Source: Candidatus Aminicenantes bacterium (lineage in GTDB: Bacteria; Acidobacteriota; Aminicenantia; Aminicenantales; UBA4085). Taken from it: 64,000 nucleotides of DNA. The position numbers were made by a program, and so were the translations under genes. The first letter of the stretch is position 1. Each line of letters starts with the position of its first letter. Positions 1-64,000 of this stretch are shown one piece after another. The notes under the pieces are model-generated. The model was not told the origin of the DNA and did no database searches. It saw only the letters and a program-made list of their open reading frames with translations. Where the stretch lies: positions 905 through 64,904 of the forward strand of contig JAUYDS010000079.1 in assembly GCA_030691735.1 (NCBI GenBank), read 5' to 3'.

Positions 1-61
1 GATTGGGCCGAAGGTCCGGGCCTCAAGACGGATATGGGGACTCCTCGCAGGCCTGGGGCTG

Positions 62-1039
62 ATGACCCCCTGTCTCTTTTCCGCTCAGGTTTTCAAATAC
101 CAGAAAATCAAGCCTGAAAAGGGACATTTGATCCAGACGGTTCCCTTCGAAAAATGGCTGGAAAGAAATTATTGCGGCCCGGCCTGCTTGGCTATGGTCC
201 TCAACTACTGGGATGAAACGCGATCCTTCAGCCAGCGGAAAATCACGGATGAGATCTATGATTCCGAAAGCCAGGCGACCTATAACTCCGAACTGGTCTT
301 GTATCCGCGAACCAAAGGATTTGAGAGCTACTCTTTCCAGGGGAACCTGCAGATCTTGAAGGATGTGGTTGGGAAAGACATCCCGGTGATCGTTCTGACT
401 AAAACCATAAAACAGATCGCCAAAGGACACTACCGGGTGGTCATCGGGTTTGATGATGACGAGGACCAGATCATTTTCCACGACCCCTATTTCGGAGACC
501 GGCAGGCCATGACGGCCAAGGATTTCATGAAGGTCTGGGAGCTGGGAAAGGGGCGGAACCAGTCCCGGTGGATGATGGCCGTGGTCCCCGGTCAAAGCCC
601 TTTCCCTTTTCCCGCTCTGCAAAACGACCCTCTAACCTCCATCAATCTGGCCACGGCTTATTACCGGAGGTCGGATTTCATGAAATCGAGGGAGGAGTGG
701 GAAAAAGTCAAGGAATCCCTCAGCGAAGATCCCTATCCCCTGTACAGCTTGGCCATGGTCAGCCTTAGAGAAGGCAAGGCCGAGGAGGCTGAGGCTTATG
801 CCCTTAAAGCCCTCAGCTTGGACGCAAAAAGCGCTTACGCCCACGACGTCCTGGGCCTGGCTTACGCCAATCAAGGGAGGCTTGTCCCGGCTTTCCAATC
901 CCTTGGTCAGGCCCTCCGGCTTGCCCCTGGGGAGGAGTTCATTCGGAAACATTATCTTCAAGTCAGGGGTCTCTATATCGAAAGCGCCCGGCTTGAAGAC
1001 ATTCGAAAAAAGGAGAAGTCAAATGAGAAGACAAGTTAA
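62..1039 (+). CDS. Peptidase C39-like (papain-fold Cys/His) domain protein with C-terminal TPR repeats; may extend 5' beyond the window because there is no in-frame stop upstream
   Basis: The catalytic-Cys motif NYCGPACLAMVLNYW and the His region GHYRVVIGFDDDEDQIIFHDP match C39-like peptidases. The C-terminal half has TPR-like AxxLxLxP repeats. Confidence 0.6.
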   Translation: MTPCLFSAQVFKYQKIKPEKGHLIQTVPFEKWLERNYCGPACLAMVLNYWDETRSFSQRKITDEIYDSESQATYNSELVLYPRTKGFESYSFQGNLQILKDVVGKDIPVIVLTKTIKQIAKGHYRVVIGFDDDEDQIIFHDPYFGDRQAMTAKDFMKVWELGKGRNQSRWMMAVVPGQSPFPFPALQNDPLTSINLATAYYRRSDFMKSREEWEKVKESLSEDPYPLYSLAMVSLREGKAEEAEAYALKALSLDAKSAYAHDVLGLAYANQGRLVPAFQSLGQALRLAPGEEFIRKHYLQVRGLYIESARLEDIRKKEKSNEKTS

Positions 1040-1271
1040 GATCGGAAGTGTCCTGTTGATGGTCGTATTGCTCTCTTCCTTTGCCGCGGCCGTTCAGAAA
1101 CCGGCGGTTCAGCAGGCGGGGCAGGCGGGGACGACGCATCAGCTCGTCATCGGCGCGCAAGACGTGATCACGGCTTCCGATGCCGGGGGAGGCTATCTCT
1201 CCACGAGAGATATTCTCATCATCATCCTCATTATTCTGGCGCTTGCCGCCCTGGGCGTCCTCGCCCTTTAG
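1023..1271 (+). CDS. Small membrane protein (N-terminal signal/TM, C-terminal hydrophobic anchor)
   Basis: An ATG at 1023 lies inside the tool ORF 798..1271. The product has a hydrophobic N-terminus VLLMVVLLSSFAAAV and C-terminus IIILIILALAALGVLAL. Confidence 0.35.
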   Translation: MRRQVKIGSVLLMVVLLSSFAAAVQKPAVQQAGQAGTTHQLVIGAQDVITASDAGGGYLSTRDILIIILIILALAALGVLAL

Positions 1272-1346
1272 CTTTTATGCGTCCGACAGGACAAGCCCGG
1301 CCAGTCTCGCCGGGCGTTGCGGAGAGAAAGCCCATGGAGGCGAGAC

Positions 1347-1505
1347 ATGAATTGGGACCAGTTCAAAGGGAACTGGTGTCTCCCATTCAACACGGAAGCC
1401 GCGGCCGTTCAGAGGCGGCAGATGACAGATCGGCCTAAAAACGACGCCGAGCAGGTCAAGAAGGTCACGCAGACCCCGCCAGGCAAAAAGAAAAAGATCA
1501 ATTAG
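1347..1505 (+). CDS. Small CsbD-like stress protein (52 aa), divergent after the N-terminal motif
   Basis: A GGAGG RBS sits 6 nt upstream of the ATG at 1347. The N-terminus MNWDQFKGNW matches the CsbD/YjbJ family start. Confidence 0.25.
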   Translation: MNWDQFKGNWCLPFNTEAAAVQRRQMTDRPKNDAEQVKKVTQTPPGKKKKIN

Positions 1506-1547
1506 GAGTAGGCAGGAAATACTATTGGCAAGGGAGGCCCGAACAAA

Positions 1548-1853
1548 ATGAATAGTTTATTCGTGCAAGAAACAACGAATTTGAAACCTCTGAATGTGAT
1601 CCTTCACAAGATCCTCACATTCATTTATTTTCTTGCCCATCAGATTGGTTTAGAGATCATCAAGGTCGTTCAGTCGATATTCCCACGTATTATTTTCCCA
1701 GACAGTATTATCGATCCCCTTGGATTCTTGATCATATTAACCTTATTCATGTTTCTTGTTAGTGTCGCCAAAAAAATTGCATGGATTATTGTTTGCGCAG
1801 CCTGGATTCTGTTATTCATTAGAATTCTTATGATAATTTTCAAACTCGGATAA
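1548..1853 (+). CDS. Hypothetical small hydrophobic protein encoded in a low-GC (about 35 percent) islet
   Basis: The 101-aa ORF has at least two predicted TM segments. Its AT-rich composition contrasts strongly with the roughly 65 percent GC surroundings. Confidence 0.3.
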   Translation: MNSLFVQETTNLKPLNVILHKILTFIYFLAHQIGLEIIKVVQSIFPRIIFPDSIIDPLGFLIILTLFMFLVSVAKKIAWIIVCAAWILLFIRILMIIFKLG

Positions 1854-2268
1854 GCTATCGCAAAAAACAGAGTCCTCTTCTCCAGGTCCTGGCGATAGAA
1901 AGAGCGATTTCCTCACTTCCCCCAATAATTAAAGTGGCCTTGCCATCGACGGCAGTTGTCAAGGATTCCTTGACGACTGAAATGGAGTTCAATTCTCCCT
2001 CATCAAGGATGTTCCGAATGTGCAAACTGACATTCTGCAAGGTGTCCACGGTGCGGGGGATGTTGAGGTTGAAATCGTTGTCGAAAAGCTCCCGAGAGGA
2101 CCGAGGCCGTCTGCGCTTTTCGAAGTGAGCGTGTCCGCTGGCCCGGCTCGGACGTGGAGGCCTGCAGAGAACATGATGGAAAAGCACCCGACGGCGGAGG
2201 CGGTTGTTATATTTTAATGCCTATAATAATATATTACTTTTACCCGCCGATAGAGGAGCACACATGGG

Positions 2269-5200
2269 TTGGGATCTCGAGGACTATTACGCGTCGCGGT
2301 GGCGCAAGCCTTGAAAGCGCTTTTCCGCTTGTTCGGCAGCCGCGCTCCGCATCCGGCTGAGAAGCCCCTGCGCGACGAACTGCTGAGCATCGAAAGACTG
2401 GAAGAGAGGGCGAGAGCGCTCGCGGCCGGGTTCACGCTCGACCCGAATCCCCGCCGCGCGGCGCGGAACGTCCTGCCGCGCTTCGAGGACAACGCCCGCG
2501 TCCTTCGCGAGGCATACATCACCATGGCCGACGATGTGCACCGGGGGGAGTTCGTCACCCCCGCGGCGGAATGGCTCCTCGACAACTTCCATCTCGTGGC
2601 GTCCGAGGTCCTCGCCGTGCGCCGGAACCTCCCGCCGGGCTACTATCGCGGGTTGCCCAAACTCGCTTTGCGGGAGCTCGCGGGCCACGCGCGCGTCTAT
2701 GCCCTGGCCGAAGAGATCATCCGCCACAGCGACAGCCGCTTGGACCGCCAGCAGCTGGTGCGCTTCATGAACAGCTTCCAGGCCGTGGCTCCGCTCACGA
2801 TCGGCGAGCTGTGGGCCTGGCCGAGCATGCTGAAGCTGGCCCTCATCGAGAACCTGAGGCGGCTCGCGGAGGAGACGCTCGAGGCCCGCGCGGCCGTCCT
2901 GGCGGCCGACGCCTACGTGGCGCGGGTCGACGACGCCGGGCAGGGGAAGCCGCCGCCGCTGCCAAAGCACCTCCACACCGGTTACGTCCTTCAGCTCCTC
3001 CAACGCCTGCGCGAGCACGGCCCTCGCCTTTCCGCCGTCCGCGCCGCCGTCGATACGCACCTCTCCGCCCAACACATGGCCTCTGAGGACGCGATTCGGA
3101 GCGAGCATCAGCGCCAAGCCGCGGCCCAGGTCTCGGTGGCCAACGTCATCACCAGCCTCCGTCTCTGCTCCGCGCTCGACTGGAGCCAGTCCTTCGAGGC
3201 CGTCAGCCTGGTCGAGCGCGTGTTGCAGCGCGACCCGGCCGGGGCTTATGGGAGCATGGACTTCCTGAGCCGCGACCGCTACCGCCAGGCCGTGGAGGAG
3301 CTATCCGGGCCCACCGGAGAGGCGCAGTTGGACGTGGCTCTGCGAGCTATTGAGCGCGCTCGCCGGGCCGTGGAGAGCGGACAGGCGGCGGATCGCGCCG
3401 CCCACGTCGGCCACTACCTCATCGGCAAGGGCCGCCCCGACCTCGAGACCGACGTCGCCTTTCGACCCCGCTTCGGCCGGCGGGTGCGGCGTTTCGTCTT
3501 CGCCCATGCGACCGCCGTCTACCTCGGATCGATCGGGCTCCTGACGGCCCTCCTGCTCGGCCTCGGGCTCGCCTACCTCCATGATCAGCGCTCATCGCTC
3601 GGGGTTCGGGCCGCAGCGGCGCTGCTCCTGTTGCTTCCGGCCAGCCAGGTGGCGATCGCCTTCGTGCAGCGCCTGGTTGCTCGTTGGGCACCGCCGCAAC
3701 GCCTCCCCCGCCTCGAATTCCCTGCGGGAATCCCCGACAACGCGCGAACCATGGTGGTCGTGCCCACGCTGCTGACGAGCGTGCCCGCCGTGGCCCGCCT
3801 TATCGAGCACATCGAGGTGCTGGCTCTCGGAAACCTCGATCCGCGCATCCACTTCGCGATCCTCAGCGACTTCGTCGACGCCCCCGCGCGCGAGATGCCC
3901 GAGGACGAGCCGATCCTCTCCGCCGCCCGGGCGGGGATCGATGCCCTGAACGCGCACTTCGGTGAAGGGTATACGGACCGGTTCTTCCTGTTCCATCGCC
4001 TGCGCCAGTGGAACCCGGGAGAGAGCGTCTGGATGGGCTGGGAGCGCAAGCGTGGAAAACTCGAGGAATGGAACCGCCTTCTACGCGGGGCCACGGACAC
4101 GAGCTTCTCCGTGCAGGTCGGCGACGTGGGGATCCTCCCCGGCGTGCGCTACTGCCTCACTCTCGACTCCGACACCCGCCTGCCGCGGGACGCCGCGAAG
4201 AAGCTCGTCGGCATCATCGCCCATCCTTTGAACCGCCCCCGCTTCGACGTCCGCCTCGGCCGCGTCACCGAGGGCTATGGGATCCTGCAGCCCCGGGTCA
4301 GCGTGACCATGGCCAGCGCCGCCGGCTCACTCTTCGCCCGCCTCTACGCCGGCCACACCGGAGTCGATCCCTACACCACCGCTGTTTCGGACACCTATCA
4401 GGACCTGTTCGGCGAGGGGATCTTCACGGGCAAGGGGCTCTACGACGTGGACGCCTTCATGGCCGCCCTCGAGGGGCGCGTGCCCGAGAACGCCCTTCTC
4501 TCGCATGACCTCTTCGAAGGGGTCTACGCCCGCACGGCGCTCGTCACGGACGTGGAGGTGGTGGACGACTATCCCGCGAGCGTCCTCGCCCATGCGCGGC
4601 GCCAGCACCGCTGGGTTCGGGGCGATTGGCAGATCCTCCGCTGGCTGTTCCCTTGGGTTCCAACCCGCTCCGGCCTGAAGCGCAACCGGCTGCCCCTCAT
4701 CTCGCGCTGGAAGATCTTCGACAACCTGAGGCGCAGCCTCGTCCCCCCCTCGACCGTCGCCCTGCTCCTTCTGGCCTGGGCGATCCTGCCGGGAAGCCCG
4801 GCGGTCTGGACGGCCGCCATCCTGGCCGCCATGGCCTTTCCCCTTTATCCGCTGCTCCTGGAGGCCGCCAGAGGTCCCAGGCCGCAACAGCCGTGGCTGG
4901 TGTTCCTCCGCGCCGCTTGGAAAGATGGGAAGACCGTGCTCGCTCAGGTATCGCTGCAGCTCACCTTCCTGGCCAGCCAGGCTTACGAGAGGACCCACGC
5001 GATCGTGCTGACCCTCGTCCGTCTCGCGGCGACCCAGCGCCGCCTGCTGGAGTGGGAGACGGCCGCGGCCAGCGAAACCCGAGGGGCCGGCAAGGCAAGG
5101 CGAGCGAGCGCACGGGTGTTTCTGGTAGAGATGATCGCGAGCCCGCTGGTCGCATCAAGCGGCCTCCTCCTGGTCTTGCTGGCGCGCCCGGGCGCGCTCC

Positions 5201-8200
5201 TCACGGCCATCCCGGTCCTGGCTTTGTGGGCGGCCGCGCCGCTCGTCGCATATGCGCTGAGCCGGCCCGTGGTACCGCGACGTGTCGAGCTGGGGGAAGA
5301 GGACCGCTGGTTCCTCCGTCTCATTGCCCGCAACACCTGGCGATACTTCGAGGCGTTCATGGGCCCCGAAGACCACGGCTTGCCCGCGGACAATTTCCAG
5401 GAGACGCCGGAACCCCGGATCTCCCACCGGACGTCGCCCACGAACATCGGCATGGGGCTGCTCGCCACCCTGGCCGCTCACGATCTCGGCTTCATCCGGA
5501 CGGACGAGCTTGCCTCCAGGATCGACGCCACGCTGACCACGATGGAAGGCCTCGAACACTTCGACGGTCACCTGCTCAACTGGTACGACACGCAGAGCCT
5601 GGCGCCGCTCCTGCCGGCTTACGTGTCCACCGTCGACAGCGGCAACCTCGCGGGCGCGCTCATGACCCTGGCGGAAGGGCTGCGCCAGGCGAGCCGGCAA
5701 CCGCCGCCCACGGCCGAGCCGGCAGTCAAGGGACGAGCCTTCGCGGCGGCAGTCAAGGGACGAGCCTTCGCGGCGGAAGTGGACCCCCGGGCAAAGCCCG
5801 GGGCACTCACCCGCGATGTATATACGCGGCTGAGTACGGCGGAAGCGGATCCCCAGACAAAGCCTGCCCTCATTCGCTTCGCGAATGAGGACTGCAAAGC
5901 CCGGGGCCCGGCCGCCGCCCCGGCCGCCGTCGATCTCTCCCAACGCCTCCTTGACCTGGCGGGCCGCGCCGCCCGGTTCGCGGACGGGATGAGCTTCCGG
6001 TTCCTCTACGACCCGCAGCGCCGGATCCTCTCCATCGGCTATCGTCTCGCCGACGCCGAGGGGCCGGGCCGGCTGGATGCTTCCTACTATGACCTCCTGG
6101 CCTCGGAATCGCGGCTGACGAGTTTCATCGGCATCGCCAAGGGCGACCTCCCCGAAACGCACTGGTTCCACCTGGGACGGCTCATCACCGCCGTGGACGG
6201 GACGCCCACCCTCCTGTCTTGGGGCGCCACCCTGTTCGAGTACTTGATGCCGCTCCTCTTCATGAAGAGCTTTCCGGAAACACTCCTCAACCAGACATGC
6301 CGGATGGCCGTGCGGCGGCAGATCGAGTACGCGACGGATCGCGCCGTGCCCTGGGGGATCTCGGAGTCCGCCTACAACCTCGTGGACCGGCACGACAACT
6401 ATCAGTACAAGGCCTTCGGCATCCCCGGCCTCGGCCTGAAGCGCGGCCTGGGCGACGAGCTGGTGGTCGCACCCTACGCCACCGCGCTCGCCGCCGGGCT
6501 CGAACCAACGAAGGCCGCCCGCAATCTGCGGCGCCTGGCCGGGGAAGGTCTCGAAGGCGCCTACGGCTACTACGAGGCCATCGATTACACGCATGGGAAG
6601 ACCGACGAGCCCGAAAGCGCCGGGAGAAGAGCGGGCCTCCCCCGGGGAACGGTGGTGCGTGCCTTCATGGCCCATCACCAGGGGATGACTCTCGTGTCCC
6701 TTGCCAACGTTCTCCTCGGCGATCCGATGGTGAAACGCTTTCATGCCGACCCGCGCGTGCAGGCCACGGAGCTGCTGTTGCAGGAGCAGGTACCGCGCCT
6801 GGTGCCCATCACCCAGCCGCGACCGGTCGAAGAGACCCGCGTGGCCGGCCCGCTGCCCGCGCTGGCCATTCGCCGCTTCTGGTCGCCGCATACGCTGTTC
6901 CCTCATGCGCAGTTCCTGTCCAACGGCAACTACACCGCCGTCGTGACGAATGCGGGAGGGGGCGCCAGCTTCTGTCGAGGCCGCGCGGTCACAAGGCACC
7001 GGGAGGATCCGACCCGCGACCCGGGGAGCCAGTTCCTCTATCTGCGCGACGTGCGGAGCGGCTCGGTGTGGTCAGCAACTTTCCACCCCACCGCCAAGGA
7101 GCCGGAGGAGTACCTGGTCTCGTTCCTCGCGGAGAAGGCGACCTTTCGCCGCCGGGACGACGACATCGCCGTCCAGCTCGACATCGCCGTCTCGAACCAG
7201 GACGACGTTGAAGTGCGGCGCCTGGCGGTGACCAACCACAGCGATCGTCCCCGCGAGATCGAGATCACGAGCTTTGCCGAGATCGTCCTCGCCCCGCCGG
7301 CCGACGACCTGGCCCACCCGGCCTTCGGCAAGCTGTTCGTCGAGACGGAATACCTTCCCGAGAGCGCCGCCCTCCTCTGCCATCGCCGAGCGCGCGCCCC
7401 GGACGAGCCCGGGGCGTGGGCGATTCACGTCCTGAGCCTCGAAGGACGGAAGCAGGGGCCGGTGGAATGGGAGACCGACCGGGCGCGCTTCCTGGGTCGC
7501 GGCCGCGGTCCCGAGAACCCCCAGGCCCTCGACGGACGCTCCCTGTCCGGCACGACCGGGTTCGTACTCGACCCCGTCGTCAGCCTCCGGCAGCGCATTC
7601 GCCTCGCGCCGGGCGGCTTCATTAAGCTGTCTTTCGCCACGGGTATGGCGTCCTCCCGGGAGACGGCCCTGGCTCTCGCCCGGCGCTACCACGAGCCGAG
7701 CGCCGCGGCGCGAACCTTCGCCCTCGCCTTCGCCCATACGCAGAGCGGCCTCCGCCACCTTGGCATCTCGAGCGAACAAGCCTTGCTCTTCGAACGCCTG
7801 GCCTCGCGGGTGCTGTATACCGACGGATCGCTCCGCGCGAGCCCGGAGCTTCTGGCCCGCAACACCCTCGGCCAGGAAGGCCTCTGGCCGCACGGCATCT
7901 CGGGCGATCTCCCCATCCTCCTGGTGCGGGTCGTCGAGGAGGACGACCTGCCGCTGGTGCGCCAGGTCCTGCAGGCGCAGGAGTACTGGCGGCTCAAGGG
8001 GTTGAACGCCGACGTCGTGATCCTCAACGAGCACCCCGTGAGCTATCTCGACGAGATGCACGCGCTGCTCGTGGCCCTCCTCGACAATGGACCCTGGAGG
8101 ACCTGGAAGCACCGGCCCGGCGGGGCTTACCTGCTCCGTGGGGACCGCATGGCTGAAGCCGAGCGCATCCTCCTCGCGGGCGTGGCGCGCGCCGTCCTGA

Positions 8201-10791
8201 GCGGCGAGCGGGGAGATCTGGCCAACCAACTCGACTGGCTCGATCCCGAGTGGCCGGAGCCGGAGGAATTCGCGCCCTCCGCGGAGTCGAGCTCAGCCGC
8301 CGCGTCGCCGGCGCAGGTGGCCGTGCCTCCGCTCGCCCTGGCCAACGGCATGGGCGGCTTCGCCGACGACGGGCGCGACTACGTGGTCGTCCTTGAAGCG
8401 GCCCAGGAGACGCCCCTGCCTTGGGCCAACGTCATCGCCAACCCCGCGTTCGGGACCGTGATCACGGCCTCAGGGTCGGCCTACACCTGGTCGGAGAACA
8501 GCCGCGAGAACCGCCTCACGCCTTTCGCGAACGACCCCGTGACCGACCCCACGGCCGAGGCGCTCTTCATCCGCGACGATGAGACCGGAGAGACCTGGTC
8601 CCCCACGCCGGGCCCGATGCCCCGCACGGGCGGGGACGGTCGCTTCGTGATTCGGCATTCCGCCGGGCTGACTCGTTTCGCTCGCGTAGCGCACGGCCTG
8701 CGCCAAGACCTCGACGTATTCGTAGACGCGAAGGACCCGGTGAAATTCTCACTGCTCACGCTTACGAACGAAAGCGGAAGGGCGCGTCGCCTGAGCGTGT
8801 TCGCCTACAACGAGTGGGTGCTGGGGCCGCCGCGGGCGGGCCAGAGCACGCACGTGGTGACCGAGCTCGACTCCGCGACCGGAGCGGTCCTGGCCAGGAA
8901 TCCCTACAACCAAGAGTTCGCGGGGCGCGTGGCTTTCGCCCACGCGAGCGAAGGGCTGCGCTCGGCAACGGGAGATCGCTTGTCGTTCCTGGGTCGCAAC
9001 GGTTCCCTGGCGCAACCGGCGGCGCTCCGCCGTGAAGCCCTGTCGGGCCGCTTCGGAGCGGGGCTCGATCCCTGCGCCGCGCTGCACGTCTCCGTCACTC
9101 TGATCCCGGGGGAGACGCGCCTCCTTGTGTTCCTGGTTGGGCAGGGGAAGGATGGGAATGAGGCCCGCGAGCTTCTGGGCCGGCATGGTCGCGTGGACGC
9201 CGCGGAAATCGCCCGGGAGGCCGTGCGCCGGAGCTGGGACGGCATCCTCGACACGGTCCAGGTCCGTACGCCGGACGACTCCTTCGATCTGTTGATGAAC
9301 CGCTGGCTGCTCTATCAGGACGTGAGCTGCCGGCTGTGGGCCCGGTCCGCTTACCACCAGCCGAGCGGCGCCTTCGGGTTCCGCGACCAGCTTCAGGACG
9401 TCATGGCTTTGACGCTGGCCCGGCCGGATCTCATCAGAGAACACCTGTTGCGAGCAGCCGGCCGGCAATTCCTCGAAGGCGACGTCCAGCACTGGTGGCA
9501 CGAGCGGAGCGGCCGGGGCACCCGCACGCGCTGTTCCGACGACCTGTTATGGCTTCCCCACGCGGTAGCGCACTACGTCCGGACGACGGGAGACGCGGGC
9601 GTCCTCGATGAGCCGGCGCCCTTCCTGGAGGCCCCGCCGCTCGCCCCGGAAACGCAGGACGCCTACGTTCAGCCCCGCATCTCGACCGAAAAGAGTCCGA
9701 TCTTCGAGCATTGCCTGCGCGCCATCGACCGTGGACTGACCGCGGGCGCCCACGGCCTTCCCCTTATGGGGAGCGGGGACTGGAACGACGGCATGAACCG
9801 CGTGGGACGGGAAGGGCGCGGGGAGAGCGCCTGGGTGGGCTTCTTCCTCCACGTGGTCCTGAGCGAGTTCGCGCCGCTCTGCGAAGCTCGGGGGGACCAG
9901 GCCCGGGCCGAGCGCTACCGCGGCGAGGCCCGCCGGCTCGGCAGCATGCTGGAGCAGACCTGGGACGGCGAGTGGTACCGGCGCGGCTACTACGACGACG
10001 GCAAGCCTCTAGGCTCGGCCCAGAACGACGAGTGCCGGATCGACGCCACCGTACAGTCCTGGGCGGCGCTCTCGGGCGCGGTTCCCGTGCGCTACGCGGA
10101 ACGCGCCATGGACGCTGTCCGCACCCACCTGGTTCGGCGCGGACCTCAGGTCGTACTGCTGCTCACCCCGCCCTTCGACGAATCCATCCAGGATCCGGGG
10201 TACATCAAGGGCTATCCGCCCGGCGTGCGTGAGAACGGCGGCCAATACACCCACGGGGCTCTCTGGGTCGTCATGGCCATGGCCCGGCTGGGCAGCGGCG
10301 ACGAGGCGGTGGAGCTCTTCCACATGCTCAATCCCGTCAACCATACCAGGACCGCGGCCGGTGTCGGGCGCTACATGGCCGAGCCCTACGTCATCGCCGG
10401 AGACGTCCACGCCGACCCGGCACACGCCGGGCGTGGCGGCTGGACGTGGTACACCGGCTCCGCGGGCTTGATGTACCGCGCGGGCCTCGAGAGCATCCTC
10501 GGGCTCCGGCGCCGGGGCTCGACCTTCGAGATGGACCCCTGCATCCCGTCATCCTGGCTTGACTACGCGATCGTCTGGCGCTTCGGCCGGACGCGCTACG
10601 AGATCGCGGTCTCGAACCCGGAGCGCCGCTGCCGAGGGATCGCGGAGGCGGAACTGGATGGCGCGCCGGTCGACCCCCGCTCCATCCCTCTCGCCGATGA
10701 CGGCGGCACGCACCAAGTCCGGCTGGTGCTGGGAGACCCAAAGCGGCCCGTCCCGCCCGTTGCCGACCCGGGTGCCATCGCTTCTGCTTGA
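2269..10791 (+). CDS. ndvB: Cyclic beta-1,2-glucan synthase (Cgs/NdvB/ChvB family; GT84 domain plus C-terminal GH94 phosphorylase-like domain); the start is a TTG
   Basis: The 2840-aa product has TM clusters around aa 400-470 and 830-1000. A GT-A signature DSDT (nt about 4165) and [10 protein letters not shown] flank the glycosyltransferase domain. The C-terminal region is GH94-like ([27 protein letters not shown]). The size and architecture match Brucella/Rhizobium Cgs. Confidence 0.8.
5723..5930 (+). repeat. Composite, nested copy of the GC-rich palindromic mini-element, inserted in-frame in cgs (copy A)
   Basis: It contains a 27-bp tandem duplication of CAGTCAAGGGACGAGCCTTCGCGGCGG, the core hairpin GACCCCCGGGCAAAGCCCGGGG, a second hairpin module and a repeated GCCCGGGGCCCGGCCGCC tail. 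It is translated as [28 protein letters not shown]. Confidence 0.8.
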
Positions 10792-10955
10792 GTCTCAAAC
10801 GCGCCTGGGCCGCGGGCTCGGCTCACCCAGCATAGCCAGCAGGTTGATCTCTTCGCTTTAGCCCATGGCGGAGTTGAGGATCCAGTTCTGCGAACAGCCC
10901 GTCGTCGCCTCCGACCGGACCGCCGCCTTGACTTTCAACGAGCGTCTTTGACAAA

Positions 10956-12977
10956 ATGGGTTCAGTCTGCCATGCCGAAGAGGAGTCCAGGCCACCCATG
11001 AATTCAAAGTTTGAAAAACCCCTCATTCGCCGCATGTCCGTTCCCTGGCCCGTCTATTTAGGGGCCGCCTTCGTTCTTCTTTTTTGCGGGCTCTATGCCT
11101 ATTTCGGCTTCGATGGCGTCCCTCATATTCATGACGAAATGTGTTATCTCTTTCAGGCCCAGACCCTTCAGATGGGCCGCTTGTACGTCCCTTCGCCTTG
11201 CGCCCCGGCGTCGTTCGATTTCCCTCATATGATCAACAACGGACGGTATTACAGCATGTACACGCCCGGCTTTCCGCTGTTGCTCCTCATCGGCTTGCCC
11301 TTCAAGGTCCCGTGGCTGGTCAATCCCCTGTTCGCCGCCCTGAGCATTTTCCTGCTTTATTTCCTGGGCGCGGAAATCTACGATCGCACGATCGGCCTCC
11401 TGGCGGCGGTCCTGAGCTCGGTCTCAATCTGGCTTCTTCTAATGTCCGCGACAATGATGTCCCATACGACCAGCATGTTTTTCAACGGGCTTTTCCTTCT
11501 ATTCTTTTTCAAATCGGTCCGCCGGCCTACGGTCTGGAACGGCGCCCTGGCCGGCGCCTCGTGGGGCATGGCGCTGCTTATTCGGCCCGGGAACACGCCG
11601 CTCTTCTCCCTCCCTTTTCTTTTCGTTCTTGGAATCCTTCTCCTGAGGGATTTTAAGCGCCGCTTCAAGAACGCGGCCTCACTCGCCGCGGCGGCAGTGG
11701 TGTTTATCGGCCTCCTCCTTGCCTATAACCAGCTGACCAACGGGAATCCGTTCACGATGGGCTATATCGTTCATCACGGCAAGGAATACGGCGTGATTTT
11801 TGGCCGACCGGCCACGCTTGATTACAATTTCGGGCCATTGGCCGGCGCGGTCCAAATCTGGGATAATTTCAAGGCGATCAACGGGACCCTGTTCGGCTGG
11901 CCGTTGTCTTCGCTGCTGGCGCTCCTGCCGCTTTTATGGGCGGTCAAGACGAAGCCGAGAGAGGTAAAAAAGGACCTCCTCCTCCTTAGCGGCTTCATGT
12001 CGATGGTCGCCGGCTTTTTCTTTTTCTGGGGTGCCTTCGTCTTCCTCGGCGCCCGGATGCTGTTCGACGGCCTCCCCATCCTCGTCATGCTCAGCGCCAA
12101 GGGCGTCCGGGAGTCCGTGCCGCTCTTGATCTCGCTCTTCAAAAAGAAGTCGGCCGCCTTCTGGTCCAAGGCGGTCGCCATGGTCCTGGCCGTCTTCACG
12201 CTGTATGCCTTTTTCATCCGTCTCCCCCGCTGGGTCCGGCCCCCCGAGACGGAGTATTATTACGAGCGGTATGACCGCACGATGGCCGGATCATCCACCT
12301 CCATTCATAACGCCGTGACGTCCCTCGGTCTCCATCAAGCCGTCGTCGTCATGAAATTCCTCTATACCCCGTTGTCCGGCTTTCCGACGGGATGGTGGAG
12401 TTCAGGGTTTTGTTATAATACCCCGAAGCTGGACGGCGACGTCATTTACGCGCTGGATCGGGGCGAAAAGAACGCCGAGCTTTTCCGCTGCTTTCCGGGC
12501 AGAAAAATTTATCTGTATGCCGGGACCCTGGAAAAGGGGCTCCTGGTTTCCTTGAAAAACGACGGCGGACGGGTCGTCGCCGGCGAGCCCCTTCGGCTCG
12601 AAAAGCGGTTGAAAAAGAGTGCCGAATTGGTCGTCGATCCGATCCGCTTGTACAAGCCGTATTCGACGGAATTCCTGGATTTCCTGGAGGGGGTCTACCG
12701 GGAGCCTGATTCCTTGACGATGGATGTCGAACAGATCAAGGAGCTGGGCACCCGGTATGCCCGGGCCCGGGATTTTCGGCGGGCCGCCTTTTGTTTTGAG
12801 GCCGCGCTCCAACTCGAGAACAGCCCGAAGCCGCGTCTGGCCCTCTTGAATATGCTCGTGCCCTGCTATCTGAAAACCGGACAAGTGCGGGAGGCCAAGG
12901 TCATCATGGACAAGATGGAAAAGGCCGATTGGATGGAGTTCAAGCTTTTTTCCATTCTGCCGGAACGGGGATTCTAG
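10956..12977 (+). CDS. GT-C fold membrane glycosyltransferase (ArnT/PMT/GT39-83-like) with a C-terminal TPR-like soluble domain; an alternative start is at 10998
   Basis: The product has about 11 TM helices. The first loop carries the DE motif GVPHIHDEMCYLFQAQTL typical of ArnT/PMT GT-C enzymes. The C-terminus has TPR-like helices. It lies immediately downstream of cgs. Confidence 0.6.
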   Translation: MGSVCHAEEESRPPMNSKFEKPLIRRMSVPWPVYLGAAFVLLFCGLYAYFGFDGVPHIHDEMCYLFQAQTLQMGRLYVPSPCAPASFDFPHMINNGRYYSMYTPGFPLLLLIGLPFKVPWLVNPLFAALSIFLLYFLGAEIYDRTIGLLAAVLSSVSIWLLLMSATMMSHTTSMFFNGLFLLFFFKSVRRPTVWNGALAGASWGMALLIRPGNTPLFSLPFLFVLGILLLRDFKRRFKNAASLAAAAVVFIGLLLAYNQLTNGNPFTMGYIVHHGKEYGVIFGRPATLDYNFGPLAGAVQIWDNFKAINGTLFGWPLSSLLALLPLLWAVKTKPREVKKDLLLLSGFMSMVAGFFFFWGAFVFLGARMLFDGLPILVMLSAKGVRESVPLLISLFKKKSAAFWSKAVAMVLAVFTLYAFFIRLPRWVRPPETEYYYERYDRTMAGSSTSIHNAVTSLGLHQAVVVMKFLYTPLSGFPTGWWSSGFCYNTPKLDGDVIYALDRGEKNAELFRCFPGRKIYLYAGTLEKGLLVSLKNDGGRVVAGEPLRLEKRLKKSAELVVDPIRLYKPYSTEFLDFLEGVYREPDSLTMDVEQIKELGTRYARARDFRRAAFCFEAALQLENSPKPRLALLNMLVPCYLKTGQVREAKVIMDKMEKADWMEFKLFSILPERGF

Positions 12978-13004
12978 GACGGCCTAGGGAATTTGTTGAT
13001 CCGG

Positions 13005-13035
13005 GCCGCCGGCCGGACATTGTCCGGCCTTTGGC
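13005..13035 (+). terminator. Hairpin GGCCGGACA-T-TGTCCGGCC followed by TTT, downstream of the GT-C gene
   Basis: A perfect 9-bp inverted repeat sits about 35 nt after the stop at 12977, followed by a short T-run. Confidence 0.35.
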
Positions 13036-13045
13036 GGAGGACCGT

Positions 13046-13405
13046 TTAGGTTTGCACGGTACAGCGTTCTCGCGGAGAGGTCCCGGCGAAGTGCAGGAGC
13101 ATACCCAGAAAGCCCAGGGTGGCCATCAACCGGACCTGATCGAACGGAAATCCTCCCCACGGAAGATTATAGAAGATCTGGTCGGCCAAAAGGGCGGCGC
13201 TGTTGACGGCAAAAGCCGCAAGATACCTTAGCCGCTTGAAAAAGATGAAGAGGAGGACAAAAAGGACGGGATAGATCTTAATAAAGACGGCCAGACTCAG
13301 AAAAAAAGCGGCCGGCCACGGCTTTGCTTTCTTTTGAAAGATCAAGGACAGGAGGAGGACATTGAACACCAGGAGGTTCACCTGGCCGTGATGGATGGCC
13401 GTCAA
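13046..13405 (-). pseudogene. Fragment of a DUF2029/GT87-like membrane glycosyltransferase (119-aa remnant)
   Basis: The fragment contains KPWPAAFFLSLAVFIKIYPVLFVLLFIF, which is typical of the GT-C mannosyltransferase core. No N-terminal or C-terminal remainder is found in any frame. Confidence 0.3.
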
Positions 13406-13479
13406 GAGGGGCTCGTTAAACAGGAGGAGAACGAAGGGGAACAGGGCGGGAAGGATCGTCCGGCCGTTCTTCTGACGAC

Positions 13480-13655
13480 GCGCGGCTGGCCGAGGCCTTC
13501 GCTCGGGAGGTCGTGGGATTTCTTGTCCGCCGGGAGCTTTTGGGTCCGGAGTGGGCCGAGCGCATTCTCTTCTGGCGACACACGGGGTTCTCGGTCCACA
13601 GCCGAGTCCGGGCTAAGACCAAGCCGGAGGCCGAGGAGCGGGCGGAATATTTATG
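13480..13655 (+). pseudogene. Possible C-terminal remnant of an IS91-family (Y2, Transposase_32-like) transposase
   Basis: A 58-codon frame ends ...EWAERILFWRHTGFSVHSRVRAKTKPEAEERAEYL*. The W-R-H-S/T-G-F-x-V-H motif recalls IS91/IS801 transposase C-termini. There is no upstream continuation. Confidence 0.25.
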
Positions 13656-13669
13656 ATCGTTGCTGTCGA

Positions 13670-13704
13670 TTTTAGAGCGGAAAAGAGAAGTCTTGCGTCT
13701 TTCG
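13670..13704 (+). repeat. 35-bp repeat TTTTAGAGCGGAAAAGAGAAGTCTTGCGTCTTTCG (copy 1), followed by the hairpin TTCGGAGGG-ACG-CCCTCCGAA
   Basis: It is near-identical (two to three mismatches) to an inverted copy at 26731..26765. Confidence 0.7.
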
Positions 13705-13730
13705 GAGGGACGCCCTCCGAACCCCCTCTC

Positions 13731-16115
<2,385 letters not shown>

Positions 16116-16128
16116 GTTCTCCTCCGCT

Positions 16129-16581
16129 TCACTCCTCGTTTTTCTGGATCTTGACGATGATGTCCCGTTCCCTGGCCGGCTTCGGTTTTTTCAGATGGAC
16201 GGTCAAAATGCCGTTCTCGAGATAGGCCGTAGCCCCGTCCATATCCACGGCGCACGGGAGCGGCACGGTCCTCTGGAATTTCCCGTACTCGCGCTCCAGG
16301 CGCAGATATCGGGTCCCCGCCTTGACGGGGGTCTCGATCTTCATTCCCCGGATCTCGATCCGGCTCAGCCGGAGGGAGATGACGATCTCCCGCGCCGAAA
16401 GCCCCGGGACCTCGACCTCGACGACGATATCGTCGTCTTTCTCGTAAACGTCGACGAGCGGGAGCCATCCGCCCTGGAGCTCGGGGAATTCGGGCCGCTC
16501 GGTCATCGCCTCGTTCATCAGGCGCCGGATGACGCTCTCGAACTTGGCCACACGGGTCACGGGATGAATGCGTTTGACCAT
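16129..16581 (-). CDS. Hsp20/alpha-crystallin family small heat-shock protein
   Basis: The 150-aa product has an alpha-crystallin domain (VDVYEKDDDIVVEVEVPG...ENGILTVHLKK). It lies immediately upstream of lon on the same strand. Confidence 0.85.
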   Translation of the reverse strand: MVKRIHPVTRVAKFESVIRRLMNEAMTERPEFPELQGGWLPLVDVYEKDDDIVVEVEVPGLSAREIVISLRLSRIEIRGMKIETPVKAGTRYLRLEREYGKFQRTVPLPCAVDMDGATAYLENGILTVHLKKPKPARERDIIVKIQKNEE

Positions 16582-16666
16582 GTCCTTAATCCGAGATCAC
16601 TCCTTCTTCGATCTTTCGCAACTCAACCTTATTTAATCCCAAGAAGCGTTTTTGTCAAATCCGGAA

Positions 16667-16767
16667 GTCAAGGGACGAGCCTTCGGCTCGCCACTCGCCC
16701 GTGGCTTTTAACCACGGGCGAGTACGGCGGAAAGGACCCCCGGGCAAGCCCGGGGCCCCGGCCGCCG
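16667..16767 (+). repeat. GC-rich palindromic mini-element, long form with the extra hairpin module (copy B), intergenic
   Basis: The sequence is GTCAAGGGACGAGCCTTCG + GCTCGCCACTCGCCCGTGGCTTTTAACCACGGGCGAGTA + CGGCGGAAAGGACCCCCGGGCAAGCCCGGGGCCCCGGCCGCCG. Confidence 0.8.
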
Positions 16768-16789
16768 AGAAGGGATCCGGTCCCCCGCC

Positions 16790-17245
16790 CTATTTTTCTT
16801 TGAGGAGGTTCTCCAGTTCCTGTTTGAACTCGTGGACGTCCCGGAACTCCCGATAGACCGAGGCGAATCGGACGTAGGCGACCTTATCCAGGGCCTTGAG
16901 CCTGTCCATCACGAGCTGACCGATCTCCGCCGCCTTCATCTCTTTCTCCGGACGCTCCTGGAGCTTGGCTTCGATCTCCTCGATGATCTCCTCGAGCTTG
17001 CTGACGGCGATGGGCCGCTTTTCGATGGCTTTGAGCATCCCCCGCAGGAGCTTCTGACGGTCGAAAAGCTGCCGCGAGCCGTCCTTCTTGACGATCATGT
17101 AGGGGATCTCTTCGATCTTTTCGTATGTCGTGAACCGCCTTTCGCAGGCGAGGCATTCCCGCCGCCTCCTGATGGAGAGCCCTTTCTTGCTCTCCCGGGA
17201 ATCGATGACTTTGCTCTCCAGATGACCGCAGAAAGGACACTTCAT
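16790..17245 (-). CDS. nrdR: Transcriptional repressor NrdR (151 aa; the longer tool ORF N-extension is spurious)
   Basis: The product has the N-terminal zinc ribbon [42 protein letters not shown] and an ATP-cone. The true start is the ATG at 17245. Confidence 0.9.
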
Positions 17246-18276
17246 GATTCGGCCGACTCCCCGAGCTTTTTCAATTGAAACAACGTCAATCCCTCTTTCC
17301 ATAATATAACAAAACCGACCAGACATGTCATCACCAGCTGGACGGCATGGACGGCGACGGTCAGGCTGAAGGCCTGGTTGGGATCGATCTTGAAGAGGGC
17401 GGTCAGGCCGAGCTGGCTGAAGGAATGGAACCCGCCGATCATGCCCGGCGTCGGGATGGAAGCCCCGATCATCGTCAGGAAGATATAGGGAATGAGGAGG
17501 AAAAAATAAGGCAGCGAAACCCGGTAAGCCTGAAAGAAGACCCAGTACCAGAACATGATGCCCAGCCAAACGACGAAGGACAGGCCGAGGTAGGTCAAGA
17601 GGTTGCCCAGGGAATGAAAGAACTTGAGCCCGTCGATGAACTCATGGAGAAGCTTCAGGATCCTCCGGCTCAACGTCTCGGAGAGAGGTTTCAGAAGGCG
17701 GGCCGTGATGGCCAGCGCCTTCTCCTTGAAGAAGTAAAAGAGGAGGCTGACGACGAGCAGGAGCGAGGCGAACCCCACCCCTACGATCCCCCACAGATAG
17801 AGCTTGGAGTAGGTCTCTGCCTGAAGGTGCAATTTCGACTCGTAGAGCGGCCGGGCCAGGAGGAAAACGCCGAGGAGAGAGCACATGGTAAACATGTCGA
17901 AGATCCGCTCGACAATCACCGTGCCCAGGGTGAACCCGGCCCGAACCCCTTCCTTACGGGCCACATAGAGAGGCTTGACGATCTCCCCCAGGCGCCCCGG
18001 GAGAAGATAAGTCACGGTGAAGCCGATCGCGTTGCCGGCGAACAGGTTGTAGAACTTGACGTCCTTTTTTTCGTGGATCAGGAGGTATTTCCAGCGGTAG
18101 GCGCGGGTCACAAGGTGGATGGGCACCAACAACAGGACCAGGACGAAGATCCCTAAGTTCGCGTGGGTCAGGAAGCGCCAGACGGCTCCCCAATCCTTGA
18201 CGCTTTTGACGAAGAAAAAGAGCAAGACGGCCGTCAAAAGAAGAACCAGCGTGACGCGGACCCACGTTTTCTTCAT
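17242..18276 (-). CDS. Flippase-like/UPF0104 (lysylphosphatidylglycerol synthase TM-region family) membrane protein
   Basis: The product has 8 or more TM helices. The motif [17 protein letters not shown] is characteristic of PF03706. Confidence 0.6.
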
Positions 18277-18361
18277 GGTCAGCCGACCATCGTATCACGT
18301 TCTCCGCTTTTTTTGAAGGGGCTTGAAAACCGGTCTGGAATCGATTATCATATCGCCTCGT

Positions 18362-18432
18362 TGGGAAGTCGTCCAACGGCAGGACTCATGACTCTGGATC
18401 ATGAAATCAAGGTTCGAATCCTTGCTTCCCAG
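18362..18432 (+). tRNA. tRNA-Gln (anticodon CTG), CCA not encoded
   Basis: The acceptor stem TGGGAAG/CTTCCCA is a perfect 7 bp. The D-stem is GTCC/GGAC, the anticodon stem CATGA/TCATG with loop CTCTGGA (U33, anticodon CUG), and the T-arm CAAGG-TTCGAAT-CCTTG. The discriminator is G. Confidence 0.8.
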
Positions 18433-18661
18433 CTCCTCCCTGCCCTTTTCCCAGTCCGCCGCCGGACCGCCGAGGTCATGAGCTGACCGTCGAACAGTTT
18501 CGGGGACATGATTCCCTGTCCCGGGCGAAAGCCATAGGGACAGGGTATCGTGTCCCCCTTCGTCTTGGAAACTGATCGACGGTCAGGGTCAAGGCCGGTT
18601 GACGTCCGGCCCGAAATCATATATTGTGGGATGTCTTTGGTTTCTATGCTTTTGAGCGGAA

Positions 18662-19600
18662 ATGACACAAACAACGAAAGTTAGAGAGGGCGAGATCTGG
18701 GCCGTCGGCGGCGGCAAAGGCGGCACCGGAAAGACGTTCATCACCTCCAGCATCGGCACCTATCTGGCCAAGAAAGGCAAGAACGTCGTCCTCGTCGACA
18801 TGGACATCGGCGGGGCCAATCTCCATTCGTTCTTCGGCATCAGCCGCCCCCTGAAGTCCCTGACCAGCTTTTTCGAGATGGGGGCGTCTCTCTCCGACCT
18901 CGTGGTCAAGACCGACCTGGACAATATCTCCCTCATTTCGGGCGACGTCCATTCCATCTCCGCCGACAAGATCACTTTTTCCCAGAAGCTCAAGCTCTTC
19001 CGGCAGATCATGAAGCTCAATGCCCAGAACGTGATCATCGACCTGGGCGCCGGCAGCCACTACAACACCCTCGACACCTTCCTGATCGCCGACCGGATGG
19101 TGGTGGTTCTGGTCCCCGAGGTGATCGCCATCGAGAACATGTACCATTTCATCAAGAACTCCCTGTTCCGAAAGGTCAAGAAGATCCTCAAGGAATACGG
19201 CTTCAAAGAGATCGTCCAGCACATTTGGGACCGCCGACAAAGCTACGGGATCAACAACATCAGGGAACTGATCGACTATCTCAAGGATAGCTTCTCCTAC
19301 ATCGGCACGATCCTGGACCACGAGCTGGCCGCTTTCAAGGTTCACCTGGTCCTGAACATGGTCCGGAACAACAACGATATCCTCCTCGGCGCCTCGATCA
19401 AGAGCGTCATGATGAAGTACCTGGGCGTCCCCATCCAATATTCCGGCTACGTCGAATACAACGACGCGGTCTGGAAATCGGTCCGCGAGCGCAAGCCCTT
19501 CATGATCAACTATCTGGCCACCGGCTGCGCCAAGGAGATCGAGGTCCTTGTCGAAAATGTGATCAAAGGCAAAGAGGTCAGCTTGCCGGGAGGCTATTGA
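18662..19600 (+). CDS. MinD/ParA-family P-loop ATPase
   Basis: The product has the deviant Walker A GGGKGGTGKT and MinD-like Switch regions. The 312-aa product overlaps the next gene by 4 bp. Confidence 0.75.
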   Translation: MTQTTKVREGEIWAVGGGKGGTGKTFITSSIGTYLAKKGKNVVLVDMDIGGANLHSFFGISRPLKSLTSFFEMGASLSDLVVKTDLDNISLISGDVHSISADKITFSQKLKLFRQIMKLNAQNVIIDLGAGSHYNTLDTFLIADRMVVVLVPEVIAIENMYHFIKNSLFRKVKKILKEYGFKEIVQHIWDRRQSYGINNIRELIDYLKDSFSYIGTILDHELAAFKVHLVLNMVRNNNDILLGASIKSVMMKYLGVPIQYSGYVEYNDAVWKSVRERKPFMINYLATGCAKEIEVLVENVIKGKEVSLPGGY

Positions 19601-20166
19601 TGCCCAAGGACGAACTCAAGAAATATTACGACATGCTCGAACTGCCGTCGGACGCGCCTCTCCGGGACATCCATAACTCCTTCCTGCGCCTGAAGAAGCT
19701 CTATTCGGGCGATTCCATCGTCCTGGCCCCCCTCGGTGAGGAATTCTCCGAGAAAAAGCGAAAACGCGTGCTCGAGCAGATCGAAGAGGCTTATCTCAAG
19801 CTGTTGGAGGCCAAAAAGGACGCGCCGTCCAGGACGGCCCTTCTCTTTTCCGACGGGCACGAGCCCGAGGACGGCGCCGAGAGGGATAAAATCGGCGACG
19901 CTCCGTTGACCGGCCCGTCGCTCCGCAAGCTTCGCGAAAAGGCCGGCGTCGATCTGAACGAGATCGCCAAGGAAATGAAGCTGCGGATGGAACTGTTGAA
20001 GAGCGTCGAGGACGAGAAATACGAAGCCCTGCCCGAGGCGATCTACCTCAAGGTCCACCTCAAGAATTACGCCTCGTTCCTCGGCTTGGACCCGGTCCGG
20101 GTCACCGAGGAATATCTCCGGCGCTATCAGGCCTGGAAAGAAAAGACCGTCCCCACCGAGAAATAA
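19597..20166 (+). CDS. Small cytoplasmic protein with an N-terminal J-like domain (no HPD) and a C-terminal HTH_25 (RodZ-type) helix-turn-helix
   Basis: The N-terminus YYDMLELPSDAPLRDIHNSFLRLKKLY resembles J-domain helices II-III. The C-terminus LRKLREKAGVDLNEIAKEMKLRMELLKSVEDEKYEALPEAIYLKVHLKNYASFLGLD matches the RodZ N-terminal HTH. Confidence 0.5.
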   Translation: MMPKDELKKYYDMLELPSDAPLRDIHNSFLRLKKLYSGDSIVLAPLGEEFSEKKRKRVLEQIEEAYLKLLEAKKDAPSRTALLFSDGHEPEDGAERDKIGDAPLTGPSLRKLREKAGVDLNEIAKEMKLRMELLKSVEDEKYEALPEAIYLKVHLKNYASFLGLDPVRVTEEYLRRYQAWKEKTVPTEK

Positions 20167-20245
20167 TTTCTCCGGATAACTCCCTTTCTAATCAACCCAA
20201 CCCCCGACTTACGACCAGGGATTTGCAGCGACACTATAAAAGTCG

Positions 20246-20320
20246 GACGTGGCTAATCCCCCCTTCTCCCCCCTTTAGTAAAGGGGGGGAAGCGAGCCCC
20301 CCTTTTCTAAAGGGGGGATT
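20246..20320. terminator. GC-rich tandem-hairpin repeat element (copy 1) acting as a bidirectional terminator between convergent genes
   Basis: GACGTGGCTAATCCCCCCTTCTCCCCCCTTTAGTAAAGGGGGGGAAGCGAGCCCCCCTTTTCTAAAGGGGGGATT shares its first 33 nt with the copy at 23289. It abuts the stop of the purF-like gene. Confidence 0.65.
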
Positions 20321-21725
20321 AATCCGGCTCGACGCCGTCCCAGCAATAGGTGCAAAGCCGCTCTTTAGGCAGGCCGATGGCCGCCACGAGATCCTCGAGG
20401 TGCTGGTACTTGAGGGTCGTCAGGTTCAATCTCTGCCGGATCCTTTCTTCCATGGCCTTGTACTTGTCCGTGTCTTCTCTGGTGTAATCCGTCAGGTCGG
20501 CCGGGTATTCGCCTTCGATCTCGCGGATGGCCCGCCGGGCGGCCAGGTCCATCTCCGACCGGGAGACCGAAAAATTCAGGAACTTGCAGCCGAAGACGAG
20601 CGGCGGGCAGGCCGGCCGCATATGGACCTCCAGGGCTCCGCAATCGTAGAGCCGCTGGATCGTGTCCTGGAGCTGGGTTCCCCGGACGATGGAATCCTCG
20701 CAGAAGAGGAACTTCTTGCCCTTGATCAGGTCGCCGATGGGGATGAGCTTCATCCGGGCGACGAGGTCCCGGACGCCCTGGCTCTGGGGCATGAAGCTGC
20801 GGGCCCACGTGGGCGTATATTTGACGAACGGCCGCTTGAACGGGACGCCGGATTCGGCCGCGTAGCCTAGGCCGTGACCGACACCCGAGTCCGGGATCCC
20901 GGCCACGAAATCGATCGGGACCGGGTTGTGCTTGGCCAGGAACGCGCCGCAGCGGTTCCGCGCGTCCTCGACGTTGATGCCTTCGTAGCTCGAGGCCGGG
21001 TAGCCGTAGTAGACCCAGAGGAAGGCGCAGATCTGAAGCTTGTCGCCCGGCGCCTGTTTCTGCTCGCACCCCTCGGGGGAAATGAAGAGGATCTCTCCGG
21101 GTCCCAGATATTTTTCGACCTCGAAGCCGAGGTTGGGGAAGGCGCACGTCTCCGACGTCACGGCGAAATTGCCCGCTTTCTTACCGAGGACGATCGGTGT
21201 CCGGCCCCATTTATCGCGGCCGGCGTACAGGCCCTTTTCGGTCAGGATGAGGACGGAGCAGGAGCCCTCGATGGAATCTTGGAGGTTCCGGATCCCCGCT
21301 TCGAAGCTTTCCTCCTGGTCGATGAGCGTCGCGGCCAGCTCGGTCGGATTGATCCCGCCGGCGCCGATCTCGGTGAAGTGCAGACCTCTCTTCCGGAAAA
21401 GGTCCTCGGACAGCGCCGCGGCGTTCTTGATGGCGCCGACGGTGACGATGGCGTAATCCCCGAGATGGGAACGGATGAGAAGGGGTTGGTCGTCGAAATC
21501 GCTGATCACCCCGATGCCGGCCCAGGAATGCATCCGGTCGAGGTCCGGATCGAACTTGGAGCGGAACTGGGCGTTCTCGATGTTGTGGATGACGCGGACA
21601 AAACCGTCCTTTTGGCGGACGGCCAGCCCGCCCCGCTTCGTCCCGAGATGGGAATGGTAGTCCGTGCCGTAGAACAGGTCGGCGATACAATCGTCCCAGG
21701 AAGCGATCCCGAAAAATCCTCCCAT
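20319..21725 (-). CDS. Amidophosphoribosyltransferase (PurF) homologue lacking the N-terminal catalytic Cys (the N-terminus is MGGFFGIAS); [4Fe-4S]-type C-terminus
   Basis: The product is collinear with PurF. The PRPP loop FLFCEDSIVRGTQL matches (cf. LLVDDSIVRGTT), and the C-terminus carries CTYCW. An ATG start with a GAGGGGGA RBS is present. Cys1 is replaced by Gly. Confidence 0.75.
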   Translation of the reverse strand: MGGFFGIASWDDCIADLFYGTDYHSHLGTKRGGLAVRQKDGFVRVIHNIENAQFRSKFDPDLDRMHSWAGIGVISDFDDQPLLIRSHLGDYAIVTVGAIKNAAALSEDLFRKRGLHFTEIGAGGINPTELAATLIDQEESFEAGIRNLQDSIEGSCSVLILTEKGLYAGRDKWGRTPIVLGKKAGNFAVTSETCAFPNLGFEVEKYLGPGEILFISPEGCEQKQAPGDKLQICAFLWVYYGYPASSYEGINVEDARNRCGAFLAKHNPVPIDFVAGIPDSGVGHGLGYAAESGVPFKRPFVKYTPTWARSFMPQSQGVRDLVARMKLIPIGDLIKGKKFLFCEDSIVRGTQLQDTIQRLYDCGALEVHMRPACPPLVFGCKFLNFSVSRSEMDLAARRAIREIEGEYPADLTDYTREDTDKYKAMEERIRQRLNLTTLKYQHLEDLVAAIGLPKERLCTYCWDGVEPD

Positions 21726-21747
21726 ATATCCCCCTCGTCGTTCGGGC

Positions 21748-23178
21748 CTAACGGCTCTCGGGCTCCGCGTGAACGAGCACCCGGACTAGGCCCGGGATCC
21801 TCTCTTTCAAGCGTTCCTCGATGCGGGTAGACACATCATGAACTTGGATGATCGATAGCTGCTTCTCGAAGTGACAGTGCAGTGAGACCGAATAATTGTC
21901 GGCGTGGCGCCGGACCATGACGTTGTGGCAGCGGGAAGCGCCGGCGACCTTATTGGTGAGCTTTTTGACCTTGTCCACGAGGGCCGACTCCCGGGACGTC
22001 ACATCGACGCCTTCGCCGATGCCCGTGCCGCGGGATTCGATGTGGGTGTTGATCTGGGTGATCTCGGGCATGTCGTCCCTGAGGTCTTTTTCGATATGCG
22101 TCGCCAAGTCGTGGGCTTGCTGCAGGGACAGATGGTCGTCCACCTCGAGGTGGAGGTCGACCAAGACTCGATCGCGGTCCTCGTGCAGGCTGATGTTGTG
22201 GACGCTCATCTGGTCCCGGTAGGCGATGGCCCGGATCCGCTTGGCCTTGGTCTCGCGCTCGACCTCGCGTGGGTCGGTGTGAATGACGACGTCGGCGCCG
22301 GGAGCGACGCTCTGCACGCAGGCCTCCACCGATTCGGCGATGGCGTGGGTCCGTTCGAAGGACAGGTTGCGGTCCACGTCCACGGCCATGTCCACGAAGA
22401 CGCTCGGGCCGGACCGCCGGAGCCGGACCTGGCCGACGCTCAACACGCCTTCGATGGCACCGGCGGCCTCGGAGATCTTTTGGGCCAGGCCGTCCGGGGC
22501 CCGGTCGAGGAGGACGTCCACGGTCCGTTTGCCGAGCTTATAGCTTATAAACAGGACGATGAAGGCGACGCCCAGGGCGGAGACCGCGTCCGCCTTTTGC
22601 AAAAGCTCCGCCTGGCGGTGAAAGACGTGTTTACCGAGCCAGACGAGGAGCAGACCGCCGATGACCACGCTCGAGCTCCACACGTCCGTCGAAAAGTGGA
22701 GGGCATCGGCTTCCAAGGCTTGGCTGTGATGCTTCCGGGCGGCCCGGTAGAGCATCCGGGACCGGCTCACGTCGACGCCGATGGAGATGACCATGACCAA
22801 GAACGCCCAGAGGCTGGGATCGATCTCGATGGTCTGAAAGCCGATGCGGCGGACCGCCTCGTAGATGATCCAGGCGCAGGTGACGAAGAGCAGGACCGTC
22901 TCGACCAGGGCGGAGAAGTTCTCGATCTTACCGTGGCCGTAGGTGTGATCATGATCGGCGGGCTTATCCGAGACGCGCACGGCCAGGAAAGTGATGAAAG
23001 CGGCGACCAGGTCCAGGCCGGAGTGGGCCGCTTCGGCCAGGATGCCCAAGCTTCCCGTGAGGATCCCGACGACCAGCTTCATGGAGGTGAGGAAGAGGGC
23101 GGCGAAGACGGAATTGCCGGCGGCGGCTTTCTTGTCATGCGCGGCGGACAAACTCTGCGGGGACGCTTCAGATGTCAT
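21748..23178 (-). CDS. Cation diffusion facilitator (CDF) family metal efflux transporter with duplicated cytoplasmic C-terminal domains
   Basis: The product has 6 TM helices with the metal-site motifs HSGLDLV and HDHTYGHGK, followed by two ZT-dimer-like domains. Confidence 0.8.
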   Translation of the reverse strand: MTSEASPQSLSAAHDKKAAAGNSVFAALFLTSMKLVVGILTGSLGILAEAAHSGLDLVAAFITFLAVRVSDKPADHDHTYGHGKIENFSALVETVLLFVTCAWIIYEAVRRIGFQTIEIDPSLWAFLVMVISIGVDVSRSRMLYRAARKHHSQALEADALHFSTDVWSSSVVIGGLLLVWLGKHVFHRQAELLQKADAVSALGVAFIVLFISYKLGKRTVDVLLDRAPDGLAQKISEAAGAIEGVLSVGQVRLRRSGPSVFVDMAVDVDRNLSFERTHAIAESVEACVQSVAPGADVVIHTDPREVERETKAKRIRAIAYRDQMSVHNISLHEDRDRVLVDLHLEVDDHLSLQQAHDLATHIEKDLRDDMPEITQINTHIESRGTGIGEGVDVTSRESALVDKVKKLTNKVAGASRCHNVMVRRHADNYSVSLHCHFEKQLSIIQVHDVSTRIEERLKERIPGLVRVLVHAEPESR

Positions 23179-23288
23179 CGCTGTTTTGATGCTCCGGAAG
23201 GACTCTCATTTTAACATAGCCTCGGAGACGGAGCAATCGAGAGCGACCCGAAATTGCCGATAGAGCTTGTCATCGCGAGGAGCGGAGC

Positions 23289-23344
23289 GACGTGGCTAAT
23301 CCCCCCTTCTCCCCCCTTTATTAAAGGGGGGAGAAGGGGGGATT
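23289..23344. terminator. 47-bp perfect palindrome AATCCCCCCTTCTCCCCCCTTTA-T-TAAAGGGGGGAGAAGGGGGGATT preceded by the shared GACGTGGCT flank (copy 2)
   Basis: It lies downstream of the stop of the minus-strand M16 peptidase gene (23440). The stem is about 23 bp and perfect. Confidence 0.7.
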
Positions 23345-23439
23345 AGCATGGAGGTTGCCACGCTCCCTTCGGTCGCTCGCAACGACAAGAAAATTAACTA
23401 CTTCCCCTTTCTATCGGCAATTTCGGGGAGCGACACGGG

Positions 23440-25038
23440 CTATTTCAACTTGACGATGTGGACCGTTCCGGCGCCGTACTTCTTGGCCAGTCCATCGATC
23501 GTCCGGCCTCCGAACTTGGCGGCCATGGCGTCGATCGTCGGCTGGTTCGGGAGCATGTTGTTGGCCCCGGCCTTGCATTCCTCGATGTTGCCGGCGACCA
23601 TGATGATCATCTTGTCCGGCTGCAGCCACTTCTGGGCGACCCGCTTGAGGTCGGCGACCGTCACTTTCTCGTACTTGGCCAGATAGGCGTCGTAGTAATT
23701 CATCGGACGGCCGGTGAATTCTAGGTTGGCGAAGTTCTGGATGATGGAGCCGACCCCCGAGAACATGGACGGAAACGCGTTGACCCGGGCGCTCTTGGCC
23801 ATTTTGAGATCGGCTTCGCTGACGTCCCCGTTATGCATTCCCTCGATGAGGTCCAGCATCAGTTGGGAGGCGAAGACGACCGTCGAGTTCTTGGTCTGAC
23901 AGGAGGCCGTGAACGTCCCGGGGTAGAGTATCCCGGCTCCGCCGCCTCCTCCACCGCCGCGCGGACCGCCGCCCCCGCCGCCGCTGAAGCTGGAACTGGT
24001 GGAGTAGGCCAGCCCGTTATCGGTCCGCACGACCTTGGTGATGCGCGAGGAGAACGAGCCGCCGCCGAGGATGTAGTTCATCAAGTCGACCGCGGCGTAG
24101 TCGGGGTCGTCCACCATCAGGCCGAGATGCCCGATGCGGATGATCCCCTGGTTCGGGATGACCTCGGGTTGGACCATGTAGACGCCCGCCTTGGACGCCT
24201 GTTGGACCTTTGGAATGGGCGGCACGGCTTTCTCCGCCTTGGGCCATTTCCCGACCGTGGCTTCCAGCTTCTTCATCATCTCCGCTTTTTTGAAATCGCC
24301 CGAGACCACCAGGATGGCGTTATTGGCCCCCCAATACTTCTTGTGCCAGGCGATGAGGTCGGCCCGGGTGATGCCGGTGATCGTCGCTTCGGTCGTTTCC
24401 TGGGTGATCGGCGAGTTTTCACCGTAGATCAGATCGCTGTAAACGCGGCCGGCGACCTCGGAGACGTTTTTATTGCGATTCCGGATCGCGGGCAGGGCCT
24501 GGTCCTTCTCGCGGCGGAGCTTGTCGTCGGGGAAGGCCGGGTTCGTCAGGATGTCCATCCAGATCTTGAGGCCCTCGTCGAGATACTTGATGTTGATGGA
24601 CAGGTTGCGGGCCGTGACCGTCCCCGCCAGGAAGTCCATCCGCTCGTTGATCTGCTCGCCGGTCATCGTCGTGCTGCCGCCCGAGCGCATGATCGAGCCG
24701 GCGAAGCCGTCCACGCCCAGCTTGTCCTTGGGCTCGAGGAAGGGCCCGGTCCGGACGAGCAGCGATGCGGAAAACCAGGGGATCTCGTGATCCTCGGCGA
24801 TATAGACCACCAGTCCGTTCGAGAGCTTCGTCCGGAATTCGGACGCTTTGGGCACCTTGAAGTTGAGCGGAGGGTAGGTGAATTGTTCCGGGCGAGGTCC
24901 CTTGGGCGTTTGTCCGCTTTGAACGGCGGCTTGCGCCGGGTTGGTCCCGGCGGCCTGCGCGTCGACCGCGAAAACGAAAACGAGCAGGAGCAGGACCGGG
25001 ATGAACCATGAACTGAAATGTCGTCTGATCATTGTCAT
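23440..25038 (-). CDS. M16 family peptidase-like protein, likely non-catalytic partner subunit, with a signal peptide and a poly-Gly insertion
   Basis: The product has the M16 fold but no HxxEH motif. It contains the low-complexity stretch SGGGGGGPRGGGGGGGAG and an N-terminal signal sequence. Confidence 0.7.
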   Translation of the reverse strand: MTMIRRHFSSWFIPVLLLLVFVFAVDAQAAGTNPAQAAVQSGQTPKGPRPEQFTYPPLNFKVPKASEFRTKLSNGLVVYIAEDHEIPWFSASLLVRTGPFLEPKDKLGVDGFAGSIMRSGGSTTMTGEQINERMDFLAGTVTARNLSINIKYLDEGLKIWMDILTNPAFPDDKLRREKDQALPAIRNRNKNVSEVAGRVYSDLIYGENSPITQETTEATITGITRADLIAWHKKYWGANNAILVVSGDFKKAEMMKKLEATVGKWPKAEKAVPPIPKVQQASKAGVYMVQPEVIPNQGIIRIGHLGLMVDDPDYAAVDLMNYILGGGSFSSRITKVVRTDNGLAYSTSSSFSGGGGGGPRGGGGGGGAGILYPGTFTASCQTKNSTVVFASQLMLDLIEGMHNGDVSEADLKMAKSARVNAFPSMFSGVGSIIQNFANLEFTGRPMNYYDAYLAKYEKVTVADLKRVAQKWLQPDKMIIMVAGNIEECKAGANNMLPNQPTIDAMAAKFGGRTIDGLAKKYGAGTVHIVKLK

Positions 25039-25065
25039 TTCCTTTCCGGGAAGCGCGGCGGGCCG

Positions 25066-26625
25066 CTACTTTTCCCGCTCCAATACGCCGGTGACGCAGT
25101 TGTCCTTGGTCAAATATTTCTTGGCGACCCGCATCAGGTCGGCCGGCGTCACGGCCAGGCGCTGCTTGTATTGGTCGTCGAGATGCTGCCAGCGGTAGGC
25201 CACTTCCATCGAGGCCAACTGGACGGCGATCCCCGTCCCGGCCAGGCTTTGGAGATAGCGGGCTTCGACCGAGTTCTTCACTCTCTGGAGCAGCGTTTCA
25301 TCGCAGAGCGTGTTCTTCGCCTCTTCGATGTAGCCCCAAAGCTCTTTCTCGAGTTGATCGAGAGGAACGACGGGGGCGTTCTTGATCTCCTTGGCCGTGG
25401 CGCTGACCTGGAACTCGCCGTCATACTCGGAATTGGAAGCCCGGACCATGACGTTGGTCGCGTGCTCGTTCTTCAGGACCAGGTCAAGGTACATCTTGCC
25501 CGTCCTCGCACTCATGACCTGGCTCAGAATAGACAGGGGGCCCAGGTCGTCGTGCCACAGCGGCGGGATATGGAACAGGATCTGGACGCTTGGGTTCGTC
25601 GCGGCCCGGCCGAGGACGCGCTTCTCGACATAGGGCGCCTTGAAATCCGGCCCGTTGACCTTCCGGTAATATTCAGGCGAAGGCTCCTCGGTGCGCACGC
25701 GCGGCGCGGGGCCTTTGGACGGGATCGCCCCGAAGTATTTATTGATTAAGGCCATGGTCGGCTCGACATCGATGTCTCCGGCCAGAACCATGACCGCGTT
25801 ATCGGGGCGATAATACTGGCTGCGATAGTCCATCATCTCTTGTTTGGTGATGCGGCTGACGTCGGACATCCAGCCCAGGACTTCCCAGTGGTAGGGGCTG
25901 GCGGCGTAGAACGTGGCGTTAAGCTGCTCGCTGAAGAAGAAGCCGGGTCTGTTCTCGCTCATCCGGCGCTCTTCGACGATGACGTCGCGCTCCGAATAAA
26001 ACTCGCGGAAGATGGGGTTGACCATCCGGTCCGCCTCGAGGGCGAAATAGAGCTCGAGCTTGTTCTTCGGGAGCGTGACGTAGTATTGGGTCATCTCCTT
26101 CCCCGTCGAGGCGTTCAGGCCGGTCCCGCCGGCCTCCTGATAGGCGCCCCAGATCTCCTCGCTGACGATCGTTTCGGCCTTCTCCTTCGTCAGCAGGTCC
26201 GAGGCCTGCTTCTTGAGGGCCATGATCTTGGCCTCGTCGCGGCCCTTGATCTTGGACTCCTCGGCCACGATCTGCTCTTCCAGCGCGTCGATCTGCCGGT
26301 TGTACTCGCTGTCCTTCTCGAGAGTGCCCGGCTTGATGCCCATCGTGTAGGTGCCTTTGAACATCATGTGCTCGTGGAAGTGGGAGATGCCGGTGATGCC
26401 CGGCCGCTCGTTCACCGCACCGACCCGGTAGGCCAGGATGCAGCGGACCGTGGGCGTGTCCGCCCGCTTGACCATCAAGACCTTCAGCCCGTTGGGCAGG
26501 GTTCGTTCGATGACCTGCTTCGTCAGACTGAGCTCTTGGGCCGCGAGAGGTGCCAGGCCGACAAACAATAAGAGTGGGATCAAAATGATTATACGTGCGA
26601 ATTTGCGAGAAATCATAGGCTTCAC
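25066..26625 (-). CDS. M16 family zinc metallopeptidase (pitrilysin/insulinase-like), secreted
   Basis: The product has the inverted zinc-binding motif HFHEHMMFKGT and a signal peptide. It lies in tandem with the inactive paralogue. Confidence 0.8.
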   Translation of the reverse strand: MKPMISRKFARIIILIPLLLFVGLAPLAAQELSLTKQVIERTLPNGLKVLMVKRADTPTVRCILAYRVGAVNERPGITGISHFHEHMMFKGTYTMGIKPGTLEKDSEYNRQIDALEEQIVAEESKIKGRDEAKIMALKKQASDLLTKEKAETIVSEEIWGAYQEAGGTGLNASTGKEMTQYYVTLPKNKLELYFALEADRMVNPIFREFYSERDVIVEERRMSENRPGFFFSEQLNATFYAASPYHWEVLGWMSDVSRITKQEMMDYRSQYYRPDNAVMVLAGDIDVEPTMALINKYFGAIPSKGPAPRVRTEEPSPEYYRKVNGPDFKAPYVEKRVLGRAATNPSVQILFHIPPLWHDDLGPLSILSQVMSARTGKMYLDLVLKNEHATNVMVRASNSEYDGEFQVSATAKEIKNAPVVPLDQLEKELWGYIEEAKNTLCDETLLQRVKNSVEARYLQSLAGTGIAVQLASMEVAYRWQHLDDQYKQRLAVTPADLMRVAKKYLTKDNCVTGVLEREK

Positions 26626-26730
26626 CTCCTGGTGGCTTATCTATATATCGCCCCCGCGGCCGTGTCAAGACGCTGGCTGCGAAGGAGGTCGTCCGGCCGA
26701 ATTATCGTTGCGAACGACCGCAAAACCGCT

Positions 26731-26765
26731 CGAAAGACGCAAGACTTCTTTTTTCCGCTCTAAAA
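26731..26765 (-). repeat. 35-bp repeat (copy 2, inverted relative to copy 1 at 13670)
   Basis: CGAAAGACGCAAGACTTCTTTTTTCCGCTCTAAAA is the reverse complement of the 13670..13704 sequence. Confidence 0.7.
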
Positions 26766-26774
26766 ACGATCGGA

Positions 26775-27905
26775 TTATTTCATATTCCATGTCACGCCGT
26801 ATCTCTTTAAGACATCGTAGCCGTCGGCGTCTTCGGCAAAGACATACGCCTTGCCCTTCTTCCAAAGGATCGGCGCCTTTTCGAGCTTGACCTGGGTCAG
26901 GTAGCGGCCCTCCTCATCAAACACATCCAAACAGACGCGCTTGTCCCCCGCTTTGGGATTCGGGACTCGGACAATCAGCCAGCCTCGATCATCATAGTTG
27001 AATCGGGAAAAAAGATGCTGATATTTGGGTAAGGCGACTTTGACCAGAGCCCGCGGGATATCGCGGGCCTGCTCTTCAGCACCGACCAAGGACGCGAACT
27101 TGTCCAGGTCGGATTTCTGTTCTTTCGTCGTCTCCACCCGGTCGTATTCACGTCGGACCTTTCGGACGAGTTTGTTTTCCCCGTCATAGATCCGGATTTC
27201 GTAATCCATCGGGCAACCGTAGGCGATTCGATCATGCGAGCCCAAGTCCCAATAGGGAATCGGAGCGGAGAGATCGAGCGCCCTTCTCACCTCCACGGCG
27301 ATTTGCCGTGAAGACTCGGCGTTCAAACCGGCACGCCGTGTTTCGAATTCCACGTTCCCCTTGTCGTCGACGGTGCTGTGGAGATAAACGACCCGGCCAC
27401 GGCTGTCCAAGCGGGCCATGAAAGGTCTTTCCGTCCCGATTTTCCGGATGAACCGGCCGTCCATGTCAAAAAGGTGCATCCCGAACATGAAATCGGTCAC
27501 CAGGACTTCCCGCGTCGCCGGGCAGACCGAAACGTAGAACGGTTGACGGAATTCGCCCGGGCCTTGCCCCATCCGTCCGAACGTCCGGATCAGCTTTCCG
27601 TCCGGATCGAACACTCGAACGCAACACTCCTTCAAATCCGTTAAATAGATCCGTCCGGCGTCGTCGACGTCGAGGCCTCCACCGTCGCTGAATGTCTTAT
27701 CCGGATCAGCCGCTCCCCCGCCGATGGACAACTCCTCCTTCAGAGTCAGAATTCCTCCCGGATAGATCGGCGTCTTGGGATTTTGGACGATAAGGACCCC
27801 GCCGTCTTGGACGATCGTTCCCTTCCACGCCGTTTGGGGTTCACGGCCGGACAAAAACGCCGCCGCCGCCGCGAAAAACGACAAACCTAGCATGATTCTT
27901 TTCAT
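26775..27905 (-). CDS. Secreted six-bladed beta-propeller (NHL/TolB-like) protein, paralogue 1; start trimmed to MKRIML
   Basis: A signal peptide and repeated blade-like segments are present. The C-terminus RYGVTWNMK is shared with its neighbour. Confidence 0.5.
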   Translation of the reverse strand: MKRIMLGLSFFAAAAAFLSGREPQTAWKGTIVQDGGVLIVQNPKTPIYPGGILTLKEELSIGGGAADPDKTFSDGGGLDVDDAGRIYLTDLKECCVRVFDPDGKLIRTFGRMGQGPGEFRQPFYVSVCPATREVLVTDFMFGMHLFDMDGRFIRKIGTERPFMARLDSRGRVVYLHSTVDDKGNVEFETRRAGLNAESSRQIAVEVRRALDLSAPIPYWDLGSHDRIAYGCPMDYEIRIYDGENKLVRKVRREYDRVETTKEQKSDLDKFASLVGAEEQARDIPRALVKVALPKYQHLFSRFNYDDRGWLIVRVPNPKAGDKRVCLDVFDEEGRYLTQVKLEKAPILWKKGKAYVFAEDADGYDVLKRYGVTWNMK

Positions 27906-28074
27906 TCCTCCCCCTCGTTCAGGCGTGGGATTCCAGCGTCGTCCTATCTTATCAAACCGCGGCTTTCTGTCAAAACGAGGGACTCTTTCTCTTCTCGATT
28001 TCCCCGAAACGCGGCCTGATCCCGGAGCCGACCACCCTCCGGAACCTTCTCCGGGATATCCTTTCAGATGAACC

Positions 28075-29265
28075 TCAACGGCAGTCCGCCGTTGGTCCCA
28101 AGGCGGGTTTCCCGCCGGTGAGTCCCCCGTCAACGTCCGACTTTTCTTCCTTCATCATCCAGGTCGCCGTATAACGCCGGATCAACCGATAACCTTCCTC
28201 GTCGGTTTCAATGGAATAGAGCTTTCCGCTTTTCATCATGACTGGCGTATCGACAAGCGGAATCCTTCCTAAGAAACGACCCTGTTTGTCAAAGACATCA
28301 TGAAGAGTTCGTTTCCGATCCGTCGTTTTTTCAAATGTTTTGACCAGCACATGACGTCGATCGTCGGCGAAAAAATTTTGGATCGGCGCATGGAACGGCT
28401 CGAATTTGATCGTAATTTCGGAATTGTCCCGGTTCAGGAAGGGCTTTTTGTCCTCGTCCGTGACTTTCACCGGATCATAGGCCCGGCCGAATCGGCCGAT
28501 GATTTTTCTATCGACGCCGGCGATTTGAATCTCATAATCCAGGCCGTTGTTGAAAAGAATCCGGTCATCGATGTCGATATCGATTCGGGGCGTCGCGAGA
28601 AGAGGATTGACGACTCCATTCTTTGAAACCCGCGAAGGCAGCTTGGCCAATTCGCCGATCTTCTTCAGTTCGGCATCGAATATTTTGACGAGATAATGCG
28701 GATTGTCCGGGTCAAAGACGGCGGCCAGGACAACGAATCCGCCCCGCGAATCGACGCGAAACGACATCCCGATCGTATCCATAAGAGATACGGTTTTGAT
28801 GAACTTTCCCTGGTCGTCGAAGTATGAAATTCCTCCTTTTCCCGAGTCAAGAATAAGAAGATTTCCGGTGACCGGGTGGATGAGAATCGACCTCGGATAT
28901 TGCATCTCGCCTGGACCCTGGCCTTTCCGGCCGAGCGTGCGGACATGTCGCCCGCCGGAATCGAAAACCTTGACCTGACATTCCTTCGGATCGAGAACAT
29001 AGACGCATTCCCGACGATCGACCGCAAGGCTTGAGACATCGCGAAATGCGGACTCTCCTTCCGCTTTCGCTCCGCCGATCGACCAATCCTCCTTGATTTC
29101 AAGAATCGGACCAGGATACATCGGCTCTTTGGGATTCCGGACGACCTCCTGTTCGCCCTCGTTGAAGATTTTACCCTTCCAGACCGGAATCTGGGCCGCG
29201 AGACTGACGGAAAATGAAATCCAAATAACGAACCCTGTTTTCAAGACAATCGTTTTGGTCAGCAT
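28075..29265 (-). CDS. Secreted six-bladed beta-propeller (NHL/TolB-like) protein, paralogue 2
   Basis: A signal peptide is present. The architecture is collinear with 26775..27905, and the C-terminus is RRYTATWMMKEEK. Confidence 0.5.
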   Translation of the reverse strand: MLTKTIVLKTGFVIWISFSVSLAAQIPVWKGKIFNEGEQEVVRNPKEPMYPGPILEIKEDWSIGGAKAEGESAFRDVSSLAVDRRECVYVLDPKECQVKVFDSGGRHVRTLGRKGQGPGEMQYPRSILIHPVTGNLLILDSGKGGISYFDDQGKFIKTVSLMDTIGMSFRVDSRGGFVVLAAVFDPDNPHYLVKIFDAELKKIGELAKLPSRVSKNGVVNPLLATPRIDIDIDDRILFNNGLDYEIQIAGVDRKIIGRFGRAYDPVKVTDEDKKPFLNRDNSEITIKFEPFHAPIQNFFADDRRHVLVKTFEKTTDRKRTLHDVFDKQGRFLGRIPLVDTPVMMKSGKLYSIETDEEGYRLIRRYTATWMMKEEKSDVDGGLTGGKPALGPTADCR

Positions 29266-29534
29266 TTCTTCTCCAATCCTTTAGGTCCGCTTGCGCAACT
29301 AAATACGATGAATAGCCATAAGAACAAAACAACCGCCGTCGAACGTATGATTTAGGGATAGTTTCCTTTTCTTCGGCGCACCGGCTTCCCTCCCGTTGAG
29401 CTCGGAATCGGTGCCGCTCGTCACAAGAAAAGGATATTCCCGGTCGCCGATCGATGTCAAGACGCCCGGGCGTGCGGCGCGCGTTGGAGCAAATGGCGGA
29501 GGGCATCCCGCCGCCAAAGCTCGCTCGCCGGCTC

Positions 29535-30416
29535 TCAGGTTTCCCGTAACAGCCAGCGCAGGGCGTTCTTCTGCAGCTTCACGTATTCGGGATTCCAGAA
29601 GCTGGGAATGGTATGGCCCGGCGCCATGAAACAGACCCGCCCCTGGCCGTAATCGTAAGCCCAGCAGGCTTCACAGGTCGCGCCTTGGTTGCCGTATTTG
29701 GCCGTTGAATATTCGAGCCCCTGTTCATTGGCGCTTCGGACCAGCACGGTCTTGGGGTCCTTGTCGTAGAGCAGGAAGTGCTGCTCCTCGGTCACCACGA
29801 AATCAGCCACGCCCTTGGTGATGGGATGGTCGCGGTTCTCGATCTTCATCTTGTAGGGCCGAAAGCCCGTGTGCCCCGTGAACAGCGCCCCTTCGACGTG
29901 GCGGAAATCCGCGTTTCCTCCGGAGATATAGCTGGCGTTGTGGAAAAACCAGGCCGATCCCCCTTTCTCCACGAATTCGCGGATGGCCCGGCCTTGCTCG
30001 GGGGTGAGCCAGTTCACGGCGCTCTCATCCAAGGCGGGCAGGGGCGGCTCGCTGACGATCTTGATCTTCTCCGGATCTATAAACGGATACGGCGACGTAT
30101 ATCCCCCGGGAAAGGCCAGTCCGTCGCAAAGCATGAGCAGCAGTTTGTGCTCGGCCAGCATCTCCCGGGTGAGGAGGGTGTGGTCCGCGGTGAAGACGAC
30201 CGAAGCGCCCGCTTCCTTGACCAAGGTCCGGGCGAGGGCCGTCCGGATGTAATCGAAGTTGTGCCAGCGGTCGCCGATCAAGGCGAAAACATCGTTCTTG
30301 CGGGGAATGGAAGAGGTCCGCGAGGGCGGCAGGGCCGCGCTCAAGGCCGAGGCCGCCCCGCCCAGGCTGAGGGTCCGGAGAGCTAGACGACGGGACACGG
30401 ATTTCAATTTCTTCAT
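29535..30416 (-). CDS. ThuA-like (trehalose-utilisation / GATase1-like) protein with a Tat signal
   Basis: The N-terminus has a twin-arginine motif SRRLALRTL, followed by a ThuA-family core. A 4-bp overlap with the upstream gene indicates translational coupling. Confidence 0.6.
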   Translation of the reverse strand: MKKLKSVSRRLALRTLSLGGAASALSAALPPSRTSSIPRKNDVFALIGDRWHNFDYIRTALARTLVKEAGASVVFTADHTLLTREMLAEHKLLLMLCDGLAFPGGYTSPYPFIDPEKIKIVSEPPLPALDESAVNWLTPEQGRAIREFVEKGGSAWFFHNASYISGGNADFRHVEGALFTGHTGFRPYKMKIENRDHPITKGVADFVVTEEQHFLLYDKDPKTVLVRSANEQGLEYSTAKYGNQGATCEACWAYDYGQGRVCFMAPGHTIPSFWNPEYVKLQKNALRWLLRET

Positions 30417-31606
30417 GATTTATCCTCCGCTCGATCGGATTCGGGCTTGGCCACGGGCCGCCGCCGCCACCAGCCGGCCAGCAGGGAGCCGGACACGTTC
30501 ATCCACGGACCGAAGATGGCCGGAGCGAGGGCCGCGCTCGTGCTCTTGAGGACGTCGATGGCGATGCCCGAAGCCATCCCTCCGTTCTGCATCCCGACCT
30601 CCATGGCCACGGCCCGGCAGGCGGACTCGTCCAGACGAGCCAGGCGCGCGCCCCAATAGCCGAGGCCATAGCCGGCGCCGTTGTGGAGGACCGCTGCCAG
30701 GACGAGCAGCGGACCGACGGTCAGAAGCTGGTCGCGGGATTGGGCGGTGATGACGGCGATAATGAGGCAGATGGCGGCCATGGAGATGAGGGGCAGGGCT
30801 CTGTCCATCCAGCGTTCGGGCCCTTTGAGCCAGACGGTGATGATCAATTTGGCTAGGATCGTCACACCGAGCAAGAAGAAGCCGAGGGCGAGCCCGCCTT
30901 TGAGGACGACCAAAGCGCCCCAGAATCGCGCCGGAATCTGAAGGACGCCCGCGGCGAGCGTCAGGAATGATACGCCGGTCAGCGCCCAGATCGCTTTTCG
31001 CTCCCCCCACGGCTTGGGGCTATAGAGGAGGGCGTGGGCGATCAACCCGGCGAAGATGGGGATGATGATCATGTTGAAGATCGACAGCATCATGGCCGAT
31101 AAATCTACGGGGACGAGCCGCCCGGCCAGAGTCTTCATCCAGAAGGGCGTGACGAACGGCGAGAGCAGCGTCGTGGCCGAGGTGATCGTCACCGAGAGCG
31201 GCACGTTGCCGCCGGCCAGATAGGTCATGACGTTGGAGGCCACGCCGCTCGAAACCGAACCGATGAGGATGATGCCCGCGGCCACTTCGGGCGGGAAGCC
31301 GAAGGTCATGGCGATGCCGTAGCCGACGAAAGGCATGATCGTGAACTGCAGCCCGACGCCGATCAGAACCGGCCAGGGCATAGCCAGAACGTTCTTGAAA
31401 TCCCGGGCGCTGAGGGTCGTGCCGACGCCGAAGGTGATGATCTGGATGAGGGGGACGATGAGGACCTTCAGGTCAGTCCCGAACCAATTGCGGAAGGCCG
31501 CCGGATAGAGCATCGAAGCGGCGACGAAGACGAGAACCCAAAGAGTGAAATTGTATTTCTTATACAGCCGCCGGAAACGGCCTCCCTGCGACATGCCGGA
31601 ATTCAT
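30413..31606 (-). CDS. Bile acid:sodium symporter (BASS) family transporter
   Basis: The product has about 10 TM helices and the BASS signature IGSVSSGVASNVMTYLAGGNVPLS. Confidence 0.6.
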   Translation of the reverse strand: MNSGMSQGGRFRRLYKKYNFTLWVLVFVAASMLYPAAFRNWFGTDLKVLIVPLIQIITFGVGTTLSARDFKNVLAMPWPVLIGVGLQFTIMPFVGYGIAMTFGFPPEVAAGIILIGSVSSGVASNVMTYLAGGNVPLSVTITSATTLLSPFVTPFWMKTLAGRLVPVDLSAMMLSIFNMIIIPIFAGLIAHALLYSPKPWGERKAIWALTGVSFLTLAAGVLQIPARFWGALVVLKGGLALGFFLLGVTILAKLIITVWLKGPERWMDRALPLISMAAICLIIAVITAQSRDQLLTVGPLLVLAAVLHNGAGYGLGYWGARLARLDESACRAVAMEVGMQNGGMASGIAIDVLKSTSAALAPAIFGPWMNVSGSLLAGWWRRRPVAKPESDRAEDKS

Positions 31607-32700
31607 ATCTTATAAAGCTCCGCCATCCGCTGGTTGGGTTTGTACTTCATGATGCATTCCTCGAGAGGCGTGCCGAGCAATTGGATCTTGCCGTAGTCGC
31701 CCTGGCCCATGCCGGCCTCGGCCATGGCCGTCAGGTAATTGACGGTCCGGGGATCGAAGCCCATGACCCGGGTCGCGGTGATGTCCGTCGCCACGGCGTC
31801 CCGGCCGGCCAGGGCCACATGCGAGGCGATGGGCGAGCCCCAGGCCGGGCCGTTGCCCTCGATGCCGACGAAACCGTCGATGACGGCCAGGTCGGGGAAA
31901 ACCTCCTGGCCGATGTGGAACATGTTGTAATGGAGAAGGTCGTGGCGGGCCGGCGCCGCCTGGTGCATCAGGCCCTTGTCGTTTGTCTTGTAATCGTTGA
32001 GCGGCGAAGCCATGATCACGTTCTTGATCGAGAGGGTGACGAAGACGTAATTGTGCGTCTTCATCCGGGCCACGGAGATAACGTAGAGGTCCGGGTCGAG
32101 GAGCGTTTGGATGATGCGGATCCGCGACGGCTGATTGTTCAGGCCGAGGACGTAGCGATGCTGGAACGCGTCCAGGTTGAGGTCCATGATCCTGGAGTTG
32201 TATTCCTTCTCCAGCCGGAGATACCCGTTGTAGCGGAACCCCTCCATGGTGTTCTGGACGCTCGATTCGCCGATCAGAATTTGGCTTTTGACATGCGGCG
32301 CCAGAAAGTCGAGGACGGCCCGGATGGCATCCACGTGGGTAACGCAGGCGGCGCAGTCGGCCAGGACGATATTCGGCTTGATCAGGATTTTCTTGTTGCC
32401 GATCGAGCTCAGGACCTCGTCCTCGATCAGCTTGAGCGAGCGGAAGACGATGTCGTAGCGGTCGCTGCCCTTGACCAGAGCCACGCGCGCGGGCGGGGCG
32501 GCCCGGCCGAGTTGGGTGACGGGAAAATGGATCTGCCCATAGGGGTCGTCGTGGCGAAGCGCGGCCGATGCGCCCGGAACGAACAGGCGCGTCCCGCCCA
32601 AGGCCGCCGCGCCGGCGGCCCAGCCGACCCGCTTGAGGAAATCCCGCCGCTGAAGGCCGTGCGTGTCCGGCATGGTCGATTCCTTTTTTTCACGGTTCAT
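31603..32700 (-). CDS. DUF362 domain protein with a Tat signal peptide
   Basis: The N-terminus has RRDFLKRVGWAAGAAALG. The core has KILIKPNIV, typical of DUF362. Confidence 0.55.
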   Translation of the reverse strand: MNREKKESTMPDTHGLQRRDFLKRVGWAAGAAALGGTRLFVPGASAALRHDDPYGQIHFPVTQLGRAAPPARVALVKGSDRYDIVFRSLKLIEDEVLSSIGNKKILIKPNIVLADCAACVTHVDAIRAVLDFLAPHVKSQILIGESSVQNTMEGFRYNGYLRLEKEYNSRIMDLNLDAFQHRYVLGLNNQPSRIRIIQTLLDPDLYVISVARMKTHNYVFVTLSIKNVIMASPLNDYKTNDKGLMHQAAPARHDLLHYNMFHIGQEVFPDLAVIDGFVGIEGNGPAWGSPIASHVALAGRDAVATDITATRVMGFDPRTVNYLTAMAEAGMGQGDYGKIQLLGTPLEECIMKYKPNQRMAELYKI

Positions 32701-34613
32701 TTCGGGCCGTATGTCAGCCCCTTAACGTTCGTCTTGATCCTGTAGATCTTGTCGTAGCTCATCATGAAAAGCGTCTTCATGTCGTCGCCGCCGAAGCAGC
32801 AGCTCACCGGATACGTAGGCGAGTTGATGATCCCTAAAAATTCGCCATTCGGATTGAAGACCTGAACGCCCATATAAGTGGCCACATAAATTCCGCCGTT
32901 CTCGTCGATCGTCATCCCGTCGGCGCCGCTCGACCTCCCCTTCCGTTCGACGACCTCGGGGATGAGGGCGAGTTGGGTGAACTTCCTTGGGTTCTTGACC
33001 GTGCCGTCGTCGTTGACGTCATAAGCCCAGACCCAGTTGTCCTTGTCGCTGTCGACGTTCCAGAACGACTCGTTGTCGTAGGTGTTGTTGACGTAAAGCG
33101 TCTTACCGTCGGGGCTGAGGAGGATCCCGTTGGGCATGGCGAAATCGTTGGGCGGGATGACTCGGACGAGCTTGCCTCGAGGATGGAGATAGAAGACCGA
33201 ACGGCCTGGTTGGAACTTCTTGGCCTCGGCCGTGAATTGCGGATCGGTGAAATAGATCCCGCCCTTGGCGTCCGCGACCAGGTCGTTGGGGCCGTCAATG
33301 GGCTTGCCCTCGAACGTCGAAGCCAGCGTCCTCACGATCCGTCCCTTCGTCGTCATTTCGATGACCCGGTGCCCGAACATATCGCAAACGGCGAGATTCC
33401 CGTCGGCGAGCGGCATGAGACCGTTGGTCTGGAGGCCCCTGGCGATATACCTATACGTTCCGTCCGGATCGACCTCGACCGTGGCGCTGCGCTTGGGATC
33501 GCCGGTCCATTTCTGGTCGAAATACATGCTGGAAAGATAGAGCTTTTCCTTAAGCCATTTCGGTCCTTCGGTGAAGGTCAGGCCCGGTCCCGTCTTGGCC
33601 CCGTCCACGAAAAGCTCAACTCTGGCGTCGGCCGGGATGACGGCCCCGAAGGCGGCTTCGCGGTCATTCTTTTTAGCCATGTAATCCGGCCGCGGCGGGA
33701 AGAACACGTCGAGGACGTCGCATCCGCGGTCGCCGACCTTGCCGCCGTGGACCATCGTCCCCGGCAGGTACAGAAGGTCGCCTGTCTTCATGGCCGCCGT
33801 GCCGTCCAGGATGAGCTCGTCCATTCCGCCGCGCATGACGCACATAAGCTGTTCCTCAGGATGGAGGTGCGAGGGGAACTCCATGCCCGGGTCCATTCGA
33901 AGGAAGCTCAGCTGGGCGCCGTGTCCCCCGATGAGGCGGGAATTGGCCCCGGGCTGCAGCTCGGTGAATTGAACGTCGTTGAGGTCAAAGATCGTTCCCG
34001 GCGGGACGGTGGGAGCGACCGGGAATGTCGGCACGAGGAGATCCGTCGGAACGTCCTTGACGCCCGCTTTTGCTAAATAATCGGACCGCGGCGGCCAATA
34101 GACCTCGACGACCTCCGCTCCGCCGGCGCCGGCCTGAACGGCGTTCTCCACGCCTTTTTTCAGTAGGAGAAAATCGTTTTTGGGCGTCCGGCCGTGCGTC
34201 CCATCGGGTTCGTCACGCGGAACGGCCCGCATCGTGACGTATCCCCCGTCGAGCCACTGCCCGATCTCGCCTTTCATGACGACTATGAGGCGCTCGGCGG
34301 GAAGCGTTTCCTTGGGGATCGTCGCGCCCGGAGCGAAGGCCAGCCAGGCCACGAGGTTGCCCTTGCCCCAATAAATCCGGGCCTTGACCCCAGGTGCCAG
34401 TTCGGTCTCGGGGAGCGAGTTGATCGCCGTTACGACGCCGTCGGTCAGGTTTGATTTCAGTTTTATATTTGGGATGTCGTCTCGCGTTCGGACGGTCAGC
34501 TTGTTGTCGGCGATGAGCTTGTCGTTCTTTGCGGCCCACTCCGGCTTCCGGGCGCAGGCCGCCAGAACGGACAAGGCGATGAGAGCGAAGAAGATCAACC
34601 GCGATTTTCTCAT
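32697..34613 (-). CDS. Lipoprotein with two cupin domains fused to an SMP-30/gluconolactonase/LRE-like beta-propeller
   Basis: A lipobox LAAC and the cupin motif HLHPEEQLMCVMRGG are present. The C-terminus has SMP-30-like blades (GPNDLVADAKGGIYFTDP). Confidence 0.6.
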   Translation of the reverse strand: MRKSRLIFFALIALSVLAACARKPEWAAKNDKLIADNKLTVRTRDDIPNIKLKSNLTDGVVTAINSLPETELAPGVKARIYWGKGNLVAWLAFAPGATIPKETLPAERLIVVMKGEIGQWLDGGYVTMRAVPRDEPDGTHGRTPKNDFLLLKKGVENAVQAGAGGAEVVEVYWPPRSDYLAKAGVKDVPTDLLVPTFPVAPTVPPGTIFDLNDVQFTELQPGANSRLIGGHGAQLSFLRMDPGMEFPSHLHPEEQLMCVMRGGMDELILDGTAAMKTGDLLYLPGTMVHGGKVGDRGCDVLDVFFPPRPDYMAKKNDREAAFGAVIPADARVELFVDGAKTGPGLTFTEGPKWLKEKLYLSSMYFDQKWTGDPKRSATVEVDPDGTYRYIARGLQTNGLMPLADGNLAVCDMFGHRVIEMTTKGRIVRTLASTFEGKPIDGPNDLVADAKGGIYFTDPQFTAEAKKFQPGRSVFYLHPRGKLVRVIPPNDFAMPNGILLSPDGKTLYVNNTYDNESFWNVDSDKDNWVWAYDVNDDGTVKNPRKFTQLALIPEVVERKGRSSGADGMTIDENGGIYVATYMGVQVFNPNGEFLGIINSPTYPVSCCFGGDDMKTLFMMSYDKIYRIKTNVKGLTYGPK

Positions 34614-34625
34614 GGCATCCTTTCC

Positions 34626-35534
34626 CTATTTCGTTTTTTCGTTGTCGTGGCGGTTTCCCATGTACAGCCACAACATGGGTTCGTCCGTGGCATTGATGGA
34701 GCTGTGGGGAACCTTTTTGTTCGGCGGAATGAGAAAGGCCTCGCCCGGCTCCTGCCGGAACAGCCGGTTGCCGAACAGGAGCAGGCTCGTGCCCTTGAGC
34801 TGGCACCAGATCTCCTCGCAGCCCGGGCCGTGGAAATGGGGCTGGGCGATATCGAAGTTATCGATCGAGACAACGGCGAAGCCCATGGGATTGGCGAACT
34901 TGGGCGGCGTGTCCCAGGTCAGTCCGCGCCCGATGTGGGCCCAGTGCATCCCAACGCTCGGAACGGAGCTGTGATATTCGCCGACCGACATTTTCCGGTT
35001 CGGGACGAAGCCGGGCGGCACGGTTTCGACGACCATGATCGTTTCCAGGTCGCTCTCCCTCTGATTGAAGAATCTGTAGGAGAGCCCGGCGGGAAGAAAA
35101 ACGGCCCAACCCTCTTCGATTTTGGCCGATTGCCCCCCGGCCTCGACCTGGCCGCCGCCGCCACAGACATAGACGAAAACCTGTTCGCCGTCGTTCTTGA
35201 ACGGCTGGGTATTGCAGCGCGGTTCAAGGGCGGCCCTCTTGTAGGCCTTGATGTATTTGAGCACGGCCCCTTTCTTCGGCGGGCGAAGCGGGTCGCCCGG
35301 GGTCAGGATGTCACGCTCGATGAAGCCGCCGTGCCCTTCGTAAGGGATCGAATTCCGCCAATGATTGATGTAAAGGAAGACGTCGGTGTCGACGTCCGGG
35401 TGGCGCCGGTTGGAGAGGGCGTCCTCGGCGAAGGACGGATCGGGCTCCACCGTGATCTTGGTCTGGACCTGGCCGAAAACGAGCGTCAGTGCGGCCAAGG
35501 CTGCTCCCGCTAAAATCGGAACGATCTTTTTCAT
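34626..35534 (-). CDS. Secreted bicupin domain protein
   Basis: A signal peptide and two cupin barrels (FVYVCGGGGQ..., PHFHGPGCEEIWCQLKG) are present. It is the first gene of a five-gene operon. Confidence 0.55.
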   Translation of the reverse strand: MKKIVPILAGAALAALTLVFGQVQTKITVEPDPSFAEDALSNRRHPDVDTDVFLYINHWRNSIPYEGHGGFIERDILTPGDPLRPPKKGAVLKYIKAYKRAALEPRCNTQPFKNDGEQVFVYVCGGGGQVEAGGQSAKIEEGWAVFLPAGLSYRFFNQRESDLETIMVVETVPPGFVPNRKMSVGEYHSSVPSVGMHWAHIGRGLTWDTPPKFANPMGFAVVSIDNFDIAQPHFHGPGCEEIWCQLKGTSLLLFGNRLFRQEPGEAFLIPPNKKVPHSSINATDEPMLWLYMGNRHDNEKTK

Positions 35535-35589
35535 GGCAACTCCTCGGGCCGGGGGATACCCCCGGTCCTTTTATATCAATTATCACAAG

Positions 35590-36200
35590 AGAAAAAAGGA
35601 AGTCAATGACCCCGCGGCAAGCCGCGGGGCATCAAGAGCGCAGCTTCAAAGCCAGCTGCGCAGGCCCGTGCTCCAATTCCCGGTGGCTAATGATATATTT
35701 TCGTATCACATCACTCGTCATCCGGTCTCCGACCGTCCTGGCAAAATAGCCGTCCTCCCATAGCTCCCCGCCCCAGAGTCTCTTCTTCAGTCCCGGGTAC
35801 TCGCGAAACAGCCCCCGCCCACCCAGACTCTTTATAATTCGGACCGCCTCCCCAATCGACCGCGATGGCGGGATCGATACCAGCAGATGAATGTGATCCT
35901 CCATGAGCTCCATCTCTTCAATCTCGATATCGTAGGCTTCGCATATCTCACCGATCATCTGTTTCGCTCGTTCCCGGACATCTTCCCGCTCAAAGATCTT
36001 CTTTCGATACTTGGGGCACCAGACCAGATGGTAGGACGTGTCGTAGACCGAATGACTCGTTCGTCGGAGCGTCACCCCTGTAATTTATCATACCCCCGAG
36101 CACGGGCCTAGCTGGATAAGGGGGACTTTCCGGTCCCCCTTATAACCCCCTCGGAACAGCATTCTTCCCCGCGGCAAGCCGCGGGGCATGCTGCAAAGGG
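35590..36200 (-). mobile_element. IS200/IS605-family insertion sequence (tnpA only), apparently intact
   Basis: The tnpA ORF is flanked on both sides by the same subterminal hairpin CCCCGCGGCAAGCCGCGGGGCAT (at about 35606 and about 36165). No tnpB is present. Confidence 0.85.
35632..36075 (-). CDS. tnpA: IS200/IS605 Y1 (HUH) transposase TnpA, GTG start
   Basis: The 147-aa product has the HuH motif EDHIHLLVSIPP and a Tyr-containing C-terminus. It is typical of IS200 TnpA. Confidence 0.9.
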   Translation of the reverse strand: MTLRRTSHSVYDTSYHLVWCPKYRKKIFEREDVRERAKQMIGEICEAYDIEIEEMELMEDHIHLLVSIPPSRSIGEAVRIIKSLGGRGLFREYPGLKKRLWGGELWEDGYFARTVGDRMTSDVIRKYIISHRELEHGPAQLALKLRS

Positions 36201-36243
36201 GTTCGTCAAGGGCCTTTTGGGGGAACTCCTCATTCCTCTTCTT

Positions 36244-36272
36244 GTTGACAGAGGAAAATCTGGTCCCTATAA
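36244..36272 (+). promoter_or_regulatory. Consensus sigma70 promoter TTGACA-17 bp-TATAAT upstream of the thiolase operon
   Basis: TTGACA lies at 36244..36249 and TATAAT at 36267..36272, giving an exact 17-nt spacer. The ATG is at 36316 with an AAGGAGGA RBS. Confidence 0.6.
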
Positions 36273-36315
36273 TAACCTTGCTTTTTTGTTCTCAAAAGGA
36301 ATAAGGAGGAGATCC

Positions 36316-37497
36316 ATGAGCGGTATTGTCGTGGCCAGCGCTGTCCGAACGGCCGGGGGAAAGTTCGGCGGCGCGATTTCCAAAATCTCAGCTGTCGATC
36401 TCGGGGCTCACGTCTTGGCAAGAGCCGTCAGCCAGGCGGGGATCGATCCGGGGCAGGTCGATGAAGTCGTCTTCGGGACGGGATGGCAGGCCGGGATCGG
36501 GCCGAATGTCGGACGGCTGGCCGCTGTCCGGGGGAAGCTGCCCTACGAAATTCCCGCCTTCACCGTCAACAAACGCTGCGGGTCTTCTCTGAAGGCCTTG
36601 ACCTTAGCTGTTCAGATGATCAAGGCCGGAGACGTGGATGTCGTCCTCGCGGGCGGGGCTGAAAACAGCTCCCAGGTGCCCTACATCGCCGAAGGCGCCC
36701 GATGGGGGAACCGCATGGGCGACAGCAAGCTGATCGACCTCCTTCATCGGGACGGTTTCATGTGTCCTCTAGCCGGGCATCTGATGGGCAACACGGCGGA
36801 GACCCTCGCCGAGAAGTACGACATCGGCCGCCAGGAGCAGGATGCTTTCGCCGCGGAAAGCCAGGAAAAAGCGGTCCGGGCCATCCGCGAGGGCAAGTTC
36901 AAGGAGGAAATCGTTCCCTTTGAAGTCCCCGGGAGCCCGAGTCAGGCCGAGATGTTCGATACGGACGAGATTCCGCGTGAGGGAGTGACCGTCGAAAAAC
37001 TGGCCAAACTTCCTCCTGTCTTTAAGAAAGACGGGACCGTGACCGCGGGGAACAGCTGCGCCCTCTGCGACGCCGCGGCAGCGGTTCTCGTCATGAGCGA
37101 GGAGAAGGCCGCGCGGCTCAAGGTCAAGCCGCTTGCCCGAATCGTCTCCTATGCTCACGCGGGCGTCGATCCCAAGATCATGGGCATCGGCCCCGTGCCC
37201 GCGATCAGGAAAGCCCTGGAGCGGGCCGGACTCCGGCTCGACGACATCGACCTCATCGAGCTCAACGAGGCCTTCGCCGTCCAGGTCCTGGCCGTCGAAC
37301 GGGAACTCCGCTGGGACCGGTCCAAGGTCAACGTCCATGGCGGAGCCATCGCCCTCGGCCATCCTGTGGGCGCCACGGGAGCGAAGATCTTCACCACGCT
37401 GGTCCACGCCCTGAGGGGCGGGGAAAAGAAGCTGGGTTTGGTCGGCCTGTGCATCGGCGGGGGCCAGGGAATCGCCGTCGTGGTGGAAAGGCTGTAG
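36316..37497 (+). CDS. Acetyl-CoA C-acetyltransferase (thiolase)
   Basis: The N-terminus MSGIVVASAVRTAGGKFGG, the thiolase Cys (NKRCGSSL) and the C-terminus GLCIGGGQGIAVVVE are all present. Confidence 0.9.
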   Translation: MSGIVVASAVRTAGGKFGGAISKISAVDLGAHVLARAVSQAGIDPGQVDEVVFGTGWQAGIGPNVGRLAAVRGKLPYEIPAFTVNKRCGSSLKALTLAVQMIKAGDVDVVLAGGAENSSQVPYIAEGARWGNRMGDSKLIDLLHRDGFMCPLAGHLMGNTAETLAEKYDIGRQEQDAFAAESQEKAVRAIREGKFKEEIVPFEVPGSPSQAEMFDTDEIPREGVTVEKLAKLPPVFKKDGTVTAGNSCALCDAAAAVLVMSEEKAARLKVKPLARIVSYAHAGVDPKIMGIGPVPAIRKALERAGLRLDDIDLIELNEAFAVQVLAVERELRWDRSKVNVHGGAIALGHPVGATGAKIFTTLVHALRGGEKKLGLVGLCIGGGQGIAVVVERL

Positions 37498-37554
37498 CCT
37501 CTTTTTTCCCCAGGCGTGGTGAGTCGCCGTAAATCTCACCGAGGAGGAAGACCG

Positions 37555-38406
37555 ATGGACGTGAGAAAGCCTTTTGTGGTGGGAGCCGGAACGATGGGGG
37601 CGGGAATCGGGCAGCTCTGCGCCCAGCAGGGATTTTCCGTCACGATCGCCGACGTCACGGAAGAGCTCGTCGGGAACGCCAGGCAAAAAATCATTCGCGG
37701 CTTCGACCAGCGAATCGAAAAAGGAAAGGTCACTGCCGAGGAGAAGGAGGCCGTCCTGGCGAGGATGAGCTGGGCCACGGATCTGGGCGCGGCCAGGGAG
37801 AGCGATTTCGTGATCGAGGCCGCCTCCGAGAACCTGGAGCTGAAAAAAAAGCTCTTTCGCGAGCTGGACGGAATCTGTCCGCCGGAGACGGTCCTGACGA
37901 CAAATACGACCGCCCTGTCGATCAGCGAAATCGCCTCCGCCACCCGGCGGCCGGAGAAGGTCGTCGGGATGCATTTTTTCAACCCGGCCGTCGTCATGAA
38001 GCTGGTCGAGATCATCCGCGGCAGCCGGAGTTCGGAGGCCACCATCGCCGCGGCCAGGCAATTCGCCGAAAAGCTGGGAAGGATTCCCATCGTCACCGCC
38101 AAGGAAGCCCCGGCCGGAATCGTCAGCCGGGTCCTGGCCGGACTGCTGAACGAGGCCGCGGCCGTCTATGAGGCCGGAATCGCGAGCGCCCAGGACATCG
38201 ACGAAGCCATGAAGCTCGGCGCCGGGCTTCCCATGGGGCCCTTGGCCCTGATGGACATGATCGGTCTCGACATCCATCTGGCCAAGATGGAGACGCTCCA
38301 CCAGAAGCTGGGGGACGACCGGTACAAAACGCCCGAAATAGTCCGGGAGATGGTCGCCCGGGGGAAATTGGGTCGGAAAACGGGAGAGGGTTTTTACAAA
38401 TACTGA
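37555..38406 (+). CDS. 3-hydroxyacyl-CoA (3-hydroxybutyryl-CoA) dehydrogenase
   Basis: The Rossmann motif VVGAGTMGAGIGQ and the 3HCDH C-terminal domain are present, with a GAGGAGGA RBS. Confidence 0.9.
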   Translation: MDVRKPFVVGAGTMGAGIGQLCAQQGFSVTIADVTEELVGNARQKIIRGFDQRIEKGKVTAEEKEAVLARMSWATDLGAARESDFVIEAASENLELKKKLFRELDGICPPETVLTTNTTALSISEIASATRRPEKVVGMHFFNPAVVMKLVEIIRGSRSSEATIAAARQFAEKLGRIPIVTAKEAPAGIVSRVLAGLLNEAAAVYEAGIASAQDIDEAMKLGAGLPMGPLALMDMIGLDIHLAKMETLHQKLGDDRYKTPEIVREMVARGKLGRKTGEGFYKY

Positions 38407-38443
38407 CGGTTTCCGGGCCGAGAGGGACGGAGAAGGAGGTCCG

Positions 38444-39598
38444 ATGGATTTTGAATTGAATGAAGACCAAAAAATGATCCAGGAGACCATCCGGAAGTTC
38501 GCTAAGGAACGAATCGCGCCCGTGGCCGCCGAAAACGACAAAAAGGCCCGATTTCCGATGGACCTTTTCCGGGAGTTGGCCGGGTTGGGTTTCATGGGCA
38601 CTCCCATCCCCGTGGAATATGGGGGCGCGGGATTTGACTATCTCAGCCATGCTTTGGTCGCCGAAGAAATCGGCCGGGTCGACTCCTCCCTGCGGGGGAC
38701 CTATTCGGTCCAGGTCTCTCTCGTCGAACTCCCCCTCTATCATTTCGGGACTGAGGACCAGAAAAAGAAGTATCTCCCGAAACTGACCAGCGGAGAATGG
38801 ATCGGCTGTTTTGGACTCACCGAGCCTGGCGCCGGAAGCGATCCGGTCGGGATGACGGCCACGGCCAAGGAGGAGGGCGGCCATTACATTTTAAACGGCC
38901 AGAAGACCTGGATCACCAACGCCGGGATCGCCGACCTGGCCATCGTTTATGCCAAAACCCAGCCCGACGCCGGGGCCCAGGGCATCACCGCCTTCCTCGT
39001 CGAGAGAGGGACCGAGGGGTATTCGACGCGGGACATCCACGACAAACTGGGACTTCGGGCGTCCAACACGGGCGAGATTTTTCTGGAGAACTGCCGCGTC
39101 CCCAAGGAGAACATCCTGGGGGAGAAAAACAAGGGGTTTAAAGTCGCCCTGAGCACTCTCGATTTCGGGCGGTTCACGGTCGCGGCGGGATGCGTGGGCC
39201 TGGCCCAAGGATGCCTCGACGCCTCCAAGGATTATGCCCGGACCAGGGTCCAGTTCGGCAAACCGATCGCCAGCTTCCAGCTCGTACAACAGATGATCGC
39301 CGACATGGTCGTAGACTGCGAGGCCGGGCGACTCCTGGTGTACCGCGTCGCCGACATGAAAAACAAGGGCTTGCCCAACACTCGGGAAACGTCCATCGCC
39401 AAATATTTCTGCAGCGAGATGGTCAACCGGGTCGCCTATAAGGCCATCCAAGTTCATGGAGGCTATGGCTTCTCTGGGGAGTACAACGTGGAGAGATTCT
39501 ACCGCGACGCCAGAATCAACACCCTCTACGAAGGGACCTCGCAGATCCAGCAGCTCATCATCGGCGCCTACGAGCTCGGAATCCGGGCCTTTGACTAA
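38444..39598 (+). CDS. Acyl-CoA dehydrogenase (short-chain/butyryl- or glutaryl-CoA dehydrogenase-like)
   Basis: The full ACAD fold is present, including the catalytic-base region YEGTSQIQQLIIG. Confidence 0.9.
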   Translation: MDFELNEDQKMIQETIRKFAKERIAPVAAENDKKARFPMDLFRELAGLGFMGTPIPVEYGGAGFDYLSHALVAEEIGRVDSSLRGTYSVQVSLVELPLYHFGTEDQKKKYLPKLTSGEWIGCFGLTEPGAGSDPVGMTATAKEEGGHYILNGQKTWITNAGIADLAIVYAKTQPDAGAQGITAFLVERGTEGYSTRDIHDKLGLRASNTGEIFLENCRVPKENILGEKNKGFKVALSTLDFGRFTVAAGCVGLAQGCLDASKDYARTRVQFGKPIASFQLVQQMIADMVVDCEAGRLLVYRVADMKNKGLPNTRETSIAKYFCSEMVNRVAYKAIQVHGGYGFSGEYNVERFYRDARINTLYEGTSQIQQLIIGAYELGIRAFD

Positions 39599-39635
39599 AA
39601 AGCCCGGCCGGGGCCGATAAGGAGAGAGGGGAACC

Positions 39636-40412
39636 ATGTACAAGACGCTCATTTACGAAAAGAAGGGCGGCATCGGCCTCCTGACCATCCACCGGCCCGA
39701 GAAGATGAACGCCCTCTCGATGGAGCTCACCGACGAGCTGAAAAAGTTTCTCGACGGCATCGAAGGCGACGAGGAGCTGCGGGTGTTGATCCTCACCGGA
39801 GCGGGAGAGAAAGCTTTCGTGGCCGGGGCGGATATCCAGGAGCTGGCCGAACGCGACGCCGAAACGGGACAGCGGATCTCGAAGGAACGGCAGGAGATTT
39901 TCGCCCGGATCGAGAACCTCAGGATTCCCGTCATCGCCGCCGTCAACGGCTATGCCCTGGGGGGCGGTCTGGAGCTGGCCTTGGCCTGCTCTATCCGGGT
40001 CTGTTCGGAGAACGCCCTGTTCGGCGCTCCGGAGGTCAAACTCGGCATCATCCCCGGAGACGGAGGGACCCAAAGGCTTCCCCGGCTGGTCGGACCGGGC
40101 CGGGCGATGGAAATGATTCTCACCGGCGATCCGATAGACGCCCGCGAAGCCTTCAGGATCGGACTGGTGAACCGGGTCTTCCCGCTCGAGTCGTTGATGG
40201 AGAAGGCGATGGAGCTGGCCCAGACGATCGCCTCCCGGCCTCCCCTAGCTGTCCGGTTCGCCAAAGAAGCGGTGAACAAAAGCCTCGAGGGCGGCCCGGC
40301 CGGCTTCGCCCTCGAATCCAGCCTCCACGCTCTTTCCTGCACGACGGAAGATAAAAAAGAGGGTGTGGCCGCGTTTTTAGAGAAGAGAAAGGCTCATTTT
40401 CAGGGGAAATAG
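39636..40412 (+). CDS. Enoyl-CoA hydratase (crotonase)
   Basis: The crotonase motifs AAVNGYALGGGLELALACSIRV and the catalytic Glu residues are present. Confidence 0.9.
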   Translation: MYKTLIYEKKGGIGLLTIHRPEKMNALSMELTDELKKFLDGIEGDEELRVLILTGAGEKAFVAGADIQELAERDAETGQRISKERQEIFARIENLRIPVIAAVNGYALGGGLELALACSIRVCSENALFGAPEVKLGIIPGDGGTQRLPRLVGPGRAMEMILTGDPIDAREAFRIGLVNRVFPLESLMEKAMELAQTIASRPPLAVRFAKEAVNKSLEGGPAGFALESSLHALSCTTEDKKEGVAAFLEKRKAHFQGK

Positions 40413-40522
40413 CCGGGACGCCGGGGCCGGTTTTTGACTTGGTTTTTTCCTTATGCTATAAGTTTGACGAAGTCGAAGTTTCAGTTCCATCGGGAAACCG
40501 GATTCGCCTCGAGGAGGAAACA

Positions 40523-41665
40523 ATGGGCTTGGAATGGTTGAAGAAGGACACGGAGGTCAAGGACCATTCTTTATGGGGGAGCCAGCACTGGGGGACCGAA
40601 CCGCCGTGCACGATGTACGAGAAAAGGCCGATTCTCGACGCCTCGGGCAAGCCCGTGGCCGGCTTGTTTGCGGCCTGGATCATCCTCAACAACCCTGCCC
40701 AGTACAATTCCTACACCACGGAAATGGTCAAGGGCGTGATCGCCGGATTCCAGAACGCCTCTCTTGACCGAAGCGTCGTCGCCGTCGTGTTCACGGCGGT
40801 CGGAGAGAGGGCCTTCTGCACCGGCGGCAATACGAAGGAATACGCGGAGTATTATTCCGGAAAGCCGAACGAATACGGCGAATACATGGACCTCTTCAAC
40901 GGCATGGTGGATGCCATCCTGATGTGCAAAAAGCCGACGGTCTGCCGGGTGAACGGAATGAGGATCGCGGGCGGCCAAGAGATCGGGATGGCCTGCGACG
41001 TCACCTTCGCCGCCGACACGGCCATTTTCGGCCAGGCCGGGCCCCGGCACGGCTCCTCCCCGGACGGAGGATCGACGGACTTCCTGCCTTCGTTCTTCAG
41101 CATCGAGGACGCGATCTGGAACTGCGTCTCATGCGAGCTGTGGAGCGCCTACAAGATGAAAAGGCTGGGCCTCATCAGCCGGGTCGTTCCGGTCATCAAG
41201 AAAGAGGGGGCCTTCGTCCGCAATCCGGCCGTGATCACCGACCGATATGTGGACGACGGAGACATCGTCTACGGCGAGTTCACCACGGGCGAAGAGGGGA
41301 AAAAAGCCCGGGAATTTCTCAAAACCGCGGGCATCGATTTCGCCCTTCTGGATCAAGCCGTGGGCGAAACGCTGTGGAGGTTCACCAACCTCTTTCCCGG
41401 CTGTCTGATCAAGGCCCTGGACAGCCTCCGGGCCAAGAAAAAATTCTTTTGGGATCAGCAAAAAAATTACAACCGGCATTGGCTCGCGGTCAATATGATG
41501 ACGGAAGCGTACCTCGGCTTCAACGCCTTCAACTCCAAAAAGGCGACGGGCGAAGACGTGATCGACTTTGTCAAATACCGGCAGCTCATCGCCAGGGGCC
41601 TGCCTGTGGACGAGGCTTTCATGGCCGCCGTGCTGCCCCAACCCCGAGGCCGGGACGGCGAGTGA
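40523..41665 (+). CDS. bamA: 6-oxocyclohex-1-ene-1-carbonyl-CoA hydrolase (ring-opening hydrolase of anaerobic benzoyl-CoA degradation)
   Basis: The product is a crotonase-superfamily protein of about 380 aa. It contains the peptides QYNSYTT and GQEIGM targeted by the bamA SP9/ASP1 marker primers (nt about 40690 CAGTACAATTCCTACACCACGG, about 40975). A GAGGAGGA RBS is present. Confidence 0.85.
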   Translation: MGLEWLKKDTEVKDHSLWGSQHWGTEPPCTMYEKRPILDASGKPVAGLFAAWIILNNPAQYNSYTTEMVKGVIAGFQNASLDRSVVAVVFTAVGERAFCTGGNTKEYAEYYSGKPNEYGEYMDLFNGMVDAILMCKKPTVCRVNGMRIAGGQEIGMACDVTFAADTAIFGQAGPRHGSSPDGGSTDFLPSFFSIEDAIWNCVSCELWSAYKMKRLGLISRVVPVIKKEGAFVRNPAVITDRYVDDGDIVYGEFTTGEEGKKAREFLKTAGIDFALLDQAVGETLWRFTNLFPGCLIKALDSLRAKKKFFWDQQKNYNRHWLAVNMMTEAYLGFNAFNSKKATGEDVIDFVKYRQLIARGLPVDEAFMAAVLPQPRGRDGE

Positions 41666-41738
41666 TGTTTCTCCCACTTCACGACCCGGCAAGGACGCCG
41701 TGACGGGGACGACTCCCGGATCGGGAGGAGATGACCTC

Positions 41739-43001
41739 ATGACCAAGACGAAAAAAATCTTCGATCTCCCGGCAAACATCGCCGGAGGCGGACCGGCCCT
41801 GATGAAAGAAAAAAAGATGAAAATCGTTTTTCTTTCGGCCGTGCGAACCCCCTTCGGCGAGGCGGGGGGCTCGTTGAAAGACGTTTCCCCGATCGAGCTG
41901 GGAGCGTTGGCCGCCCGGGCGGCCATAAAAAGAGCCGGCCTCGAAGGCCGGGAAGAGTCCATCGATGAGGCGGTTTTCGGCAACGCCATGCCGGCCAGCA
42001 TTGATTCCCACTACGGGGCGCGCCACGTCGCCCTGAAAGCCGGGCTGAATTTTTTTACACCCGGCCTGACCGTCAACCGAATTTGTTTTTCGGGCGGCGA
42101 AGCCGTTATCCAGGGAGCCAAACAGCTCCTTCTGGAGGAAAGCCGGGTCGTGCTCGTGGGGGGCTATGAAAGCACGAGCCAATGCCCCGCGGTCCAGTTC
42201 GGTGCCGCTTTCGGATTTCCCTACATGGCGGGACCGAAGGTTTATTTTCTATTCAAAGACGGCCTGAACGACACTTATATCAACGACGACATGATGGGAA
42301 CGGCGGAGAATCTCGCCCGGCTTTACAGGATCACTCGCGCGGACGCCGACCGGATGGCCCTTTCTTCCCAACAGAAAGCGCAGGACGCCCGGCTCAAGGG
42401 CCGCTTGGCTAAAGAAATCGCCCCGGTCGTCCTGAAGACCAGAAAAGGAGAGGCCGTCATCGGCGAAGACGAGCATCCCAGGCCCGATACCACCTTCGAA
42501 CAGCTCTCCCGGCTGCACGCCGTGAAACCCGGGGGGATCCATACCGCCGGCAACTCCAGCGGTATCGTGGACGGAGCCGCGGCCTTGGTCATGTCCACGG
42601 AAAAGCGGGCCAAGGAGTTGGGCATCCCGCCCATCGGCGAGCTTCTTTCCTGGGGGACGGCGGCGGTCGATCCTCATTACATGGGGATCGGGCCCGTTCC
42701 CGCGTCGAAGATCGCCCTGGCCAGGGCCGGGATGGCCGTTGACGATTTGGATTTTATCGAGATCAACGAGGCGTTCGCCGGCCAGTATCTCGCCGTGGAG
42801 CGGGAATTGAAGCTGGACCGTTCCCGGGTCAACGTCAACGGAGGAGCCATCGCCCTGGGGCATCCGCTCGGTGCGACCGGTGCCCGTCTCGTCACCGCCC
42901 TGCTGACCCTGGGAGGGGTGGGGCTTGCCTCGGCCTGTATCGGCGGCGGCCAAGGAGGCGCGGTCATCATCCGAAGCTATGCGGACAAGGCGTCGATATA
43001 G
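41739..43001 (+). CDS. Thiolase (3-oxoacyl-CoA thiolase) with a roughly 26-aa N-terminal extension
   Basis: A GGGAGGAG RBS precedes the ATG at 41739. The thiolase core MKIVFLSAVRTPFG...CIGGGQGGAVIIRSY is present. Confidence 0.8.
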   Translation: MTKTKKIFDLPANIAGGGPALMKEKKMKIVFLSAVRTPFGEAGGSLKDVSPIELGALAARAAIKRAGLEGREESIDEAVFGNAMPASIDSHYGARHVALKAGLNFFTPGLTVNRICFSGGEAVIQGAKQLLLEESRVVLVGGYESTSQCPAVQFGAAFGFPYMAGPKVYFLFKDGLNDTYINDDMMGTAENLARLYRITRADADRMALSSQQKAQDARLKGRLAKEIAPVVLKTRKGEAVIGEDEHPRPDTTFEQLSRLHAVKPGGIHTAGNSSGIVDGAAALVMSTEKRAKELGIPPIGELLSWGTAAVDPHYMGIGPVPASKIALARAGMAVDDLDFIEINEAFAGQYLAVERELKLDRSRVNVNGGAIALGHPLGATGARLVTALLTLGGVGLASACIGGGQGGAVIIRSYADKASI

Positions 43002-43009
43002 GAGGGCTC

Positions 43010-45361
43010 ATGTCCGGAGAGAAGGGACTCGGGACGAAAAACGCGGGGCCGGGTATCGCCCGGGACGGAGTTGAAGTCCTGATCGTCGGTGCCGGAACGA
43101 TGGGAGCGAGCCTCGCTCAGGCCTATGCCCAGAGCGGGTTCGGCGTCGGCCTTTTAGATGTCAGCGACGAAATCCTGGACCGGGCGAAGCGCGTTATCGA
43201 TAGAGAGCTCGCGGCGGCCCGGAAAAACGGCCTCTTTTCCGACTCCCAGGTGGCCGAGATAAGGGGCCGGATTCGGACCTCGACAAACTACGCCGAAGCC
43301 TGCCGGGGAAAAGCCCTCAAGCTGGTTATCGAGACGGCCACGGAGAACATCGAGGTCAAAAAGCGAATTTTCAGACAGCTGGACGAGCTCTGTCCTCCCG
43401 GGGTAATACTGGCGACGAATTCTTCATCCTTGGACATAAACATCCTGGCCAGGCAGACGGCCCGGCCGGACAAGGTGGTCTGGATGCATTTTTTCTACCT
43501 TCCCCACAAGAACCGGGCGGGAGAGTATGCCGGCTCGGAAAGCGCGTCCCGAGAGAGCCTGGAGGCGGCCGCAAAATACATGAAGATGGCGGGGAAATTA
43601 GCGACTCCCATTCTGAACAGCCGCAAGGGAGGAGCCGCGGACGTCATCTTCGTTTCGCTTCTTCTCGAGGCTTCCCGGATGGTGGCCGAAGGGATGGACA
43701 TTCCAAGCATAGAGGCGGCCGGCCGCGAGGCCTTTGGCCTGCCGATGGGCTTTCTGGGCCTGATGGATGCCACCGGCATCCCCCTCGGGATCTATACGAT
43801 GTACTCCTTCTCCGACGCTTCCAACCCGGACGACTCCCTGTTTCGCGCCTACGGCAACTTTTTTTCGCCCCCTGAATGTTGCCAAGCCTTGTTGAAAAAA
43901 CACCAAGAGGCGGCGGACAAGTCCTCGGTGCGGTGGGTCTCGCCGGAGGACGCAAAAAGGACAGCCGGCGACAGGGAACTCGTCGCCCGGCTCAGAGACC
44001 GGTTCCGGGCCGTCGGGTTCATGACGGCCGCGGAATGCGTCGAAGCCGGAGTCATCGCCCTGGACGATGTGGACAGGCTGTGCCGGAACGCTTTTCTATG
44101 GCGGGAGGGTCCGTTCGCCCTCATGAACAGGATCGGATTGGGCGAGGTCATGCGGATCGTCAACGAGAGAGCGGAGCTGTCTCTAGCGCAGGGGATCCAT
44201 TTCCCCGTCCCGCGGCGACTCGTCTCCCAGGCGAAGAAGATGGAGCCTTGGCCGCTGGATCTGAGTCCGGTGGTCGTCCGCCTGGAGGGAGATCGAAAGA
44301 TCGCCCGGATCATGATTTCCAATCCCCAGACCGCCAACGCTTTGGACAACCGGGTTTTCGAGGATTTGAAGTCGGCCTTTCGAAAAGCGAATCAACAAGA
44401 CGGACCTCAGGTCATCATCTTCGATTCGGCCCCCATCAAGACGTTCATCGCCGGAGCCAACGTCCCCGACTTCATCCAAAACATCAACCGGAATAATTTC
44501 CAGGGAATCAAGGATGACACGGCGAGGTGGCAGGATGTCATCTTCCACGAGATAACGGGGGGCGGCAGGCCGAAGATCGCCATCGTCGACGGCGCGACCT
44601 TCGGCGGAGGCGTCGAGGTCGCCCTTGCCTTCGCCCTGGATCCGGGCTCGGTCGTCGTGATTACCGACCGCACGGCTTACTCGCTCCCGGAAACGAGGCT
44701 GGGGATCTTTCCGGGATTGAGGGGAACGCTGACTCTTCCCCAGGCCATCTACAAAGGCACGGGAGACGCCGAGCTGGCCGTCGCCGTCAGCCGGTATTTA
44801 ATCCTTTCGGGCGGGACCGCAACTGCGTCGCCGCGGTTGATCAAGTCTCTGGGCCTGGCGGACTTCCTCGTCCCGGCACGAAGAAGAGACGAGGTCGCGG
44901 AGAAGCTGGCCCGGGCCATCATCGACCACGGCGGAAAACCGCTGTCTGCGACCGAGCGCGCTTCTCTCGAGATTGAAGAGCTGCCGGCCGAGCTGACCCA
45001 GGAAGAGAAGGAGGAGCTGAGAGTCGTGAAGGATTTGTTCCTCCGGAAAGATCTCGTCCCCACCCTTTACGCCTACGGCCGCGGCCAGGCCGAGATCTTT
45101 TTCTCCGGCGAAAACAAGGCCCTGGCGGAGAGAATCGCCCGGCGCGTGGTCAACAACTCTCCCCATGCCGTCCAGGTGGCCGACGGGCTGATCAGCCAAG
45201 GCTACGCCGGATTTCTCAAGGGAAAATCCCTGGATGAGCTTGCCCAACGGGAGCTGGATTACTATCTGGTCCCAACCTTTGAACACCCGGACGCCCTGGA
45301 AGGCCTGACGGCCCTGGTCGAACGCCGTTTTCCCGAGTTCAACCGGATGCTTCCGTTTTAA
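43010..45361 (+). CDS. Bifunctional 3-hydroxyacyl-CoA dehydrogenase / enoyl-CoA hydratase (N-terminal NAD domain, C-terminal crotonase)
   Basis: The N-terminus has IVGAGTMGASLAQ and 3HCDH domains. The C-terminal half has the crotonase fold (IAIVDGATFGGGVEVALAF). Confidence 0.85.
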   Translation: MSGEKGLGTKNAGPGIARDGVEVLIVGAGTMGASLAQAYAQSGFGVGLLDVSDEILDRAKRVIDRELAAARKNGLFSDSQVAEIRGRIRTSTNYAEACRGKALKLVIETATENIEVKKRIFRQLDELCPPGVILATNSSSLDINILARQTARPDKVVWMHFFYLPHKNRAGEYAGSESASRESLEAAAKYMKMAGKLATPILNSRKGGAADVIFVSLLLEASRMVAEGMDIPSIEAAGREAFGLPMGFLGLMDATGIPLGIYTMYSFSDASNPDDSLFRAYGNFFSPPECCQALLKKHQEAADKSSVRWVSPEDAKRTAGDRELVARLRDRFRAVGFMTAAECVEAGVIALDDVDRLCRNAFLWREGPFALMNRIGLGEVMRIVNERAELSLAQGIHFPVPRRLVSQAKKMEPWPLDLSPVVVRLEGDRKIARIMISNPQTANALDNRVFEDLKSAFRKANQQDGPQVIIFDSAPIKTFIAGANVPDFIQNINRNNFQGIKDDTARWQDVIFHEITGGGRPKIAIVDGATFGGGVEVALAFALDPGSVVVITDRTAYSLPETRLGIFPGLRGTLTLPQAIYKGTGDAELAVAVSRYLILSGGTATASPRLIKSLGLADFLVPARRRDEVAEKLARAIIDHGGKPLSATERASLEIEELPAELTQEEKEELRVVKDLFLRKDLVPTLYAYGRGQAEIFFSGENKALAERIARRVVNNSPHAVQVADGLISQGYAGFLKGKSLDELAQRELDYYLVPTFEHPDALEGLTALVERRFPEFNRMLPF

Positions 45362-45386
45362 TTAAAGGAAAAAGGAGGGTCCTGAG

Positions 45387-46133
45387 ATGGATCTCAACGG
45401 AAAAGTCGCGTTGGTCACCGGCGGAAGCAAGGGTATCGGCGGGGCGATATCCGTCGATCTCGCCAAAAATGGGGCGGAGGTGGCTTTGACCTTCCTCGCC
45501 TCCGAAGAAAAAGAAGCCGGGGCGGTTGTCGATGCCGTCAAAACGTTCGGCCGGCGGGCCAGGGAATACGTCGTCGAGATCTCCGATTACGAGCAAGTTC
45601 AGCGGCTGGTCCAGCGAGTGCTAAGCGACTTTGGCCGTCTGGACATCTTGATCAACAACGCCGGCATCAACTGGGACGGGGTAGTCTGGAAAATGAGCGA
45701 AGAGCAGTGGGATCGAGTGATCGATGTCGACCTGAAAGGCGCCTTCAACGCGATCCGGGCCGCGACGCCGGTCTTCAAGAATCAACGGTCCGGAAAGATC
45801 GTCACCATCACCTCTATCAACGGCCTGCGGGGACGTTTCGGCCAGGCGAACTACGCCGCCGCCAAGGCGGGTCTCATCGGACTGACCAAGACGGTCGCCC
45901 GGGAGATGGGGAAGTTCGAGGTCAACGTCAACGCCGTCGCCCCGGGGATGATTGAAACCGACATGGTCCGGAATCTGCCGGAAGAGGCGAGACAGAAGTC
46001 GATTGCCGAGACCGTCTTCAACCGCCTCGGCCGGCCGGAAGATGTGGCCTACCTGGTAACCTTTCTCTGCACCGAGAAGGCCCGGCATATCACGGGCGAG
46101 GTCATCAAGGTCGATGGAGGGCAGTACATCTAA
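45387..46133 (+). CDS. Short-chain dehydrogenase/reductase (FabG-like 3-oxoacyl reductase)
   Basis: The motifs TGGSKGIGGAI, NNAG and YAAAKAG (catalytic YxxxK) are present. Confidence 0.85.
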   Translation: MDLNGKVALVTGGSKGIGGAISVDLAKNGAEVALTFLASEEKEAGAVVDAVKTFGRRAREYVVEISDYEQVQRLVQRVLSDFGRLDILINNAGINWDGVVWKMSEEQWDRVIDVDLKGAFNAIRAATPVFKNQRSGKIVTITSINGLRGRFGQANYAAAKAGLIGLTKTVAREMGKFEVNVNAVAPGMIETDMVRNLPEEARQKSIAETVFNRLGRPEDVAYLVTFLCTEKARHITGEVIKVDGGQYI

Positions 46134-47332
46134 TGAGAGAATCCATGGACGTGACCGATATCGTGGTCGTCGGTGGAATCCGGACGCCGATGGGGAAATT
46201 CGGCGGCGCCTTGAAGGATGTGGCGGCTTACGATTTGGGGGCGGCGGCGATTTCGGGAGTCTTGAAAAAAACCGGCCTCCCGGGCAAGGTCATCGATGAT
46301 GTCATCCTGGGAAGCTGTCGTCAGGCCGGAAACGGACCCAATCCTTCCCGCACGGCCATGGTCCGAGGAGGAATACCCGAAACCGTGCCGGCTTTGACCT
46401 TAAATATGGCCTGTCCGTCCGGGATGAGGGCCCTGGCCTTGGCCTCTCAAGCCATTCGCCTGGGGGAAGCCCAGGTCGTCCTCGTGGGAGGCTTCGACAG
46501 CATGAGCACGATACCTTACCTCCTCAAGGACGCTCGTTGGCAAGGATTCAAGATGGGCGACAAGGTGCTTCAGGACGGCTGGAGCGATTCGATCGACCCT
46601 CTCTGCAACTTAGGCATGGGCGAGACGGCCGAGAACCTTGCCGAGAAATACCAAATTTCGAGGCGGGAGCAGGATGAATTCGCCGCCTCCAGCCAGCAAA
46701 AAGCCGCCCGGGCCCAGGATGAAGGGTGGTTCGACGAGGAAATCGTTCCCGTCTCTGTCCCGCAGACGAAAGGAGATCCGCTGGCCTTTGGCCGGGATGA
46801 AACAATCCGCCGGGATACGACCGTGGACAGGCTGATGAAGCTGCCGCCCGTTTTCCGCAAGGACGGAAGCATCACGGCCGGAAACGCATGCCTGATGTCG
46901 GATGGGGCCGTGGCCCTGGTCGTCGCCTCTCGGTCGAAAGCTAAAGATCTAGGGTTGAAGCCGCTGTTTTCGCTCGTCTCTTACGCCCAATCCGCAGTGG
47001 ATCCCCGGTTTATGGGGGAAGGTCCGGCCGTAACGATTCCCCTGGCCTTGAACAAAGCGAAGATGACCCTGGCCGATGTCGACTTCATCGAGGTGAATGA
47101 GGCTTTTGCGGCCCAGGTCTTGGCCAACGAACGAATCCTCAAGTGGGACAGGGAACGACTCAACGTTCACGGCGGGGCGATCGCCCTCGGCCATCCCACG
47201 GGCATCAGCGGGGCCAGGATCTTGCTGACCCTGTACCATATCCTCAGGCTCCACGATGGAGAGACGGGCGTGGCCGGTATCTGCGGCGGGGGCGGAGTCA
47301 GCATGGCGGCGGTCATCCGGAGAGAGGGCTGA
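46133..47332 (+). CDS. Thiolase (acetyl-CoA acyltransferase), third copy in the cluster
   Basis: The thiolase signatures, with C-terminus GICGGGGVSMAAVI, are present. The start overlaps the upstream stop (TAATG). Confidence 0.85.
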   Translation: MRESMDVTDIVVVGGIRTPMGKFGGALKDVAAYDLGAAAISGVLKKTGLPGKVIDDVILGSCRQAGNGPNPSRTAMVRGGIPETVPALTLNMACPSGMRALALASQAIRLGEAQVVLVGGFDSMSTIPYLLKDARWQGFKMGDKVLQDGWSDSIDPLCNLGMGETAENLAEKYQISRREQDEFAASSQQKAARAQDEGWFDEEIVPVSVPQTKGDPLAFGRDETIRRDTTVDRLMKLPPVFRKDGSITAGNACLMSDGAVALVVASRSKAKDLGLKPLFSLVSYAQSAVDPRFMGEGPAVTIPLALNKAKMTLADVDFIEVNEAFAAQVLANERILKWDRERLNVHGGAIALGHPTGISGARILLTLYHILRLHDGETGVAGICGGGGVSMAAVIRREG

Positions 47333-47352
47333 GACATATGACCTCCGGTCCG

Positions 47353-47458
47353 GTCAAGGGACGAGCCTTCGGCTCGCCACTCGCCCGTGGCTTGTATCCA
47401 CGGGCGAGTACGGCGGAAGTGGACCCCCGGGCAATGCCCGGGGCCCCGGCCGCCGTGG
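47353..47458 (+). repeat. GC-rich palindromic mini-element, long form (copy C), filling the thiolase/Mo-hydroxylase intergenic gap
   Basis: It is near-identical to copy B, including the CACTCGCCCGTGG...CCACGGGCGAGTA hairpin module. Confidence 0.8.
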
Positions 47459-47468
47459 AGAAATAAAA

Positions 47469-48371
47469 TTGTCGCTCGACCGGGAGGCCGACATCGCATT
47501 CCACGCCCCCCAGACTCTGGCCGAAGCGCTCCGGCTCTTGGACGAGCTTGAGAACGCCCGGATCTTGGCCGGCGGGACAGACCTTCTGGTCGAGCTTCGA
47601 GAGGGCCGGGCAGAGGCCCGTAACCTCATCTCGATCCAAGACGTTGACGAGCTTAAAGGGATCAGAGAAAAGGGCGGCCGGGTCGAGATCGGGGCCTTGG
47701 CCACTCCCCGGGAGATAGCCGGCAACTCCCTGATCAATCGGCATAACCCGGCTTTGGCCCAGGCGGCCGGCGGGATGGCCTCTTCCCATATCCGGTCGAT
47801 GGCCACGATCGGAGGAAACATCGTCAGCGCGGTTCCCTCCGCGGACCTCCCTCCAGCCTTGATAGCGGCCGAGGCCGCTGTCCGGCTCGTGAGCTCGGCC
47901 GGAATCCGCGAAGTATCTCTTTCGGACTTTTTCACGAGTCCGAGGTGCACTGTCTGCGGAAGCGCGGAGATCCTTGCCGCGGCGATTTTCCCTCCGCCAC
48001 CGCCCGGGACAGGAATCTCCTGGGAGAGGTTTTCACTCCGCGAGTCCAACGCCCTGGCCGTCGCCGCCGTCGCGGCCTGCCTGACCATCCGGAAAGGAAC
48101 GATCGCCCGGGCCGCGGTCGTACTCGGAGCCGTGGCCCCGACCCCTCTGGCGGCGGTTAAAACCGCGGAATTTCTCTCCGGCCAAAAGCCTTCTACCGGC
48201 CTTTTTGCCGAAGCCGCTTCCCTGGCCGGGGAGGAATGCCGGCCGATTTCCGACATCCGAGGATCGGCCTGGTTTCGGAAGGAGATCGTCACGGTTCTGA
48301 CCCGGCGGGCCCTGGCCGGAGCCTTGGCTCGAGCCCAGGTGAACCAATCGGGAAGGAACGGCCCGGCTTGA
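47469..48371 (+). CDS. FAD-binding (CoxM/HcrB-like) subunit of a xanthine-dehydrogenase-family molybdenum hydroxylase; TTG start
   Basis: The FAD_binding_5 motifs AGGTDLLVEL and GGNIVSAVPSADL, plus the CO dehydrogenase flavoprotein C-domain, are present. Confidence 0.75.
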   Translation: MSLDREADIAFHAPQTLAEALRLLDELENARILAGGTDLLVELREGRAEARNLISIQDVDELKGIREKGGRVEIGALATPREIAGNSLINRHNPALAQAAGGMASSHIRSMATIGGNIVSAVPSADLPPALIAAEAAVRLVSSAGIREVSLSDFFTSPRCTVCGSAEILAAAIFPPPPPGTGISWERFSLRESNALAVAAVAACLTIRKGTIARAAVVLGAVAPTPLAAVKTAEFLSGQKPSTGLFAEAASLAGEECRPISDIRGSAWFRKEIVTVLTRRALAGALARAQVNQSGRNGPA

Positions 48372-51226
48372 CCCAAGACAAAGAATCCCATCGCACTGTC
48401 GTCCTCAGAGTCAACGGCGAAGATCATGCCGTGGCCGTTTACGATGAGGAAACTCTGCTGGACGTCCTCAGGGACAAGCTGAGACTGACCGGGACAAAAA
48501 AAGGCTGCGGCCGGGGCGTGTGCGGAGCCTGCACCGTCCTGGTGGACGGGGAGCCAAGGAACGGCTGTCTGCTGCTCGCCCTTTCCTGCCGGGGAAAAGA
48601 GATTACAACCATCGAAGGGATCGCCCGGGGAGGAGAACTCCACCCTCTTCAGCGCTCCTTCATCAACCACGGCGCCGTCCAATGCGGGTACTGCACGTCG
48701 GGGATGATCCTCAGCGCCTATGCCCTGATCCAACGCCGTCCGGATCCGACCGTCGAGGAAATCAAAGAGGCCCTCTCCGGAAACCTCTGCCGCTGCACGG
48801 GCTATGTCCGGATCATCGAGGCCGTTCGAGACTGGAAGAACCACCTGACGTCCGCCGGCCCAGAAACTTCCTCTCCAAACCTCGAGGAGCTCGCCGTCGT
48901 CGGGAAAAGCCTTCCGCGGGTGGATGCCGCCGACAAGGTCAGCGGCCGGGCCAAGTACGCGGCCGATCTTCATTTCGAAAACGTGCTCCACGGCAAGATT
49001 CTGACTTCTCCCATCGCCCACGGCCGGATCAGATCCATCGACACCAGCCGGGCGAAAGCCCTCCCGGGCGTCAAGCTGGTTCTCACCGGCCGGGACGTTC
49101 CGGATATCACCTATGGGATCAGCCCTCCCCGCTATGACGAGCATGTGCTGGCCAAGGACAAGGTGCGCCATGTCGGAGACGAGGTGGCGGCCGTCATCGC
49201 CGTGGACGAACGGACGGCGGAGAGGGCCTTGAGGCTCATCGACGTCGATTACGAAGAGCTCCCGGGGGTCTTCAATCCCAAGGAGGCGATGAGGGAAGGA
49301 GCCCCGCTGCTCCATGAACAATATAAAAGGAACATCAACACCCTTGTCGATCAGCATTTCGGTGACGTCGAAAAAGGCTTTGCCGAGGCCGACTACATCC
49401 GAGAGGAAGAATTCGTAGGGAACCACGTCTACCAGAGCCCCATCGAACCGCACGCCGCGATCGCCGACTGGGAAAACGACGGGACGACGCTCGTGCTGTA
49501 CAGCTCGACCCAGGTCCCTCATTACCTTCATTACACGGTCGCCCGGGTGCTGGACATGCCTTTGGGCCGGATCCGGGTCATCCGTCCCCCGGTGGGAGGA
49601 GGATTTGGAGGCAAGCTCGATACGACGCCTCTCGACCTGATCGCTTCGATCGCCTCGAAGAGGCTGGGCAGACCGGTCAAGATGGTCTACAGCCGGAAAG
49701 AGATGTTCCTCCACGGCCGGGGGCGGCACAAACAGCACATGAAGTTCAAGATCGGCGTAAAAAAAGACGGGACACTGACGGCTGTCGAAAGTCGGATCTA
49801 TCTCGACGGAGGGGCGTATACGTCCTATGGGGCGATCACGGCCTATTACGCCGGAAGCATGATTCCGACCCTGTACCGCATGCCGAACTACCGCTACCAG
49901 GGCTTCCGGGTCATGACCAACAAGCCCGCTTGCGGAGCCATGCGCGGCCACGGGGTTCCCCAACCGCGGTTCGCTTTCGAGTCCCTCCTGAGCATGATCG
50001 CCGACGATCTGGGCCTCGACCCCATCGAGATCCGCCTTCGCAATGCGGTCGGTCCCAACACCCGGACCTGCAACGACCTGGAGATCGGAAGCTGCGCCTT
50101 TCCCCAGACCTTGACGGCGGTGAGGGAAAAATCCGGCTGGTCGCAGAAGTATGGCCGGCTTCCTTCGGGAAAAGGAATCGGCGTCGGCTGCGGCGGTTTT
50201 GTCTCGGGAGCCGGCTACTCTAAATATAGGGGTCAGGTCCAGCTGAGCTCGGAAAAAAAGCTGGAGCCCTTCCAGAAAAAATCGGTCTTTCCCCATTCGA
50301 ACGCCATCGTCAAGATAAGCGAAGACGGGACGGCGGCCGTCCTGCTCATCCTGGCCGCAGAAATCGGGCAAGGCGCCCTGACCGTTCTGACCCAGATCTG
50401 CGCCGAAACTTTAGGGATCGGCTATGGGAGAGTCCGGATCCGGACGGAGGACACGGATATCAGTCCTCTCGACCTCGGGGCTTATTCCTCGCGCACGACC
50501 TTGATGGGGGGAAACGCGGTCGTCATGGCCAGCAAGGATCTCCTCCGGAAGCTGTTTTCCATTGTCGCCGGGATATGGGGTTCCGAGCCCAGCGATCTGC
50601 GGGCCGGAAACGACCGGATTTTTGACTGCCGGAACAGGTCGAAAAGCATCGACTGGGCGGAAGCGGCCCGGAAGTACTTCAACGACCACGGCCCCCTGGT
50701 CGGGACGGGCTGGTACAAGCCTCCGGATAACTTGGGCGGAGACTACAAAGGAGCCGCCGTAGGAACCAGTCCAGCCTTTTCTTTTTCGAGCGCCGTGTGC
50801 GAATGCCGCGTCGACCTGGAGACCGGCCAGGTGAAGCTGGAACGGTTCGTCGATTATCATGACTGCGGTACGCCTATCAACCCCCAGGCGGTCCACGGCC
50901 AGGTGGAGGGAGCGGTGGTCATGGGCGCGGGAGAAACCCTGATGGAGGATGTCGTCTACGATTCCCGGGGAAATATCCTCAATCCCAATCTCCACGACTA
51001 TCTGCTCATGACCATCGGGGACGCGCCGGAGATCTTCAGCGGTCTCGTCGATTCCTACGAGCCCGCGGGGCCTTACGGAGCCAAGGAGGTCGGCGAAGGC
51101 GCGACCCTCCCCGTCCTGGCGGCCGTGGCTCACGCTATCGCCAACGCGACCGGGGTATGGATCAAGGAACTGCCCATCACCCCGGAGAAAATCCTGAGAG
51201 CCCTTCGGGAAGCCGGAAGGCCCTGA
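48368..51226 (+). CDS. Fused [2Fe-2S] (CoxS-like) and molybdopterin-binding large (CoxL/HcrA-like) subunit of a molybdenum hydroxylase; TTG start overlapping the upstream stop
   Basis: The N-terminus has the 2Fe-2S motifs GCGRGVCGACTV and CRCTGYVRII. Downstream is the aldehyde oxidase/xanthine dehydrogenase a/b hammerhead and MoCo-binding domains of about 780 aa. Confidence 0.8.
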   Translation: MTQDKESHRTVVLRVNGEDHAVAVYDEETLLDVLRDKLRLTGTKKGCGRGVCGACTVLVDGEPRNGCLLLALSCRGKEITTIEGIARGGELHPLQRSFINHGAVQCGYCTSGMILSAYALIQRRPDPTVEEIKEALSGNLCRCTGYVRIIEAVRDWKNHLTSAGPETSSPNLEELAVVGKSLPRVDAADKVSGRAKYAADLHFENVLHGKILTSPIAHGRIRSIDTSRAKALPGVKLVLTGRDVPDITYGISPPRYDEHVLAKDKVRHVGDEVAAVIAVDERTAERALRLIDVDYEELPGVFNPKEAMREGAPLLHEQYKRNINTLVDQHFGDVEKGFAEADYIREEEFVGNHVYQSPIEPHAAIADWENDGTTLVLYSSTQVPHYLHYTVARVLDMPLGRIRVIRPPVGGGFGGKLDTTPLDLIASIASKRLGRPVKMVYSRKEMFLHGRGRHKQHMKFKIGVKKDGTLTAVESRIYLDGGAYTSYGAITAYYAGSMIPTLYRMPNYRYQGFRVMTNKPACGAMRGHGVPQPRFAFESLLSMIADDLGLDPIEIRLRNAVGPNTRTCNDLEIGSCAFPQTLTAVREKSGWSQKYGRLPSGKGIGVGCGGFVSGAGYSKYRGQVQLSSEKKLEPFQKKSVFPHSNAIVKISEDGTAAVLLILAAEIGQGALTVLTQICAETLGIGYGRVRIRTEDTDISPLDLGAYSSRTTLMGGNAVVMASKDLLRKLFSIVAGIWGSEPSDLRAGNDRIFDCRNRSKSIDWAEAARKYFNDHGPLVGTGWYKPPDNLGGDYKGAAVGTSPAFSFSSAVCECRVDLETGQVKLERFVDYHDCGTPINPQAVHGQVEGAVVMGAGETLMEDVVYDSRGNILNPNLHDYLLMTIGDAPEIFSGLVDSYEPAGPYGAKEVGEGATLPVLAAVAHAIANATGVWIKELPITPEKILRALREAGRP

Positions 51227-51313
51227 GCTTCCCTTCCCCCAAAGCGGGCCGAGCGGACCTTAACGCCTCTTAGCGGGCCGGCCCGGCCCCGGCGATACGT
51301 TCGACGGCGCCAA

Positions 51314-51334
51314 CCCCGTTTTTTTAAAACGGGG
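51314..51334. terminator. Hairpin CCCCGTTTT-TTT-AAAACGGGG between convergent genes; a second hairpin CCCCGGGC-TTCA-GCCCGGGG lies at 51372..51391
   Basis: The inverted repeats lie in the 175-bp gap between the + strand Mo-hydroxylase stop (51226) and the minus-strand amidohydrolase stop (51401). Confidence 0.4.
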
Positions 51335-51400
51335 TAAAAAGCGCCGCTCAGTATTAACCCTGAATATACCCCGGGCTTCAGCCCGGGGAGTCGAATGGGT

Positions 51401-52264
51401 TTATTCCAACCTCAGAATTCGGGCCGCGTTTCCATAGAGTATTTTCTTTTTCGAAGCCTCGGCCAGAGGAAGCCGTCTGATCGCCTCGACGTTGCTCCAG
51501 ATCGTCGGAACGCCCGGCCAATCCGAGCCGTAAATGAACTTGTCGATATTTTTTTCCATGTCGGGAAAATATTTCAAAAGGTTTTGAGGGGGGAGGCCGG
51601 AGATCTCCAGGAACAGATGAGGGTGGATCCGGGAGAGAAAAAAGGCTTTGTCATACCAGAAGCCCCGGCCGCCGTGGGCCATGACCAGGACGAGGTCGGG
51701 GAAGTCCGCGGCCACGTCATCCAGATGAATCGGGTCGGCGTACTTCATCTTGGCGCCCCGGAACACGGACGATCCCGTGTGGACCAGGACGGGCAGACGG
51801 TGATCCTGGGCGAGGGCATAGACCGGATACAAAGCCGGGTCGTTGGGATAAAAGTGGTTGTAAGAGGGGTAGAGCTTGATTCCCTTGGCTCCCAACCGGA
51901 TGTATTTCAGAAATTCTTCGGCCGGCCGGAGGGTCAGGGAAGGATTGATCGTGCAGAAGGGGACGAAAATGTCCCGGCCCCGGCAGAAATCGAAGACATA
52001 CTCGTTGGAAACAATCCCCGTGGTGACGGGGCTGATTTCGGGCAGGATCACGGCCTTGGCGACGTCGCGGCTTTCGAGGTAGAAGGCGAACCGGTCCGGG
52101 TCGGTCAGCTCCTCGTACCTCTCGTAAAATTCCGAGCCGGTCGCCTTCTGGTAGTCGTGGACCCAGGCGTGCCAGTGCTCTTTCAACCCGATGTGGACAT
52201 GAAAATCGATGACCTTGAGCCTGGAGCGGCCCGGTCGCGGCCGGGGATTCGGTGTCTTGAGCAT
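51401..52264 (-). CDS. Amidohydrolase_2 family (ACMSD-like TIM-barrel metal-dependent hydrolase/decarboxylase)
   Basis: The metal-binding start VIDFHVHIG is present, along with HWHAW and a conserved His/Asp pattern. The start is trimmed to MLKTPN at 52264, because the upstream part of the tool ORF crosses the palindrome. Confidence 0.65.
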   Translation of the reverse strand: MLKTPNPRPRPGRSRLKVIDFHVHIGLKEHWHAWVHDYQKATGSEFYERYEELTDPDRFAFYLESRDVAKAVILPEISPVTTGIVSNEYVFDFCRGRDIFVPFCTINPSLTLRPAEEFLKYIRLGAKGIKLYPSYNHFYPNDPALYPVYALAQDHRLPVLVHTGSSVFRGAKMKYADPIHLDDVAADFPDLVLVMAHGGRGFWYDKAFFLSRIHPHLFLEISGLPPQNLLKYFPDMEKNIDKFIYGSDWPGVPTIWSNVEAIRRLPLAEASKKKILYGNAARILRLE

Positions 52265-52327
52265 GCGGCGGTTCCTCGCCAGAAAGAATACTCGATTCGG
52301 GGGATAAAGATAAAGGAAAAAAATCGC

Positions 52328-52356
52328 TTGACAACAGGCCTCAGTCCCTATATTTT
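52328..52356 (+). promoter_or_regulatory. Putative sigma70 promoter TTGACA-17-TATTTT for the HTH-GNAT gene
   Basis: TTGACA lies at 52328..52333, followed by a 17-nt spacer and TATTTT at 52351..52356, directly abutting the palindrome. Confidence 0.4.
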
Positions 52357-52384
52357 CATGGTAACCAATATTGGTTACCATGAA
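52355..52384. promoter_or_regulatory. 30-bp perfect palindromic operator TTCATGGTAACCAAT|ATTGGTTACCATGAA
   Basis: Both strands are identical (hence both strands translate FMVTNIGYHE). It lies between the -10 element and the ATG at 52385, in a divergent intergenic region. Confidence 0.65.
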
Positions 52385-53038
52385 ATGAAAAGCGACATTC
52401 GACTGAAAATCGTCAGGATCCTTATCGATACTCCCGAGGGACTTCCGCTGGAGACTCTGGCCGCGGCCCTGGGCTTGACCCGCCATACGGTCGCCAAATA
52501 CGTGGAGGTCCTGAGGGCGGAGGGAAAGATCCGCTTCACTAAAATCGGGCGGTCGAAGCTTTGGAAAAGCATTTCCGCCCAAGTCGGTGTTCGGTTCCTG
52601 CGGCTGGACGATCTGGAAGACATTCTCCGCCTCGAGGAGAGGATCGAGAAGGCCGGTCCCTTTCCGTCAAAATCCCGGCTTGAGTCCTTGAGGGAGACGG
52701 TGGCCTACCATCTGCGGCAGGATGACCCGTTCCTGACCTTGGGGGCCGAAATCGACGGAAAGCTCGTAGGGTATGTCCTCGCCGAAGTCAGGCTTTGGGA
52801 GTTCGGGTCCGGGGAAAAAACCGGCTGGATCAAAGTCCTGGGCGTAGATCCGGATTGCCAGGGCATGGGGATCGGCCGCAAGCTGGGCGAAACCCTGCTC
52901 GGCCATTTCGCCAGGAAGGACGTCAAGCGGGTCAGGACTCTGGTCAACTGGTTTGACGGGCCCCTCATCTCCTATTTCCGGTCTCTAGGTTTTGACATCC
53001 TCAACATGATTCCCCTGGAGAAGGAGTTGACTAAATGA
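52385..53038 (+). CDS. Transcriptional regulator: N-terminal winged-helix HTH fused to a C-terminal GNAT acetyltransferase domain
   Basis: The N-terminus has LETLAAALGLTRHTVAKYVEVLRAEGKI (wHTH). The C-terminus has VLGVDPDCQGMGIGRKLGE (GNAT motif A). Confidence 0.7.
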   Translation: MKSDIRLKIVRILIDTPEGLPLETLAAALGLTRHTVAKYVEVLRAEGKIRFTKIGRSKLWKSISAQVGVRFLRLDDLEDILRLEERIEKAGPFPSKSRLESLRETVAYHLRQDDPFLTLGAEIDGKLVGYVLAEVRLWEFGSGEKTGWIKVLGVDPDCQGMGIGRKLGETLLGHFARKDVKRVRTLVNWFDGPLISYFRSLGFDILNMIPLEKELTK

Positions 53039-54159
53039 TGGACAGCTTCAAGGAATGGTACGAGGGCCGGCATCAGTACGCCCGGGAGTGGAAAAAACGG
53101 ACGGGGAAAAAGGTCCTCGGCTATTTCTGCACCTATGTCCCGGAGGAGATCCTCATCGCGGCCGATGTTCTTCCAGTCAGGATCCTCGGCAGCCACGAGC
53201 CCCAGGACGTGACCGAGCCCCATATCTTCGGGATGTTTTGTCCCTTCTGTCGGGACTGTCTCGCCCAGGGGCTCCAGGGAAGATACGAGTACCTCGACGG
53301 AATCATGATCAGCCAGAGCTGCCTTCATATCCGCCAGGCTTACACCTCCTGGAAGCTCCATGTCCCCGTGGAGTTCAGCTACTACCTGCCCATGCCCCAC
53401 CATCTTCAAAGCCGGCGAGCCCTCCCCTATTTGACGGGCGAGCTGGAGGCTTTCAAGAAGGCCGTGGAGGAATGGACGGGGACGACGATCACGGAGGAGG
53501 GGCTGAACCGCGGCATCGAGGTCATGAATCGGTCCCGGCGGCTGACCCGGGCGCTCTATGAGCTGCGCCGGAGGCCCGACCCGCCGGTGACGGGTTTAGA
53601 GTCCATGCGCGTGGTCGCGGCGAGCCAGATGGTCGATAAAAGGGAATACAACGAAGCCCTTCAGGAAACGATCGACCGGTTGCCGGAGCGGGCGGGAAGA
53701 GACGGGTCCCGGGTCCGGCTGATGATGCTGGGCAGCGAGAACGACGATGTCGCCTTCGTCGGAATGGTCGAATCCTTGGGAGCGATCTTCGTCATCGACG
53801 ACCACTGCACGGGGAGCCGCTATTTCTGGAACGAAGTCTTGACGGACCGGAAGCCGATGGAGTCCATCGCCGCCCGGTACGTCGACCGGGTTCCGTGCCC
53901 GACCAAGGACTGGCCGGAGCGGAAGCGGATCGAACACATCCGACAACTGGCCAAGGATTGGAACGTCCAGGGGGCGATTGTCGTCCAGCAGAAGTTCTGC
54001 GATCCTCATGAGATCGATATTCCCGCCATCATCAAGGCTCTTAAACAGGACGGCGTGCCCGCCCAAGTCCTGGAGATTGACGTGACGGTCCCCGTCGGTC
54101 AGTTCAAGACCCGGATCGAGGCGTTTTTGGAAATCCTGAAGCAAGAAGACCTGTTTTGA
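53035..54159 (+). CDS. Class I benzoyl-CoA reductase / 2-hydroxyacyl-CoA dehydratase-family subunit (BzdN/BcrC-like)
   Basis: It belongs to the HgdB/BcrC family (374 aa; N-terminus [40 protein letters not shown]). It is the first gene of a C-B-ATPase-ATPase-fdx module. Confidence 0.7.
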
Positions 54160-54169
54160 GGAGGCCTCG

Positions 54170-55480
54170 ATGAAGCCGACCTATAAAACCGAGCCGCTCC
54201 GATGCTGGGCCAAGGCCAAGGAGATCCGCCAAGATTACTATAAGAATTACGCCCTGGCCCATGAGAAGGGCGGCCTGCGCTGGGCCGGGGGAGCGTGGTC
54301 GTTCGACGCCATCCCCGCAGGCCTCGGCGATGACGTCTACCCCCTGACGGGCGAGCCGTACGCGGCCGCGATCGCCTGGGACAAGGAATTCGCCCTCCAG
54401 TGCCACGAGGCGGTCGAAAAAGCCGGATACGCCCGCGATCTATGCTCCTACATGCGCAACTACTGGGGGTCGATCATCCTCAATAAATATGTCTTCGGCG
54501 GAGAATTTCCGAAGCCGGACTTCATCTGGCAAGATCATATCTGTTGCTCTCATGCCAAATGGTATCAAGTGGTCCGGGATCTGGAAGGGAAGGATATCCC
54601 GATGTACTGCCTCGACGTCAGCGTCGGCCCTTACGAGGAGCTCACGGACAACCGGCTCGAATACGTCGTCGGCCAGATGCACGACGGGATCGCCTGGCTG
54701 GAGAAGGTGACCGGCCGGCGCTTCGATGACGAAAAGCTCATCCGGGCCGTGTCCAACCATTGCCGCTCCACCGCCCTCTGGGCCGAGGTCTGCGCTCTGA
54801 ACAAAGCCATCCCCGCTCCGCTGGACGAGAAGACGATGTATTCGCTCTATGTCCTCGGAACCCTGCAGAAGAGCAGCGGCATCGTAGCGGACTTTACCGA
54901 GGAGCTCCGGGACGAAGTCAAGGATCGGGTCGCCAGAGGGATCGCCGCGGTTCCCAACGAACGGTGCCGGGTCATGTCTGACACCCAGCCTCCCTGGGCC
55001 TTCTTGAAGATCTTCCGATACCTGGAGCAATACGGCTGCGTCTCGGTCGGCTCCCTCTATACGTTCGGCCTGATCGGGCAATGGGAGGTCAAGGCCGACG
55101 GGACCTGGGGCGCCCGGACGACGCCGGAGCAGCAGGGAATCGTGATCCGGGACCGGGATCAGGCTCTTCGAATCCTGGCCGACTGGGAATTGAAAAAACC
55201 GGAATGGCAGCATTTTTATTCTCCCCAAGCCAAAAGCGAGATGATGATCCGGATCGCCAAGGAATGGACGCTCGACGGCGTCCTCCTCCATTACAACCGG
55301 GGCTGCGAAGGCTTGAGCCTGGGAATCGCCGAAAACCGGCTGGCCATGATCAAGGCGGGCTACCCGGTCATCGTTTTCGAGGGCAATATGGGGGACGAGA
55401 GGGAGTTCGACGAAATCCAGACTCTGAAACGGATCGACGCTTTTATGGAAAGCCTGGGGTTCGAAAAGGATTCCCGATGA
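54170..55480 (+). CDS. Class I benzoyl-CoA reductase family subunit (BzdO/BcrB-like)
   Basis: It belongs to the HgdA/BcrB family (436 aa) with conserved Cys residues. It directly follows the BzdN-like gene. Confidence 0.7.
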
Positions 55481-55529
55481 CTCATCGCCGGGAGCGAGGA
55501 GGCGGGCCGGGAAAGTCTTGCGGGCCAAC

Positions 55530-55597
55530 GTCAAGGGACGAGCCTTCGCGGCGGAAGTGGACCCCCGGGCAAAGCCCGGGGCCCCGGCCGCCGTGGC
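55530..55597 (+). repeat. GC-rich palindromic mini-element, short form (copy D), upstream of the ATPase gene
   Basis: GTCAAGGGACGAGCCTTCGCGGCGGAAGTGGACCCCCGGGCAAAGCCCGGGGCCCCGGCCGCCGTGG. Confidence 0.8.
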
Positions 55598-55634
55598 CCC
55601 GGCCGCCGCTGCCCCGGATGGACTGGAGGAAGGC

Positions 55635-56414
55635 ATGAATGTCGCCGGAGTGGATTGCGGGGCGAAGTCGGCCAAGGTTCTCATCCTGAGGGACGGGGAG
55701 GTCTTGGCTAGAAGTGCGGTCCTCAGCGGATTCGATCCGAAGGCCGCGGCGGCCCAGGCCTTGGACGAGGCCTTGATACAGGCCGGACTCTCGAGGAGCG
55801 ACCTGGCCCATGTGACGGCCACCGGAACAGGGAAGAACGAGGTGGATTTCGCCTCCTCCTCGATCACCGAGGTCGGCGCCGATGCCCGGGCCGCAAACGC
55901 CCTGTTTCCGGCCGCCCGGACCGTGATCGACATCGGGGCGGAGGAAGGACGGGCGATCCGGATCAGCCCGCAGGGAAAGGTGATCGATTTCGCCATCAAC
56001 GAGAAGTGCGCCGCCGGAGCCGGCACGTTCACCGAAACCATGGCCAGGACGCTCGAGGTCGCCGTGGAAGACATGGGCCCGCTCTCTCTCAAGTCTCAGA
56101 ACGCCGTCCCGATGAACGCCCAATGCGCCGTCTTCGCCGAGTCCGAGGTGGTCAGCCTCATCCACGCCAAGCATTCCAAGGAGGATATCGCCCGGGCGGT
56201 TCACGACGCCATCGCGGACAGGATCGCGTCCATGGCTCGGAAGATCGGGATCGAGAAGGATATCGTCCTCGTCGGCGGGGTGGCAAAGAACGTGGGCTTC
56301 GTGACCTCCTTGAAACGAAATCTGAAGGAAGAGCTGTTCATCCCCCCTTACCCCGAATATTCCTGCGCCCTGGGAGCCGCCCTCACGGCCGCCGAACGGG
56401 CCAAAGGAGTCTGA
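55635..56414 (+). CDS. BadF/BadG/BcrA/BcrD-type ATPase (benzoyl-CoA reductase electron-activating subunit, BzdP/Q-like)
   Basis: An ATG at 55635 has a GGAGGA RBS. The motifs GVDCGAKSAKVLIL, AINEKCAAGAGTF and LVGGVAKNVGFV match the acetate/sugar-kinase ATPase fold. The tool ORF start at the TTG 55518 inside the repeat was rejected. Confidence 0.75.
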   Translation: MNVAGVDCGAKSAKVLILRDGEVLARSAVLSGFDPKAAAAQALDEALIQAGLSRSDLAHVTATGTGKNEVDFASSSITEVGADARAANALFPAARTVIDIGAEEGRAIRISPQGKVIDFAINEKCAAGAGTFTETMARTLEVAVEDMGPLSLKSQNAVPMNAQCAVFAESEVVSLIHAKHSKEDIARAVHDAIADRIASMARKIGIEKDIVLVGGVAKNVGFVTSLKRNLKEELFIPPYPEYSCALGAALTAAERAKGV

Positions 56415-56415
56415 C

Positions 56416-57288
56416 ATGGCCACAGAATATTGGCGCTGGCCCGAATCCCGGTGGACCTCGCCGGAGATCGATTGGAAAGCCGGCCGCATCGTCACCGCCG
56501 GAATCGACGTCGGTTCGGTGAGCTCCCAGGCCGTGGTCATGGTCGACGGCGCGCTGTTCTGCTACGGCAGCCTGCGGACCGGGTCTAACAGCCCGGAAAG
56601 CGCCCAACGGGCGATGGATTTTGCCCTGGCCGAAACCGGCTTGGTCCTTGCCGACATCCACTATATCGTCGGGACGGGATACGGCCGGGTCAATATCTCC
56701 TTCGCCCAGAGGGCCCTGACCGAGATCGCCTGCCATGCCCGGGGCGCGAATTTCATGTACGGGCCGACGGTCAAGACCATCCTGGACATGGGCGGGCAGG
56801 ATTGCAAGGCCATCCGCTGCGACGCCAAGGGGAAAGTGACCAACTTCCTGATGAACGACAAATGCGCGGCCGGGACGGGCCGGGGGATGGAAGTGTTTGC
56901 CGACCTTTTGTCCGTCCCCATCGCCGACATGGGGCGTATGTCGTTCGAGGTGGAGGCCGAGCCCGAGCCCGTCAGCTCCACCTGCGTCGTGTTCGCCAAA
57001 TCCGAGGCCGTGGGCCTCTTGAGGAAAGGCTGGCCGAAGGAAAAGGTCCTGGCCGCTTATTCCTCGGCCATGGCCCACCGCGTCGTCGAGCTTTTGCAGC
57101 GCATCCAGGTAGAAGAGGATTTCGCCGTCACCGGCGGCATCGCCAAGAACGAAGGCGTGGTCAAGAGAATCGAAAAGGAGCTGAAAATAAAGGCCCTCGA
57201 ACCCAAGTTCGACACCCAGATCGCGGGCGCCCTGGGCGGCGCGTTATTCGCTAAGGCCCTCGTCGAGAAGGACAGGGGGCTCCGCTAG
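56416..57288 (+). CDS. Second BadF/BadG/BcrA/BcrD-type ATPase subunit
   Basis: The motifs GIDVGSVSSQAVVM, MNDKCAAGTGRGME and VTGGIAKNEGVV are present. It is distinct from the upstream ATPase, consistent with a heterodimeric BCR alpha/delta pair. Confidence 0.75.
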   Translation: MATEYWRWPESRWTSPEIDWKAGRIVTAGIDVGSVSSQAVVMVDGALFCYGSLRTGSNSPESAQRAMDFALAETGLVLADIHYIVGTGYGRVNISFAQRALTEIACHARGANFMYGPTVKTILDMGGQDCKAIRCDAKGKVTNFLMNDKCAAGTGRGMEVFADLLSVPIADMGRMSFEVEAEPEPVSSTCVVFAKSEAVGLLRKGWPKEKVLAAYSSAMAHRVVELLQRIQVEEDFAVTGGIAKNEGVVKRIEKELKIKALEPKFDTQIAGALGGALFAKALVEKDRGLR

Positions 57289-57289
57289 C

Positions 57290-57577
57290 ATGCTGGCCCA
57301 CTACGGATATAAGGACGGCTCGGGAGAGTATTTCATCGTCGTCGACACGGACAAGTGCGACGGATGCGGCCGCTGCGTCTCCGCCTGTCCCTACGGAGTT
57401 TTCGAAATCGGCGAGGACGAAAACGACCCCTTCCGCGAGACGGTCGTGGTCAAAGTCTCCGAATCCCACCGTAAGAAAATCAAATACAGCTGCGCGCCCT
57501 GCAAACCCGTCTCCGGAAAAAAATCCCTGCCCTGCCTCGAAAGCTGTGCTCCGGGCGCGATCGGTCACTCCTGGTGA
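57290..57577 (+). CDS. 2x[4Fe-4S] ferredoxin of the benzoyl-CoA reductase type (Fdx/BzdM-like)
   Basis: The 95-aa product has the Cys patterns CDGCGRCVSACP and the atypical CAPC-x10-C-x3-C. Confidence 0.75.
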   Translation: MLAHYGYKDGSGEYFIVVDTDKCDGCGRCVSACPYGVFEIGEDENDPFRETVVVKVSESHRKKIKYSCAPCKPVSGKKSLPCLESCAPGAIGHSW

Positions 57578-60198
57578 GAGGACAGAACCAAGTGGCCTCC
57601 CGATCGCCGGGATCGGGCCGGAAATTCCTCCTGGACGGGAAGGCCGTCGAGGCCGCGGAGGGCCGGACCATCCTGCAGGCCGCTCTCGCCGCCGGGATCT
57701 ATATTCCCCATCTCTGCCATCATCCGGACCTGCCGCCCTTCGAGACGATTCCCCCCCTGGAGACATGCTACCGGGGTTCCGAGGTTTTCCGTTCGGCAGG
57801 GCGCGGTCACACTTATACGGGCTGCGGGCTCTGCTTGGTCAAGATCTCCGGTCGCGAGGAGCCGGTCCTCTCCTGCACGCACGTCGCCGAGGACGGGATC
57901 GAGGTTGTGACCTCGACCCCGGAGATCGCGTCCGCTCGTCAGAAAAAACTGGCCGCGCTGATGATCCGCCATCCGCACGCTTGTCTGACCTGCGCCCAGC
58001 GGGAAGGATGCAGCTTGACCCAGTGCTCGTCCAACGTCCCCGAGGCGGAGAGGTGCTGTCCCCGGTTCGATCATTGTGAGCTGAGAAGCCTGGCCGAGTA
58101 CGTCGGCCTCAGCCAGGACCTTTCCCGATATCGTTTCCGCGGTGAGGTCGCGGAAATGCAAGGGCCCCTCTTTATCCGGGACTACAACCTCTGCGTCGGC
58201 TGCCTGCGGTGCGTCCGGGTCTGCGAATCCGTGATCGGCGCCAAGGCCTTGGGGTACGTATCGGCCGCGGACGGAGAGATTATGGTGGGCGCCTCGAAGC
58301 CTTCCTGGGATGAGGCGGGGTGCCGGTCCTGCGGCGCGTGCGTCGAGGTTTGCCCGACCGGCGCGCTGCGCGATAAAAACCTCAAGCCCGGCGACCGGAA
58401 AGCGTCTCTAATCGCCTGCGTCTCCGGCTGCCCCTTGGCCATGGATGTCCCCTCCTATCTGAACTTCATCGCTCAGGGCAGACCGGCAGAAGCGGCGGCC
58501 GTCATCCGGCGGAGCGTTCCACTCGCCCTGACGCTTGGATACATCTGCTCCCATCCCTGCATGACCGAATGCCGCCGGGGGAAGATCGATGAGTCCATCG
58601 CCATCTGCGAGCTCAAGAGGTTCGCCCTGGAGCAAGCAGACTCGCCGGTCAAGGGACGAGCCTTCGCGACGGAAGTGGACCCCCGGGCAAAGCCCGGGGC
58701 CCCGGCCGCCGTGGAAAAGGCGGAACGCAAGCCGACGGGAAAGAAGGTCGCCGTCATCGGAGGGGGACCGGCCGGCCTCGTGGCCGCTTCTTATCTGGCG
58801 AATGGCGGCCACTCCATCAAGGTCTTTGAAGCGAGTTCGGAGCCGGGAGGAATGCTGCGCTGGGCGATCCCCGAATACCGGCTCCCGCGGAGCGTCGTCG
58901 CTGGAGAGATCGAACTTGTCAAGGCTCAGGGGGTCGAGATTCTGACCGGGGCACGGGTTGACAGAGAGACGTTCCTCAGGGATTTCGGCCCCGGCTCCTG
59001 GGACGCGGTTTTTCTCGCGGTCGGCGCTCAGGAGAGCAGAGGGATCGACATCGAAGGTCAAGACCTGGAGGAAGTCGGTAAGGGGGTGGAGTTTCTCCGG
59101 GAGGCCAAAGCGGGAACGATCGAGAAAATCAGCGGAAGAGTCGTGGTCATCGGCGGGGGAAACGTCGCCCTGGACGCGGCCATGACGGCCCTCCGGCTCG
59201 GAGCTTCCACTGTCGAGCTGGCCTGCTTAGAAAGCCGGGACGAGATGCCGGCGTTCGCTTGGGATGTCCGGGAAGCCGAGGAGGACGGGGTAGTGCTGAA
59301 TCCAGGTTGGGGGCCCTCCCGGATCGTCGGACGGGAAGGCCGGGCCGCCGCGGTCGAGCTTATCGGTTGTGTTTCGGTCTTCGATGAACAAGGAAATTTC
59401 CGCCCGAAATTCGATCCCGCTCGACGGAAGACTCTCCCGGCCGATCGCGTCGTCTTGGCCGTCGGGCAGCGGCCCGATCTTTCGTTTCTTCCTCCGGATC
59501 TGGGAGTCCGGTTGACGAAGGCGGGGACAATCCAGGTCAGCCCCCTGAATCTCCAAACGAGCGTGCCTTGGATCTTCGCCGGAGGCGAGGTTACTCTCGG
59601 ACCGTCCTCGGCCGTGGAATCCATGGCCTTGGGACGGCAGGCCGCCTCGTCGATCGATCGTTTCTTGGGAGGTGAGGGGCTGGGCTCGGCGCCGAACGGG
59701 GCCGGGAAGGCCGGCCGGGGAGACCTGTGGCTGGGCCATGATCCCGGTTTCGGCTCGAGGCGCAGAGTGCCCAGCCGCCGCCTCCTTCGAGCGGAACGCC
59801 TGAAATCTTTCGACCTCGTCCAGGGAAGCTATGAGCCGGACGAGGCCCGCCGGGAAGCAGGCCGGTGCTTGAGGTGCGAACTCAGGTTCGCCCTTTCGCC
59901 CGTCTGCCTTCCTCCTGAAAAATGGATAGAGTTCCGCCTGGATTCGATGTCCGAGGTTCCCGAAGTGGAGGGCGTTTTTCAGCTTTCAGATGAGCGGAGA
60001 AACGTGATTTTCATCGCCGGAACGCCCAACCTCAGGCGGACCCTTCTCGAACACCTGTCCGCCGGTTCGGAAGCCCATTATTTTCTCTATGAAAAGAACC
60101 CGATGTTCACCAAAAGGGAAAGCGAATGGATTCAGCAGTTCCTTCAGAAACACGGCCGCCTTCCGCCGAAGAACGAAGAGGTCGACGAGTTGTTCTAG
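57574..60198 (+). CDS. Fused Fe-S / FAD-NAD(P)H oxidoreductase (NuoG-like 2Fe-2S and 4Fe-4S N-terminus, GltD/SudA-like C-terminus); candidate ferredoxin-regenerating BzdV-like enzyme; GTG start
   Basis: The N-terminus has 2Fe-2S fer2_4 (CHHPDL...CGLCLV) and several CxxCxxCxxxCP motifs. The C-terminus has KKVAVIGGGPAGLVAASYLA and a pyridine-nucleotide disulfide oxidoreductase fold. The linker contains repeat copy E in-frame. Confidence 0.7.
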   Translation: MRGQNQVASRSPGSGRKFLLDGKAVEAAEGRTILQAALAAGIYIPHLCHHPDLPPFETIPPLETCYRGSEVFRSAGRGHTYTGCGLCLVKISGREEPVLSCTHVAEDGIEVVTSTPEIASARQKKLAALMIRHPHACLTCAQREGCSLTQCSSNVPEAERCCPRFDHCELRSLAEYVGLSQDLSRYRFRGEVAEMQGPLFIRDYNLCVGCLRCVRVCESVIGAKALGYVSAADGEIMVGASKPSWDEAGCRSCGACVEVCPTGALRDKNLKPGDRKASLIACVSGCPLAMDVPSYLNFIAQGRPAEAAAVIRRSVPLALTLGYICSHPCMTECRRGKIDESIAICELKRFALEQADSPVKGRAFATEVDPRAKPGAPAAVEKAERKPTGKKVAVIGGGPAGLVAASYLANGGHSIKVFEASSEPGGMLRWAIPEYRLPRSVVAGEIELVKAQGVEILTGARVDRETFLRDFGPGSWDAVFLAVGAQESRGIDIEGQDLEEVGKGVEFLREAKAGTIEKISGRVVVIGGGNVALDAAMTALRLGASTVELACLESRDEMPAFAWDVREAEEDGVVLNPGWGPSRIVGREGRAAAVELIGCVSVFDEQGNFRPKFDPARRKTLPADRVVLAVGQRPDLSFLPPDLGVRLTKAGTIQVSPLNLQTSVPWIFAGGEVTLGPSSAVESMALGRQAASSIDRFLGGEGLGSAPNGAGKAGRGDLWLGHDPGFGSRRRVPSRRLLRAERLKSFDLVQGSYEPDEARREAGRCLRCELRFALSPVCLPPEKWIEFRLDSMSEVPEVEGVFQLSDERRNVIFIAGTPNLRRTLLEHLSAGSEAHYFLYEKNPMFTKRESEWIQQFLQKHGRLPPKNEEVDELF
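58648..58713 (+). repeat. GC-rich palindromic mini-element, short form (copy E), in-frame inside the BzdV-like gene
   Basis: GTCAAGGGACGAGCCTTCGCGACGGAAGTGGACCCCCGGGCAAAGCCCGGGGCCCCGGCCGCCGTGG is translated as [22 protein letters not shown]. Confidence 0.8.
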
Positions 60199-60201
60199 GA
60201 A

Positions 60202-61224
60202 CTACATCGTGACGATGGCCCGGATGAGCGATTCTTCTCCGGCCCGGAGAAGGGCAAAGGCGTCGTTGATGCGCTCCAGGGGAAAGGAATGGGTCACCAG
60301 CTCATCAACCTTGATTTTTCCCATTCGGACGAGCTCCAGGAGTCTGGGATAAAGGTACGGCGGGCAGCCCAGGGTCCCCGCGATTTCCAATTCCCGAAAC
60401 ATGATCCGGCCGGCATTGAAGGTGACATTCTGGTCGGAGTAGCCCATGATCAAAAGCTTGCCGCCTGTCCTCAATACCGAGAAGGCGGTTTGCATGATGG
60501 AGGGATTCCCGACCGCGTCGACCGCCACATGGACGCCGCCGCCGCTCAGTTTTCTTATCTTTTTGGCGATATCCTCGCTGGGGGTCAGGACCTCGTCGGC
60601 CCCGAAATTTTTCGCGAATTCCAGTTTTTTGGGGATCACATCGACGCCGATGACGAAAGCGCCGAGGGCCTTGGCGACCTGGACGGCATTCAATCCCAGT
60701 CCTCCGCAGCCGAAGACCGCGACCTTGTCCCCCGGCCTGACCCTTCCCCTGTTCAAAAGGGCGTGGAAAGGCGTCGAGACTGCGTCCGAAATAACGCTTC
60801 CCTTCTCGATGTCGATTTCGGGGGGCAGGGGAATGACGTCCTTGGCCGGCGCGACCACGTATTCGGCATAGGCTCCGTGGACGTGGTTTCCGAGCATGAT
60901 CATGTTGGCGCAGATGTTTTCTCGTCCCGTCCTGCACATTTCACAGGCGCCGCAGGTGAAGACGGGGGGGACGAGCACTCGGTCCCCCTGCCCGAAGCCG
61001 CGGACACCTTCGCCCAGGGATTCGATCGTCCCCGAGACCTCGTGGCCGAGGATGATGGGGGGGGTCTTGAAGGTAGGCACGCCGTGGTCGATATAATGCA
61101 GGTCCGTATGGCAGACCCCGCAGGCGCGGACCTTGACCAAGACCTCTCCCCTCCCGGGGGAAGGGACGTTCACATCTTCGATTCTCAAAGGTTGTTGGGG
61201 TCCGTAAAAAAGCGCCGCTTTCAT
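60202..61224 (-). CDS. Zinc-dependent medium-chain alcohol dehydrogenase (candidate 6-hydroxycyclohex-1-ene-1-carbonyl-CoA dehydrogenase, Had/BzdX-like)
   Basis: The catalytic-zinc motifs GVCHTDLH and GHEVSG, the structural-zinc Cys cluster CGACEMC and the Rossmann motif GCGGLG are present. Confidence 0.75.
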   Translation of the reverse strand: MKAALFYGPQQPLRIEDVNVPSPGRGEVLVKVRACGVCHTDLHYIDHGVPTFKTPPIILGHEVSGTIESLGEGVRGFGQGDRVLVPPVFTCGACEMCRTGRENICANMIMLGNHVHGAYAEYVVAPAKDVIPLPPEIDIEKGSVISDAVSTPFHALLNRGRVRPGDKVAVFGCGGLGLNAVQVAKALGAFVIGVDVIPKKLEFAKNFGADEVLTPSEDIAKKIRKLSGGGVHVAVDAVGNPSIMQTAFSVLRTGGKLLIMGYSDQNVTFNAGRIMFRELEIAGTLGCPPYLYPRLLELVRMGKIKVDELVTHSFPLERINDAFALLRAGEESLIRAIVTM

Positions 61225-61243
61225 GATGCCTCCTTTTGGGGGA

Positions 61244-61990
61244 TTATCGATTTTTCCAGGTCGGCTTACGTTTTTCGAGAAAGGCGGTGAGCCCCTCGAG
61301 GGCGTCTTCCGTCTTCATCAATTCGTCGAGATAAATGCGGTTCACGGTCTCGAGGTTGTCTTTAAGCTTAGGCAAGTGGACGTGAGACGCTTTTTTGGCA
61401 AGGCGGACGGCCGCGGAGCTCAACTTCGTCAAAGGGAGAAGGAATTGGTGGGCCCTCTCGAAGAGGATATCCCTCTCGAAGGTTCGATTGACGATGCCGA
61501 GGCGTTCCAGCTCTTCGGCCTTGACGCTCTCGCCGGAAAAGATGATGTGATTCGAGATTTTGGAGGGGAAAAGAACGGGATACAGGGCGCAGGCCGCCGG
61601 GGGAAAGACCCCGAGCTTGATTTCCGGCTGCCCGAAATCCGCGCCCTTTTCGGCCAGGAGCAGGTCGGAGCAAAAGGCGATTTCGCAGCCGCCGCCGAAC
61701 GCTCCGCCGTGGACGACGGAGACCACGAGACCTGGAAATTCGAAGAATCCTAAGATGAGCTCGGAGAAAAGGCGGATCATCTCTTCGACCTTGTCCGGAA
61801 GATGGTCCTTGACATCGAGCCCGGCGCAGAACATCTTTCCGCTTCCCTTCAGAACGGCGACCTTGACCCGGCTGTCGCGGGCGAAGATCCTCGCCAAATC
61901 CCGGAGGGTCTCCGCCTTGAGGACATTGACCGGAGGAGCGTTGAAGTCGAGATAGAGGATGCCGTCTTTTTCTTCCCGCAGCAGGGTCAT
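61244..61990 (-). CDS. Enoyl-CoA hydratase/crotonase family (candidate cyclohexa-1,5-dienecarbonyl-CoA hydratase, Dch/BzdW-like)
   Basis: The 248-aa crotonase fold with VVHGGAFGGGCEIAFCSDL is present. Confidence 0.7.
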   Translation of the reverse strand: MTLLREEKDGILYLDFNAPPVNVLKAETLRDLARIFARDSRVKVAVLKGSGKMFCAGLDVKDHLPDKVEEMIRLFSELILGFFEFPGLVVSVVHGGAFGGGCEIAFCSDLLLAEKGADFGQPEIKLGVFPPAACALYPVLFPSKISNHIIFSGESVKAEELERLGIVNRTFERDILFERAHQFLLPLTKLSSAAVRLAKKASHVHLPKLKDNLETVNRIYLDELMKTEDALEGLTAFLEKRKPTWKNR

Positions 61991-62949
61991 GGAGCGCCTC
62001 CTTTTGTTTTATTGGCCGCATTCTTTTCCAGCCCTTTGATCACCGCCGTGATCATCCTGTTGTAGAAAACCGGAAGCCCCAATCGGCTTCCGTATTCGGC
62101 GATCCGGCCGTTCATGAAGTCTATCTCAGTACTCTCTCCCCTTTCAATATCCAGGAGCATCGAAGGCTTGTGATACCCGCCTTTTTCGAGATAGGACAAG
62201 CAGTGTTCAAAGAAATTATCGGCCAGAGGAATGCCGACGCCTCGGGCCACGCCGATGCTTTCATGGAGCAGGTTCTCGACCATTTCCCGGAGCAGAGAGA
62301 AATCCATGACCTCTTTCATGGTCAGCCCGGTTGCCGCTGAAATCGGGGCCAGACCGGCGTTCAAAATAGCCTTTTCCCATTCGGGCTTTTTGATGTCTTC
62401 CGTGAAGAGGGTCTCAATGCCGGCGGCGGAGAGGATGGCCGCCAGATCGCGTCCCGCGGACCCGTTTTTTTTGTCCAGGGCGCCGAGATAATTGGGCCGG
62501 TGGAAAAACGTGATCTCGGCCTCGGTGTCCGAATTCATCATGCCGGCAAAATTGTTGATGTTGCGGAAGACGCGCTCGAATCCGAAGAGCTCCGCGAGAT
62601 TGTCCTCATTGTCCAGCCCGTTTTGGAAGATGATGAGTTTGGGGGGAGGAGAAGACATGGCCAGGAGCTCGGCGGCCACGTGTTGGAGACTGTACGTTTT
62701 CGTGCATATGAAAACATAATCCAAGTCGGGCGGGAGGTCCTTGGCCGAGAACAGGATCTTGTCGGCGCAAACGGCCAAGTCCCCGCTGATCTGCCGTCTC
62801 GGATCTCGGACGGTCAGGCCCTCTTTTTGAAGGGCCAACAGCCGATCTTTCCGAACATCCACAAGAAAGACGTCATGCCCGGCCTTGATGAGATGAGCGC
62901 CCAAAATGCTCCCCATAGGCCCGATCCCGATTACGGCGATTTTTCCCAT
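61987..62949 (-). CDS. 2-dehydropantoate 2-reductase (ApbA/PanE) family oxidoreductase
   Basis: The N-terminal Rossmann motif MGKIAVIGIGPMGSILGAHL and the ApbA C-domain are present. Confidence 0.7.
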   Translation of the reverse strand: MGKIAVIGIGPMGSILGAHLIKAGHDVFLVDVRKDRLLALQKEGLTVRDPRRQISGDLAVCADKILFSAKDLPPDLDYVFICTKTYSLQHVAAELLAMSSPPPKLIIFQNGLDNEDNLAELFGFERVFRNINNFAGMMNSDTEAEITFFHRPNYLGALDKKNGSAGRDLAAILSAAGIETLFTEDIKKPEWEKAILNAGLAPISAATGLTMKEVMDFSLLREMVENLLHESIGVARGVGIPLADNFFEHCLSYLEKGGYHKPSMLLDIERGESTEIDFMNGRIAEYGSRLGLPVFYNRMITAVIKGLEKNAANKTKGGAP

Positions 62950-62973
62950 TAGGCTCTCCTTATGTTCACGACT

Positions 62974-63999
62974 TTACAGGGCCGCCTTTATTCGGGCATC
63001 AACGACGGTCGCGCCCTTCCCTTTCTCGAAAACCAGGACGGGGTTCAAATCCAGCTCGTCGATCCAAGGGATGTCCGTGCCGAGCTGGGAGAGCCGCATC
63101 ATCATCTCGGCCAGGGCCTCGATATCCCGAGGGCCCTCCCCGCGCACTCCTTCGAGAAGGCGGTAGGTCTTGATTGACCGAATCATCTCGAGGACGTCTT
63201 GCTCGGACAGCGGAGTGAGCCGGAACTGGACGTCCCGGAGCGTCTCGACGAATACCCCGCCCAGGCCGAACATCATCGTCGGGGCCAGCCCTTTGTTTCC
63301 TTTGAGGCCCACGATCATTTCTTGTCCGGCCTCCGCATATGCCTGGAGAACATAGCCCGGCTTCTGTGGGGCGAAAGTTTTGGTCATCTTGGCGAAAGCC
63401 GCCAGGAGTTCGGCCTTATTTTTCAGGTTGAGGGCGACCCCCCCCGCCTCGGTCTTGTGGATGATCTCCTCGGAATCCACTTTCAAGACCAGGGGAAAGC
63501 CGATTTTTCCGGCCGCCTTCTCCAGATCATCTTCCCTCTCCACCCGGAGCGTCTTCACCCCCCGGATTCCATAGGACTCCAGGATTTGGAAGACCTCATC
63601 CTGCCGCAGGAATCCTTTTTTCCCCTTGTTCCGCTCGAAGATTTTTTCGGCCATTGGCTTTTCGACTTTGAATCGGACATGGGAGGGGGCTTCCCGCAGG
63701 AGGAACTTCCCGTATTGAGTCATGGTTCCGAGAACCCTGGCCGCCGACTCCGCGTAGTCATAGACAGGGATTCCGCTTTCCCGGATGAGGCGGATGACCT
63801 CGGCCCATTTCTCGATGGTGATTACCTGACAGACGATGGGCTTCGTCGCGGTCCGGCCCAGCTCTCCCAGCCGGCGGGCGATTCCCTCGCAATCGACGAA
63901 GGGCGCGGTGACGAAGACAAGGAGCAGGGAATCGATATTCGCATCCTCGAGCAGCGCCGCGACCGTGCCCCCATACTGATCCGGGCCGGCCGTGGCCAC
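62974..63999 (-). CDS. NDP-forming acyl-CoA synthetase (ATP-grasp plus CoA-ligase domains), C-terminal part; the N-terminus lies beyond the window end
   Basis: An ATP-grasp_5 domain (GFPLVLKVDSEEIIHKTEAGGVALNL) and a succinyl-CoA synthetase-like flavodoxin domain are present. The ORF is open at 63999. Confidence 0.65.
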   Translation of the reverse strand: MATAGPDQYGGTVAALLEDANIDSLLLVFVTAPFVDCEGIARRLGELGRTATKPIVCQVITIEKWAEVIRLIRESGIPVYDYAESAARVLGTMTQYGKFLLREAPSHVRFKVEKPMAEKIFERNKGKKGFLRQDEVFQILESYGIRGVKTLRVEREDDLEKAAGKIGFPLVLKVDSEEIIHKTEAGGVALNLKNKAELLAAFAKMTKTFAPQKPGYVLQAYAEAGQEMIVGLKGNKGLAPTMMFGLGGVFVETLRDVQFRLTPLSEQDVLEMIRSIKTYRLLEGVRGEGPRDIEALAEMMMRLSQLGTDIPWIDELDLNPVLVFEKGKGATVVDARIKAAL

Positions 64000-64000
64000 G

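Follow-up and report, generated by a model that had tools for sequence, protein, structure and literature searches.

An in-frame composite copy of a dispersed palindromic repeat in a cyclic glucan synthase gene of Candidatus Aminicenantes, as read from genome comparison

The window, that is, the whole stretch of 64,000 nucleotides that was analysed, carries a cgs gene for a cyclic beta-1,2-glucan synthase (Table 1). Pfam matches along its product fall to Glyco_trans_2_3 (aa 630-853), DUF3131 (aa 1019-1113), Glycoamylase (aa 1273-1482), the GH94 supersandwich domain and the GH94 catalytic domain (aa 2323-2745), and its PDB relatives are the Agrobacterium Cgs structures 8rf0 and 8rf9 together with 8wy1 (E = 1e-106 to 1e-116). 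A GT domain, a glucoamylase-like cyclization domain and a GH94 phosphorylase follow each other in one polypeptide of about 2800 aa, which is the architecture of Cgs. As an earlier note on this DNA had stated, the giant ORF stays open (2269..10791, across 2840 aa), including the stretch where a repeat element lies within it.

The same note placed this insert between the membrane GT domain and the GH94 domain, as a linker. According to Pfam and the PDB relatives, the site is not a plain linker but a hypervariable loop within the central glucoamylase-like cyclization domain, between DUF3131 and Glycoamylase, and it coincides with the gap separating the two aligned blocks of 8wy1 and 8rf0. Among about 120 protein homologues, close relatives have a loop of 2-30 aa at this point, whereas distant ones, which carry a helical subdomain there, have 110-220 aa. 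A homologous protein segment encoded by unrelated DNA would have spoken against an insertion; the homologues show unrelated loops instead. In the AlphaFold model the insert has pLDDT values of 47-61 and stands between confident helices, with values of 93-98 in the flanks. The insert marks a loop of the Cgs cyclization domain that is tolerant of large insertions.

The extent of the insert was determined by comparison with L085, a metagenome contig from which the segment is absent and whose flanks are 98.3-99.1% identical to those of cgs over 4.6 kb. Its empty site reads ...GAGCCGGCA^GTCGATCTC... (also written GAGCCGGCA^GTCGATCTCTCC). Alignment of the filled with the empty site, GGCA[GTCAAGGG...GGCCGCC]GTCGAT versus GGCA^GTCGAT, leaves only GT(C) as a common part, and because GTC stands at both junctions the boundary of the insert can slide by up to 3 nt. 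The insert had been placed at 5723-5930, with 205-213 bp and about 70 aa; it is indeed there, but the empty site gives its exact limits as 5725-5928, 204 bp and 68 aa. The segment is also absent from nine further cgs relatives at 95-85% nucleotide identity (L102, L097, L106, L095, L088/L086, L096/L098/L001), so that the proposed alignment with Cgs/NdvB orthologues yields ten of ten sequences, from 98% down to 85% identity, without it. L074, a genome representative that is 97.5% identical, was left out of the empty-site comparison, as its locus stops 750 nt before the site. Since the filled and empty alleles are 98-99% identical, the event is recent and its junction is fixed to the base. Judged by these alleles, the results show that the segment at 5725-5928 is a recent insertion of a composite dispersed-repeat copy into cgs. 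The core of the earlier reading, a composite, nested repeat element inserted in frame, therefore holds: the segment is absent in orthologues, its modules recur elsewhere and the ORF is open.

The 27-mer at the 5' end of the insert, GCAGTCAAGGGACGAGCCTTCGCGGCG, was also detected by TRF (period 27, 2.3 copies, 97%), and the two perfect units at 5722-5748 and 5749-5775 each translate to the AVKGRAFAA given for them before. The host flank GGCA of the L085 empty site is repeated at 5748-5751; as the repeat unit spans the host/element junction and holds host bases, the duplication arose in situ, after insertion. The second hairpin module was recovered as CACTCACCCGCGATGTATATACGCGGCTGAGTA at 5804-5836 (module b), and recurs at the same position in L015, L030, L035, L037 and L079; module c is found without interruption, as CCCCAGACAAAGCCTGGGG, in these five loci and in L031. 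The palindrome arms of module D, CCTCATTCGC and GCGAATGAGG, are 100% complementary, but they enclose a loop of 3 nt and not the 4-nt TTCG. Module D is found again, in both orientations, in the loop of the C hairpin (L008, twice, L027, L049 and L065), and L031 has it in a hairpin that stands alone. The second tail is likewise present, GCAAAGCCCGGGGC recurring at 5894-5907, and the first tail, with 1 nt less than its counterpart in other composite copies, makes up for a module D of 37 nt and not 36 nt. At 5725-5933, the cgs copy has module A at its 5' end, a C-type hairpin, the CCCCGGCCGCC tail and GTSGA after the tail, as do the four other window copies and more than 80 copies elsewhere, and each of its hairpin modules recurs in other copies. 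Of the view that these elements nest or duplicate locally, the part that stands is the 27-bp duplication, which is local; the combination of a second hairpin and a second core is instead a recurrent architecture, shared with the five loci that carry module b.

Table 1. Features of the window: the host gene, the parts of its repeat insert and the other copies of the family.
Feature	Position	Strand	Remarks
cgs, host gene, cyclic beta-1,2-glucan synthase (Cgs/NdvB-type)	2269..10791	+	uninterrupted ORF, 2840 aa; ORF list, Pfam, PDB relatives
Perfect 27-bp tandem duplication	5722..5775 (5722-5748 + 5749-5775)	+	unit = host GCA + module A + CGGCGG
Whole composite element inserted in cgs	5725..5928	+	204 bp = 68 codons, Cgs residues 1153-1220; empty site in L085
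Module A (GTCAAGGGACGAGCCTTCG), conserved 5' end of the family	5752..5770, duplicate 5725-5743	+	exact 19-mer
Module C, 5' part: outer-stem arm CGGCGG, GTGG head, REP-like hairpin CCCCGGGC-AAA-GCCCGGGG	5771..5803	+	fold
Module b, hairpin CACTCACCCGCG-ATGTATAT-ACGCGGCTGAGTA	5804..5836	+	variant of the long-form B hairpin; stem differs, still complementary
Module c, 5' part (CGGCGGAAGCGGATCCCCAGACAAAGCCTG)	5837..5866	+	second C-type unit, hairpin split by module D
Module D, nested mini-element, 37 nt	5867..5903	+	perfect 10-bp palindrome (5868-5877 / 5881-5890), repeated GCAAAGCC
Doubled tail, GGGCCCGGCCGCCG then CCCCGGCCGCC	5904..5928	+	comparison with L015, L030
Target motif GTCGA	5929..5933	+	single at the empty site, kept 3' of the insert
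Long-form copy, three hairpins	16667..16766	+	intergenic, between two minus-strand ORFs
Long-form copy, 102 nt	47353..47454	+	intergenic; followed by GTGGAG (Shine-Dalgarno-like) and a TTG start codon
Short-form copy, duplicated 15-nt tail	55530..55607	+	intergenic, upstream of ATG at 55635
Short-form copy, 63 nt = 21 codons	58648..58710	+	in frame in an 874-aa Fe-S/FAD oxidoreductase ORF (57574..60198); frame as in cgs

The 64-kb window holds five copies of the family, the cgs copy included; the 19-mer of module A is exact at 5 places, and the 34-nt core is found at 4 places with at most 3 mismatches, against 0.00 expected from 100 shuffles. The exact 19-mer occurs at at least 78 genome loci, and among the matches listed nearly all are from Candidatus Aminicenantes (MAGs). 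The family is small, non-coding and rich in hairpins, and its copies are modular: module A forms the 5' end, between one and five hairpins (B, C, b, c, nested D) come next, and the tail closes the element. The canonical forms measure 63, 102 and about 141-180 nt, and among 88 classed copies the architectures AaBCt (34), ACt (14), AaBCbct (4) and ACbct (1) were counted. Most copies are intergenic; by a codon model, ORFs contain about 8 of 86. With respect to flanking genes, the element shows a mild preference for the antisense orientation (31 vs 14).

Folded as DNA, the long form gives three adjacent hairpins (z = -6.2 for the 47353 copy) and the composite reaches z = -3.9; the repeat also folds stably as RNA. 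The mean identity among 43 long-form copies is 86% and double changes occur at only 2 of 28 pairs, a level of conservation too high for covariation, so the structural support comes from the folding z-scores and from variant stems (b versus B, swapped C hairpins). Copies are strongly conserved between species, including those at orthologous intergenic sites. At orthologous loci, long and short forms differ by exactly 39 nt and hairpins are swapped; given this exact difference, some of the apparent nesting may reflect recombination or gene conversion between copies and not transposition. At gathering thresholds, Rfam matched tRNA only over the whole window and nothing at the repeat, and a permissive scan of 5600-6050 returned two sub-threshold chance matches and no family. 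Promoter and terminator scans around the cgs copy and the 47353 copy gave no signal, the 40-nt core had zero exact matches in viral contigs, and our literature search found nothing joining Aminicenantes with REP, MITE or palindromic repeats.

Besides cgs, in-frame copies occur in several other protein domains: ROK glucokinase, GH130, 3-keto-disaccharide hydrolase, pseudouridine synthase, methyltransferase and YegS-type kinase. In the 874-aa oxidoreductase, the copy falls in the linker that joins Fer4_20 (aa 281-356) to Pyr_redox_2 (aa 390-685). This linker measures 34 aa, and in 105 of 120 homologues it has 13-16 aa; the comparison is one of linker length and not of a DNA empty site, as the best database orthologue is only 55% identical. 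The element is used in frames +0, +1 and +2 by 46, 15 and 8 copies, and GTSRA in coding DNA falls in the corresponding phases 1462, 232 and 114 times. Frame-specific selection on the peptide was considered and set aside, since the frames follow the codon phase of the target motif. In cgs, the element would simply be translated as a 68-aa surface loop, probably a flexible one; it appears to be tolerated because it lies in phase (GTC encodes Val), has a length divisible by three and a stop-free frame, and falls in a dispensable loop, whose length among homologues runs from about 5 to about 200 aa. We infer that the effect of the insert is neutral or slightly deleterious, and not an adaptation.

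The 3' flanks of 60 copies agree on GTSGA (G 59, T 49, G/C 56, G 54, A 45) and the 5' flanks show no conservation; the target stays on one side, the empty site holding a single GTCGA. The ends of the element, GTCAAGGGAC and GGCCGCC, are not complementary, so that there are no terminal inverted repeats, and no target-site duplication was seen. In L022 and L053, a long form lies within a short form, with the junction precisely at CGGCGGAA^GTGGA, and an IS91-like transposase provides a further pair of an empty (P0149) and a filled site (P0129). In module C, the GTGG head stands 1 nt 5' of a stem of 8-9 bp with a 3-nt loop (GTGG-A-CCCCCGGGC-AAA-GCCCGGGGG). Nesting exactly 5' of a GTGGA head, the lack of terminal repeats and target duplications, and the GTSGA motif together point to a site-specific mobilisation, probably through single strands (HUH/RAYT-like). 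The element may be moved in trans by an HUH-type single-strand DNA enzyme, hairpin-recognising and site-specific, which would be RAYT/TnpA-Y1-like, less likely IS91-like, and would cut 5' of GT(G/C)GA. Motif screens for Y1/RAYT proteins in about 0.8 Mb of fetched loci and the window found no cognate gene and no parent IS with TnpA; the sole transposase relatives seen are IS91-like (Y2) genes, present as remnants (13474-13680 in the window, and adjoining cgs in L085), some of them interrupted by the element. A lagging-strand single-strand mechanism might produce an association with GC skew; over 56 loci, in what is a weak test on 8-kb pieces, element-oriented GC skew was zero within error.

An ancestral 68-aa segment of this Cgs lineage, lost by deletion from the relatives, might be suggested by the highly variable length of the loop among homologues, where deletions clearly occur. 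Ten relatives at graded distances, one of them at 98-99% identity, nevertheless all lack the segment with a clean junction, and its DNA is near-identical to intergenic copies and to copies in unrelated genes of many genomes; empty sites and dispersed copies effectively refute this explanation, to which we give next to no weight. Scarcely more credible is an assembly artefact, by which a chimeric join or a collapsed or expanded repeat would have put the element or the 27-bp duplication in cgs. Repeats can mislead assemblers and the window appears to be metagenome-derived, but both junctions fall within cgs, the phase is kept and the position is precisely that of the usual GTSGA target, the insert is a multiple of three within the 2840-aa open frame, and independent assemblies hold other in-frame copies. 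Moreover, ordinary reads could probably span both the 204-bp composite and its 54-bp tandem part. It is also improbable, if less markedly so, that the insert has been co-opted, either as a functional loop of the cyclization domain (for instance in glucan ring size or partner binding) or as an mRNA structure tuning cgs translation or stability. The strong conservation of copies between species, at orthologous intergenic sites too, the stable RNA fold, the helical subdomain of 110-220 aa at the same point in distant homologues and the 1-nt shortening that preserves the frame beside the 37-nt module D are in its favour; however, a relative at 98-99% identity and all others manage without the insert, its model is of low confidence, no Rfam family and no promoter-like or terminator-like signal accompanies it, and the same sequence in many unrelated proteins, in several frames, fits passive tolerance.

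The family may also have spread otherwise, through an IS91-type Y2 rolling-circle transposase, a hairpin-targeting recombinase of the IS110/IS1111 type, or recombination and gene conversion without a dedicated enzyme, which we regard as unlikely, though less so than the three preceding alternatives. IS91-type elements likewise use a fixed short target without duplication, and IS91-like remnants lie in the window and next to the L085 cgs; the differences of exactly 39 nt and the swapping of hairpins at orthologous loci speak for exchange in situ, and the hairpin loop is the target of module D. On the other hand, the IS91-like genes seen are either degraded or carry the element themselves, at three positions; a head of GTGG plus hairpin is what marks REP/TnpA-Y1 systems; and gene conversion by itself cannot bring a new copy into a site that had no repeat, such as the one in cgs. 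Taken together, the evidence favours, with a probability of about 85%, an explanation that combines the recent composite insertion with a presumed HUH-type mobilisation and a presumed passive tolerance.

A more far-reaching suggestion, which we offer tentatively as possible but not probable, is that the family is adapted to life inside genes and is not a REP-like repeat that lands there occasionally. The lengths of master copies (63, 102 and 141/180 nt) and of each added module (+39, +78, +36 and +27) are multiples of three, four of six reading frames are stop-free in the consensus long form and five of six in the short form, and in these genomes, which are GC-rich, the target GT(G/C)GA most often reads as the codons for Val and Asp/Glu, all of which fits such an adaptation. 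If this were true, a site-specific HUH-type element could colonise coding DNA across an uncultured phylum and give dozens of enzyme families new linkers and loops, among them a transposase by which the element may itself be carried. For annotation, inserts of 21-68 aa in proteins from Aminicenantes MAGs can be repeat DNA and not domains, and gene callers extend ORFs through intergenic copies. Given the clear GTSGA motif and a head of REP type, the mobilising enzyme can be addressed by experiment.

Classical MITEs carry terminal inverted repeats and target duplications, and the Aminicenantes element, unlike them, has neither. It does resemble the enterobacterial ERIC/RU elements and MITEs in being small, non-autonomous and sometimes intragenic with an open frame, these being small non-autonomous repeats that sometimes lie within genes with open frames (PMC2759123, PMC10969869). 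With the PATEs, miniature elements derived from IS200/IS605 and linked to its peel-and-paste mechanism (PMC6006769), it shares the lack of terminal inverted repeats and target duplications, a one-sided fixed motif of 4-5 nt and hairpins near the ends; it differs from them in that the short form has no 5' hairpin and in showing no strand-skew signal in the weak test on 56 loci. Neither a parent IS with matching ends nor a TnpA was found among the fetched loci.

The likeness to REPs and BIMEs is closer in build. By rule, REPs have GT[AG]G at a distance of 0-2 nt on the 5' side of a hairpin whose stem is 7-20 bp and whose loop is 2-5 nt, and a Y1 class with atypical REP-like repeats has already been reported from Acidobacteria (PMC6006769); module C conforms to this rule. 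Like REPs and BIMEs, the Aminicenantes family is high-copy and mostly extragenic and has a G+C-rich hairpin with a GTGG head, and, as in BIMEs, its hairpin units form mosaics in which variant stems differ yet remain complementary. Unlike REPINs and BIMEs, its units run head-to-tail and are not inverted doublets, only module D occurring in both orientations; unlike REPs, it has a non-palindromic conserved 5' module A and about one in ten copies is intragenic. A RAYT gene, as REPtrons have, did not turn up when the window and about 0.8 Mb of fetched loci were screened for motifs. In behaviour the family recalls the RPEs, small dispersed palindromic repeats of which many lie in frame in unrelated genes, keeping the ORF and placing the peptide at tolerant positions (PMC10969869): the Aminicenantes repeat, too, is in frame with the ORF open in cgs, in the 874-aa oxidoreductase and in several Pfam-verified enzymes. 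Its host, however, belongs to a free-living, uncultured phylum and is not an obligate intracellular Rickettsia, its sequence probably differs, and it is mostly intergenic and modular with a defined GTSGA target; as the host genomes are labelled Aminicenantes, we claim a likeness to RPEs in behaviour and not membership by sequence. The Aminicenantes family is new but of a kind already known, REP/BIME-like in build and RPE-like in behaviour, and the RPE-like colonisation of genes in frame by selfish palindromic repeats is now shown outside Rickettsia, in a free-living uncultured lineage.

We scanned metagenome contigs with the 20-nt stretch of the cyclic beta-1,2-glucan synthase gene (cgs) lying just upstream of the site, and recovered contig L085. 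Its identity to the window is 98.3% across 3.6 kb upstream of the site and 98.6-99.1% across about 0.9 kb downstream of it. At the site itself L085 reads GCCGAGCCGGCA^GTCGATCTCTCCCAACGCC, and the window carries 204 additional bases at the caret. Nine further relatives are also empty, namely L102 (95% identity), L097 (93.5%), L106 (93%), L095 (91.5%), L088 and L086 (90%), and L096, L098 and L001 (85%), so that the alignment check proposed in an earlier note on this DNA found the segment absent from relatives ranging from 98-99% down to 85%. Judged from these alignments, we regard it as secure that the 204-bp segment is an insertion, and it is a recent one. Synteny between L085 (positions 1-1215) and the window is lost just upstream of cgs, where the end of a solute-binding protein gene in L085 is joined to a frameshifted IS91-like gene. 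Vicinamibacteria is the label on the closest cgs relatives at about 85% identity, and several element-rich MAGs carry the label 'uncultured Eubacteriales'; these records are probably mislabelled or mis-binned, because the element and other genes point to Aminicenantes.

Compared with the empty site of L085, the insert occupies 5725-5928 and encodes 68 codons, residues 1153-1220 of Cgs; since both junctions carry GTC, the boundary is ambiguous by up to 3 nt. The limits in the earlier note were 5723-5930, about 205-213 bp and about 70 aa. Within 5700-5940, the array that it described is present in every part: the 27-mer GCAGTCAAGGGACGAGCCTTCGCGGCG in two perfect tandem copies (period 27, 2.3 copies by TRF), the hairpin module, the palindrome, and GCAAAGCCCGGGGC, found at 5791 and again at 5894. 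The whole array lies within a single open frame, 2269..10791, and the giant 2840-aa ORF does stay open across it. The architecture of this copy is A-C-b-c-tail (141 nt) plus the nested mini-element D (37 nt, offset by a tail 1 nt shorter) and the 27-bp duplication, and the composite folds with z = -3.9 against shuffles. Every hairpin module in it is a recurring part of the family, and the earlier note's reading of a composite repeat element inserted in frame is supported.

Features of the cgs copy and the further element copies in the window
Feature	Position	Strand	Context
27-mer, first tandem copy	5722-5748		cgs copy
27-mer, second tandem copy	5749-5775		cgs copy
Hairpin module	5804-5836		cgs copy
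Perfect 10-bp palindrome, 3-nt loop	arms 5868-5877 and 5881-5890		cgs copy
Long form	16667-16766	+	intergenic
Long form, 102 nt	47353-47454	+	intergenic
Short form with duplicated tail	55530-55607	+	intergenic
Short form, 63 nt	58648-58710	+	in frame in 874-aa ORF

Besides the cgs copy the window holds four others, all on the plus strand. A 34-nt core has 4 matches in the window at up to 3 mismatches against 0.00 expected from shuffles, and hence is not due to chance. An exact search for the 19-nt 5' module (A), with one genome per species, returned at least 78 loci on both strands, nearly all in Candidatus Aminicenantes/Aminicenantia MAGs. That the cgs copy belongs to a dispersed repeat family is secure. 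Among 88 copies, the commonest arrangement is A-a-B-C-tail, with three hairpins (34 copies), followed by A-C-tail (14), A-a-B-C-b-c-tail (4) and A-C-b-c-tail (1, locus L015); module D (36-37 nt) is nested in the C-hairpin loop of several copies, in either orientation. Folding of the long form gives three hairpins side by side (z = -6.2 against shuffles). Between co-directional genes at loci L002-L079, antisense copies of the element outnumber sense ones about two to one (31 vs 14). The element often adjoins the following gene's Shine-Dalgarno sequence, and such a sequence can also be formed by the element's own 3' end together with the target (GTGGAG), for instance at 47455-47471. In L032 and L059, from two species, an orthologous copy has, immediately on its 3' side, the 3' end of an apparent tRNA gene on the opposite strand.

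The local duplication claimed for the cgs copy is borne out, and arose in place: the unit is CAGTCAAGGGACGAGCCTTCGCGGCGG, whose first bases, CA (or GGCA with CGG microhomology), are host flank seen in L085, which places the duplication after entry of the element into cgs. The superficially similar L022 and L053 are true nested insertions, in which a long form interrupts a short form at CGGCGGAA^GTGGA and the remainder of the outer copy continues after the inner one. The copy at 55530 has its tail tandemly repeated at 55576-55617 (period 15, 2.8 copies), a second case of local slippage in these elements. At two pairs of orthologous loci from different species (L056/L066 and L011/L069), one has the long form and the other the short form at the same insertion site; the length gap is exactly 39 nt, and the C hairpins are distinct but still able to pair. 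These loci show module turnover in situ, so recombination between copies also reshapes the elements.

The earlier note had placed the insert in a linker between the membrane GT domain and GH94. Pfam instead puts it inside the central cyclization domain, between the DUF3131 (aa 1019-1113) and Glycoamylase (aa 1273-1482) matches. Solved structures align with a 500-aa query in blocks 7-145 and 235-499 (Cgs aa 1007-1145 and 1235-1499), and between the blocks Agrobacterium Cgs (8rf9) has a segment of about 100 aa and the Thermoanaerobacter cyclization domain (8wy1) one of about 165 aa. Across 119 homologues, the loop at the site has 2-30 aa in close relatives, several consisting solely of one 17-aa stretch, and 110-220 aa in distant ones. 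An AlphaFold model from 40 sequences gives pLDDT 93-98 for the flanking helices against 47-61 across the insert. The element entered in phase, GTC being a codon for Val; its length is divisible by three, and the frame in which it is read contains no stop. We infer that these features let cgs tolerate the insert, and that the insert is neutral for Cgs.

In-frame residence is general in the family; under a codon-usage model, about 8 of 86 sampled copies lie inside ORFs. In the 874-aa Fe-S/FAD oxidoreductase a short form, in the same frame as the cgs copy, separates Fer4_20 from the Rossmann domain; the linker there measures 34 aa, whereas 105 of 120 homologues have 13-16 aa. With a six-frame peptide query we found 169 predicted proteins, and the frames used by the best 120 of these are +0 (46), -1 (34), -0 (17), +1 (15), +2 (8) and -2 (0); many of them are ORFs whose N or C terminus is extended across an intergenic copy. 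Pfam profiles span the insert in ROK glucokinases, a GH130 phosphorylase, a 3-keto-disaccharide hydrolase, a pseudouridine synthase and a methyltransferase, and a YegS-type kinase has it between its two matched domains. In five metagenome IS91-family transposases (P0123, P0124, P0144, P0129, P0149) the element occurs in frame, at three positions in all, one of them common to diverged copies; the transposase may carry the repeat along while spreading. In coding DNA of these genomes GTSRA has 1462 sites in phase 0, 232 in phase 2 and 114 in phase 1, which matches the order of element frames +0, +1 and +2. Target-motif phase, and not selection on the encoded peptide, thus determines the frame. 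The canonical short form is 63 nt in 13 of 14 copies and the long form 102 nt in 23 of 34; length is divisible by three in 42 of 60 copies overall, as is every added module, a count that is not a clean statistic because the copies descend from few masters. Even so, the family may be adapted to living within coding DNA, although we consider this less likely than not.

The five bases 3' of the tail are conserved in 60 copies (G 59, T 49, G/C 56, G 54, A 45), and the eight bases 5' of module A show no conservation across them; the element has neither terminal inverted repeats nor a target duplication. The empty cgs site holds one GTCGA, nested copies are positioned exactly 5' of the host copy's GTGGA head, and an IS91-like transposase follows the same insertion rule at the protein level (empty SPEWAERI, filled SPE-[element]-W-AERI). 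Module C forms a hairpin (8-9-bp stem, 3-nt loop) with GTGG 1 base from its foot, which agrees with the operational REP definition used in PMC6006769, where a class of Y1 HUH proteins including Acidobacteria is described with high-copy REP-like repeats. The mobiliser that we propose is a HUH enzyme: guided by the hairpin, it would cut single strands 5' of GT(G/C)GA and move the element in trans. Against this count the failure to find such a gene in about 0.8 Mb of DNA from the loci and the lack of a GC-skew signal, and also the recombination between copies (39-nt differences, swapped C hairpins).

Other repeats occur in the window. A second, unrelated palindromic family, GACGTGGCTAATCCCCCCTTCTCCCCCCTTTA(G/T)TAAAGGGGGG..., has two copies, at 20246-20318 and 23289-23347, the latter containing a perfect 26-nt palindrome (23295-23347); between the copies lie two minus-strand ORFs (20319..21725 and 21748..23178). 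An IS91-like (Y2) transposase remnant (13474-13680) ends at one arm (13666-13704) of a 39-nt inverted repeat (95%), whose other arm (26731-26769) is 13 kb away; the arms may be an old mobile-element boundary. Paralogous 243-nt segments at 37159-37401, 42660-42902 and 46991-47233 (62-70% identity, 4-5.5 kb apart), with further pairs at 36784/46616 and 37948/43463, suggest triplicated gene clusters.

Our literature search found no paper linking Aminicenantes to such repeats, and Rfam has no matching family. Having neither terminal inverted repeats nor target-site duplication, the element falls outside the definition of a classical MITE, and it differs from a REPIN in having no inverted-doublet arrangement. 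In build it is nearest to REP/BIME repeats and IS200/IS605-type miniature elements. Its nearest counterparts in behaviour are the palindromic elements of Rickettsia, whose in-frame insertions occur in many genes (PMC10969869).

Follow-up and report, generated by a model that had tools for sequence, protein, structure and literature searches.

Two adjoining genes of an uncultured Aminicenantes group bacterium are read here, with moderate confidence, as an autonomous operon with its own conserved promoter, in which an uncharacterized subfamily of ParA/MinD ("A/D") ATPases is joined by a dedicated partner. The partner is a soluble two-domain protein, in which a J-domain fold lacking the HPD tripeptide is connected through a flexible acidic linker to an HTH_25 domain of the RodZ type. 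Spatial organization in bacterial cells is chiefly the work of ParA/MinD ATPases, whose cargo specificity resides in very diverse partner proteins. Many members of the superfamily are still "orphans" (PMC10241942). No published description of an ATPase paired with a J-like/HTH_25 protein was found in the full-text literature. The features of the locus are collected in Table 1, where positions refer to the window, the whole 64,000-nucleotide stretch of DNA that was analyzed.

Table 1. Coordinates of the two-gene operon, its protein domains and the flanking elements.
Feature	Position	Strand	Basis
tRNA-Gln	18362-18433		
Dispersed palindromic repeat element, not part of the module	18482-18588	.	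Nested inverted repeats; absent from L007
Sigma-70-type promoter of the two-gene operon	18599-18627	+	Consensus scan
MinD/FlhG-clade deviant-Walker-A ATPase, uncharacterized subfamily, 312 aa	18662-19600	+	ORF, Pfam, AlphaFold model
Deviant Walker A GGGKGGTGKT (ATPase residues 16-25)	18707-18736	+	Read from sequence; invariant in 22-sequence alignment
Subfamily-specific helical insertion of the ATPase (~residues 166-217, ~50 residues)	19157-19312	+	FleN alignment gap; model
Shine-Dalgarno GGAGG for the partner gene, within the end of the ATPase gene	19588-19592	+	Read from sequence
Putative partner/adaptor protein, 188 aa (J-like domain, disordered linker, HTH_25)	19600-20166	+	ORF, Pfam, homologue start
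J-domain-like domain (partner residues 1-73)	19600-19818	+	PF00226, Foldseek
Acidic disordered linker (partner residues 74-103)	19819-19908	+	pLDDT <50 for residues 76-97
RodZ-type HTH_25 domain (partner residues 104-183)	19909-20148	+	Pfam, PDB sequence matches, Foldseek
Lineage-specific insertion, not part of the module	20179-20317 (approximate boundaries)	.	Absent from L007

The pairing of the two genes is the firmest part of this reading. ATPase and partner were adjacent and in the same order in 31/31 loci, namely the window and a further 30 from Aminicenantes, Desulfobacteraceae and Thermodesulfobacteriota, and where loci had been picked via the ATPase alone the partner adjoined it in all three. 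A natural fusion protein of 507 aa (P0417), found on 5 contigs, can be aligned along its whole length with the two proteins and carries the J-like domain directly after the ATPase C-terminus. Because of the 31 paired loci and this fusion, the sequence data argue for a strong functional link between the two proteins. They also appear to co-diverge: the ATPases found beside distant partners share 49% and 37% full-length identity with the ATPase of the window, insertion included. Clustered at 50% identity, the partner family has ~737 representatives; at 90% identity the clusters number at least 1,170. A scan of genome contigs used one narrow peptide pattern and returned only Aminicenantes-type loci, and thus says little about taxonomic breadth. 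Flanking genes vary from clade to clade, and no third gene conserved across clades, nor a conserved cargo gene nearby, was present in the loci examined; a radical-SAM gene lies upstream of the pair only in Thermodesulfobacteriota-type loci, and a small PilZ gene in convergent orientation follows the pair in a single Aminicenantes subclade, and not in the window. The neighbors in the window are lon, hsp20, nrdR, an LPG-synthase-type membrane protein gene, the tRNA-Gln gene, an amidotransferase gene and a CDF transporter gene.

The operon promoter was recovered in a consensus scan as a −35 element TTGACG (18599-18604) and a −10 element TATATT/TATTGT (18620-18627). The motif GTTGACG-N15-17-TATATTGT is kept ~35 to 40 nt upstream of the ATPase start in ~16 Aminicenantes loci, regardless of which gene lies upstream. 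The initial annotation had already pointed to a promoter-like TTGACG/TATATT ahead of the pair, which this conservation bears out. It had also described the genes as translationally coupled through a 4-bp overlap and the partner as a protein of 189 aa; the tight coupling stands, and the two figures are corrected here. The start codon of the partner is almost certainly the ATG at 19600: homologues invariably have M1, the partner gene called independently on L147 begins at this ATG, and the Shine-Dalgarno sequence stands 7 nt upstream. This gives a protein of 188 aa whose gene overlaps the ATPase gene by 1 nt (TGATG). Across most loci the junction takes the form of TGATG, TAATG, ATGA or a 2-nt gap, with overlaps of 1 to 4 nt.

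That annotation had also noted the tRNA and a 56-nt stem-loop (18502-18557) ahead of the pair, and a place for either in the system is not supported. Adjacency to tRNA-Gln is confined to close relatives. The stem-loop is the inner portion of a ~107-nt nested palindrome whose hairpin has an RNA fold z-score of −6.5; the whole segment is precisely missing, with clean boundaries, from the 90 to 95% identical relative L007, where the operon promoter is nonetheless present. Metagenomic contigs bearing similar palindromic elements number at least 119, and 13 of them have two to three copies. The segment is thus an inserted dispersed repeat and no feature of the gene pair, and a structured RNA or riboswitch was rejected as an explanation for the hairpin on the same grounds; an Rfam scan of the whole window matched only the tRNA, with no structured RNA or riboswitch upstream of the operon. 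The downstream insertion, also missing from L007, sits between the partner gene and the amidotransferase-like gene, which are convergent, and contains two CCCCCCTTTNNTAAAGGGGGG palindromes (20268-20288 and 20297-20317), a third copy of which is found at 23311-23331.

The ATPase has the deviant Walker A motif (xKGGxxK[ST]) and the Walker A′ and Walker B aspartates of the A/D superfamily, with Lys19 as the signature lysine and Lys24 as the P-loop lysine; K19, K24, D46, D48 and D127 were all invariant in the 22-sequence alignment. It thus carries every catalytic hallmark of an A/D ATPase that forms an ATP-sandwich dimer, and is predicted to dimerize in an ATP-dependent manner. Pfam matches were to CbiA, AAA_31 and ParA. 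The AlphaFold model (pLDDT 82, pTM 0.83) has a SIMIBI/MinD-type fold (Foldseek probability 1.00 to FleN, FlhG, MinD and Soj), and the best PDB matches were FleN, MinD and FlhG, with ~20% identity to solved structures. Similarity to FleN/FlhG (phmmer E ~1e-13; Foldseek E ~1e-14; target-normalized TM 0.75 to 0.81) placed the protein closer to FleN/FlhG/MinD than to Soj/ParA. Equivalog models scored far below their cut-offs: 66 to 70 bits against 202 to 213 for MinD equivalogs (TIGR01968, 66.2 against 212.9 bits), 48.5 against 508 for NF008079 and 37.5 against 157.85 for the BcsQ equivalog TIGR03371. The protein therefore appears to represent an uncharacterized ParA/MinD subfamily whose nearest relatives are FleN/FlhG and MinD, and which is an orthologue of neither.

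A helical insertion is specific to this subfamily. In the FleN alignment, ATPase residues 165 to 218 stand against FleN residues 170 to 174 only, and the model places helices at 154-177, 182-190, 192-195, 200-210 and 212-222 with pLDDT ~90. The insertion begins with a basic stretch (KNSLFRKVKK), comes after the helix to which the partner-binding helix region of MinD/FleN corresponds in alignment, and is kept both in ATPases beside distant partners and in the fusion protein. The ATPase as a whole is basic (pI ~9; mean pI 9.1 across 117 homologues). No amphipathic helix was detected at its C-terminus, where the last 11-residue windows had hydrophobic moments of 0.07 to 0.15 (set against general reference values for an MTS) and the tail GKEVSLPGGY was modeled with low pLDDT. 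At the other end, only 10 low-confidence residues (MTQTTKVREG) precede strand 1. The N-terminal activator helix of FlhG carries the motif DQAxxLR, and a 10-residue N-terminus therefore leaves no room for it.

The N-terminal domain of the partner has helices at residues 3-12, 21-35 and 51-73, and its AlphaFold model superposes on the J domains of DNAJB6, Tid1 and Thermus thermophilus DnaJ (Foldseek, probability ≥0.9). The DnaJ profile PF00226 matched 23/27 family members (best E 2.1e-10), with the partner of the window itself falling below threshold (E = 0.054). Where HPD would be, the window protein reads SGDS. The tripeptide was found in 0/202 family members, the corresponding motif being S-x-[DE]-S or H-x-D-S and its central residue never proline. 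Behind a poorly conserved linker (mean pairwise identity 15%, against 44 to 46% for the two domains) with a net charge of −5 and a length ranging from ~25 to >200 residues across the family (>200 in P0349, P0366 and P0374) follows the HTH_25 domain (Pfam E = 3.6e-18, residues 108-167), after which the protein ends within 5 residues. This anatomy, with two equally conserved domains and a variable linker, suggests an adaptor. Pfam matches were limited to HTH_25, HTH_19 and the weak DnaJ hit, with no match to DUF4115, and no membrane segment was found in the 202 family members, whose hydrophobic runs did not exceed 11 residues. PADLOC gave only P-loop/HTH fragment matches to the pair (E 6e-4 or weaker), and an anti-phage defense system was rejected for want of any significant match to a defense protein.

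Sequence matches in the PDB (3fym, 2wus_R and 4gqm) and structural comparison with RodZ HTH domains (Foldseek TM 0.76 to 0.79, rmsd ~2 Å) identified the HTH_25 domain as RodZ-like. RodZ is an MreB-binding morphogenetic protein, and its HTH is a protein-binding module whose helix-4 aromatics contact MreB (PMC9804626). Helix 4 of the partner has an invariant Tyr149 and a His153 that is Tyr or Phe in other clades; in register to the Streptococcus pneumoniae RodZ model these are positions 51 and 55, so that both appear to correspond to conserved MreB-contact aromatic positions. Such conservation does not single out MreB as the target, because the helix-4 residues are a general signature of HTH_25. 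In RodZ itself (PDB 2wus chain R, 3fym, 4gqm) the HTH is N-terminal, and a single transmembrane helix and a periplasmic DUF4115 domain come after it; the partner, by contrast, is soluble, has its HTH at the C-terminus and carries a J-like domain; RodZ NCBIfam models scored 16 to 41 bits against cut-offs of 208 to 375.

The domain calls of the initial annotation are supported. The deviant-Walker-A ATPase with GGGKGGTGKT, the HPD-less J-like N-terminus, the HTH_25 domain and the missing membrane anchor all hold, no published account of this partner architecture was found, and the same support extends to the view that the pair is not orthologous to FlhG/FlhF, MinDE, ParAB or BcsQ (excluded by scores, motifs and gene context), and co-occurrence across genomes, which it had put forward as a check, was found. 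Its idea of a ParA/MinD-type ATPase with a non-canonical partner is likewise supported, leaving aside the stem-loop and the tRNA.

In known A/D systems, an ATP-bound dimer binds a matrix and is acted on by a partner (PMC10241942), and the operon resembles these systems in several respects. Like ParA-ParB, McdA-McdB and other A/D pairs (PMC10241942) it combines one ATPase with one presumed adaptor, predicted to have an ATPase-facing and a cargo-facing part, and its basic ATPase is compatible with nucleoid binding, as for ParA-type A/D ATPases. Like minD-minE it encodes a small partner directly downstream of an ATPase of the same clade, the dimer interface being the presumed site at which this partner acts. 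By analogy, the ATP-bound dimer would bind a polyanionic matrix, more probably the nucleoid than the membrane in view of the basic pI and the lack of an amphipathic C-terminal helix. The partner would dock on the dimer through its J-like domain, regulating ATP turnover; on pure inference, it might stimulate the ATPase on a scaffold. The tethered HTH_25, on its linker of variable length, would then bind whatever is to be positioned or regulated, which by analogy with RodZ is most likely to be a protein surface such as an MreB-type actin, with DNA a less likely target. One point sits badly with an adaptor: known A/D ATPase partners use a disordered, positively charged N-terminal peptide (PMC10241942), whereas here only 2 to 3 residues precede helix I of the folded domain. 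The partner also lacks a ParB/Srx (CTPase) domain, is unrelated to MinE, and has no MinC beside it.

J-domain folds outside the classical Hsp70 cycle do have precedents near spatial regulators. ARC6/Ftn2/ZipN are HPD-less J-like domain proteins that act with positioning machinery. The same holds for Vibrio SflA (PMC7226244), and all of these are connected genetically with spatial regulators of the MinD/FlhG type. Unlike the partner described here, they are membrane proteins with other domains and without HTH_25, and they are not known to be encoded beside, or fused to, the ATPase.

Among the alternatives, control of transcription survives best, although we consider it unlikely. The HTH_25 domain would bind DNA and the ATPase would modulate it in an ATP-dependent manner, in the way of FleN-FleQ or an autoregulated type I par operon. 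The fold is of XRE type, SinR, ClgR and DdrO follow RodZ among its structural matches, FleN structures, FleN-FleQ complexes among them, head the structural matches of the ATPase, and NCBI names the homologues of the partner "helix-turn-helix transcriptional regulator". However, characterized HTH_25 domains (those of RodZ) bind proteins rather than operators (PMC9804626), and the would-be recognition helix is free to differ from clade to clade at its exposed positions (residues 129-132), in contrast to the invariant helix 4. K-mer comparison of 21 upstream regions for operator or centromere repeats returned only the promoter hexamers, with no conserved inverted or direct repeat beyond them, and the FleN target, an AAA+ enhancer-binding protein, is absent here.

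A more elaborate proposal is that the J-domain fold has been co-opted as the activator or docking module of a MinD-like ATPase and that the tethered HTH couples the ATPase cycle to an MreB-type actin or another cytoskeletal protein, yielding a soluble "MinD-RodZ" hybrid that patterns the elongation machinery or polarity in Aminicenantes, Thermodesulfobacteriota and Nitrospirota; we give it a distinctly low probability. Still less probable is a chromosomal type Ib-like system for DNA partition or positioning, with the partner as centromere binder (an analogue of ParB or ParG) and the ATPase as a nucleoid-bound ParA. The operon layout, with a small HTH gene behind a small ATPase gene, the basic ATPase and a few N-terminal Lys/Arg residues in the partner would fit such a role. 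Yet there are no centromere-like (parS-like) arrays by the operon, where the sole repeats are inserted palindromes that the closest relative lacks; FleN/FlhG/MinD are closer to the ATPase than Soj/ParA are; and the locus, whose chromosomal surroundings are ordinary, shows vertical conservation in Aminicenantes. Neither protein had a homologue on 72,556 plasmids, and a plasmid partition system was rejected for this reason.

The two remaining alternatives fare worse. That the J-like domain brings DnaK/Hsp70 to the ATPase, or to an HTH_25-bound client, is very improbable. The domain is homologous to J domains, its basic helix II is conserved (Lys32, Lys33) and the Thermodesulfobacteriota clade retains the His and Asp of the triplet as H-x-D, but HPD, which J-domain proteins require to stimulate Hsp70, is missing throughout the family, Ser, Ala or Gly replaces its His in Aminicenantes, and no linkage to dnaK or grpE was seen in any locus. 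A divergent but true FlhG or MinD, controlling flagellar number or the division site, is close to refuted: FleN/FlhG (PDB 5j1j, 4rz2/4rz3, 8p53), the MinD-like ATPases that control the number of flagella, and MinD rank first among its sequence and structural neighbors and share the fold and, for FleN/FlhG, the deviant Walker A with its signature lysine, but identity is only ~20%, the insertion after residue 165 sets the ATPase apart, TIGR01968 and TIGR01969 scores reach one third of their cut-offs, the FlhG activator helix and the amphipathic C-terminus (a membrane-targeting sequence) are missing, the partner is a J-like/HTH_25 protein in place of FlhF, FliM/FliY or FleQ, and no flhF, fli, minC or minE was found among called genes and ORFs in the 64-kb window or related loci, nor any bcs genes near the pair. 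The IMG product names do favor this identity, calling the ATPase "flagellar biosynthesis protein FlhG", but the label is unreliable because the HTH_25 partner carries it as well.

An operon of an A/D ATPase and its dedicated partner thus remains the preferred reading. The module provides an ATPase subfamily with an invariably linked partner of previously undescribed architecture, is widespread in poorly studied anaerobic phyla, and corrects a systematic misannotation, both proteins being called "FlhG" in IMG. If the partner is the adaptor of the ATPase, it would enlarge the range of known adaptors by a new type and provide a case of a J-domain fold regulating a P-loop ATPase other than Hsp70, and it might link the RodZ-type HTH with A/D ATPases. 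If the MinD-RodZ hybrid were true, its partner would define a further class for A/D ATPases, and these ATPases would be tied to the bacterial actin cytoskeleton in a new way.

The ATPase gene lay directly upstream of the partner gene in all 30 other loci examined (26 reached through the partner, three through the ATPase alone and one, L147, with an ATPase identical to that of the window). Together with this adjacency, the fusion protein P0417 bears out the co-occurrence that the initial annotation had proposed to check: this 507-aa metagenomic protein, found on five contigs, aligns end to end with the ATPase over residues 1 to 313 and with the whole partner over residues 317 to 506, and is a Rosetta-stone fusion formed via a lost stop codon. 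The Walker A motif of P0417 reads GSGKGGVGRS, with Arg replacing the P-loop Lys; it recalls the NCBIfam “KGGVGR-motif variant” ATPases and raises the question of ATP hydrolysis by the fused form. ATPases encoded beside the most distant partners shared 49% (L001) and 37% (L003) identity with the window ATPase over the full length, including the insertion, and therefore both genes diverged together. A partner-family profile search of 1.84 billion representatives returned 737 proteins at E ≤1e-30, P0417 among them. By NCBI names the family spans Aminicenantes, Desulfobacteraceae/Deltaproteobacteria, Thermodesulfobacteriota and Nitrospirota; the window itself was assigned to Candidatus Aminicenantes by the names of homologues.

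As flanking genes differ between clades, the ATPase and its partner constitute an autonomous two-gene module. Upstream of the pair in the window are nrdR, the gene for an LPG-synthase-type membrane protein and tRNA-Gln, and downstream is an amidotransferase gene in convergent orientation. Elsewhere in Aminicenantes the upstream position is taken by nusA-infB or by a gene for an H+-pyrophosphatase, and in the Desulfobacteraceae locus by a toxin-antitoxin pair. Thermodesulfobacteriota-type loci have a radical-SAM gene on the upstream side and ahpC/trx on the downstream side. This last synteny is limited to the Thermodesulfobacteriota-type clade: the radical-SAM gene (331 to 336 aa) immediately precedes the ATPase gene, in the same orientation, in L003, L004, L024 and L025, with dprA-topA beyond the AhpC/thioredoxin genes in all but L004, whose contig is short. 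One Aminicenantes subclade (L005, L006, L012, L015-L017, L019, L021, L026 and L149) has a small convergent PilZ-domain gene (87 to 117 aa) ∼0.05 to 1.5 kb downstream of the partner gene, missing from the window's own subclade; it may reflect synteny only, or hint at c-di-GMP involvement (cf. FleN-FleQ). The nrdR and LPG_synthase_TM neighborhood was found again in L150. Because a Soj-NrdR complex has been modeled in PDB entry 9a6n, nrdR near a ParA/MinD-type ATPase is maybe of interest, though its proximity is probably coincidental. The window also encodes a giant 2,840-aa ORF whose domain architecture resembles that of a cyclic beta-1,2-glucan synthase or phosphorylase.

Features in and around the ATPase-partner operon (nucleotide positions in the window unless residues are stated)
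Feature	Position	Strand	Remarks
Giant ORF	2269-10791	+	GH94 supersandwich and catalytic domains, glucoamylase-like and DUF3131 regions
lon-hsp20-nrdR-LPG-synthase-type membrane protein block	13731-17248	-	upstream of the pair
tRNA-Gln(CTG)	18362-18433		tRNA detection/Rfam
Nested palindromic element	18482-18588		∼107 nt, between tRNA-Gln and operon promoter
Second inverted repeat	18483-18501 / 18568-18586		encloses the 56-nt hairpin
Hairpin of the initial annotation	18502-18557		56 nt, nested in second inverted repeat
ATPase ORF	18662-19600	+	312 aa
Deviant Walker A, GGGKGGTGKT	ATPase residues 16-25	+	both lysines present
Partner ORF	19600-20166	+	188 aa from ATG at 19600
Second palindrome type, CCCCCCTTTNNTAAAGGGGGG	20268, 20297 (within 20254-20321); third copy 23311-23331		intergenic copies just downstream of partner gene

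Two starts are readable for the partner ORF, TTG at 19597 and ATG at 19600. The ATG is evidently the true start because all homologues start at the equivalent Met (M1 is invariant in the alignment), GGAGG lies 7 nt upstream of it, the junction in related loci is TGATG, TAATG, ATGA or a 2-nt gap, and an independent gene call in L147 starts the partner there. On these four lines of evidence, the 4-bp overlap and 189-aa partner described initially are therefore revised to a 1-nt overlap with the ATPase stop and 188 aa.

Profile searches, also proposed initially, matched the ATPase to CbiA, AAA_31 and ParA (Pfam) and the partner to HTH_25 and DnaJ-like domains. Residues K19, K24, D46, D48 and D127 of the ATPase were invariant in the homologue alignment. 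Its nearest solved structures were FleN (5j1j), archaeal and bacterial MinD, and FlhG (phmmer, E ∼1e-13), and its AlphaFold model (pLDDT 82, pTM 0.83) matched, in order, FleN/FlhG, MinD and Soj/ParA, with identity of ∼20% or less in all. The FleN alignment breaks at query residues 165 to 218, where FleN moves on just four residues and the model has four to five confident helices; this is a helical insertion specific to the subfamily, and it opens with the basic stretch KNSLFRKVKK. Only 10 residues, of low model confidence, precede strand 1, and FlhG's N-terminal activator helix therefore would not fit; no amphipathic extreme C-terminus was found in the ATPase, which is basic (mean pI 9.1, n = 117 homologues). 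Scores against NCBIfam MinD models were 66 to 70 bits (cutoffs 202 to 213), and those against BcsQ, RepA, ParA and tyrosine-kinase models were lower still. Orthology to a characterized system, which the initial annotation had held open, was not found: a true FlhG or MinD identity failed every test applied (model scores, gene context, termini). In IMG/JGI names, the ATPase and many 180- to 200-aa partner copies are both “flagellar biosynthesis protein FlhG” and other partner copies “curved DNA-binding protein CbpA”, a systematic misannotation; a label given even to the HTH_25 partner does not support FlhG identity.

The domains initially assigned to the partner withstood scrutiny. Its HTH_25 match is strong (E = 3.6e-18, residues 108 to 167), and in its model (pLDDT 78) the C-terminal domain, of five helices, overlays the HTH domains of RodZ (3fym; 2wus chain R) with TM 0.76 to 0.79 and rmsd ∼2 Å. 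The window partner matches DnaJ at E = 0.054 only; nonetheless, sequence homology of its N-terminal domain to J domains is secure because 23 of 27 diverse family members match PF00226 (best 2.1e-10), and the three N-terminal helices superpose on J domains. HPD was found in none of 202 family members; at its position Aminicenantes have S/A/G-x-[DE]-S, and the Thermodesulfobacteriota-rich clade H-x-D-S, where x is never Pro. No hydrophobic run exceeded 11 residues in these 202 proteins, and the partner therefore has no membrane anchor, as first proposed. Mean pairwise identity was 44% and 46% for the two domains and 15% for the linker, which is acidic or proline-rich and >200 residues long in the relatives P0349, P0366 and P0374; residues 76 to 97 of the window partner are predicted to be disordered.

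The promoter-like site noted before the pair recurs as GTTGACG-N15-17-TATATTGT, 35 to 40 nt ahead of the ATPase start, in ∼16 Aminicenantes loci whatever the upstream gene, and in that comparative sense is real. The hairpin initially tied to the pair instead forms part of an inserted repeat. Its segment is cleanly absent from L007, the closest relative (95% and 90% protein identity); the inner arm matched at least 120 metagenomic contigs, and at least 119 could be aligned with this segment, coverage going up at ∼18482 and down at ∼18588, with two to three copies on 13 of the 119 aligned contigs listed. Absence from L007, sharp-edged copies and multiplicity together indicate a dispersed palindromic element, which looks like an uncharacterized REP/MITE-like repeat of Aminicenantes-type genomes. 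Many copies have a spacing of 68 nt, not 35, between the inner arms. Both downstream copies of CCCCCCTTTNNTAAAGGGGGG fall within an insertion of ∼140 nt that L007 lacks, and the third is ∼3 kb away (six strand-matches versus 0.01 expected by chance). An Rfam scan of the window found tRNA only.

Of the module's two proteins, one is an A/D-type ATPase that is intact, and the other, obligately linked to it, is soluble and has two domains and a flexible tether. In the A/D (ParA/MinD) superfamily, ATP-sandwich dimers bind a matrix (nucleoid or membrane), and a partner that binds to the dimer promotes its release and confers cargo specificity (PMC10241942). By analogy, the basic ATPase, having no amphipathic tail, would use a polyanionic matrix, most simply DNA. 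The J-like domain would face the ATPase, since P0417 has almost no spacer between it and the ATPase C-terminus; its basic helix II and [DE]-S loop are invariant. HTH_25 would be the cargo-facing part. HTH_25 domains have been characterized only in RodZ, where they bind proteins: MreB through helix-4 aromatics, and other partners in S. pneumoniae (PMC9804626). Because the equivalent helix-4 positions are kept (Tyr149, invariant; His153, Tyr or Phe elsewhere) and the helix that would recognize DNA shows free variation at its exposed residues, a protein cargo is tentatively favored over DNA; the helix-4 signature is generic for HTH_25, hence the low confidence. It is possible that the partner is instead an HTH-type regulator whose activity the ATPase modulates, as in FleN-FleQ, although no conserved operator was found upstream of the operon in the compared loci. 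A type Ib-like DNA partition system is disfavored, with neither centromere repeats nor plasmid homologues found, as is a DnaK-recruiting co-chaperone, given the universal loss of HPD. A defense system is without support.

In agreement with the initial view that the partner architecture is not a described one, searchable open-access literature yielded no account in which a MinD-like ATPase has a J-like/HTH_25 protein as its partner. The ATPase superfamily is very well known and the ATPase-plus-adaptor operon logic familiar; the novelty lies in how the adaptor is built, in the insertion carried by the ATPase and in how broad this unannotated family is. The pair offers a clean candidate, amenable to testing, for a new A/D-ATPase system among uncultured phyla.

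What the first reader, a model, noticed from the sequence alone, without database searches (positions are those of the whole stretch)
20319..21725. PurF homologue without the N-terminal cysteine nucleophile
The protein is collinear with glutamine PRPP amidotransferase, including the PRPP-binding loop and a [4Fe-4S]-type C-terminal CTYCW motif. However, it starts MGGFFGIAS instead of the obligatory M-C-G(I/V). The ATG has a good RBS and an in-frame stop lies shortly upstream, so a Cys-containing N-terminus is not simply missed. Without Cys1 the Ntn glutaminase domain cannot hydrolyse glutamine. The protein may use ammonia directly, or act as a regulatory or other-function paralogue.
Basis: partly seen in the sequence, partly recalled or inferred. 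Interest (0 to 1): 0.55.

Follow-up and report, generated by a model that had tools for sequence, protein, structure and literature searches.

The report
Cysteine-less PurF paralogue, probably ammonia-dependent
The gene is real and belongs to a large, conserved but biochemically untested family of PurF-like enzymes in anaerobes; these have lost every residue needed to use glutamine but keep the PRPP-reacting half intact, so they most likely start purine synthesis directly from ammonia.

Summary
ORF 20319-21725 (-) encodes a 468-aa two-domain PurF homologue that starts MGGFFG, with Gly where Cys1 should be. It is not a sequencing or start-site error. The identical protein occurs in two independent assemblies. 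Of the 120 closest homologues (72-95% identity), 112 start MGGF.

Cys1 is not the only loss. Arg26, the Arg73-Tyr74 loop, Asn101 and Asp127 are also gone. The PRPP loop, the catalytic flexible loop and all four [4Fe-4S] cysteines are conserved, and the N-domain is as constrained as in canonical PurF.

In relatives the gene fills the purF slot of complete pur operons, follows purL, or lies next to a canonical Cys-bearing purF (7 of 80 loci).

The best reading is an ammonia-dependent phosphoribosylamine synthase. This is inferred, not shown. Brown et al. (2011) described Cys-less 'PurF′' in Crenarchaeota and proposed the same untested idea, so the kind is known. I found no biochemical study of it.

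Two points remain open: whether this genome also has a canonical purF, and whether this clade is the same as crenarchaeal PurF′.

The parts
20319..21725 (-). Complete CDS of the Cys-less PurF-like protein (468 aa)
   Evidence: ORF list. PDB, NCBIfam and Pfam matches to PurF. 120 homologues at 72-95% identity.
21730..21736 (-). Shine-Dalgarno-like GAGGGGG, 4 nt upstream of the ATG
   Evidence: Read directly from the sequence.
21786..21788 (-). In-frame TAG 21 codons upstream of the ATG; no start codon in between, so no hidden Cys-bearing N-terminus
   Evidence: Upstream translation, coordinates, ORF definition.
21708..21725 (-). N-terminus MGGFFG; Gly2 takes the place of the Cys1 nucleophile
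   Evidence: Alignment to 1ao0. 112 of 120 homologues start MGGF. G/S/A/T at this position across the wider clade.
21036..21725 (-). Ntn-fold N-terminal domain (about residues 1-230), glutaminase-dead but conserved
   Evidence: Pfam GATase_7, 34.9 bits. Model and Foldseek match. N-domain/PRT-domain identity ratio 0.83, against 0.77 in canonical PurF.
21639..21671 (-). Clade-specific motif YGTDYHSHLGT (residues 19-29), replacing the canonical YGLxxLQHRGQ; Arg26 becomes Leu; Y23 and H26 are at least 90% conserved
21498..21518 (-). GIGVISD (residues 70-76): site of the 7-residue deletion that removes the Arg73-Tyr74 glutamine loop
   Evidence: Alignments.
21423..21443 (-). TVGAIKN (residues 95-101): the canonical HNGN oxyanion motif, with Asn replaced by Val
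21336..21353 (-). INPTEL (residues 125-130): the canonical SDTE, with the Asp that binds the glutamine alpha-amino group replaced (no Asp remains here)
20745..20822 (-). Catalytic flexible loop KYTPTWARSFMPQSQGVRDLVARMKL (residues 302-327); K302, R309, S310, Q316, R319 and K326 are at least 90% conserved in the clade
20673..20711 (-). PRPP-binding loop FLFCEDSIVRGTQ (residues 339-351)
21027..21029 (-). Cys233, equivalent to the B. subtilis [4Fe-4S] ligand Cys236
   Evidence: Ligand numbering is from established knowledge of 1GPH/1AO0.
20586..20588 (-). Cys380, equivalent to the B. subtilis [4Fe-4S] ligand Cys382
20340..20354 (-). C-terminal CTYCW (Cys458 and Cys461, equivalent to ligands Cys437 and Cys440)
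20451..20531 (-). Insertion of about 27 residues (399-425), present in most aligned Cys-less members (it appears in their consensus) and absent from B. subtilis PurF and from the Cys-bearing intermediates
   Evidence: Alignment; predicted helical.
21748..23178 (-). Upstream cation-diffusion-facilitator gene, 22 nt away on the same strand with no terminator-like site between; probably co-transcribed. The adjacency is not conserved outside near-identical contigs.

Best explanation
The gene encodes a glutamine-independent PurF, a 'PurF′-type' enzyme. [quoted passage not shown] It is kept as a scaffold and as the mouth of the former ammonia channel, so free NH3/NH4+ from the cell is the nitrogen source.

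Shown here: loss of every glutamine-site residue; conservation of the PRPP site, flexible loop and Fe-S ligands; purifying selection on both domains; association with pur genes in relatives.

Inferred: that the product is phosphoribosylamine and the nucleophile is ammonia; that the remodelled, conserved pocket (G2, D22-Y23-H24-x-H26) serves ammonium capture or entry; and that the benefit is saving the ATP spent on glutamine in ammonium-rich, energy-poor anoxic habitats.
For: (1) The fold and collinearity are those of PurF: 1ao0 E 1.8e-49 by sequence and TM 0.74 by model.
(2) The PRPP loop (E/D)DSIVRGTQ, the flexible-loop residues K302, R309, S310, Q316, R319 and K326, and the four Fe-S cysteines are at least 90% conserved across 54 diverse Cys-less members.
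(3) In gut Clostridia-like contigs the orthologue (52-58% identity) sits in purE-purC-[X]-purM-purN-purO-purH-purD-purL. No other PurF lies in that operon, and X overlaps purC by 1 nt. In Muribaculaceae it directly follows purL. purB lies directly upstream in 3 loci and carB is adjacent in 9.
(4) E. coli PurF with Cys1 replaced loses glutamine-dependent activity but keeps ammonia-dependent activity (Mei & Zalkin 1989, as cited in PMC3261824). The chemistry is therefore known to be possible.
(5) The N-domain is as constrained relative to the PRT domain as in canonical PurF (ratio 0.83 against 0.77), so it is not decaying.
(6) The named source lineages are ones I know as mostly anaerobic: Aminicenantes, Desulfobacterales, Bacteroidales, Clostridia, Spirochaetota, Planctomycetota, Asgard archaea. 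That they are anaerobic is background knowledge, not tested here.
Against: No member has been assayed, and I found no paper on it.

In the window the gene is not near any pur gene. Its neighbours are a CDF transporter and an HTH protein.

In 7 of 80 loci a canonical Cys-bearing purF lies within 5 kb, twice immediately upstream in the same operon. There the protein is an addition, not a replacement, which also fits a partner-subunit role.

The strong conservation of a new motif in the old glutamine pocket could mean a new ligand or donor rather than simple NH3 entry.

Distant members occur in Patescibacteria and DPANN archaea, which are generally thought to lack de novo purine synthesis.

Whether this genome has a canonical purF elsewhere could not be tested.
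Confidence: 0.6

Rival explanations
1. It is a non-autonomous partner of canonical PurF. It assembles into mixed tetramers with the Cys-bearing enzyme and tunes its activity or feedback regulation, rather than supplying flux by itself.
For: A canonical purF lies within 5 kb in 7 of 80 loci. The rough chance expectation is 0.2-0.3 loci for a single-copy gene in a 3-5 Mb genome (my estimate). Examples are the tandem purF-X pairs in L075 and L046 and the convergent pairs in three Asgard contigs. Crenarchaeal PurF and PurF′ are also neighbours. PurF is a homotetramer (established knowledge).
Against: A pure regulator would not need an intact PRPP loop, flexible loop and Fe-S site, all of which are at least 90% conserved. 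The pur operons in L009-L012 contain only the Cys-less copy. Most loci (73 of 80) have no canonical purF nearby.
Confidence: 0.13
2. The remodelled N-domain has acquired a new chemistry or ligand. It might release NH3 from a donor other than glutamine using the conserved Asp/Tyr/His residues, or with Ser/Thr at position 2 in some members. Alternatively the enzyme couples PRPP to a nucleophile other than ammonia.
For: The old glutamine pocket is rebuilt, not degraded: Y23 and H26 are at least 90% conserved clade-wide, and D22, H24, G28 and T29 are invariant among close relatives. Thirteen of 54 diverse members have Ser and three have Thr after Met; both are possible Ntn nucleophiles. Distant members occur in CPR and DPANN lineages. 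An Amidohydro_3 gene lies directly upstream in two Aminicenantes-like contigs.
Against: Position 2 varies among G, S, A and T, which argues against a catalytic role for that residue; the window protein has Gly. No neighbour is conserved beyond pur, carB and purF genes. The operon slot in L009-L012 needs a phosphoribosylamine-forming enzyme.
Confidence: 0.17
3. It is an artefact or relic: a sequencing or start-site error hiding a normal M-C-G N-terminus, or a decaying pseudogene copy of purF.
For: None beyond the initial oddity.
Against: The identical protein occurs in two independent assemblies. Of 120 homologues, 112 start MGGF. All 80 species-level loci are Cys-less. There is an upstream in-frame stop and no alternative start. 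Changing Gly GGA to a Cys codon needs two substitutions (read from the sequence). The reading frame is intact and both domains are conserved.
Confidence: 0.01

Closest known systems
B. subtilis-type [4Fe-4S] glutamine PRPP amidotransferase (PurF; PDB 1AO0/1GPH; TIGR01134)
   Same: Same two-domain architecture and fold (TM 0.74). Same PRPP loop, flexible loop and four Fe-S cysteine positions. Relatives occupy the purF position in pur operons.
   Different: No Cys1. Arg26 becomes Leu. The Arg73-Tyr74 loop is deleted (7 residues). The oxyanion Asn becomes Val and Asp127 is lost. There is a C-terminal insertion of about 27 residues. The loop ends in TQ instead of TT. TIGR01134 scores 176 bits against a cut-off of 350.
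PurF′ of Crenarchaeota (Brown, Hoopes, White & Sarisky 2011, Biol Direct 6:63)
   Same: A PurF-like protein that lacks the N-terminal Cys (Ala or Val there). It is encoded near purF and other purine genes and was proposed, but not tested, to be an ammonia-dependent PRPP aminotransferase. The Asgard, Clostridia and Anaerolineae relatives found here show the same purF/Cys-less pairing.
   Different: That description covers Crenarchaeota only. The clade here is mainly bacterial and has Gly/Ser at the position. Some members are the only purF-like gene in a pur operon. Common ancestry with crenarchaeal PurF′ was not tested because no sequences were available to me.
E. coli PurF Cys1 mutants (Mei & Zalkin 1989)
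   Same: Loss of the Cys nucleophile abolishes glutamine use but leaves NH3-dependent phosphoribosylamine synthesis (cited in PMC3261824). This is the functional model for the present protein.
   Different: Those are laboratory point mutants with an otherwise intact glutamine site. Here the whole site has been rebuilt by evolution and is conserved in its new form.
Other Ntn-amidotransferase homologues with a dead N-domain (beta-lactam synthetase and carbapenam synthetase, derived from AsnB), and ammonia-dependent counterparts of glutamine enzymes (AsnA, single-domain NadE)
   Same: The same evolutionary pattern: the synthetase half stays active while the glutaminase half is inactivated or dispensed with. 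This is from my background knowledge and was not tested here.
   Different: They are different enzyme families and reactions. The resemblance is a lead, not evidence.

Membership tests
Glutamine PRPP amidotransferase PurF (EC 2.4.2.14, TIGR01134) | N-terminal Cys nucleophile, exposed by removal of Met or a propeptide | tested here: not met
   Gly2 aligns with Cys1 of 1ao0. There is no upstream start. The feature is conserved across the family.
Glutamine PRPP amidotransferase PurF (EC 2.4.2.14, TIGR01134) | Glutamine-binding and oxyanion residues (Arg26, Arg73/Tyr74 loop, Asn101-Gly102, Asp127; E. coli numbering) | tested here: not met
   HRGQ becomes HLGT, the RY loop is deleted, NG becomes VG, and the Asp is absent.
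Glutamine PRPP amidotransferase PurF (EC 2.4.2.14, TIGR01134) | Score above the curated equivalog cut-off | tested here: not met
   TIGR01134 scores 176.2 bits against a cut-off of 350.
Glutamine PRPP amidotransferase PurF (EC 2.4.2.14, TIGR01134) | Type-I PRTase PRPP loop and PurF flexible loop | tested here: met
   FLFCEDSIVRGTQ and K302...R309-S-F...Q316...R319...K326 are present and at least 90% conserved in the clade.
Glutamine PRPP amidotransferase PurF (EC 2.4.2.14, TIGR01134) | Two-domain Ntn + PRTase fold | tested here: met
   AlphaFold model pLDDT 78, pTM 0.76. The top 17 Foldseek PDB hits are all PurF chains, TM 0.68-0.74.
Glutamine PRPP amidotransferase PurF (EC 2.4.2.14, TIGR01134) | Four Cys ligands of the [4Fe-4S] cluster (B. 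subtilis-type subfamily) | tested here: met
   C233, C380, C458 and C461 align with or correspond to C236, C382, C437 and C440 and are at least 90% conserved. Actual presence of the cluster is not testable here.
Glutamine PRPP amidotransferase PurF (EC 2.4.2.14, TIGR01134) | Forms 5-phosphoribosylamine from PRPP | not testable with these tools
   Needs an enzyme assay or complementation. Supported only indirectly by the operon slot in relatives.
PurF′ (Cys-less PurF paralogues, Brown et al. 2011) | PurF-like protein lacking the N-terminal Cys | tested here: met
PurF′ (Cys-less PurF paralogues, Brown et al. 2011) | Encoded close to purF and other purine-biosynthesis genes | tested here: inconclusive
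   Not so in the window: no pur gene was found among the neighbouring or larger ORFs annotated, and there is no second PurF homologue in 64 kb. It holds in relatives: pur operons L009-L012, L046 and L075; purL in L006-L008; canonical purF within 5 kb in 7 of 80 loci.
PurF′ (Cys-less PurF paralogues, Brown et al. 2011) | Coexists with a canonical Cys-bearing PurF in the same genome | not testable with these tools
PurF′ (Cys-less PurF paralogues, Brown et al. 2011) | Falls in the same clade as the crenarchaeal PurF′ proteins | not tested
   No crenarchaeal PurF′ sequence could be obtained. The paper's supplements hold locus tags and trees only.
Class II (Ntn) glutamine amidotransferase domain (Pfam GATase_7, PF13537) | Domain match above the gathering score | tested here: met
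   34.9 bits against a cut-off of 25, residues 76-196. This shows the fold and homology only; the catalytic nucleophile is absent.

The most novel reading that the evidence does not exclude
In many anaerobes, including abundant gut Bacteroidales and Clostridia, the first step of purine synthesis does not depend on glutamine. It is carried out by this Cys-less enzyme. Its rebuilt N-domain pocket (Asp22-Tyr23-His24-x-His26 behind an N-terminal Gly) is a dedicated ammonium-capture and deprotonation site feeding the old NH3 channel, or the site for a new nitrogen donor. In some lineages this enzyme has fully replaced canonical PurF.
Probability: 0.3. Interest if true: 0.65.

Novelty: new member of a known kind. 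Interest (0 to 1): 0.45.

Why it matters
Textbook PurF is defined by its Cys1 glutaminase. If this family is an ammonia-dependent phosphoribosylamine synthase, a large share of anaerobic microbes would begin purine synthesis without spending glutamine, and so without the ATP used to make it. The motif scan found at least 600 loci in one-genome-per-species contigs, including gut Bacteroidales and Lachnospiraceae and Asgard archaea. That would change nitrogen and energy budgets in metabolic models.

Automatic annotation is also affected. These proteins are currently all labelled 'amidophosphoribosyltransferase' although they score far below the PurF equivalog cut-off.

The family also gives a route to test the 15-year-old PurF′ hypothesis. 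The motif hits include a cultured isolate, Parabacteroides acidifaciens 426-9, and assemblies labelled Victivallis vadensis and Anaerobutyricum, genera that have cultured members.

Tried and rejected
- **Sequencing or start-site error:** rejected.
- **Second PurF homologue in the 64-kb window:** none found by tblastn with canonical-like and family queries.
- **Riboswitch or other RNA element upstream:** Rfam finds only a tRNA at 18362-18432. No promoter-like site, and no terminator-like site between the CDF gene and this gene.
- **Conserved partner glutaminase or amidase next to the gene:** clustering of neighbours in 86 loci gave nothing conserved beyond carB (9 loci), pur genes and canonical purF. 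The Amidohydro_3 neighbour in L001 and L002 did not recur among the 86 loci clustered. The CDF neighbour occurs only in near-identical contigs.
- **Cys13 as a substitute nucleophile:** it is common in the clade but replaced by G, A, S or V in several close homologues. It lies at the far end of strand 1 in the model. Rejected.
- **Literature:** nine full-text searches found no characterisation of a Cys-less PurF. The only relevant text is the PurF′ and Mlab_0150 passage of PMC3261824.
- **thiC-purF operon of C. ragsdalei (PMC6505512):** noted as a lead, but I could not determine whether that purF is Cys-less.
- **Naming the organisms of distant members:** cluster look-ups gave few names.
- **Genome-wide co-occurrence with canonical purF:** could not be computed, because the genome collection allows one scan and loci hold only about 20 kb.
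- **Orthology with crenarchaeal PurF′:** could not be tested.
- **Three-dimensional inspection of the remodelled pocket:** not possible, because model coordinates are not exposed.
Full report
**Observation**

The window holds an ORF at 20319-21725 on the minus strand. It encodes 468 aa beginning MGGFFGIAS. A GAGGGGG ribosome-binding sequence lies 4 nt before the ATG. An in-frame TAG (21786-21788) lies 21 codons upstream, and the ATG is the first possible start after it.

The upstream gene is a cation-diffusion-facilitator transporter. It ends 22 nt before the ATG on the same strand.

**Is it PurF-like?**

Yes.
- Pfam sees only the Ntn amidotransferase domain (GATase_7, 34.9 bits).
- NCBIfam's PurF equivalog TIGR01134 matches residues 72-415 at 176 bits, far below its 350-bit cut-off.
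- The best solved relative is B. subtilis PurF (1ao0, E 1.8e-49), collinear over residues 4-414.
- An AlphaFold model built on 35 family sequences has pLDDT 78 and pTM 0.76. Its 17 best PDB matches are all PurF chains, led by 1ao0 at TM 0.74.

**What is lost and what is kept**

In the alignments Gly2 takes the place of Cys1. The rest of the glutamine site is gone too:
- HRGQ (Arg26) is HLGT.
- The Arg73-Tyr74 loop is deleted (7 residues).
- The HNGN oxyanion motif is TVGA.
- The Asp of SDTE is absent (INPTEL).

The phosphoribosyltransferase half is intact:
- the GIPDSG motif;
- the flexible loop KYTPTWARSFMPQSQGVRDLVARMKL;
- the PRPP loop FLFCEDSIVRGTQ;
- cysteines 233, 380, 458 and 461, at the positions of the B. 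subtilis [4Fe-4S] ligands 236, 382, 437 and 440.

**Not an error, and not rare**

- The identical protein is called on two independent Logan assemblies, one of them with the same CDF neighbour.
- The 120 best database homologues are 72-95% identical, and 112 start MGGF.
- An exhaustive HMMER search of 1.84 billion cluster representatives gave 869 hits at E<=1e-30.
- The full-length hits down to about 40% identity start MGG, MSG, MTG or MAG and share a YGTDYHSHLGT-like motif. Cys-bearing relatives appear only at about 34-39% identity.
- The best 80 loci come from Aminicenantes, Planctomycetota, Spirochaetota, Desulfobacterales, Acidobacteriota, Gemmatimonadota, Verrucomicrobiota, Kiritimatiellaeota, Lentisphaerae, Bacteroidales, Clostridia, Anaerolineae and Asgard archaea. 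None encodes Cys at the N-terminus.
- The closest species-level genome is an Aminicenantes MAG (about 76% identity).

**Shape of the clade**

A neighbour-joining tree with a residue table separates three groups:
- Canonical PurFs: C1, HRGQ, RY, NG, D.
- Three Cys-bearing intermediates. They already lack the RY loop, the oxyanion Asn and Asp127.
- The Cys-less clade: G/S/A/T at position 2, and HLGT.

Within 54 diverse Cys-less members, mean identity is 0.39 in the N-domain and 0.48 in the PRT domain. The ratio of 0.83 is no lower than in canonical PurFs (0.77). The N-domain is therefore under constraint, and its old glutamine pocket has been rebuilt around conserved residues. Y23 and H26 are at least 90% conserved clade-wide. 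D22, H24, G28 and T29 are invariant among close relatives.

**Genomic context**

In the window there is no pur gene near the ORF and no second PurF homologue. Close Aminicenantes-like relatives are likewise solitary or in unrelated company. More distant orthologues are informative:
- In human-gut Clostridia-like contigs the gene sits in purE-purC-[X]-purM-purN-purO-purH-purD-purL. This includes a 90%-identity cluster with 3,295 members. The gene overlaps purC by one base, and no other PurF lies in the operon.
- In Muribaculaceae it directly follows the large purL.
- Among the 80 species loci, seven have a canonical Cys-bearing purF within 5 kb. These include purE-purC-purF-[X]-purM... (L075), purL-purC-purE-purF-[X] (L046), and convergent pairs in three Asgard contigs.
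- carB is adjacent in nine loci, and purB lies directly upstream in three.
- My rough chance expectation for a given single-copy gene lying within 5 kb is 0.2-0.3 of 80 loci, so the link to purF and purine genes is real.

**Interpretation**

The intact PRPP chemistry, the operon slot and the dead glutaminase together point to a glutamine-independent phosphoribosylamine synthase that uses free ammonia. The chemistry has precedent. E. coli PurF Cys1 mutants lose glutamine-dependent activity but keep ammonia-dependent activity (Mei & Zalkin 1989, as cited in PMC3261824).

Two steps are my inference. The first is that the rebuilt pocket helps capture or admit NH4+/NH3. The second is that the advantage is ATP saving in ammonium-rich anoxic habitats. 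I put 0.6 on this reading.

The tandem and convergent pairs with canonical purF keep a partner-subunit role alive (0.13). The conserved new pocket, the Ser/Thr variants and the presence of distant members in Patescibacteria and DPANN archaea keep a new donor or new nucleophile alive (0.17).

**Comparison with what is known**

The protein fails the defining tests for glutamine-dependent PurF: the nucleophile, the glutamine site and the equivalog score. It should not be filed as EC 2.4.2.14 in the strict sense, although it very probably works like the PRTase half of PurF.

The closest published concept is PurF′. Brown et al. (2011) found that each crenarchaeon has a second PurF-like protein lacking the N-terminal Cys (Ala or Val), encoded near purF and other purine genes. 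They proposed, without testing, an ammonia-dependent PRPP aminotransferase. They also flagged Mlab_0150, which has Ser at the position.

I found no later characterisation in nine full-text searches. Whether the bacterial/Asgard clade is the same lineage as crenarchaeal PurF′ could not be tested.

**Verdict**

It is an instance of a known but uncharacterised kind, not a new category. What is added here:
- the breadth of the family;
- the complete remodelling of the glutamine site, and its conservation in the new form;
- operons in which it is the only purF-like gene;
- its frequent pairing with canonical purF.

Interest is moderate (0.45). A specialist would not be astonished, but the family makes a long-standing hypothesis directly testable in cultivable gut bacteria.

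Noticed in passing
window 21748-23178 (-): The cation-diffusion-facilitator protein immediately upstream is long (476 aa) and has three matches to the ZT_dimer domain instead of one. It is probably co-transcribed with the PurF-like gene (22-nt gap), but the pairing occurs only in near-identical contigs.
   Followed up: partly
window 23440-25038 (-): An M16-family peptidase-like protein with only the inactive-domain Pfam match. It carries a glycine-rich insert (GGGGGGPRGGGGGGGAG). A second M16 gene follows at 25066-26625.
   Followed up: no
window 2269-10791 (+): A 2840-aa ORF with GH94 supersandwich and catalytic domains plus a glucoamylase-like domain, resembling a cyclic beta-1,2-glucan synthase or phosphorylase giant protein.
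   Followed up: no
window 48236-51226 (+), 54170-55480 (+), 57574-60198 (+): A xanthine-dehydrogenase-family molybdoenzyme with fused 2Fe-2S domains, a 2-hydroxyglutaryl-CoA dehydratase D-component homologue, and a multi-cluster Fe-S flavoprotein. Together these fit an anaerobic fermentative lifestyle.
   Followed up: no
P0208, P0244, P0261 (metagenomic proteins, 34-39% identical to the window protein): Cys-bearing PurF-like proteins that keep Cys1 and HRGQ but already lack the Arg73-Tyr74 loop, the oxyanion Asn and Asp127. They share the TQ loop ending and the CxxC(W/F) tail of the Cys-less clade. They may be evolutionary intermediates, and their ability to use glutamine is doubtful.
   Followed up: partly
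L093 4091-5398 (Patescibacteria), L094 10001-11539 (Nanoarchaeota-like), P0263 (Woesearchaeota): Distant Cys-less PurF-like genes in reduced-genome lineages usually considered unable to make purines de novo. No pur genes lie within 10 kb. This is unexplained if the family only makes phosphoribosylamine.
   Followed up: partly
L019, L021, L024, L030, L033, L034, L047, L050, L082: The carbamoyl-phosphate synthase large subunit gene (carB) lies next to the Cys-less PurF gene in nine loci, mostly Desulfobacterales and relatives plus Victivallis. This may be a nucleotide-biosynthesis cluster or something more specific about ammonia use.
   Followed up: no
L001 8250-9986, L002 8214-9980: In two Aminicenantes-like contigs a 578-588-aa Amidohydro_3 protein is encoded directly upstream on the same strand, 15-20 nt away. 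It is a conceivable local ammonia source, but the pairing did not recur among the other loci examined.
   Followed up: partly
window 18362-18432 (+): A single tRNA gene, the only Rfam match in the 64-kb window.
   Followed up: no

Follow-up and report, generated by a model that had tools for sequence, protein, structure and literature searches.

Two palindromic hairpins in a Candidatus Aminicenantes contig belong to a dispersed, apparently mobile C6/G6 mini-palindrome family

SPRITEs are dispersed, repeated, terminator-like hairpins that resemble true intrinsic terminators. The SDRs of filamentous cyanobacteria, attributed to Elhai et al. in 2008, are approximately 21–27 nt long and are said to be apparently mobile and nested both in each other and in MITEs. 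To our knowledge, SDRs have no known transposase and have been described only in cyanobacteria.

REPs and REPINs, which are associated with RAYT transposases, are short GC-rich palindromes with many dispersed copies, frequently in clusters or nested; a stop codon can come from a REP end, some copies are intragenic, and transcribed copies may stabilize mRNA 3′ ends (PMC3733652, PMC3116915). The GTAG and CGTC tags define REP super-families (PMC3733652). MITEs such as Correia, ERIC, Nezha, and QMITE have terminal inverted repeats, a direct repeat, and no ORF (PMC10969869), and, within the MITE-type elements, the Rickettsia palindromic elements (RPEs) insert in frame at an unusually high frequency (2024 review, PMC10969869). 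According to that review, which also lists SPRITE among its abbreviations, RPEs are palindromic repeats of approximately 100–150 bp that are restricted to Rickettsia and found in intergenic regions and, unusually often, in frame in unrelated housekeeping genes; the host protein is not destroyed by the short peptide that they contribute, and they encode no transposase. The review summarizes Ogata et al. (2000 and 2002), and the 2002 paper that it cites calls coding palindromes "unique" to Rickettsia.

The window, by which we mean the whole 64-kb stretch of Candidatus Aminicenantes DNA analyzed here, holds two copies only of a C6/G6 palindrome, referred to below as site 1 and site 2. The neighboring genes, assigned from ORFs and Pfam matches, and the parts of the two copies are listed in order.

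18662–19600, plus strand: ParA-like gene
19597–20166, plus strand: HTH_25 gene
20246–20253: GACGTGGC, non-palindromic 8-nt flank common to sites 1 and 2
20254–20321: site 1 core, an outer stem (TAATCCCCCCTT / AAGGGGGGATTA) around two hairpins
20319–21725, minus strand: GATase_7 gene
21748–23178, minus strand: cation-efflux (CDF) gene
23295–23347: site 2 core, a perfect 53-bp C6/G6 palindrome with 26-nt arms (100% complementary) and one central base
23440–25038, minus strand: M16_C peptidase gene
25066–26625, minus strand: M16 peptidase gene

The repetition noted in the preliminary description is real: the 18-mer GACGTGGCTAATCCCCCC has exactly two exact matches in the window, at 20246 and 23289, compared with approximately 0.09 expected by chance, and two matches were reached in 0 of 100 shuffles. 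Positions 20246–20288 and 23289–23331 have 43 nt in common with one mismatch (98% identity), and GGGGGGATTA is the terminal sequence of both copies. The shared left flank had been put at 33 non-palindromic nucleotides, but only the 8 nt of GACGTGGC lie outside the palindrome. At site 2, a perfect palindrome of 47 bp had been proposed for 23298–23344; it is perfect, but its true extent is 53 bp, with the sequence GCTAATC6-TTCT-C6TTTA-T-TAAAG6-AGAA-G6ATTAGC. The predicted RNA fold of the site 2 region reaches −121 kcal/mol on either strand (z = −11), with the C6/G6 core at its apex. The double hairpin described for site 1 was also recovered, as two hairpins (20268–20288 and 20297–20317) inside a 12-bp outer stem that pairs 20254–20265 with 20310–20321 (12/12). 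The fold at this site is less exceptional than that at site 2, at −64 to −71 kcal/mol (plus strand, z = −4.1; minus strand, z = −3.0).

A search of the window against Rfam returned a single tRNA and nothing else at the gathering threshold, and relaxing the threshold added only sub-threshold miRNA-hairpin matches. CRISPR was rejected because the repeats have no regular spacing, and tRNA-end mimicry was rejected because no TTCG precedes AATCC. Judged by the core-site motifs of attC, the window hairpins are presumably not integron attC sites either.

Site 1 lies between the convergent HTH_25 (plus strand) and GATase_7 (minus strand) genes, and the GATase_7 stop codon (TTA at 20319–20321) forms the last 3 nt of its core. 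The element has not truncated this gene, because the ends of homologs coincide with the query end: the 80 homologs retrieved end at query residues 456–468, all but one of them at 464–468. Site 2 lies between the M16_C peptidase stop codon and the cation-efflux start, 116 nt upstream of the latter. Both copies therefore sit past stop codons, as had been noted, but site 2 is also in the 5′ region of the cation-efflux gene.

The C6/G6 palindrome of site 2 forms the apex of three nested layers, enclosed first by a GTCATTGCGAG hairpin and then by a larger, MITE-like hairpin of 181 bp (23247–23427). The outer layers are as follows.

23241–23246: direct repeat GAGCGA, left copy, candidate 6-bp target-site duplication of the 181-bp composite
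23247–23264: left terminal inverted repeat, CCCGAAATTGCCGATAGA, 18/18 complementary to 23410–23427
23269–23296: left arm of the middle hairpin, GTCATCGCGAGGAGCGGAGCGACGTGGC, a member of the "GTCATTGCGAG...GCAATC" hairpin family
23357–23386: right arm of the middle hairpin, GCCACGCTCCCTTCGGTCGCTCGCAACGAC, which pairs imperfectly with 23269–23296 and is bulged in the fold
23410–23427: right terminal inverted repeat, TCTATCGGCAATTTCGGG, which pairs with 23247–23264
23428–23433: direct repeat GAGCGA, right copy

Like the described MITEs, the composite has terminal inverted repeats (18/18) and a 6-bp flanking direct repeat (GAGCGA, a candidate target-site duplication) and contains no ORF, and one relative carries a related copy whose interior differs. 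There is one copy in the window; the only other copies are in three related contigs (L205–L207) and take up almost the same place ahead of the orthologous gene, and no parent IS with these inverted repeats was seen. The distance to the cation-efflux start is 68 nt for the composite and 70 nt for its L205 counterpart, and this near-equality makes a conserved regulatory inverted repeat possible.

The last 8 nt of the left arm of the middle hairpin (23289–23296) are the flank in common with site 1. GACGTGGC is thus the distal end of an arm of a second hairpin family and not a private flank of the C6/G6 element, and it was found beside no other family member in the loci searched (L001–L199). The "GTCATTGCGAG...GCAATC" motif itself recurs in ten other loci (L021, L028, L039, L048, L055, L067, L073, L091, L105, and L130). 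Because the site 1 flank corresponds to the distal end of the middle-layer arm at site 2, site 1 was not copied from a bare core; to judge from the shared sequence, it was probably copied from a composite like that at site 2, or the reverse.

Both sites were compared with those of close relatives, retrieved as syntenic contigs with CDF proteins 84–92% identical to that of the window; an NCBI protein from a "Candidatus Aminicenantes bacterium" MAG matches the window CDF protein at 100% identity. At the site 2 position, four of five close relatives (L200, L201, L202, and L204) have a spacer of approximately 115 nt with a canonical hairpin-plus-T7 terminator. In the fifth (L203), both terminator and element are absent from a bare spacer of 73 nt, which resembles the window sequence minus the 181-bp composite and minus one copy of GAGCGA. 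L205–L207 carry a 143-bp element here with the same inverted repeats (CCCAAAATTGCCGATAGR) and a different interior, and in L205 this element has its own 6-bp flank repeat, TTGGCC. The M16-to-cation-efflux spacer of the window has lost the ordinary terminator kept by most close relatives.

At site 1, alignment with the empty site of L203 defines the inserted DNA and its putative target.

20174–20315: whole site 1 insertion relative to L203, 142 nt
20316–20325: GGATTAATCC, a 10-bp palindrome that includes the GATase_7 stop codon, insertion target or footprint

The junction reads ...CCGGATTAATCC|GCAGAAATTA... in L203 and, in reverse complement, ...CCGGATTAATCC(142 nt)GGAGAAATTA... in the window. 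The insertion is made up of decayed element pieces (20174–20245), the shared flank, and the core, and it is flanked by GGATAA (20174–20179) and GGATTA (20316–20321); its boundaries can be slid by a 4–6 nt repeat. GGATTAATCC is intact in L203 and in L200, and L203 shares the C-terminal extension of HTH_25 found in the window. At the same position, L204 has a different and longer double-hairpin version, L200 has half an element only, into which the HTH_25 gene reads, and no element was seen in L201, L120, or L205/L206. Site 1 is therefore highly unstable among near relatives, with empty, half, and alternative versions observed, and L203 may represent either a naive target or the product of a precise deletion.

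To place these copies in a wider context, a genome collection was scanned with the pattern TAATCCCCCC-N3-5-CCCCCCTTT (TAATC6-N3-5-C6TTT). At least 118 loci matched, compared with approximately 13 expected by chance (our own estimate, for uniform base composition), and by a hand count of record titles and prefixes they come from at least 79 species-representative genomes, plus the Aminicenantes MAG of the window. Among the loci listed, 51 are from Nitrospirota, 40 from Desulfobacterota/"delta", seven from Nitrospinota, five each from Gammaproteobacteria and Cyanobacteria, three from one unclassified proteobacterial MAG, one from an anammox planctomycete, one from Elusimicrobia, and three are unclassified; two from Bacteroidota are both doubtful, one of them being a homopolymer-ridden contig (L045). 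The element spans at least seven bacterial phyla. The matching G-rich arm is present in most of the matches listed, and the element was also detected in 108 viral stretches when IMG/VR was scanned. The consensus had no blastn match among the plasmid and phage sequences searched, most likely an effect of the low-complexity filter, so this result says little about its occurrence there.

The consensus is approximately 45 nt long, A-AATCCCCCC-N3-CCCCCCTTT-N3-AAAGGGGGG-N2-GGGGGGATT-T, or A-AATC6-N3-C6TTT-N3-AAAG6-N2-G6ATT-T in block form, with 44–47 nt from AAT to ATT. The C6, G6, T3, and A3 blocks are near-invariant, and the spacers and loop are variable. The spacers are usually unequal, giving a 3×2 internal loop, and are complementary in two of 70 simple members; a perfect palindrome is so rare (1/70) that the site 2 copy is atypical for its family. 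Variants include double hairpins in an outer stem, half elements, nested copies, and duplicated arms, and the double-hairpin architecture of site 1 recurs in seven loci (L031, L035, L039, L084, L089, L098, and L111). In the flanks of simple elements, only an A at position −1 is conserved (46/63 in one set and 17/20 in another). The approximately 45-nt core has no sign of target-site duplication: a 2-nt flank repeat was present in two of 59 simple elements and a 3-nt repeat in none. A literature search that included literal strings found no description of the C6/G6 element or the GTCATTGCGAG hairpin in the sources covered, which leave out most subscription journals, and the family is apparently undescribed.

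Homopolymer runs and palindromes are error-prone, and L045 is an example of a poor contig, so that poly-G read errors or chimeric amplification palindromes might be suspected. However, the NCBI MAG shares this sequence context with a Logan assembly made independently from SRR13727536. In the latter, a 3037-bp contig carries the same two genes, and one of its ends enters the site 2 composite and stops where the shared repeat starts; its length matches the 3043-nt spacing between the window copies. Members occur in many unrelated assemblies, one of them in a complete chromosome (OZ244197.1), and reading frames are preserved in conserved enzymes. We regard an assembly or sequencing artifact as barely credible.

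The relationship of the family to genes was assessed for 148 usable elements out of 166 in the at least 118 loci, with an element counted as coding when it lay in an ORF that ran on uninterrupted for 60 codons or more to each side. By this measure, 63 of the 148 (43%) are in frame in long ORFs, compared with 59% of random 45-nt windows from the same loci. The element is open in four of six frames, and the preferred one (42/63) encodes approximately 15 amino acids, NPPxPPFxKGGxGG[IF]. Host genes confirmed by Pfam encode GluRS, chorismate synthase (AroC, two inserts), BirA (two), HisF, CobB, and KdtA; the domain match spans the insert in five of the six hosts and is split into two stretches in HisF. 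Alignments of orthologs revealed inserts of 13–18 amino acids that are present in some and absent in others. For Nitrospinota GluRS, three of 19 orthologs have the element. Compared with the empty allele at the DNA level, its 45 nt take the place of 12, so that the filled allele is 33 nt longer, and nothing is duplicated, which does not fit classic cut-and-paste transposition. In-frame palindromic insertion into unrelated protein-coding genes, a feature of RPEs, is also a property of the C6/G6 element.

The intergenic members that could be classified lie in 30 tandem, nine divergent, and seven convergent gene arrangements, and no preference for gene 3′ ends was seen among them; several elements immediately precede a Shine-Dalgarno sequence and a start codon. 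Candidates for out-of-frame elements that split genes, which would have hinted at removal from the mRNA, proved to lie a short way ahead of genuine start codons, and the lack of any gene-splitting case fits translation through the intragenic copies. Placement relative to genes is close to random.

These data bear on the proposal, made in the preliminary description, that the hairpins are a possibly mobile terminator cassette placed at gene ends; on this view, they would act as intrinsic terminators, bidirectionally at site 1 and after the M16 operon at site 2. Both copies have the GC-rich hairpin of an intrinsic terminator (stems of 12–26 bp), the stems are extremely stable, and both lie just past stop codons. 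The composite at site 2 stands where four close relatives have a hairpin-plus-T7 terminator; therefore, something must now end or process the transcript. Neither window copy, however, has a T-run after the stem on either strand, and a terminator scan of 19900–23700 found no terminator-like site at either of them, although the same scan does detect the T7 terminator of L200 at the site 2 position. The in-frame members include copies in essential genes, which is incompatible with efficient termination, and the suggestion that copies consistently mark gene 3′ ends is contradicted by the 30:9:7 distribution and by the copies directly upstream of ribosome-binding sites or start codons. Unlike a SPRITE, the C6/G6 palindrome is not followed by a U-tract, and it often lies within ORFs. 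A terminator cassette is distinctly improbable, and the window hairpins should not carry a terminator label in annotation.

The near-invariance of the blocks across phyla, while the spacers and loops vary, could also reflect a structural or regulatory motif selected by the host, for example one that binds a protein or serves as a nucleoid site, stabilizes RNA, or forms a G-quadruplex or i-motif. Orthologous copies remain intact despite diverged flanks (e.g., L033/L118 and L043/L073), and the terminal inverted repeat keeps its distance from the cation-efflux start in two lineages. The near-random placement relative to genes argues against such a role, as do the frequency of decayed, half, nested, and duplicated-arm copies, the presence and absence of copies among close relatives, and the lack of a matching Rfam family. 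The stem positions are invariant, so covariation gives no signal for or against RNA structure. On balance, host selection of the motif is very unlikely to account for the family.

The view of the repeat as REP-like and apparently mobile fared better: the copies in at least 118 loci, the polymorphism at site 1, and the inverted repeats with a 6-bp direct repeat at site 2 all bear it out. In common with REPs and REPINs, the C6/G6 element is a short GC-rich palindrome with many dispersed copies that are often clustered or nested; its ends can supply stop codons, some copies are intragenic, and transcribed copies may stabilize mRNA 3′ ends (PMC3733652, PMC3116915). In the strict sense, a REP family would be mobilized by a RAYT/IS200-like transposase encoded elsewhere, with GACGTGGC as its cleavage tag. 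The small size and high copy number of the palindrome are in keeping with this, as are the stop codon supplied by its end and the occasional copies within ORFs, both of which are reported for REPs (PMC3733652). The asymmetric 5′ extension of the two window copies recalls the substrates of Y1 transposases, and the absence of a target-site duplication fits Y1 transposition. However, members have no conserved GTAG or CGTC tetranucleotide beside them, only the A at −1, and GACGTGGC belongs to the arm of another hairpin family and is beside the element in no other locus searched. At 20–26 bp against 8–9 bp for CGTC REPs (PMC3733652), the stems exceed those of REPs two- to threefold in length, and in most cases they contain the 3×2 internal loop. 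Approximately 43% of C6/G6 copies (63/148) are coding, far above what "extragenic" implies, and the element is conserved across phyla rather than species specific. When ORFs within approximately 8 kb of the at least 118 loci were clustered all-against-all, no transposase or RAYT-like cluster was found near the copies; the recurrent clusters were generic (sensor kinases, ABC ATPases, TPR proteins, and ferredoxin oxidoreductase). We consider a strict-sense REP family unlikely.

The resemblance to the other systems is also partial. By description alone, the C6/G6 element can be likened to the SDRs in being very small, apparently mobile, and nested, with no transposase found. The C6/G6 core differs from MITEs in that it has no target-site duplication, is smaller, and occurs as the apex or passenger of larger palindromes (PMC10969869). 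To judge from the account of RPEs in the same review, both kinds of element are palindromic repeats that are intergenic and unusually often in frame in unrelated housekeeping genes, lengthen the host protein by a short peptide that does not destroy it, and encode no transposase, but RPEs are approximately 100–150 bp long and restricted to Rickettsia, whereas the C6/G6 element is approximately 45 nt long and occurs in at least seven phyla and on viral contigs (PMC10969869). RPE sequences are presumably unrelated to C6/G6; the two are set apart by size and host range, and the resemblance is functional only.

Taken together, it is probable that both features of the window are copies of a non-autonomous C6/G6 mini-palindrome, a selfish element tolerated almost anywhere, including in frame. 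The element behaves like selfish repeat DNA because it is found in at least seven phyla and often in frame in housekeeping genes, and it would spread as such within and between genomes. The site 2 copy would be the innermost part of the nested 181-bp element, and the site 1 copy part of the 142-nt insertion into GGATTAATCC at the GATase_7 stop codon, a putative insertion hotspot. With no transposase near the copies, mobility is inferred from distribution and not from mechanism; the elements could be moved in trans by some enzyme or captured at breaks or palindrome centers. Transcribed hairpins would at most act as RNA 3′-end barriers or roadblocks, as for REPs, and as a side effect: by analogy, they may block 3′ exonucleases, form a roadblock, or stand in at site 2 for the terminator of the four relatives. 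One observation sits less easily with purely selfish DNA. The same site is filled by a near-unchanged element in orthologs that are only 53–54% identical, which could reflect selection acting on the element, repeated insertion at one site, or gene conversion among copies.

More tentatively, the family could be a pan-bacterial, "coding-compatible" micro-element of approximately 45 nt, near-invariant across at least seven phyla and in (pro)phages, which would enter housekeeping genes in frame about as easily as spacers, settle in the centers of other palindromes, and leave its target unduplicated; we hold this to be possible but doubtful. Insertion without target-site duplication, and sometimes with replacement of bases, would imply a mechanism unlike known DDE or Y1 transposition, in which, for example, host machinery might capture the element at breaks or in hairpin loops.

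The interest of these observations rests on the family revealed and not on the two window copies themselves. On the best-supported description, the C6/G6 element resembles REPs and MITEs in form and RPEs in being tolerated within coding sequence, and a 45-nt sequence that is near-identical across phyla, with no visible transposase or target duplication, is a mechanistic puzzle. If the family is general, it would explain why proteins from Nitrospirota, Desulfobacterota, Nitrospinota, and others have many Pro/Gly-rich "low-complexity" inserts (NPPxPPFxKGGxGG) and why metagenome contigs from these groups break recurrently, and it would offer a naturally occurring, large-scale test of which loops in proteins can accommodate insertions of 15 residues. 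If the coding-compatible reading is true, RPE-like "protein-coding palindromes" would be general in bacteria and not a peculiarity of Rickettsia.

At site 2, between the M16_C peptidase and cation-efflux genes, the C6/G6 element (a mini-palindrome of about 45 nt) is directly adjoined by a hairpin with arms at 23269–23296 and 23357–23386 of the window. This hairpin belongs to a distinct and widespread family, separate from the C6/G6 element, that follows the pattern 'GTCATTGCGAG[CG]G.AGCG..GCAATC(TC) ... GAGATTGC..CTCGCAATGAC', and it also occurs at loci L021, L028, L039, L048, L055, L067, L073, L091, L105, and L130. Many genomes contain both the hairpin family and the C6/G6 element, and the two are directly adjacent in L028 as well as in the window.

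The window holds further repeats. Comparison of the window repeats gave a second dispersed family of five to six copies, GTCAAGGGACGAGCCTTCG...GGACCCCCGGGCAAAGCCCGGGGCCCCGGCCGCCG, which forms a GC-rich hairpin of its own. The two copies of the 39-nt TCGATTTTAGAGCGGAAAAGAGAAGTCTTGCGTCTTTCG are 95% identical and 13 kb apart in inverted orientation, each immediately beyond a gene end, and the pair flanks the locus holding sites 1 and 2 on either side. A 243-nt segment is present in three diverged copies (62–70%) spaced by approximately 4.3 and 5.5 kb, which probably stem from paralogous genes in tandem cassettes.

Positions of the other repeats in the window.
5725–5934, GTCAAGGGACGAGCCTTCG...GGACCCCCGGGCAAAGCCCGGGGCCCCGGCCGCCG family
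16667–16772, GTCAAGGGACGAGCCTTCG...GGACCCCCGGGCAAAGCCCGGGGCCCCGGCCGCCG family
47353–47460, GTCAAGGGACGAGCCTTCG...GGACCCCCGGGCAAAGCCCGGGGCCCCGGCCGCCG family
51653–51677, GTCAAGGGACGAGCCTTCG...GGACCCCCGGGCAAAGCCCGGGGCCCCGGCCGCCG family
55530–55598, GTCAAGGGACGAGCCTTCG...GGACCCCCGGGCAAAGCCCGGGGCCCCGGCCGCCG family
58648–58716, GTCAAGGGACGAGCCTTCG...GGACCCCCGGGCAAAGCCCGGGGCCCCGGCCGCCG family
13666–13704 and 26731–26769, TCGATTTTAGAGCGGAAAAGAGAAGTCTTGCGTCTTTCG, inverted pair
37159–37401, 42660–42902, and 46991–47233, 243-nt segment

Among the close relatives, L204 has an M16_C terminator whose T-run is immediately followed by a half element, TGGGGGGATGGGGGG, at 115–145. In L201, a TonB-dependent receptor gene (6348–8834) lies between GATase_7 and HTH_25, in the unstable junction that holds site 1 in the window.

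An independent assembly, the Logan contig L001 of SRR13727536, carries the same two genes as the window. One of its ends falls where the shared repeat at site 2 begins, and its length of 3037 bp matches the 3043-nt spacing between the two window copies, which illustrates how the elements fragment metagenome assemblies. Among the pattern-scan hits, L045 (Lewinellaceae), a contig filled with long homopolymer runs, is a false positive.

Within coding sequences, the same HisF loop holds the C6/G6 element in two phyla, Nitrospirota (L051 and L087) and anammox Planctomycetota (L094), and in both Nitrospirota copies more elements are nested within it. Two independent C6/G6-derived inserts were found in each of two single proteins, the L044 chorismate synthase and the L040 BirA; therefore, some genomes are apparently densely colonized by the element. 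GluRS orthologues P0122, P0123, and P0126 carry a different Pro/Gly-rich insert, SPPPPPPPQVGREKGRGDI (columns 326–344 of the GluRS protein alignment), adjoining the same loop as the C6/G6 insert, and this is probably another coding palindrome family.

In Nitrospirota, the element has a conserved flank, GGATTTGAGGTATTTTC(A)AATG, which puts it directly upstream of a Shine-Dalgarno-like GAGG and a start codon.

Loci with the GGATTTGAGGTATTTTC(A)AATG flank.
L030, 3107–3175
L037, 3850–3919
L112, 1169–1225
L023
L095

Judged by their N-terminal sequences, the genes downstream look like glgA, miaB, pyrD, and lysA. The C6/G6 element may act as a carrier or creator of ribosome-binding sites.
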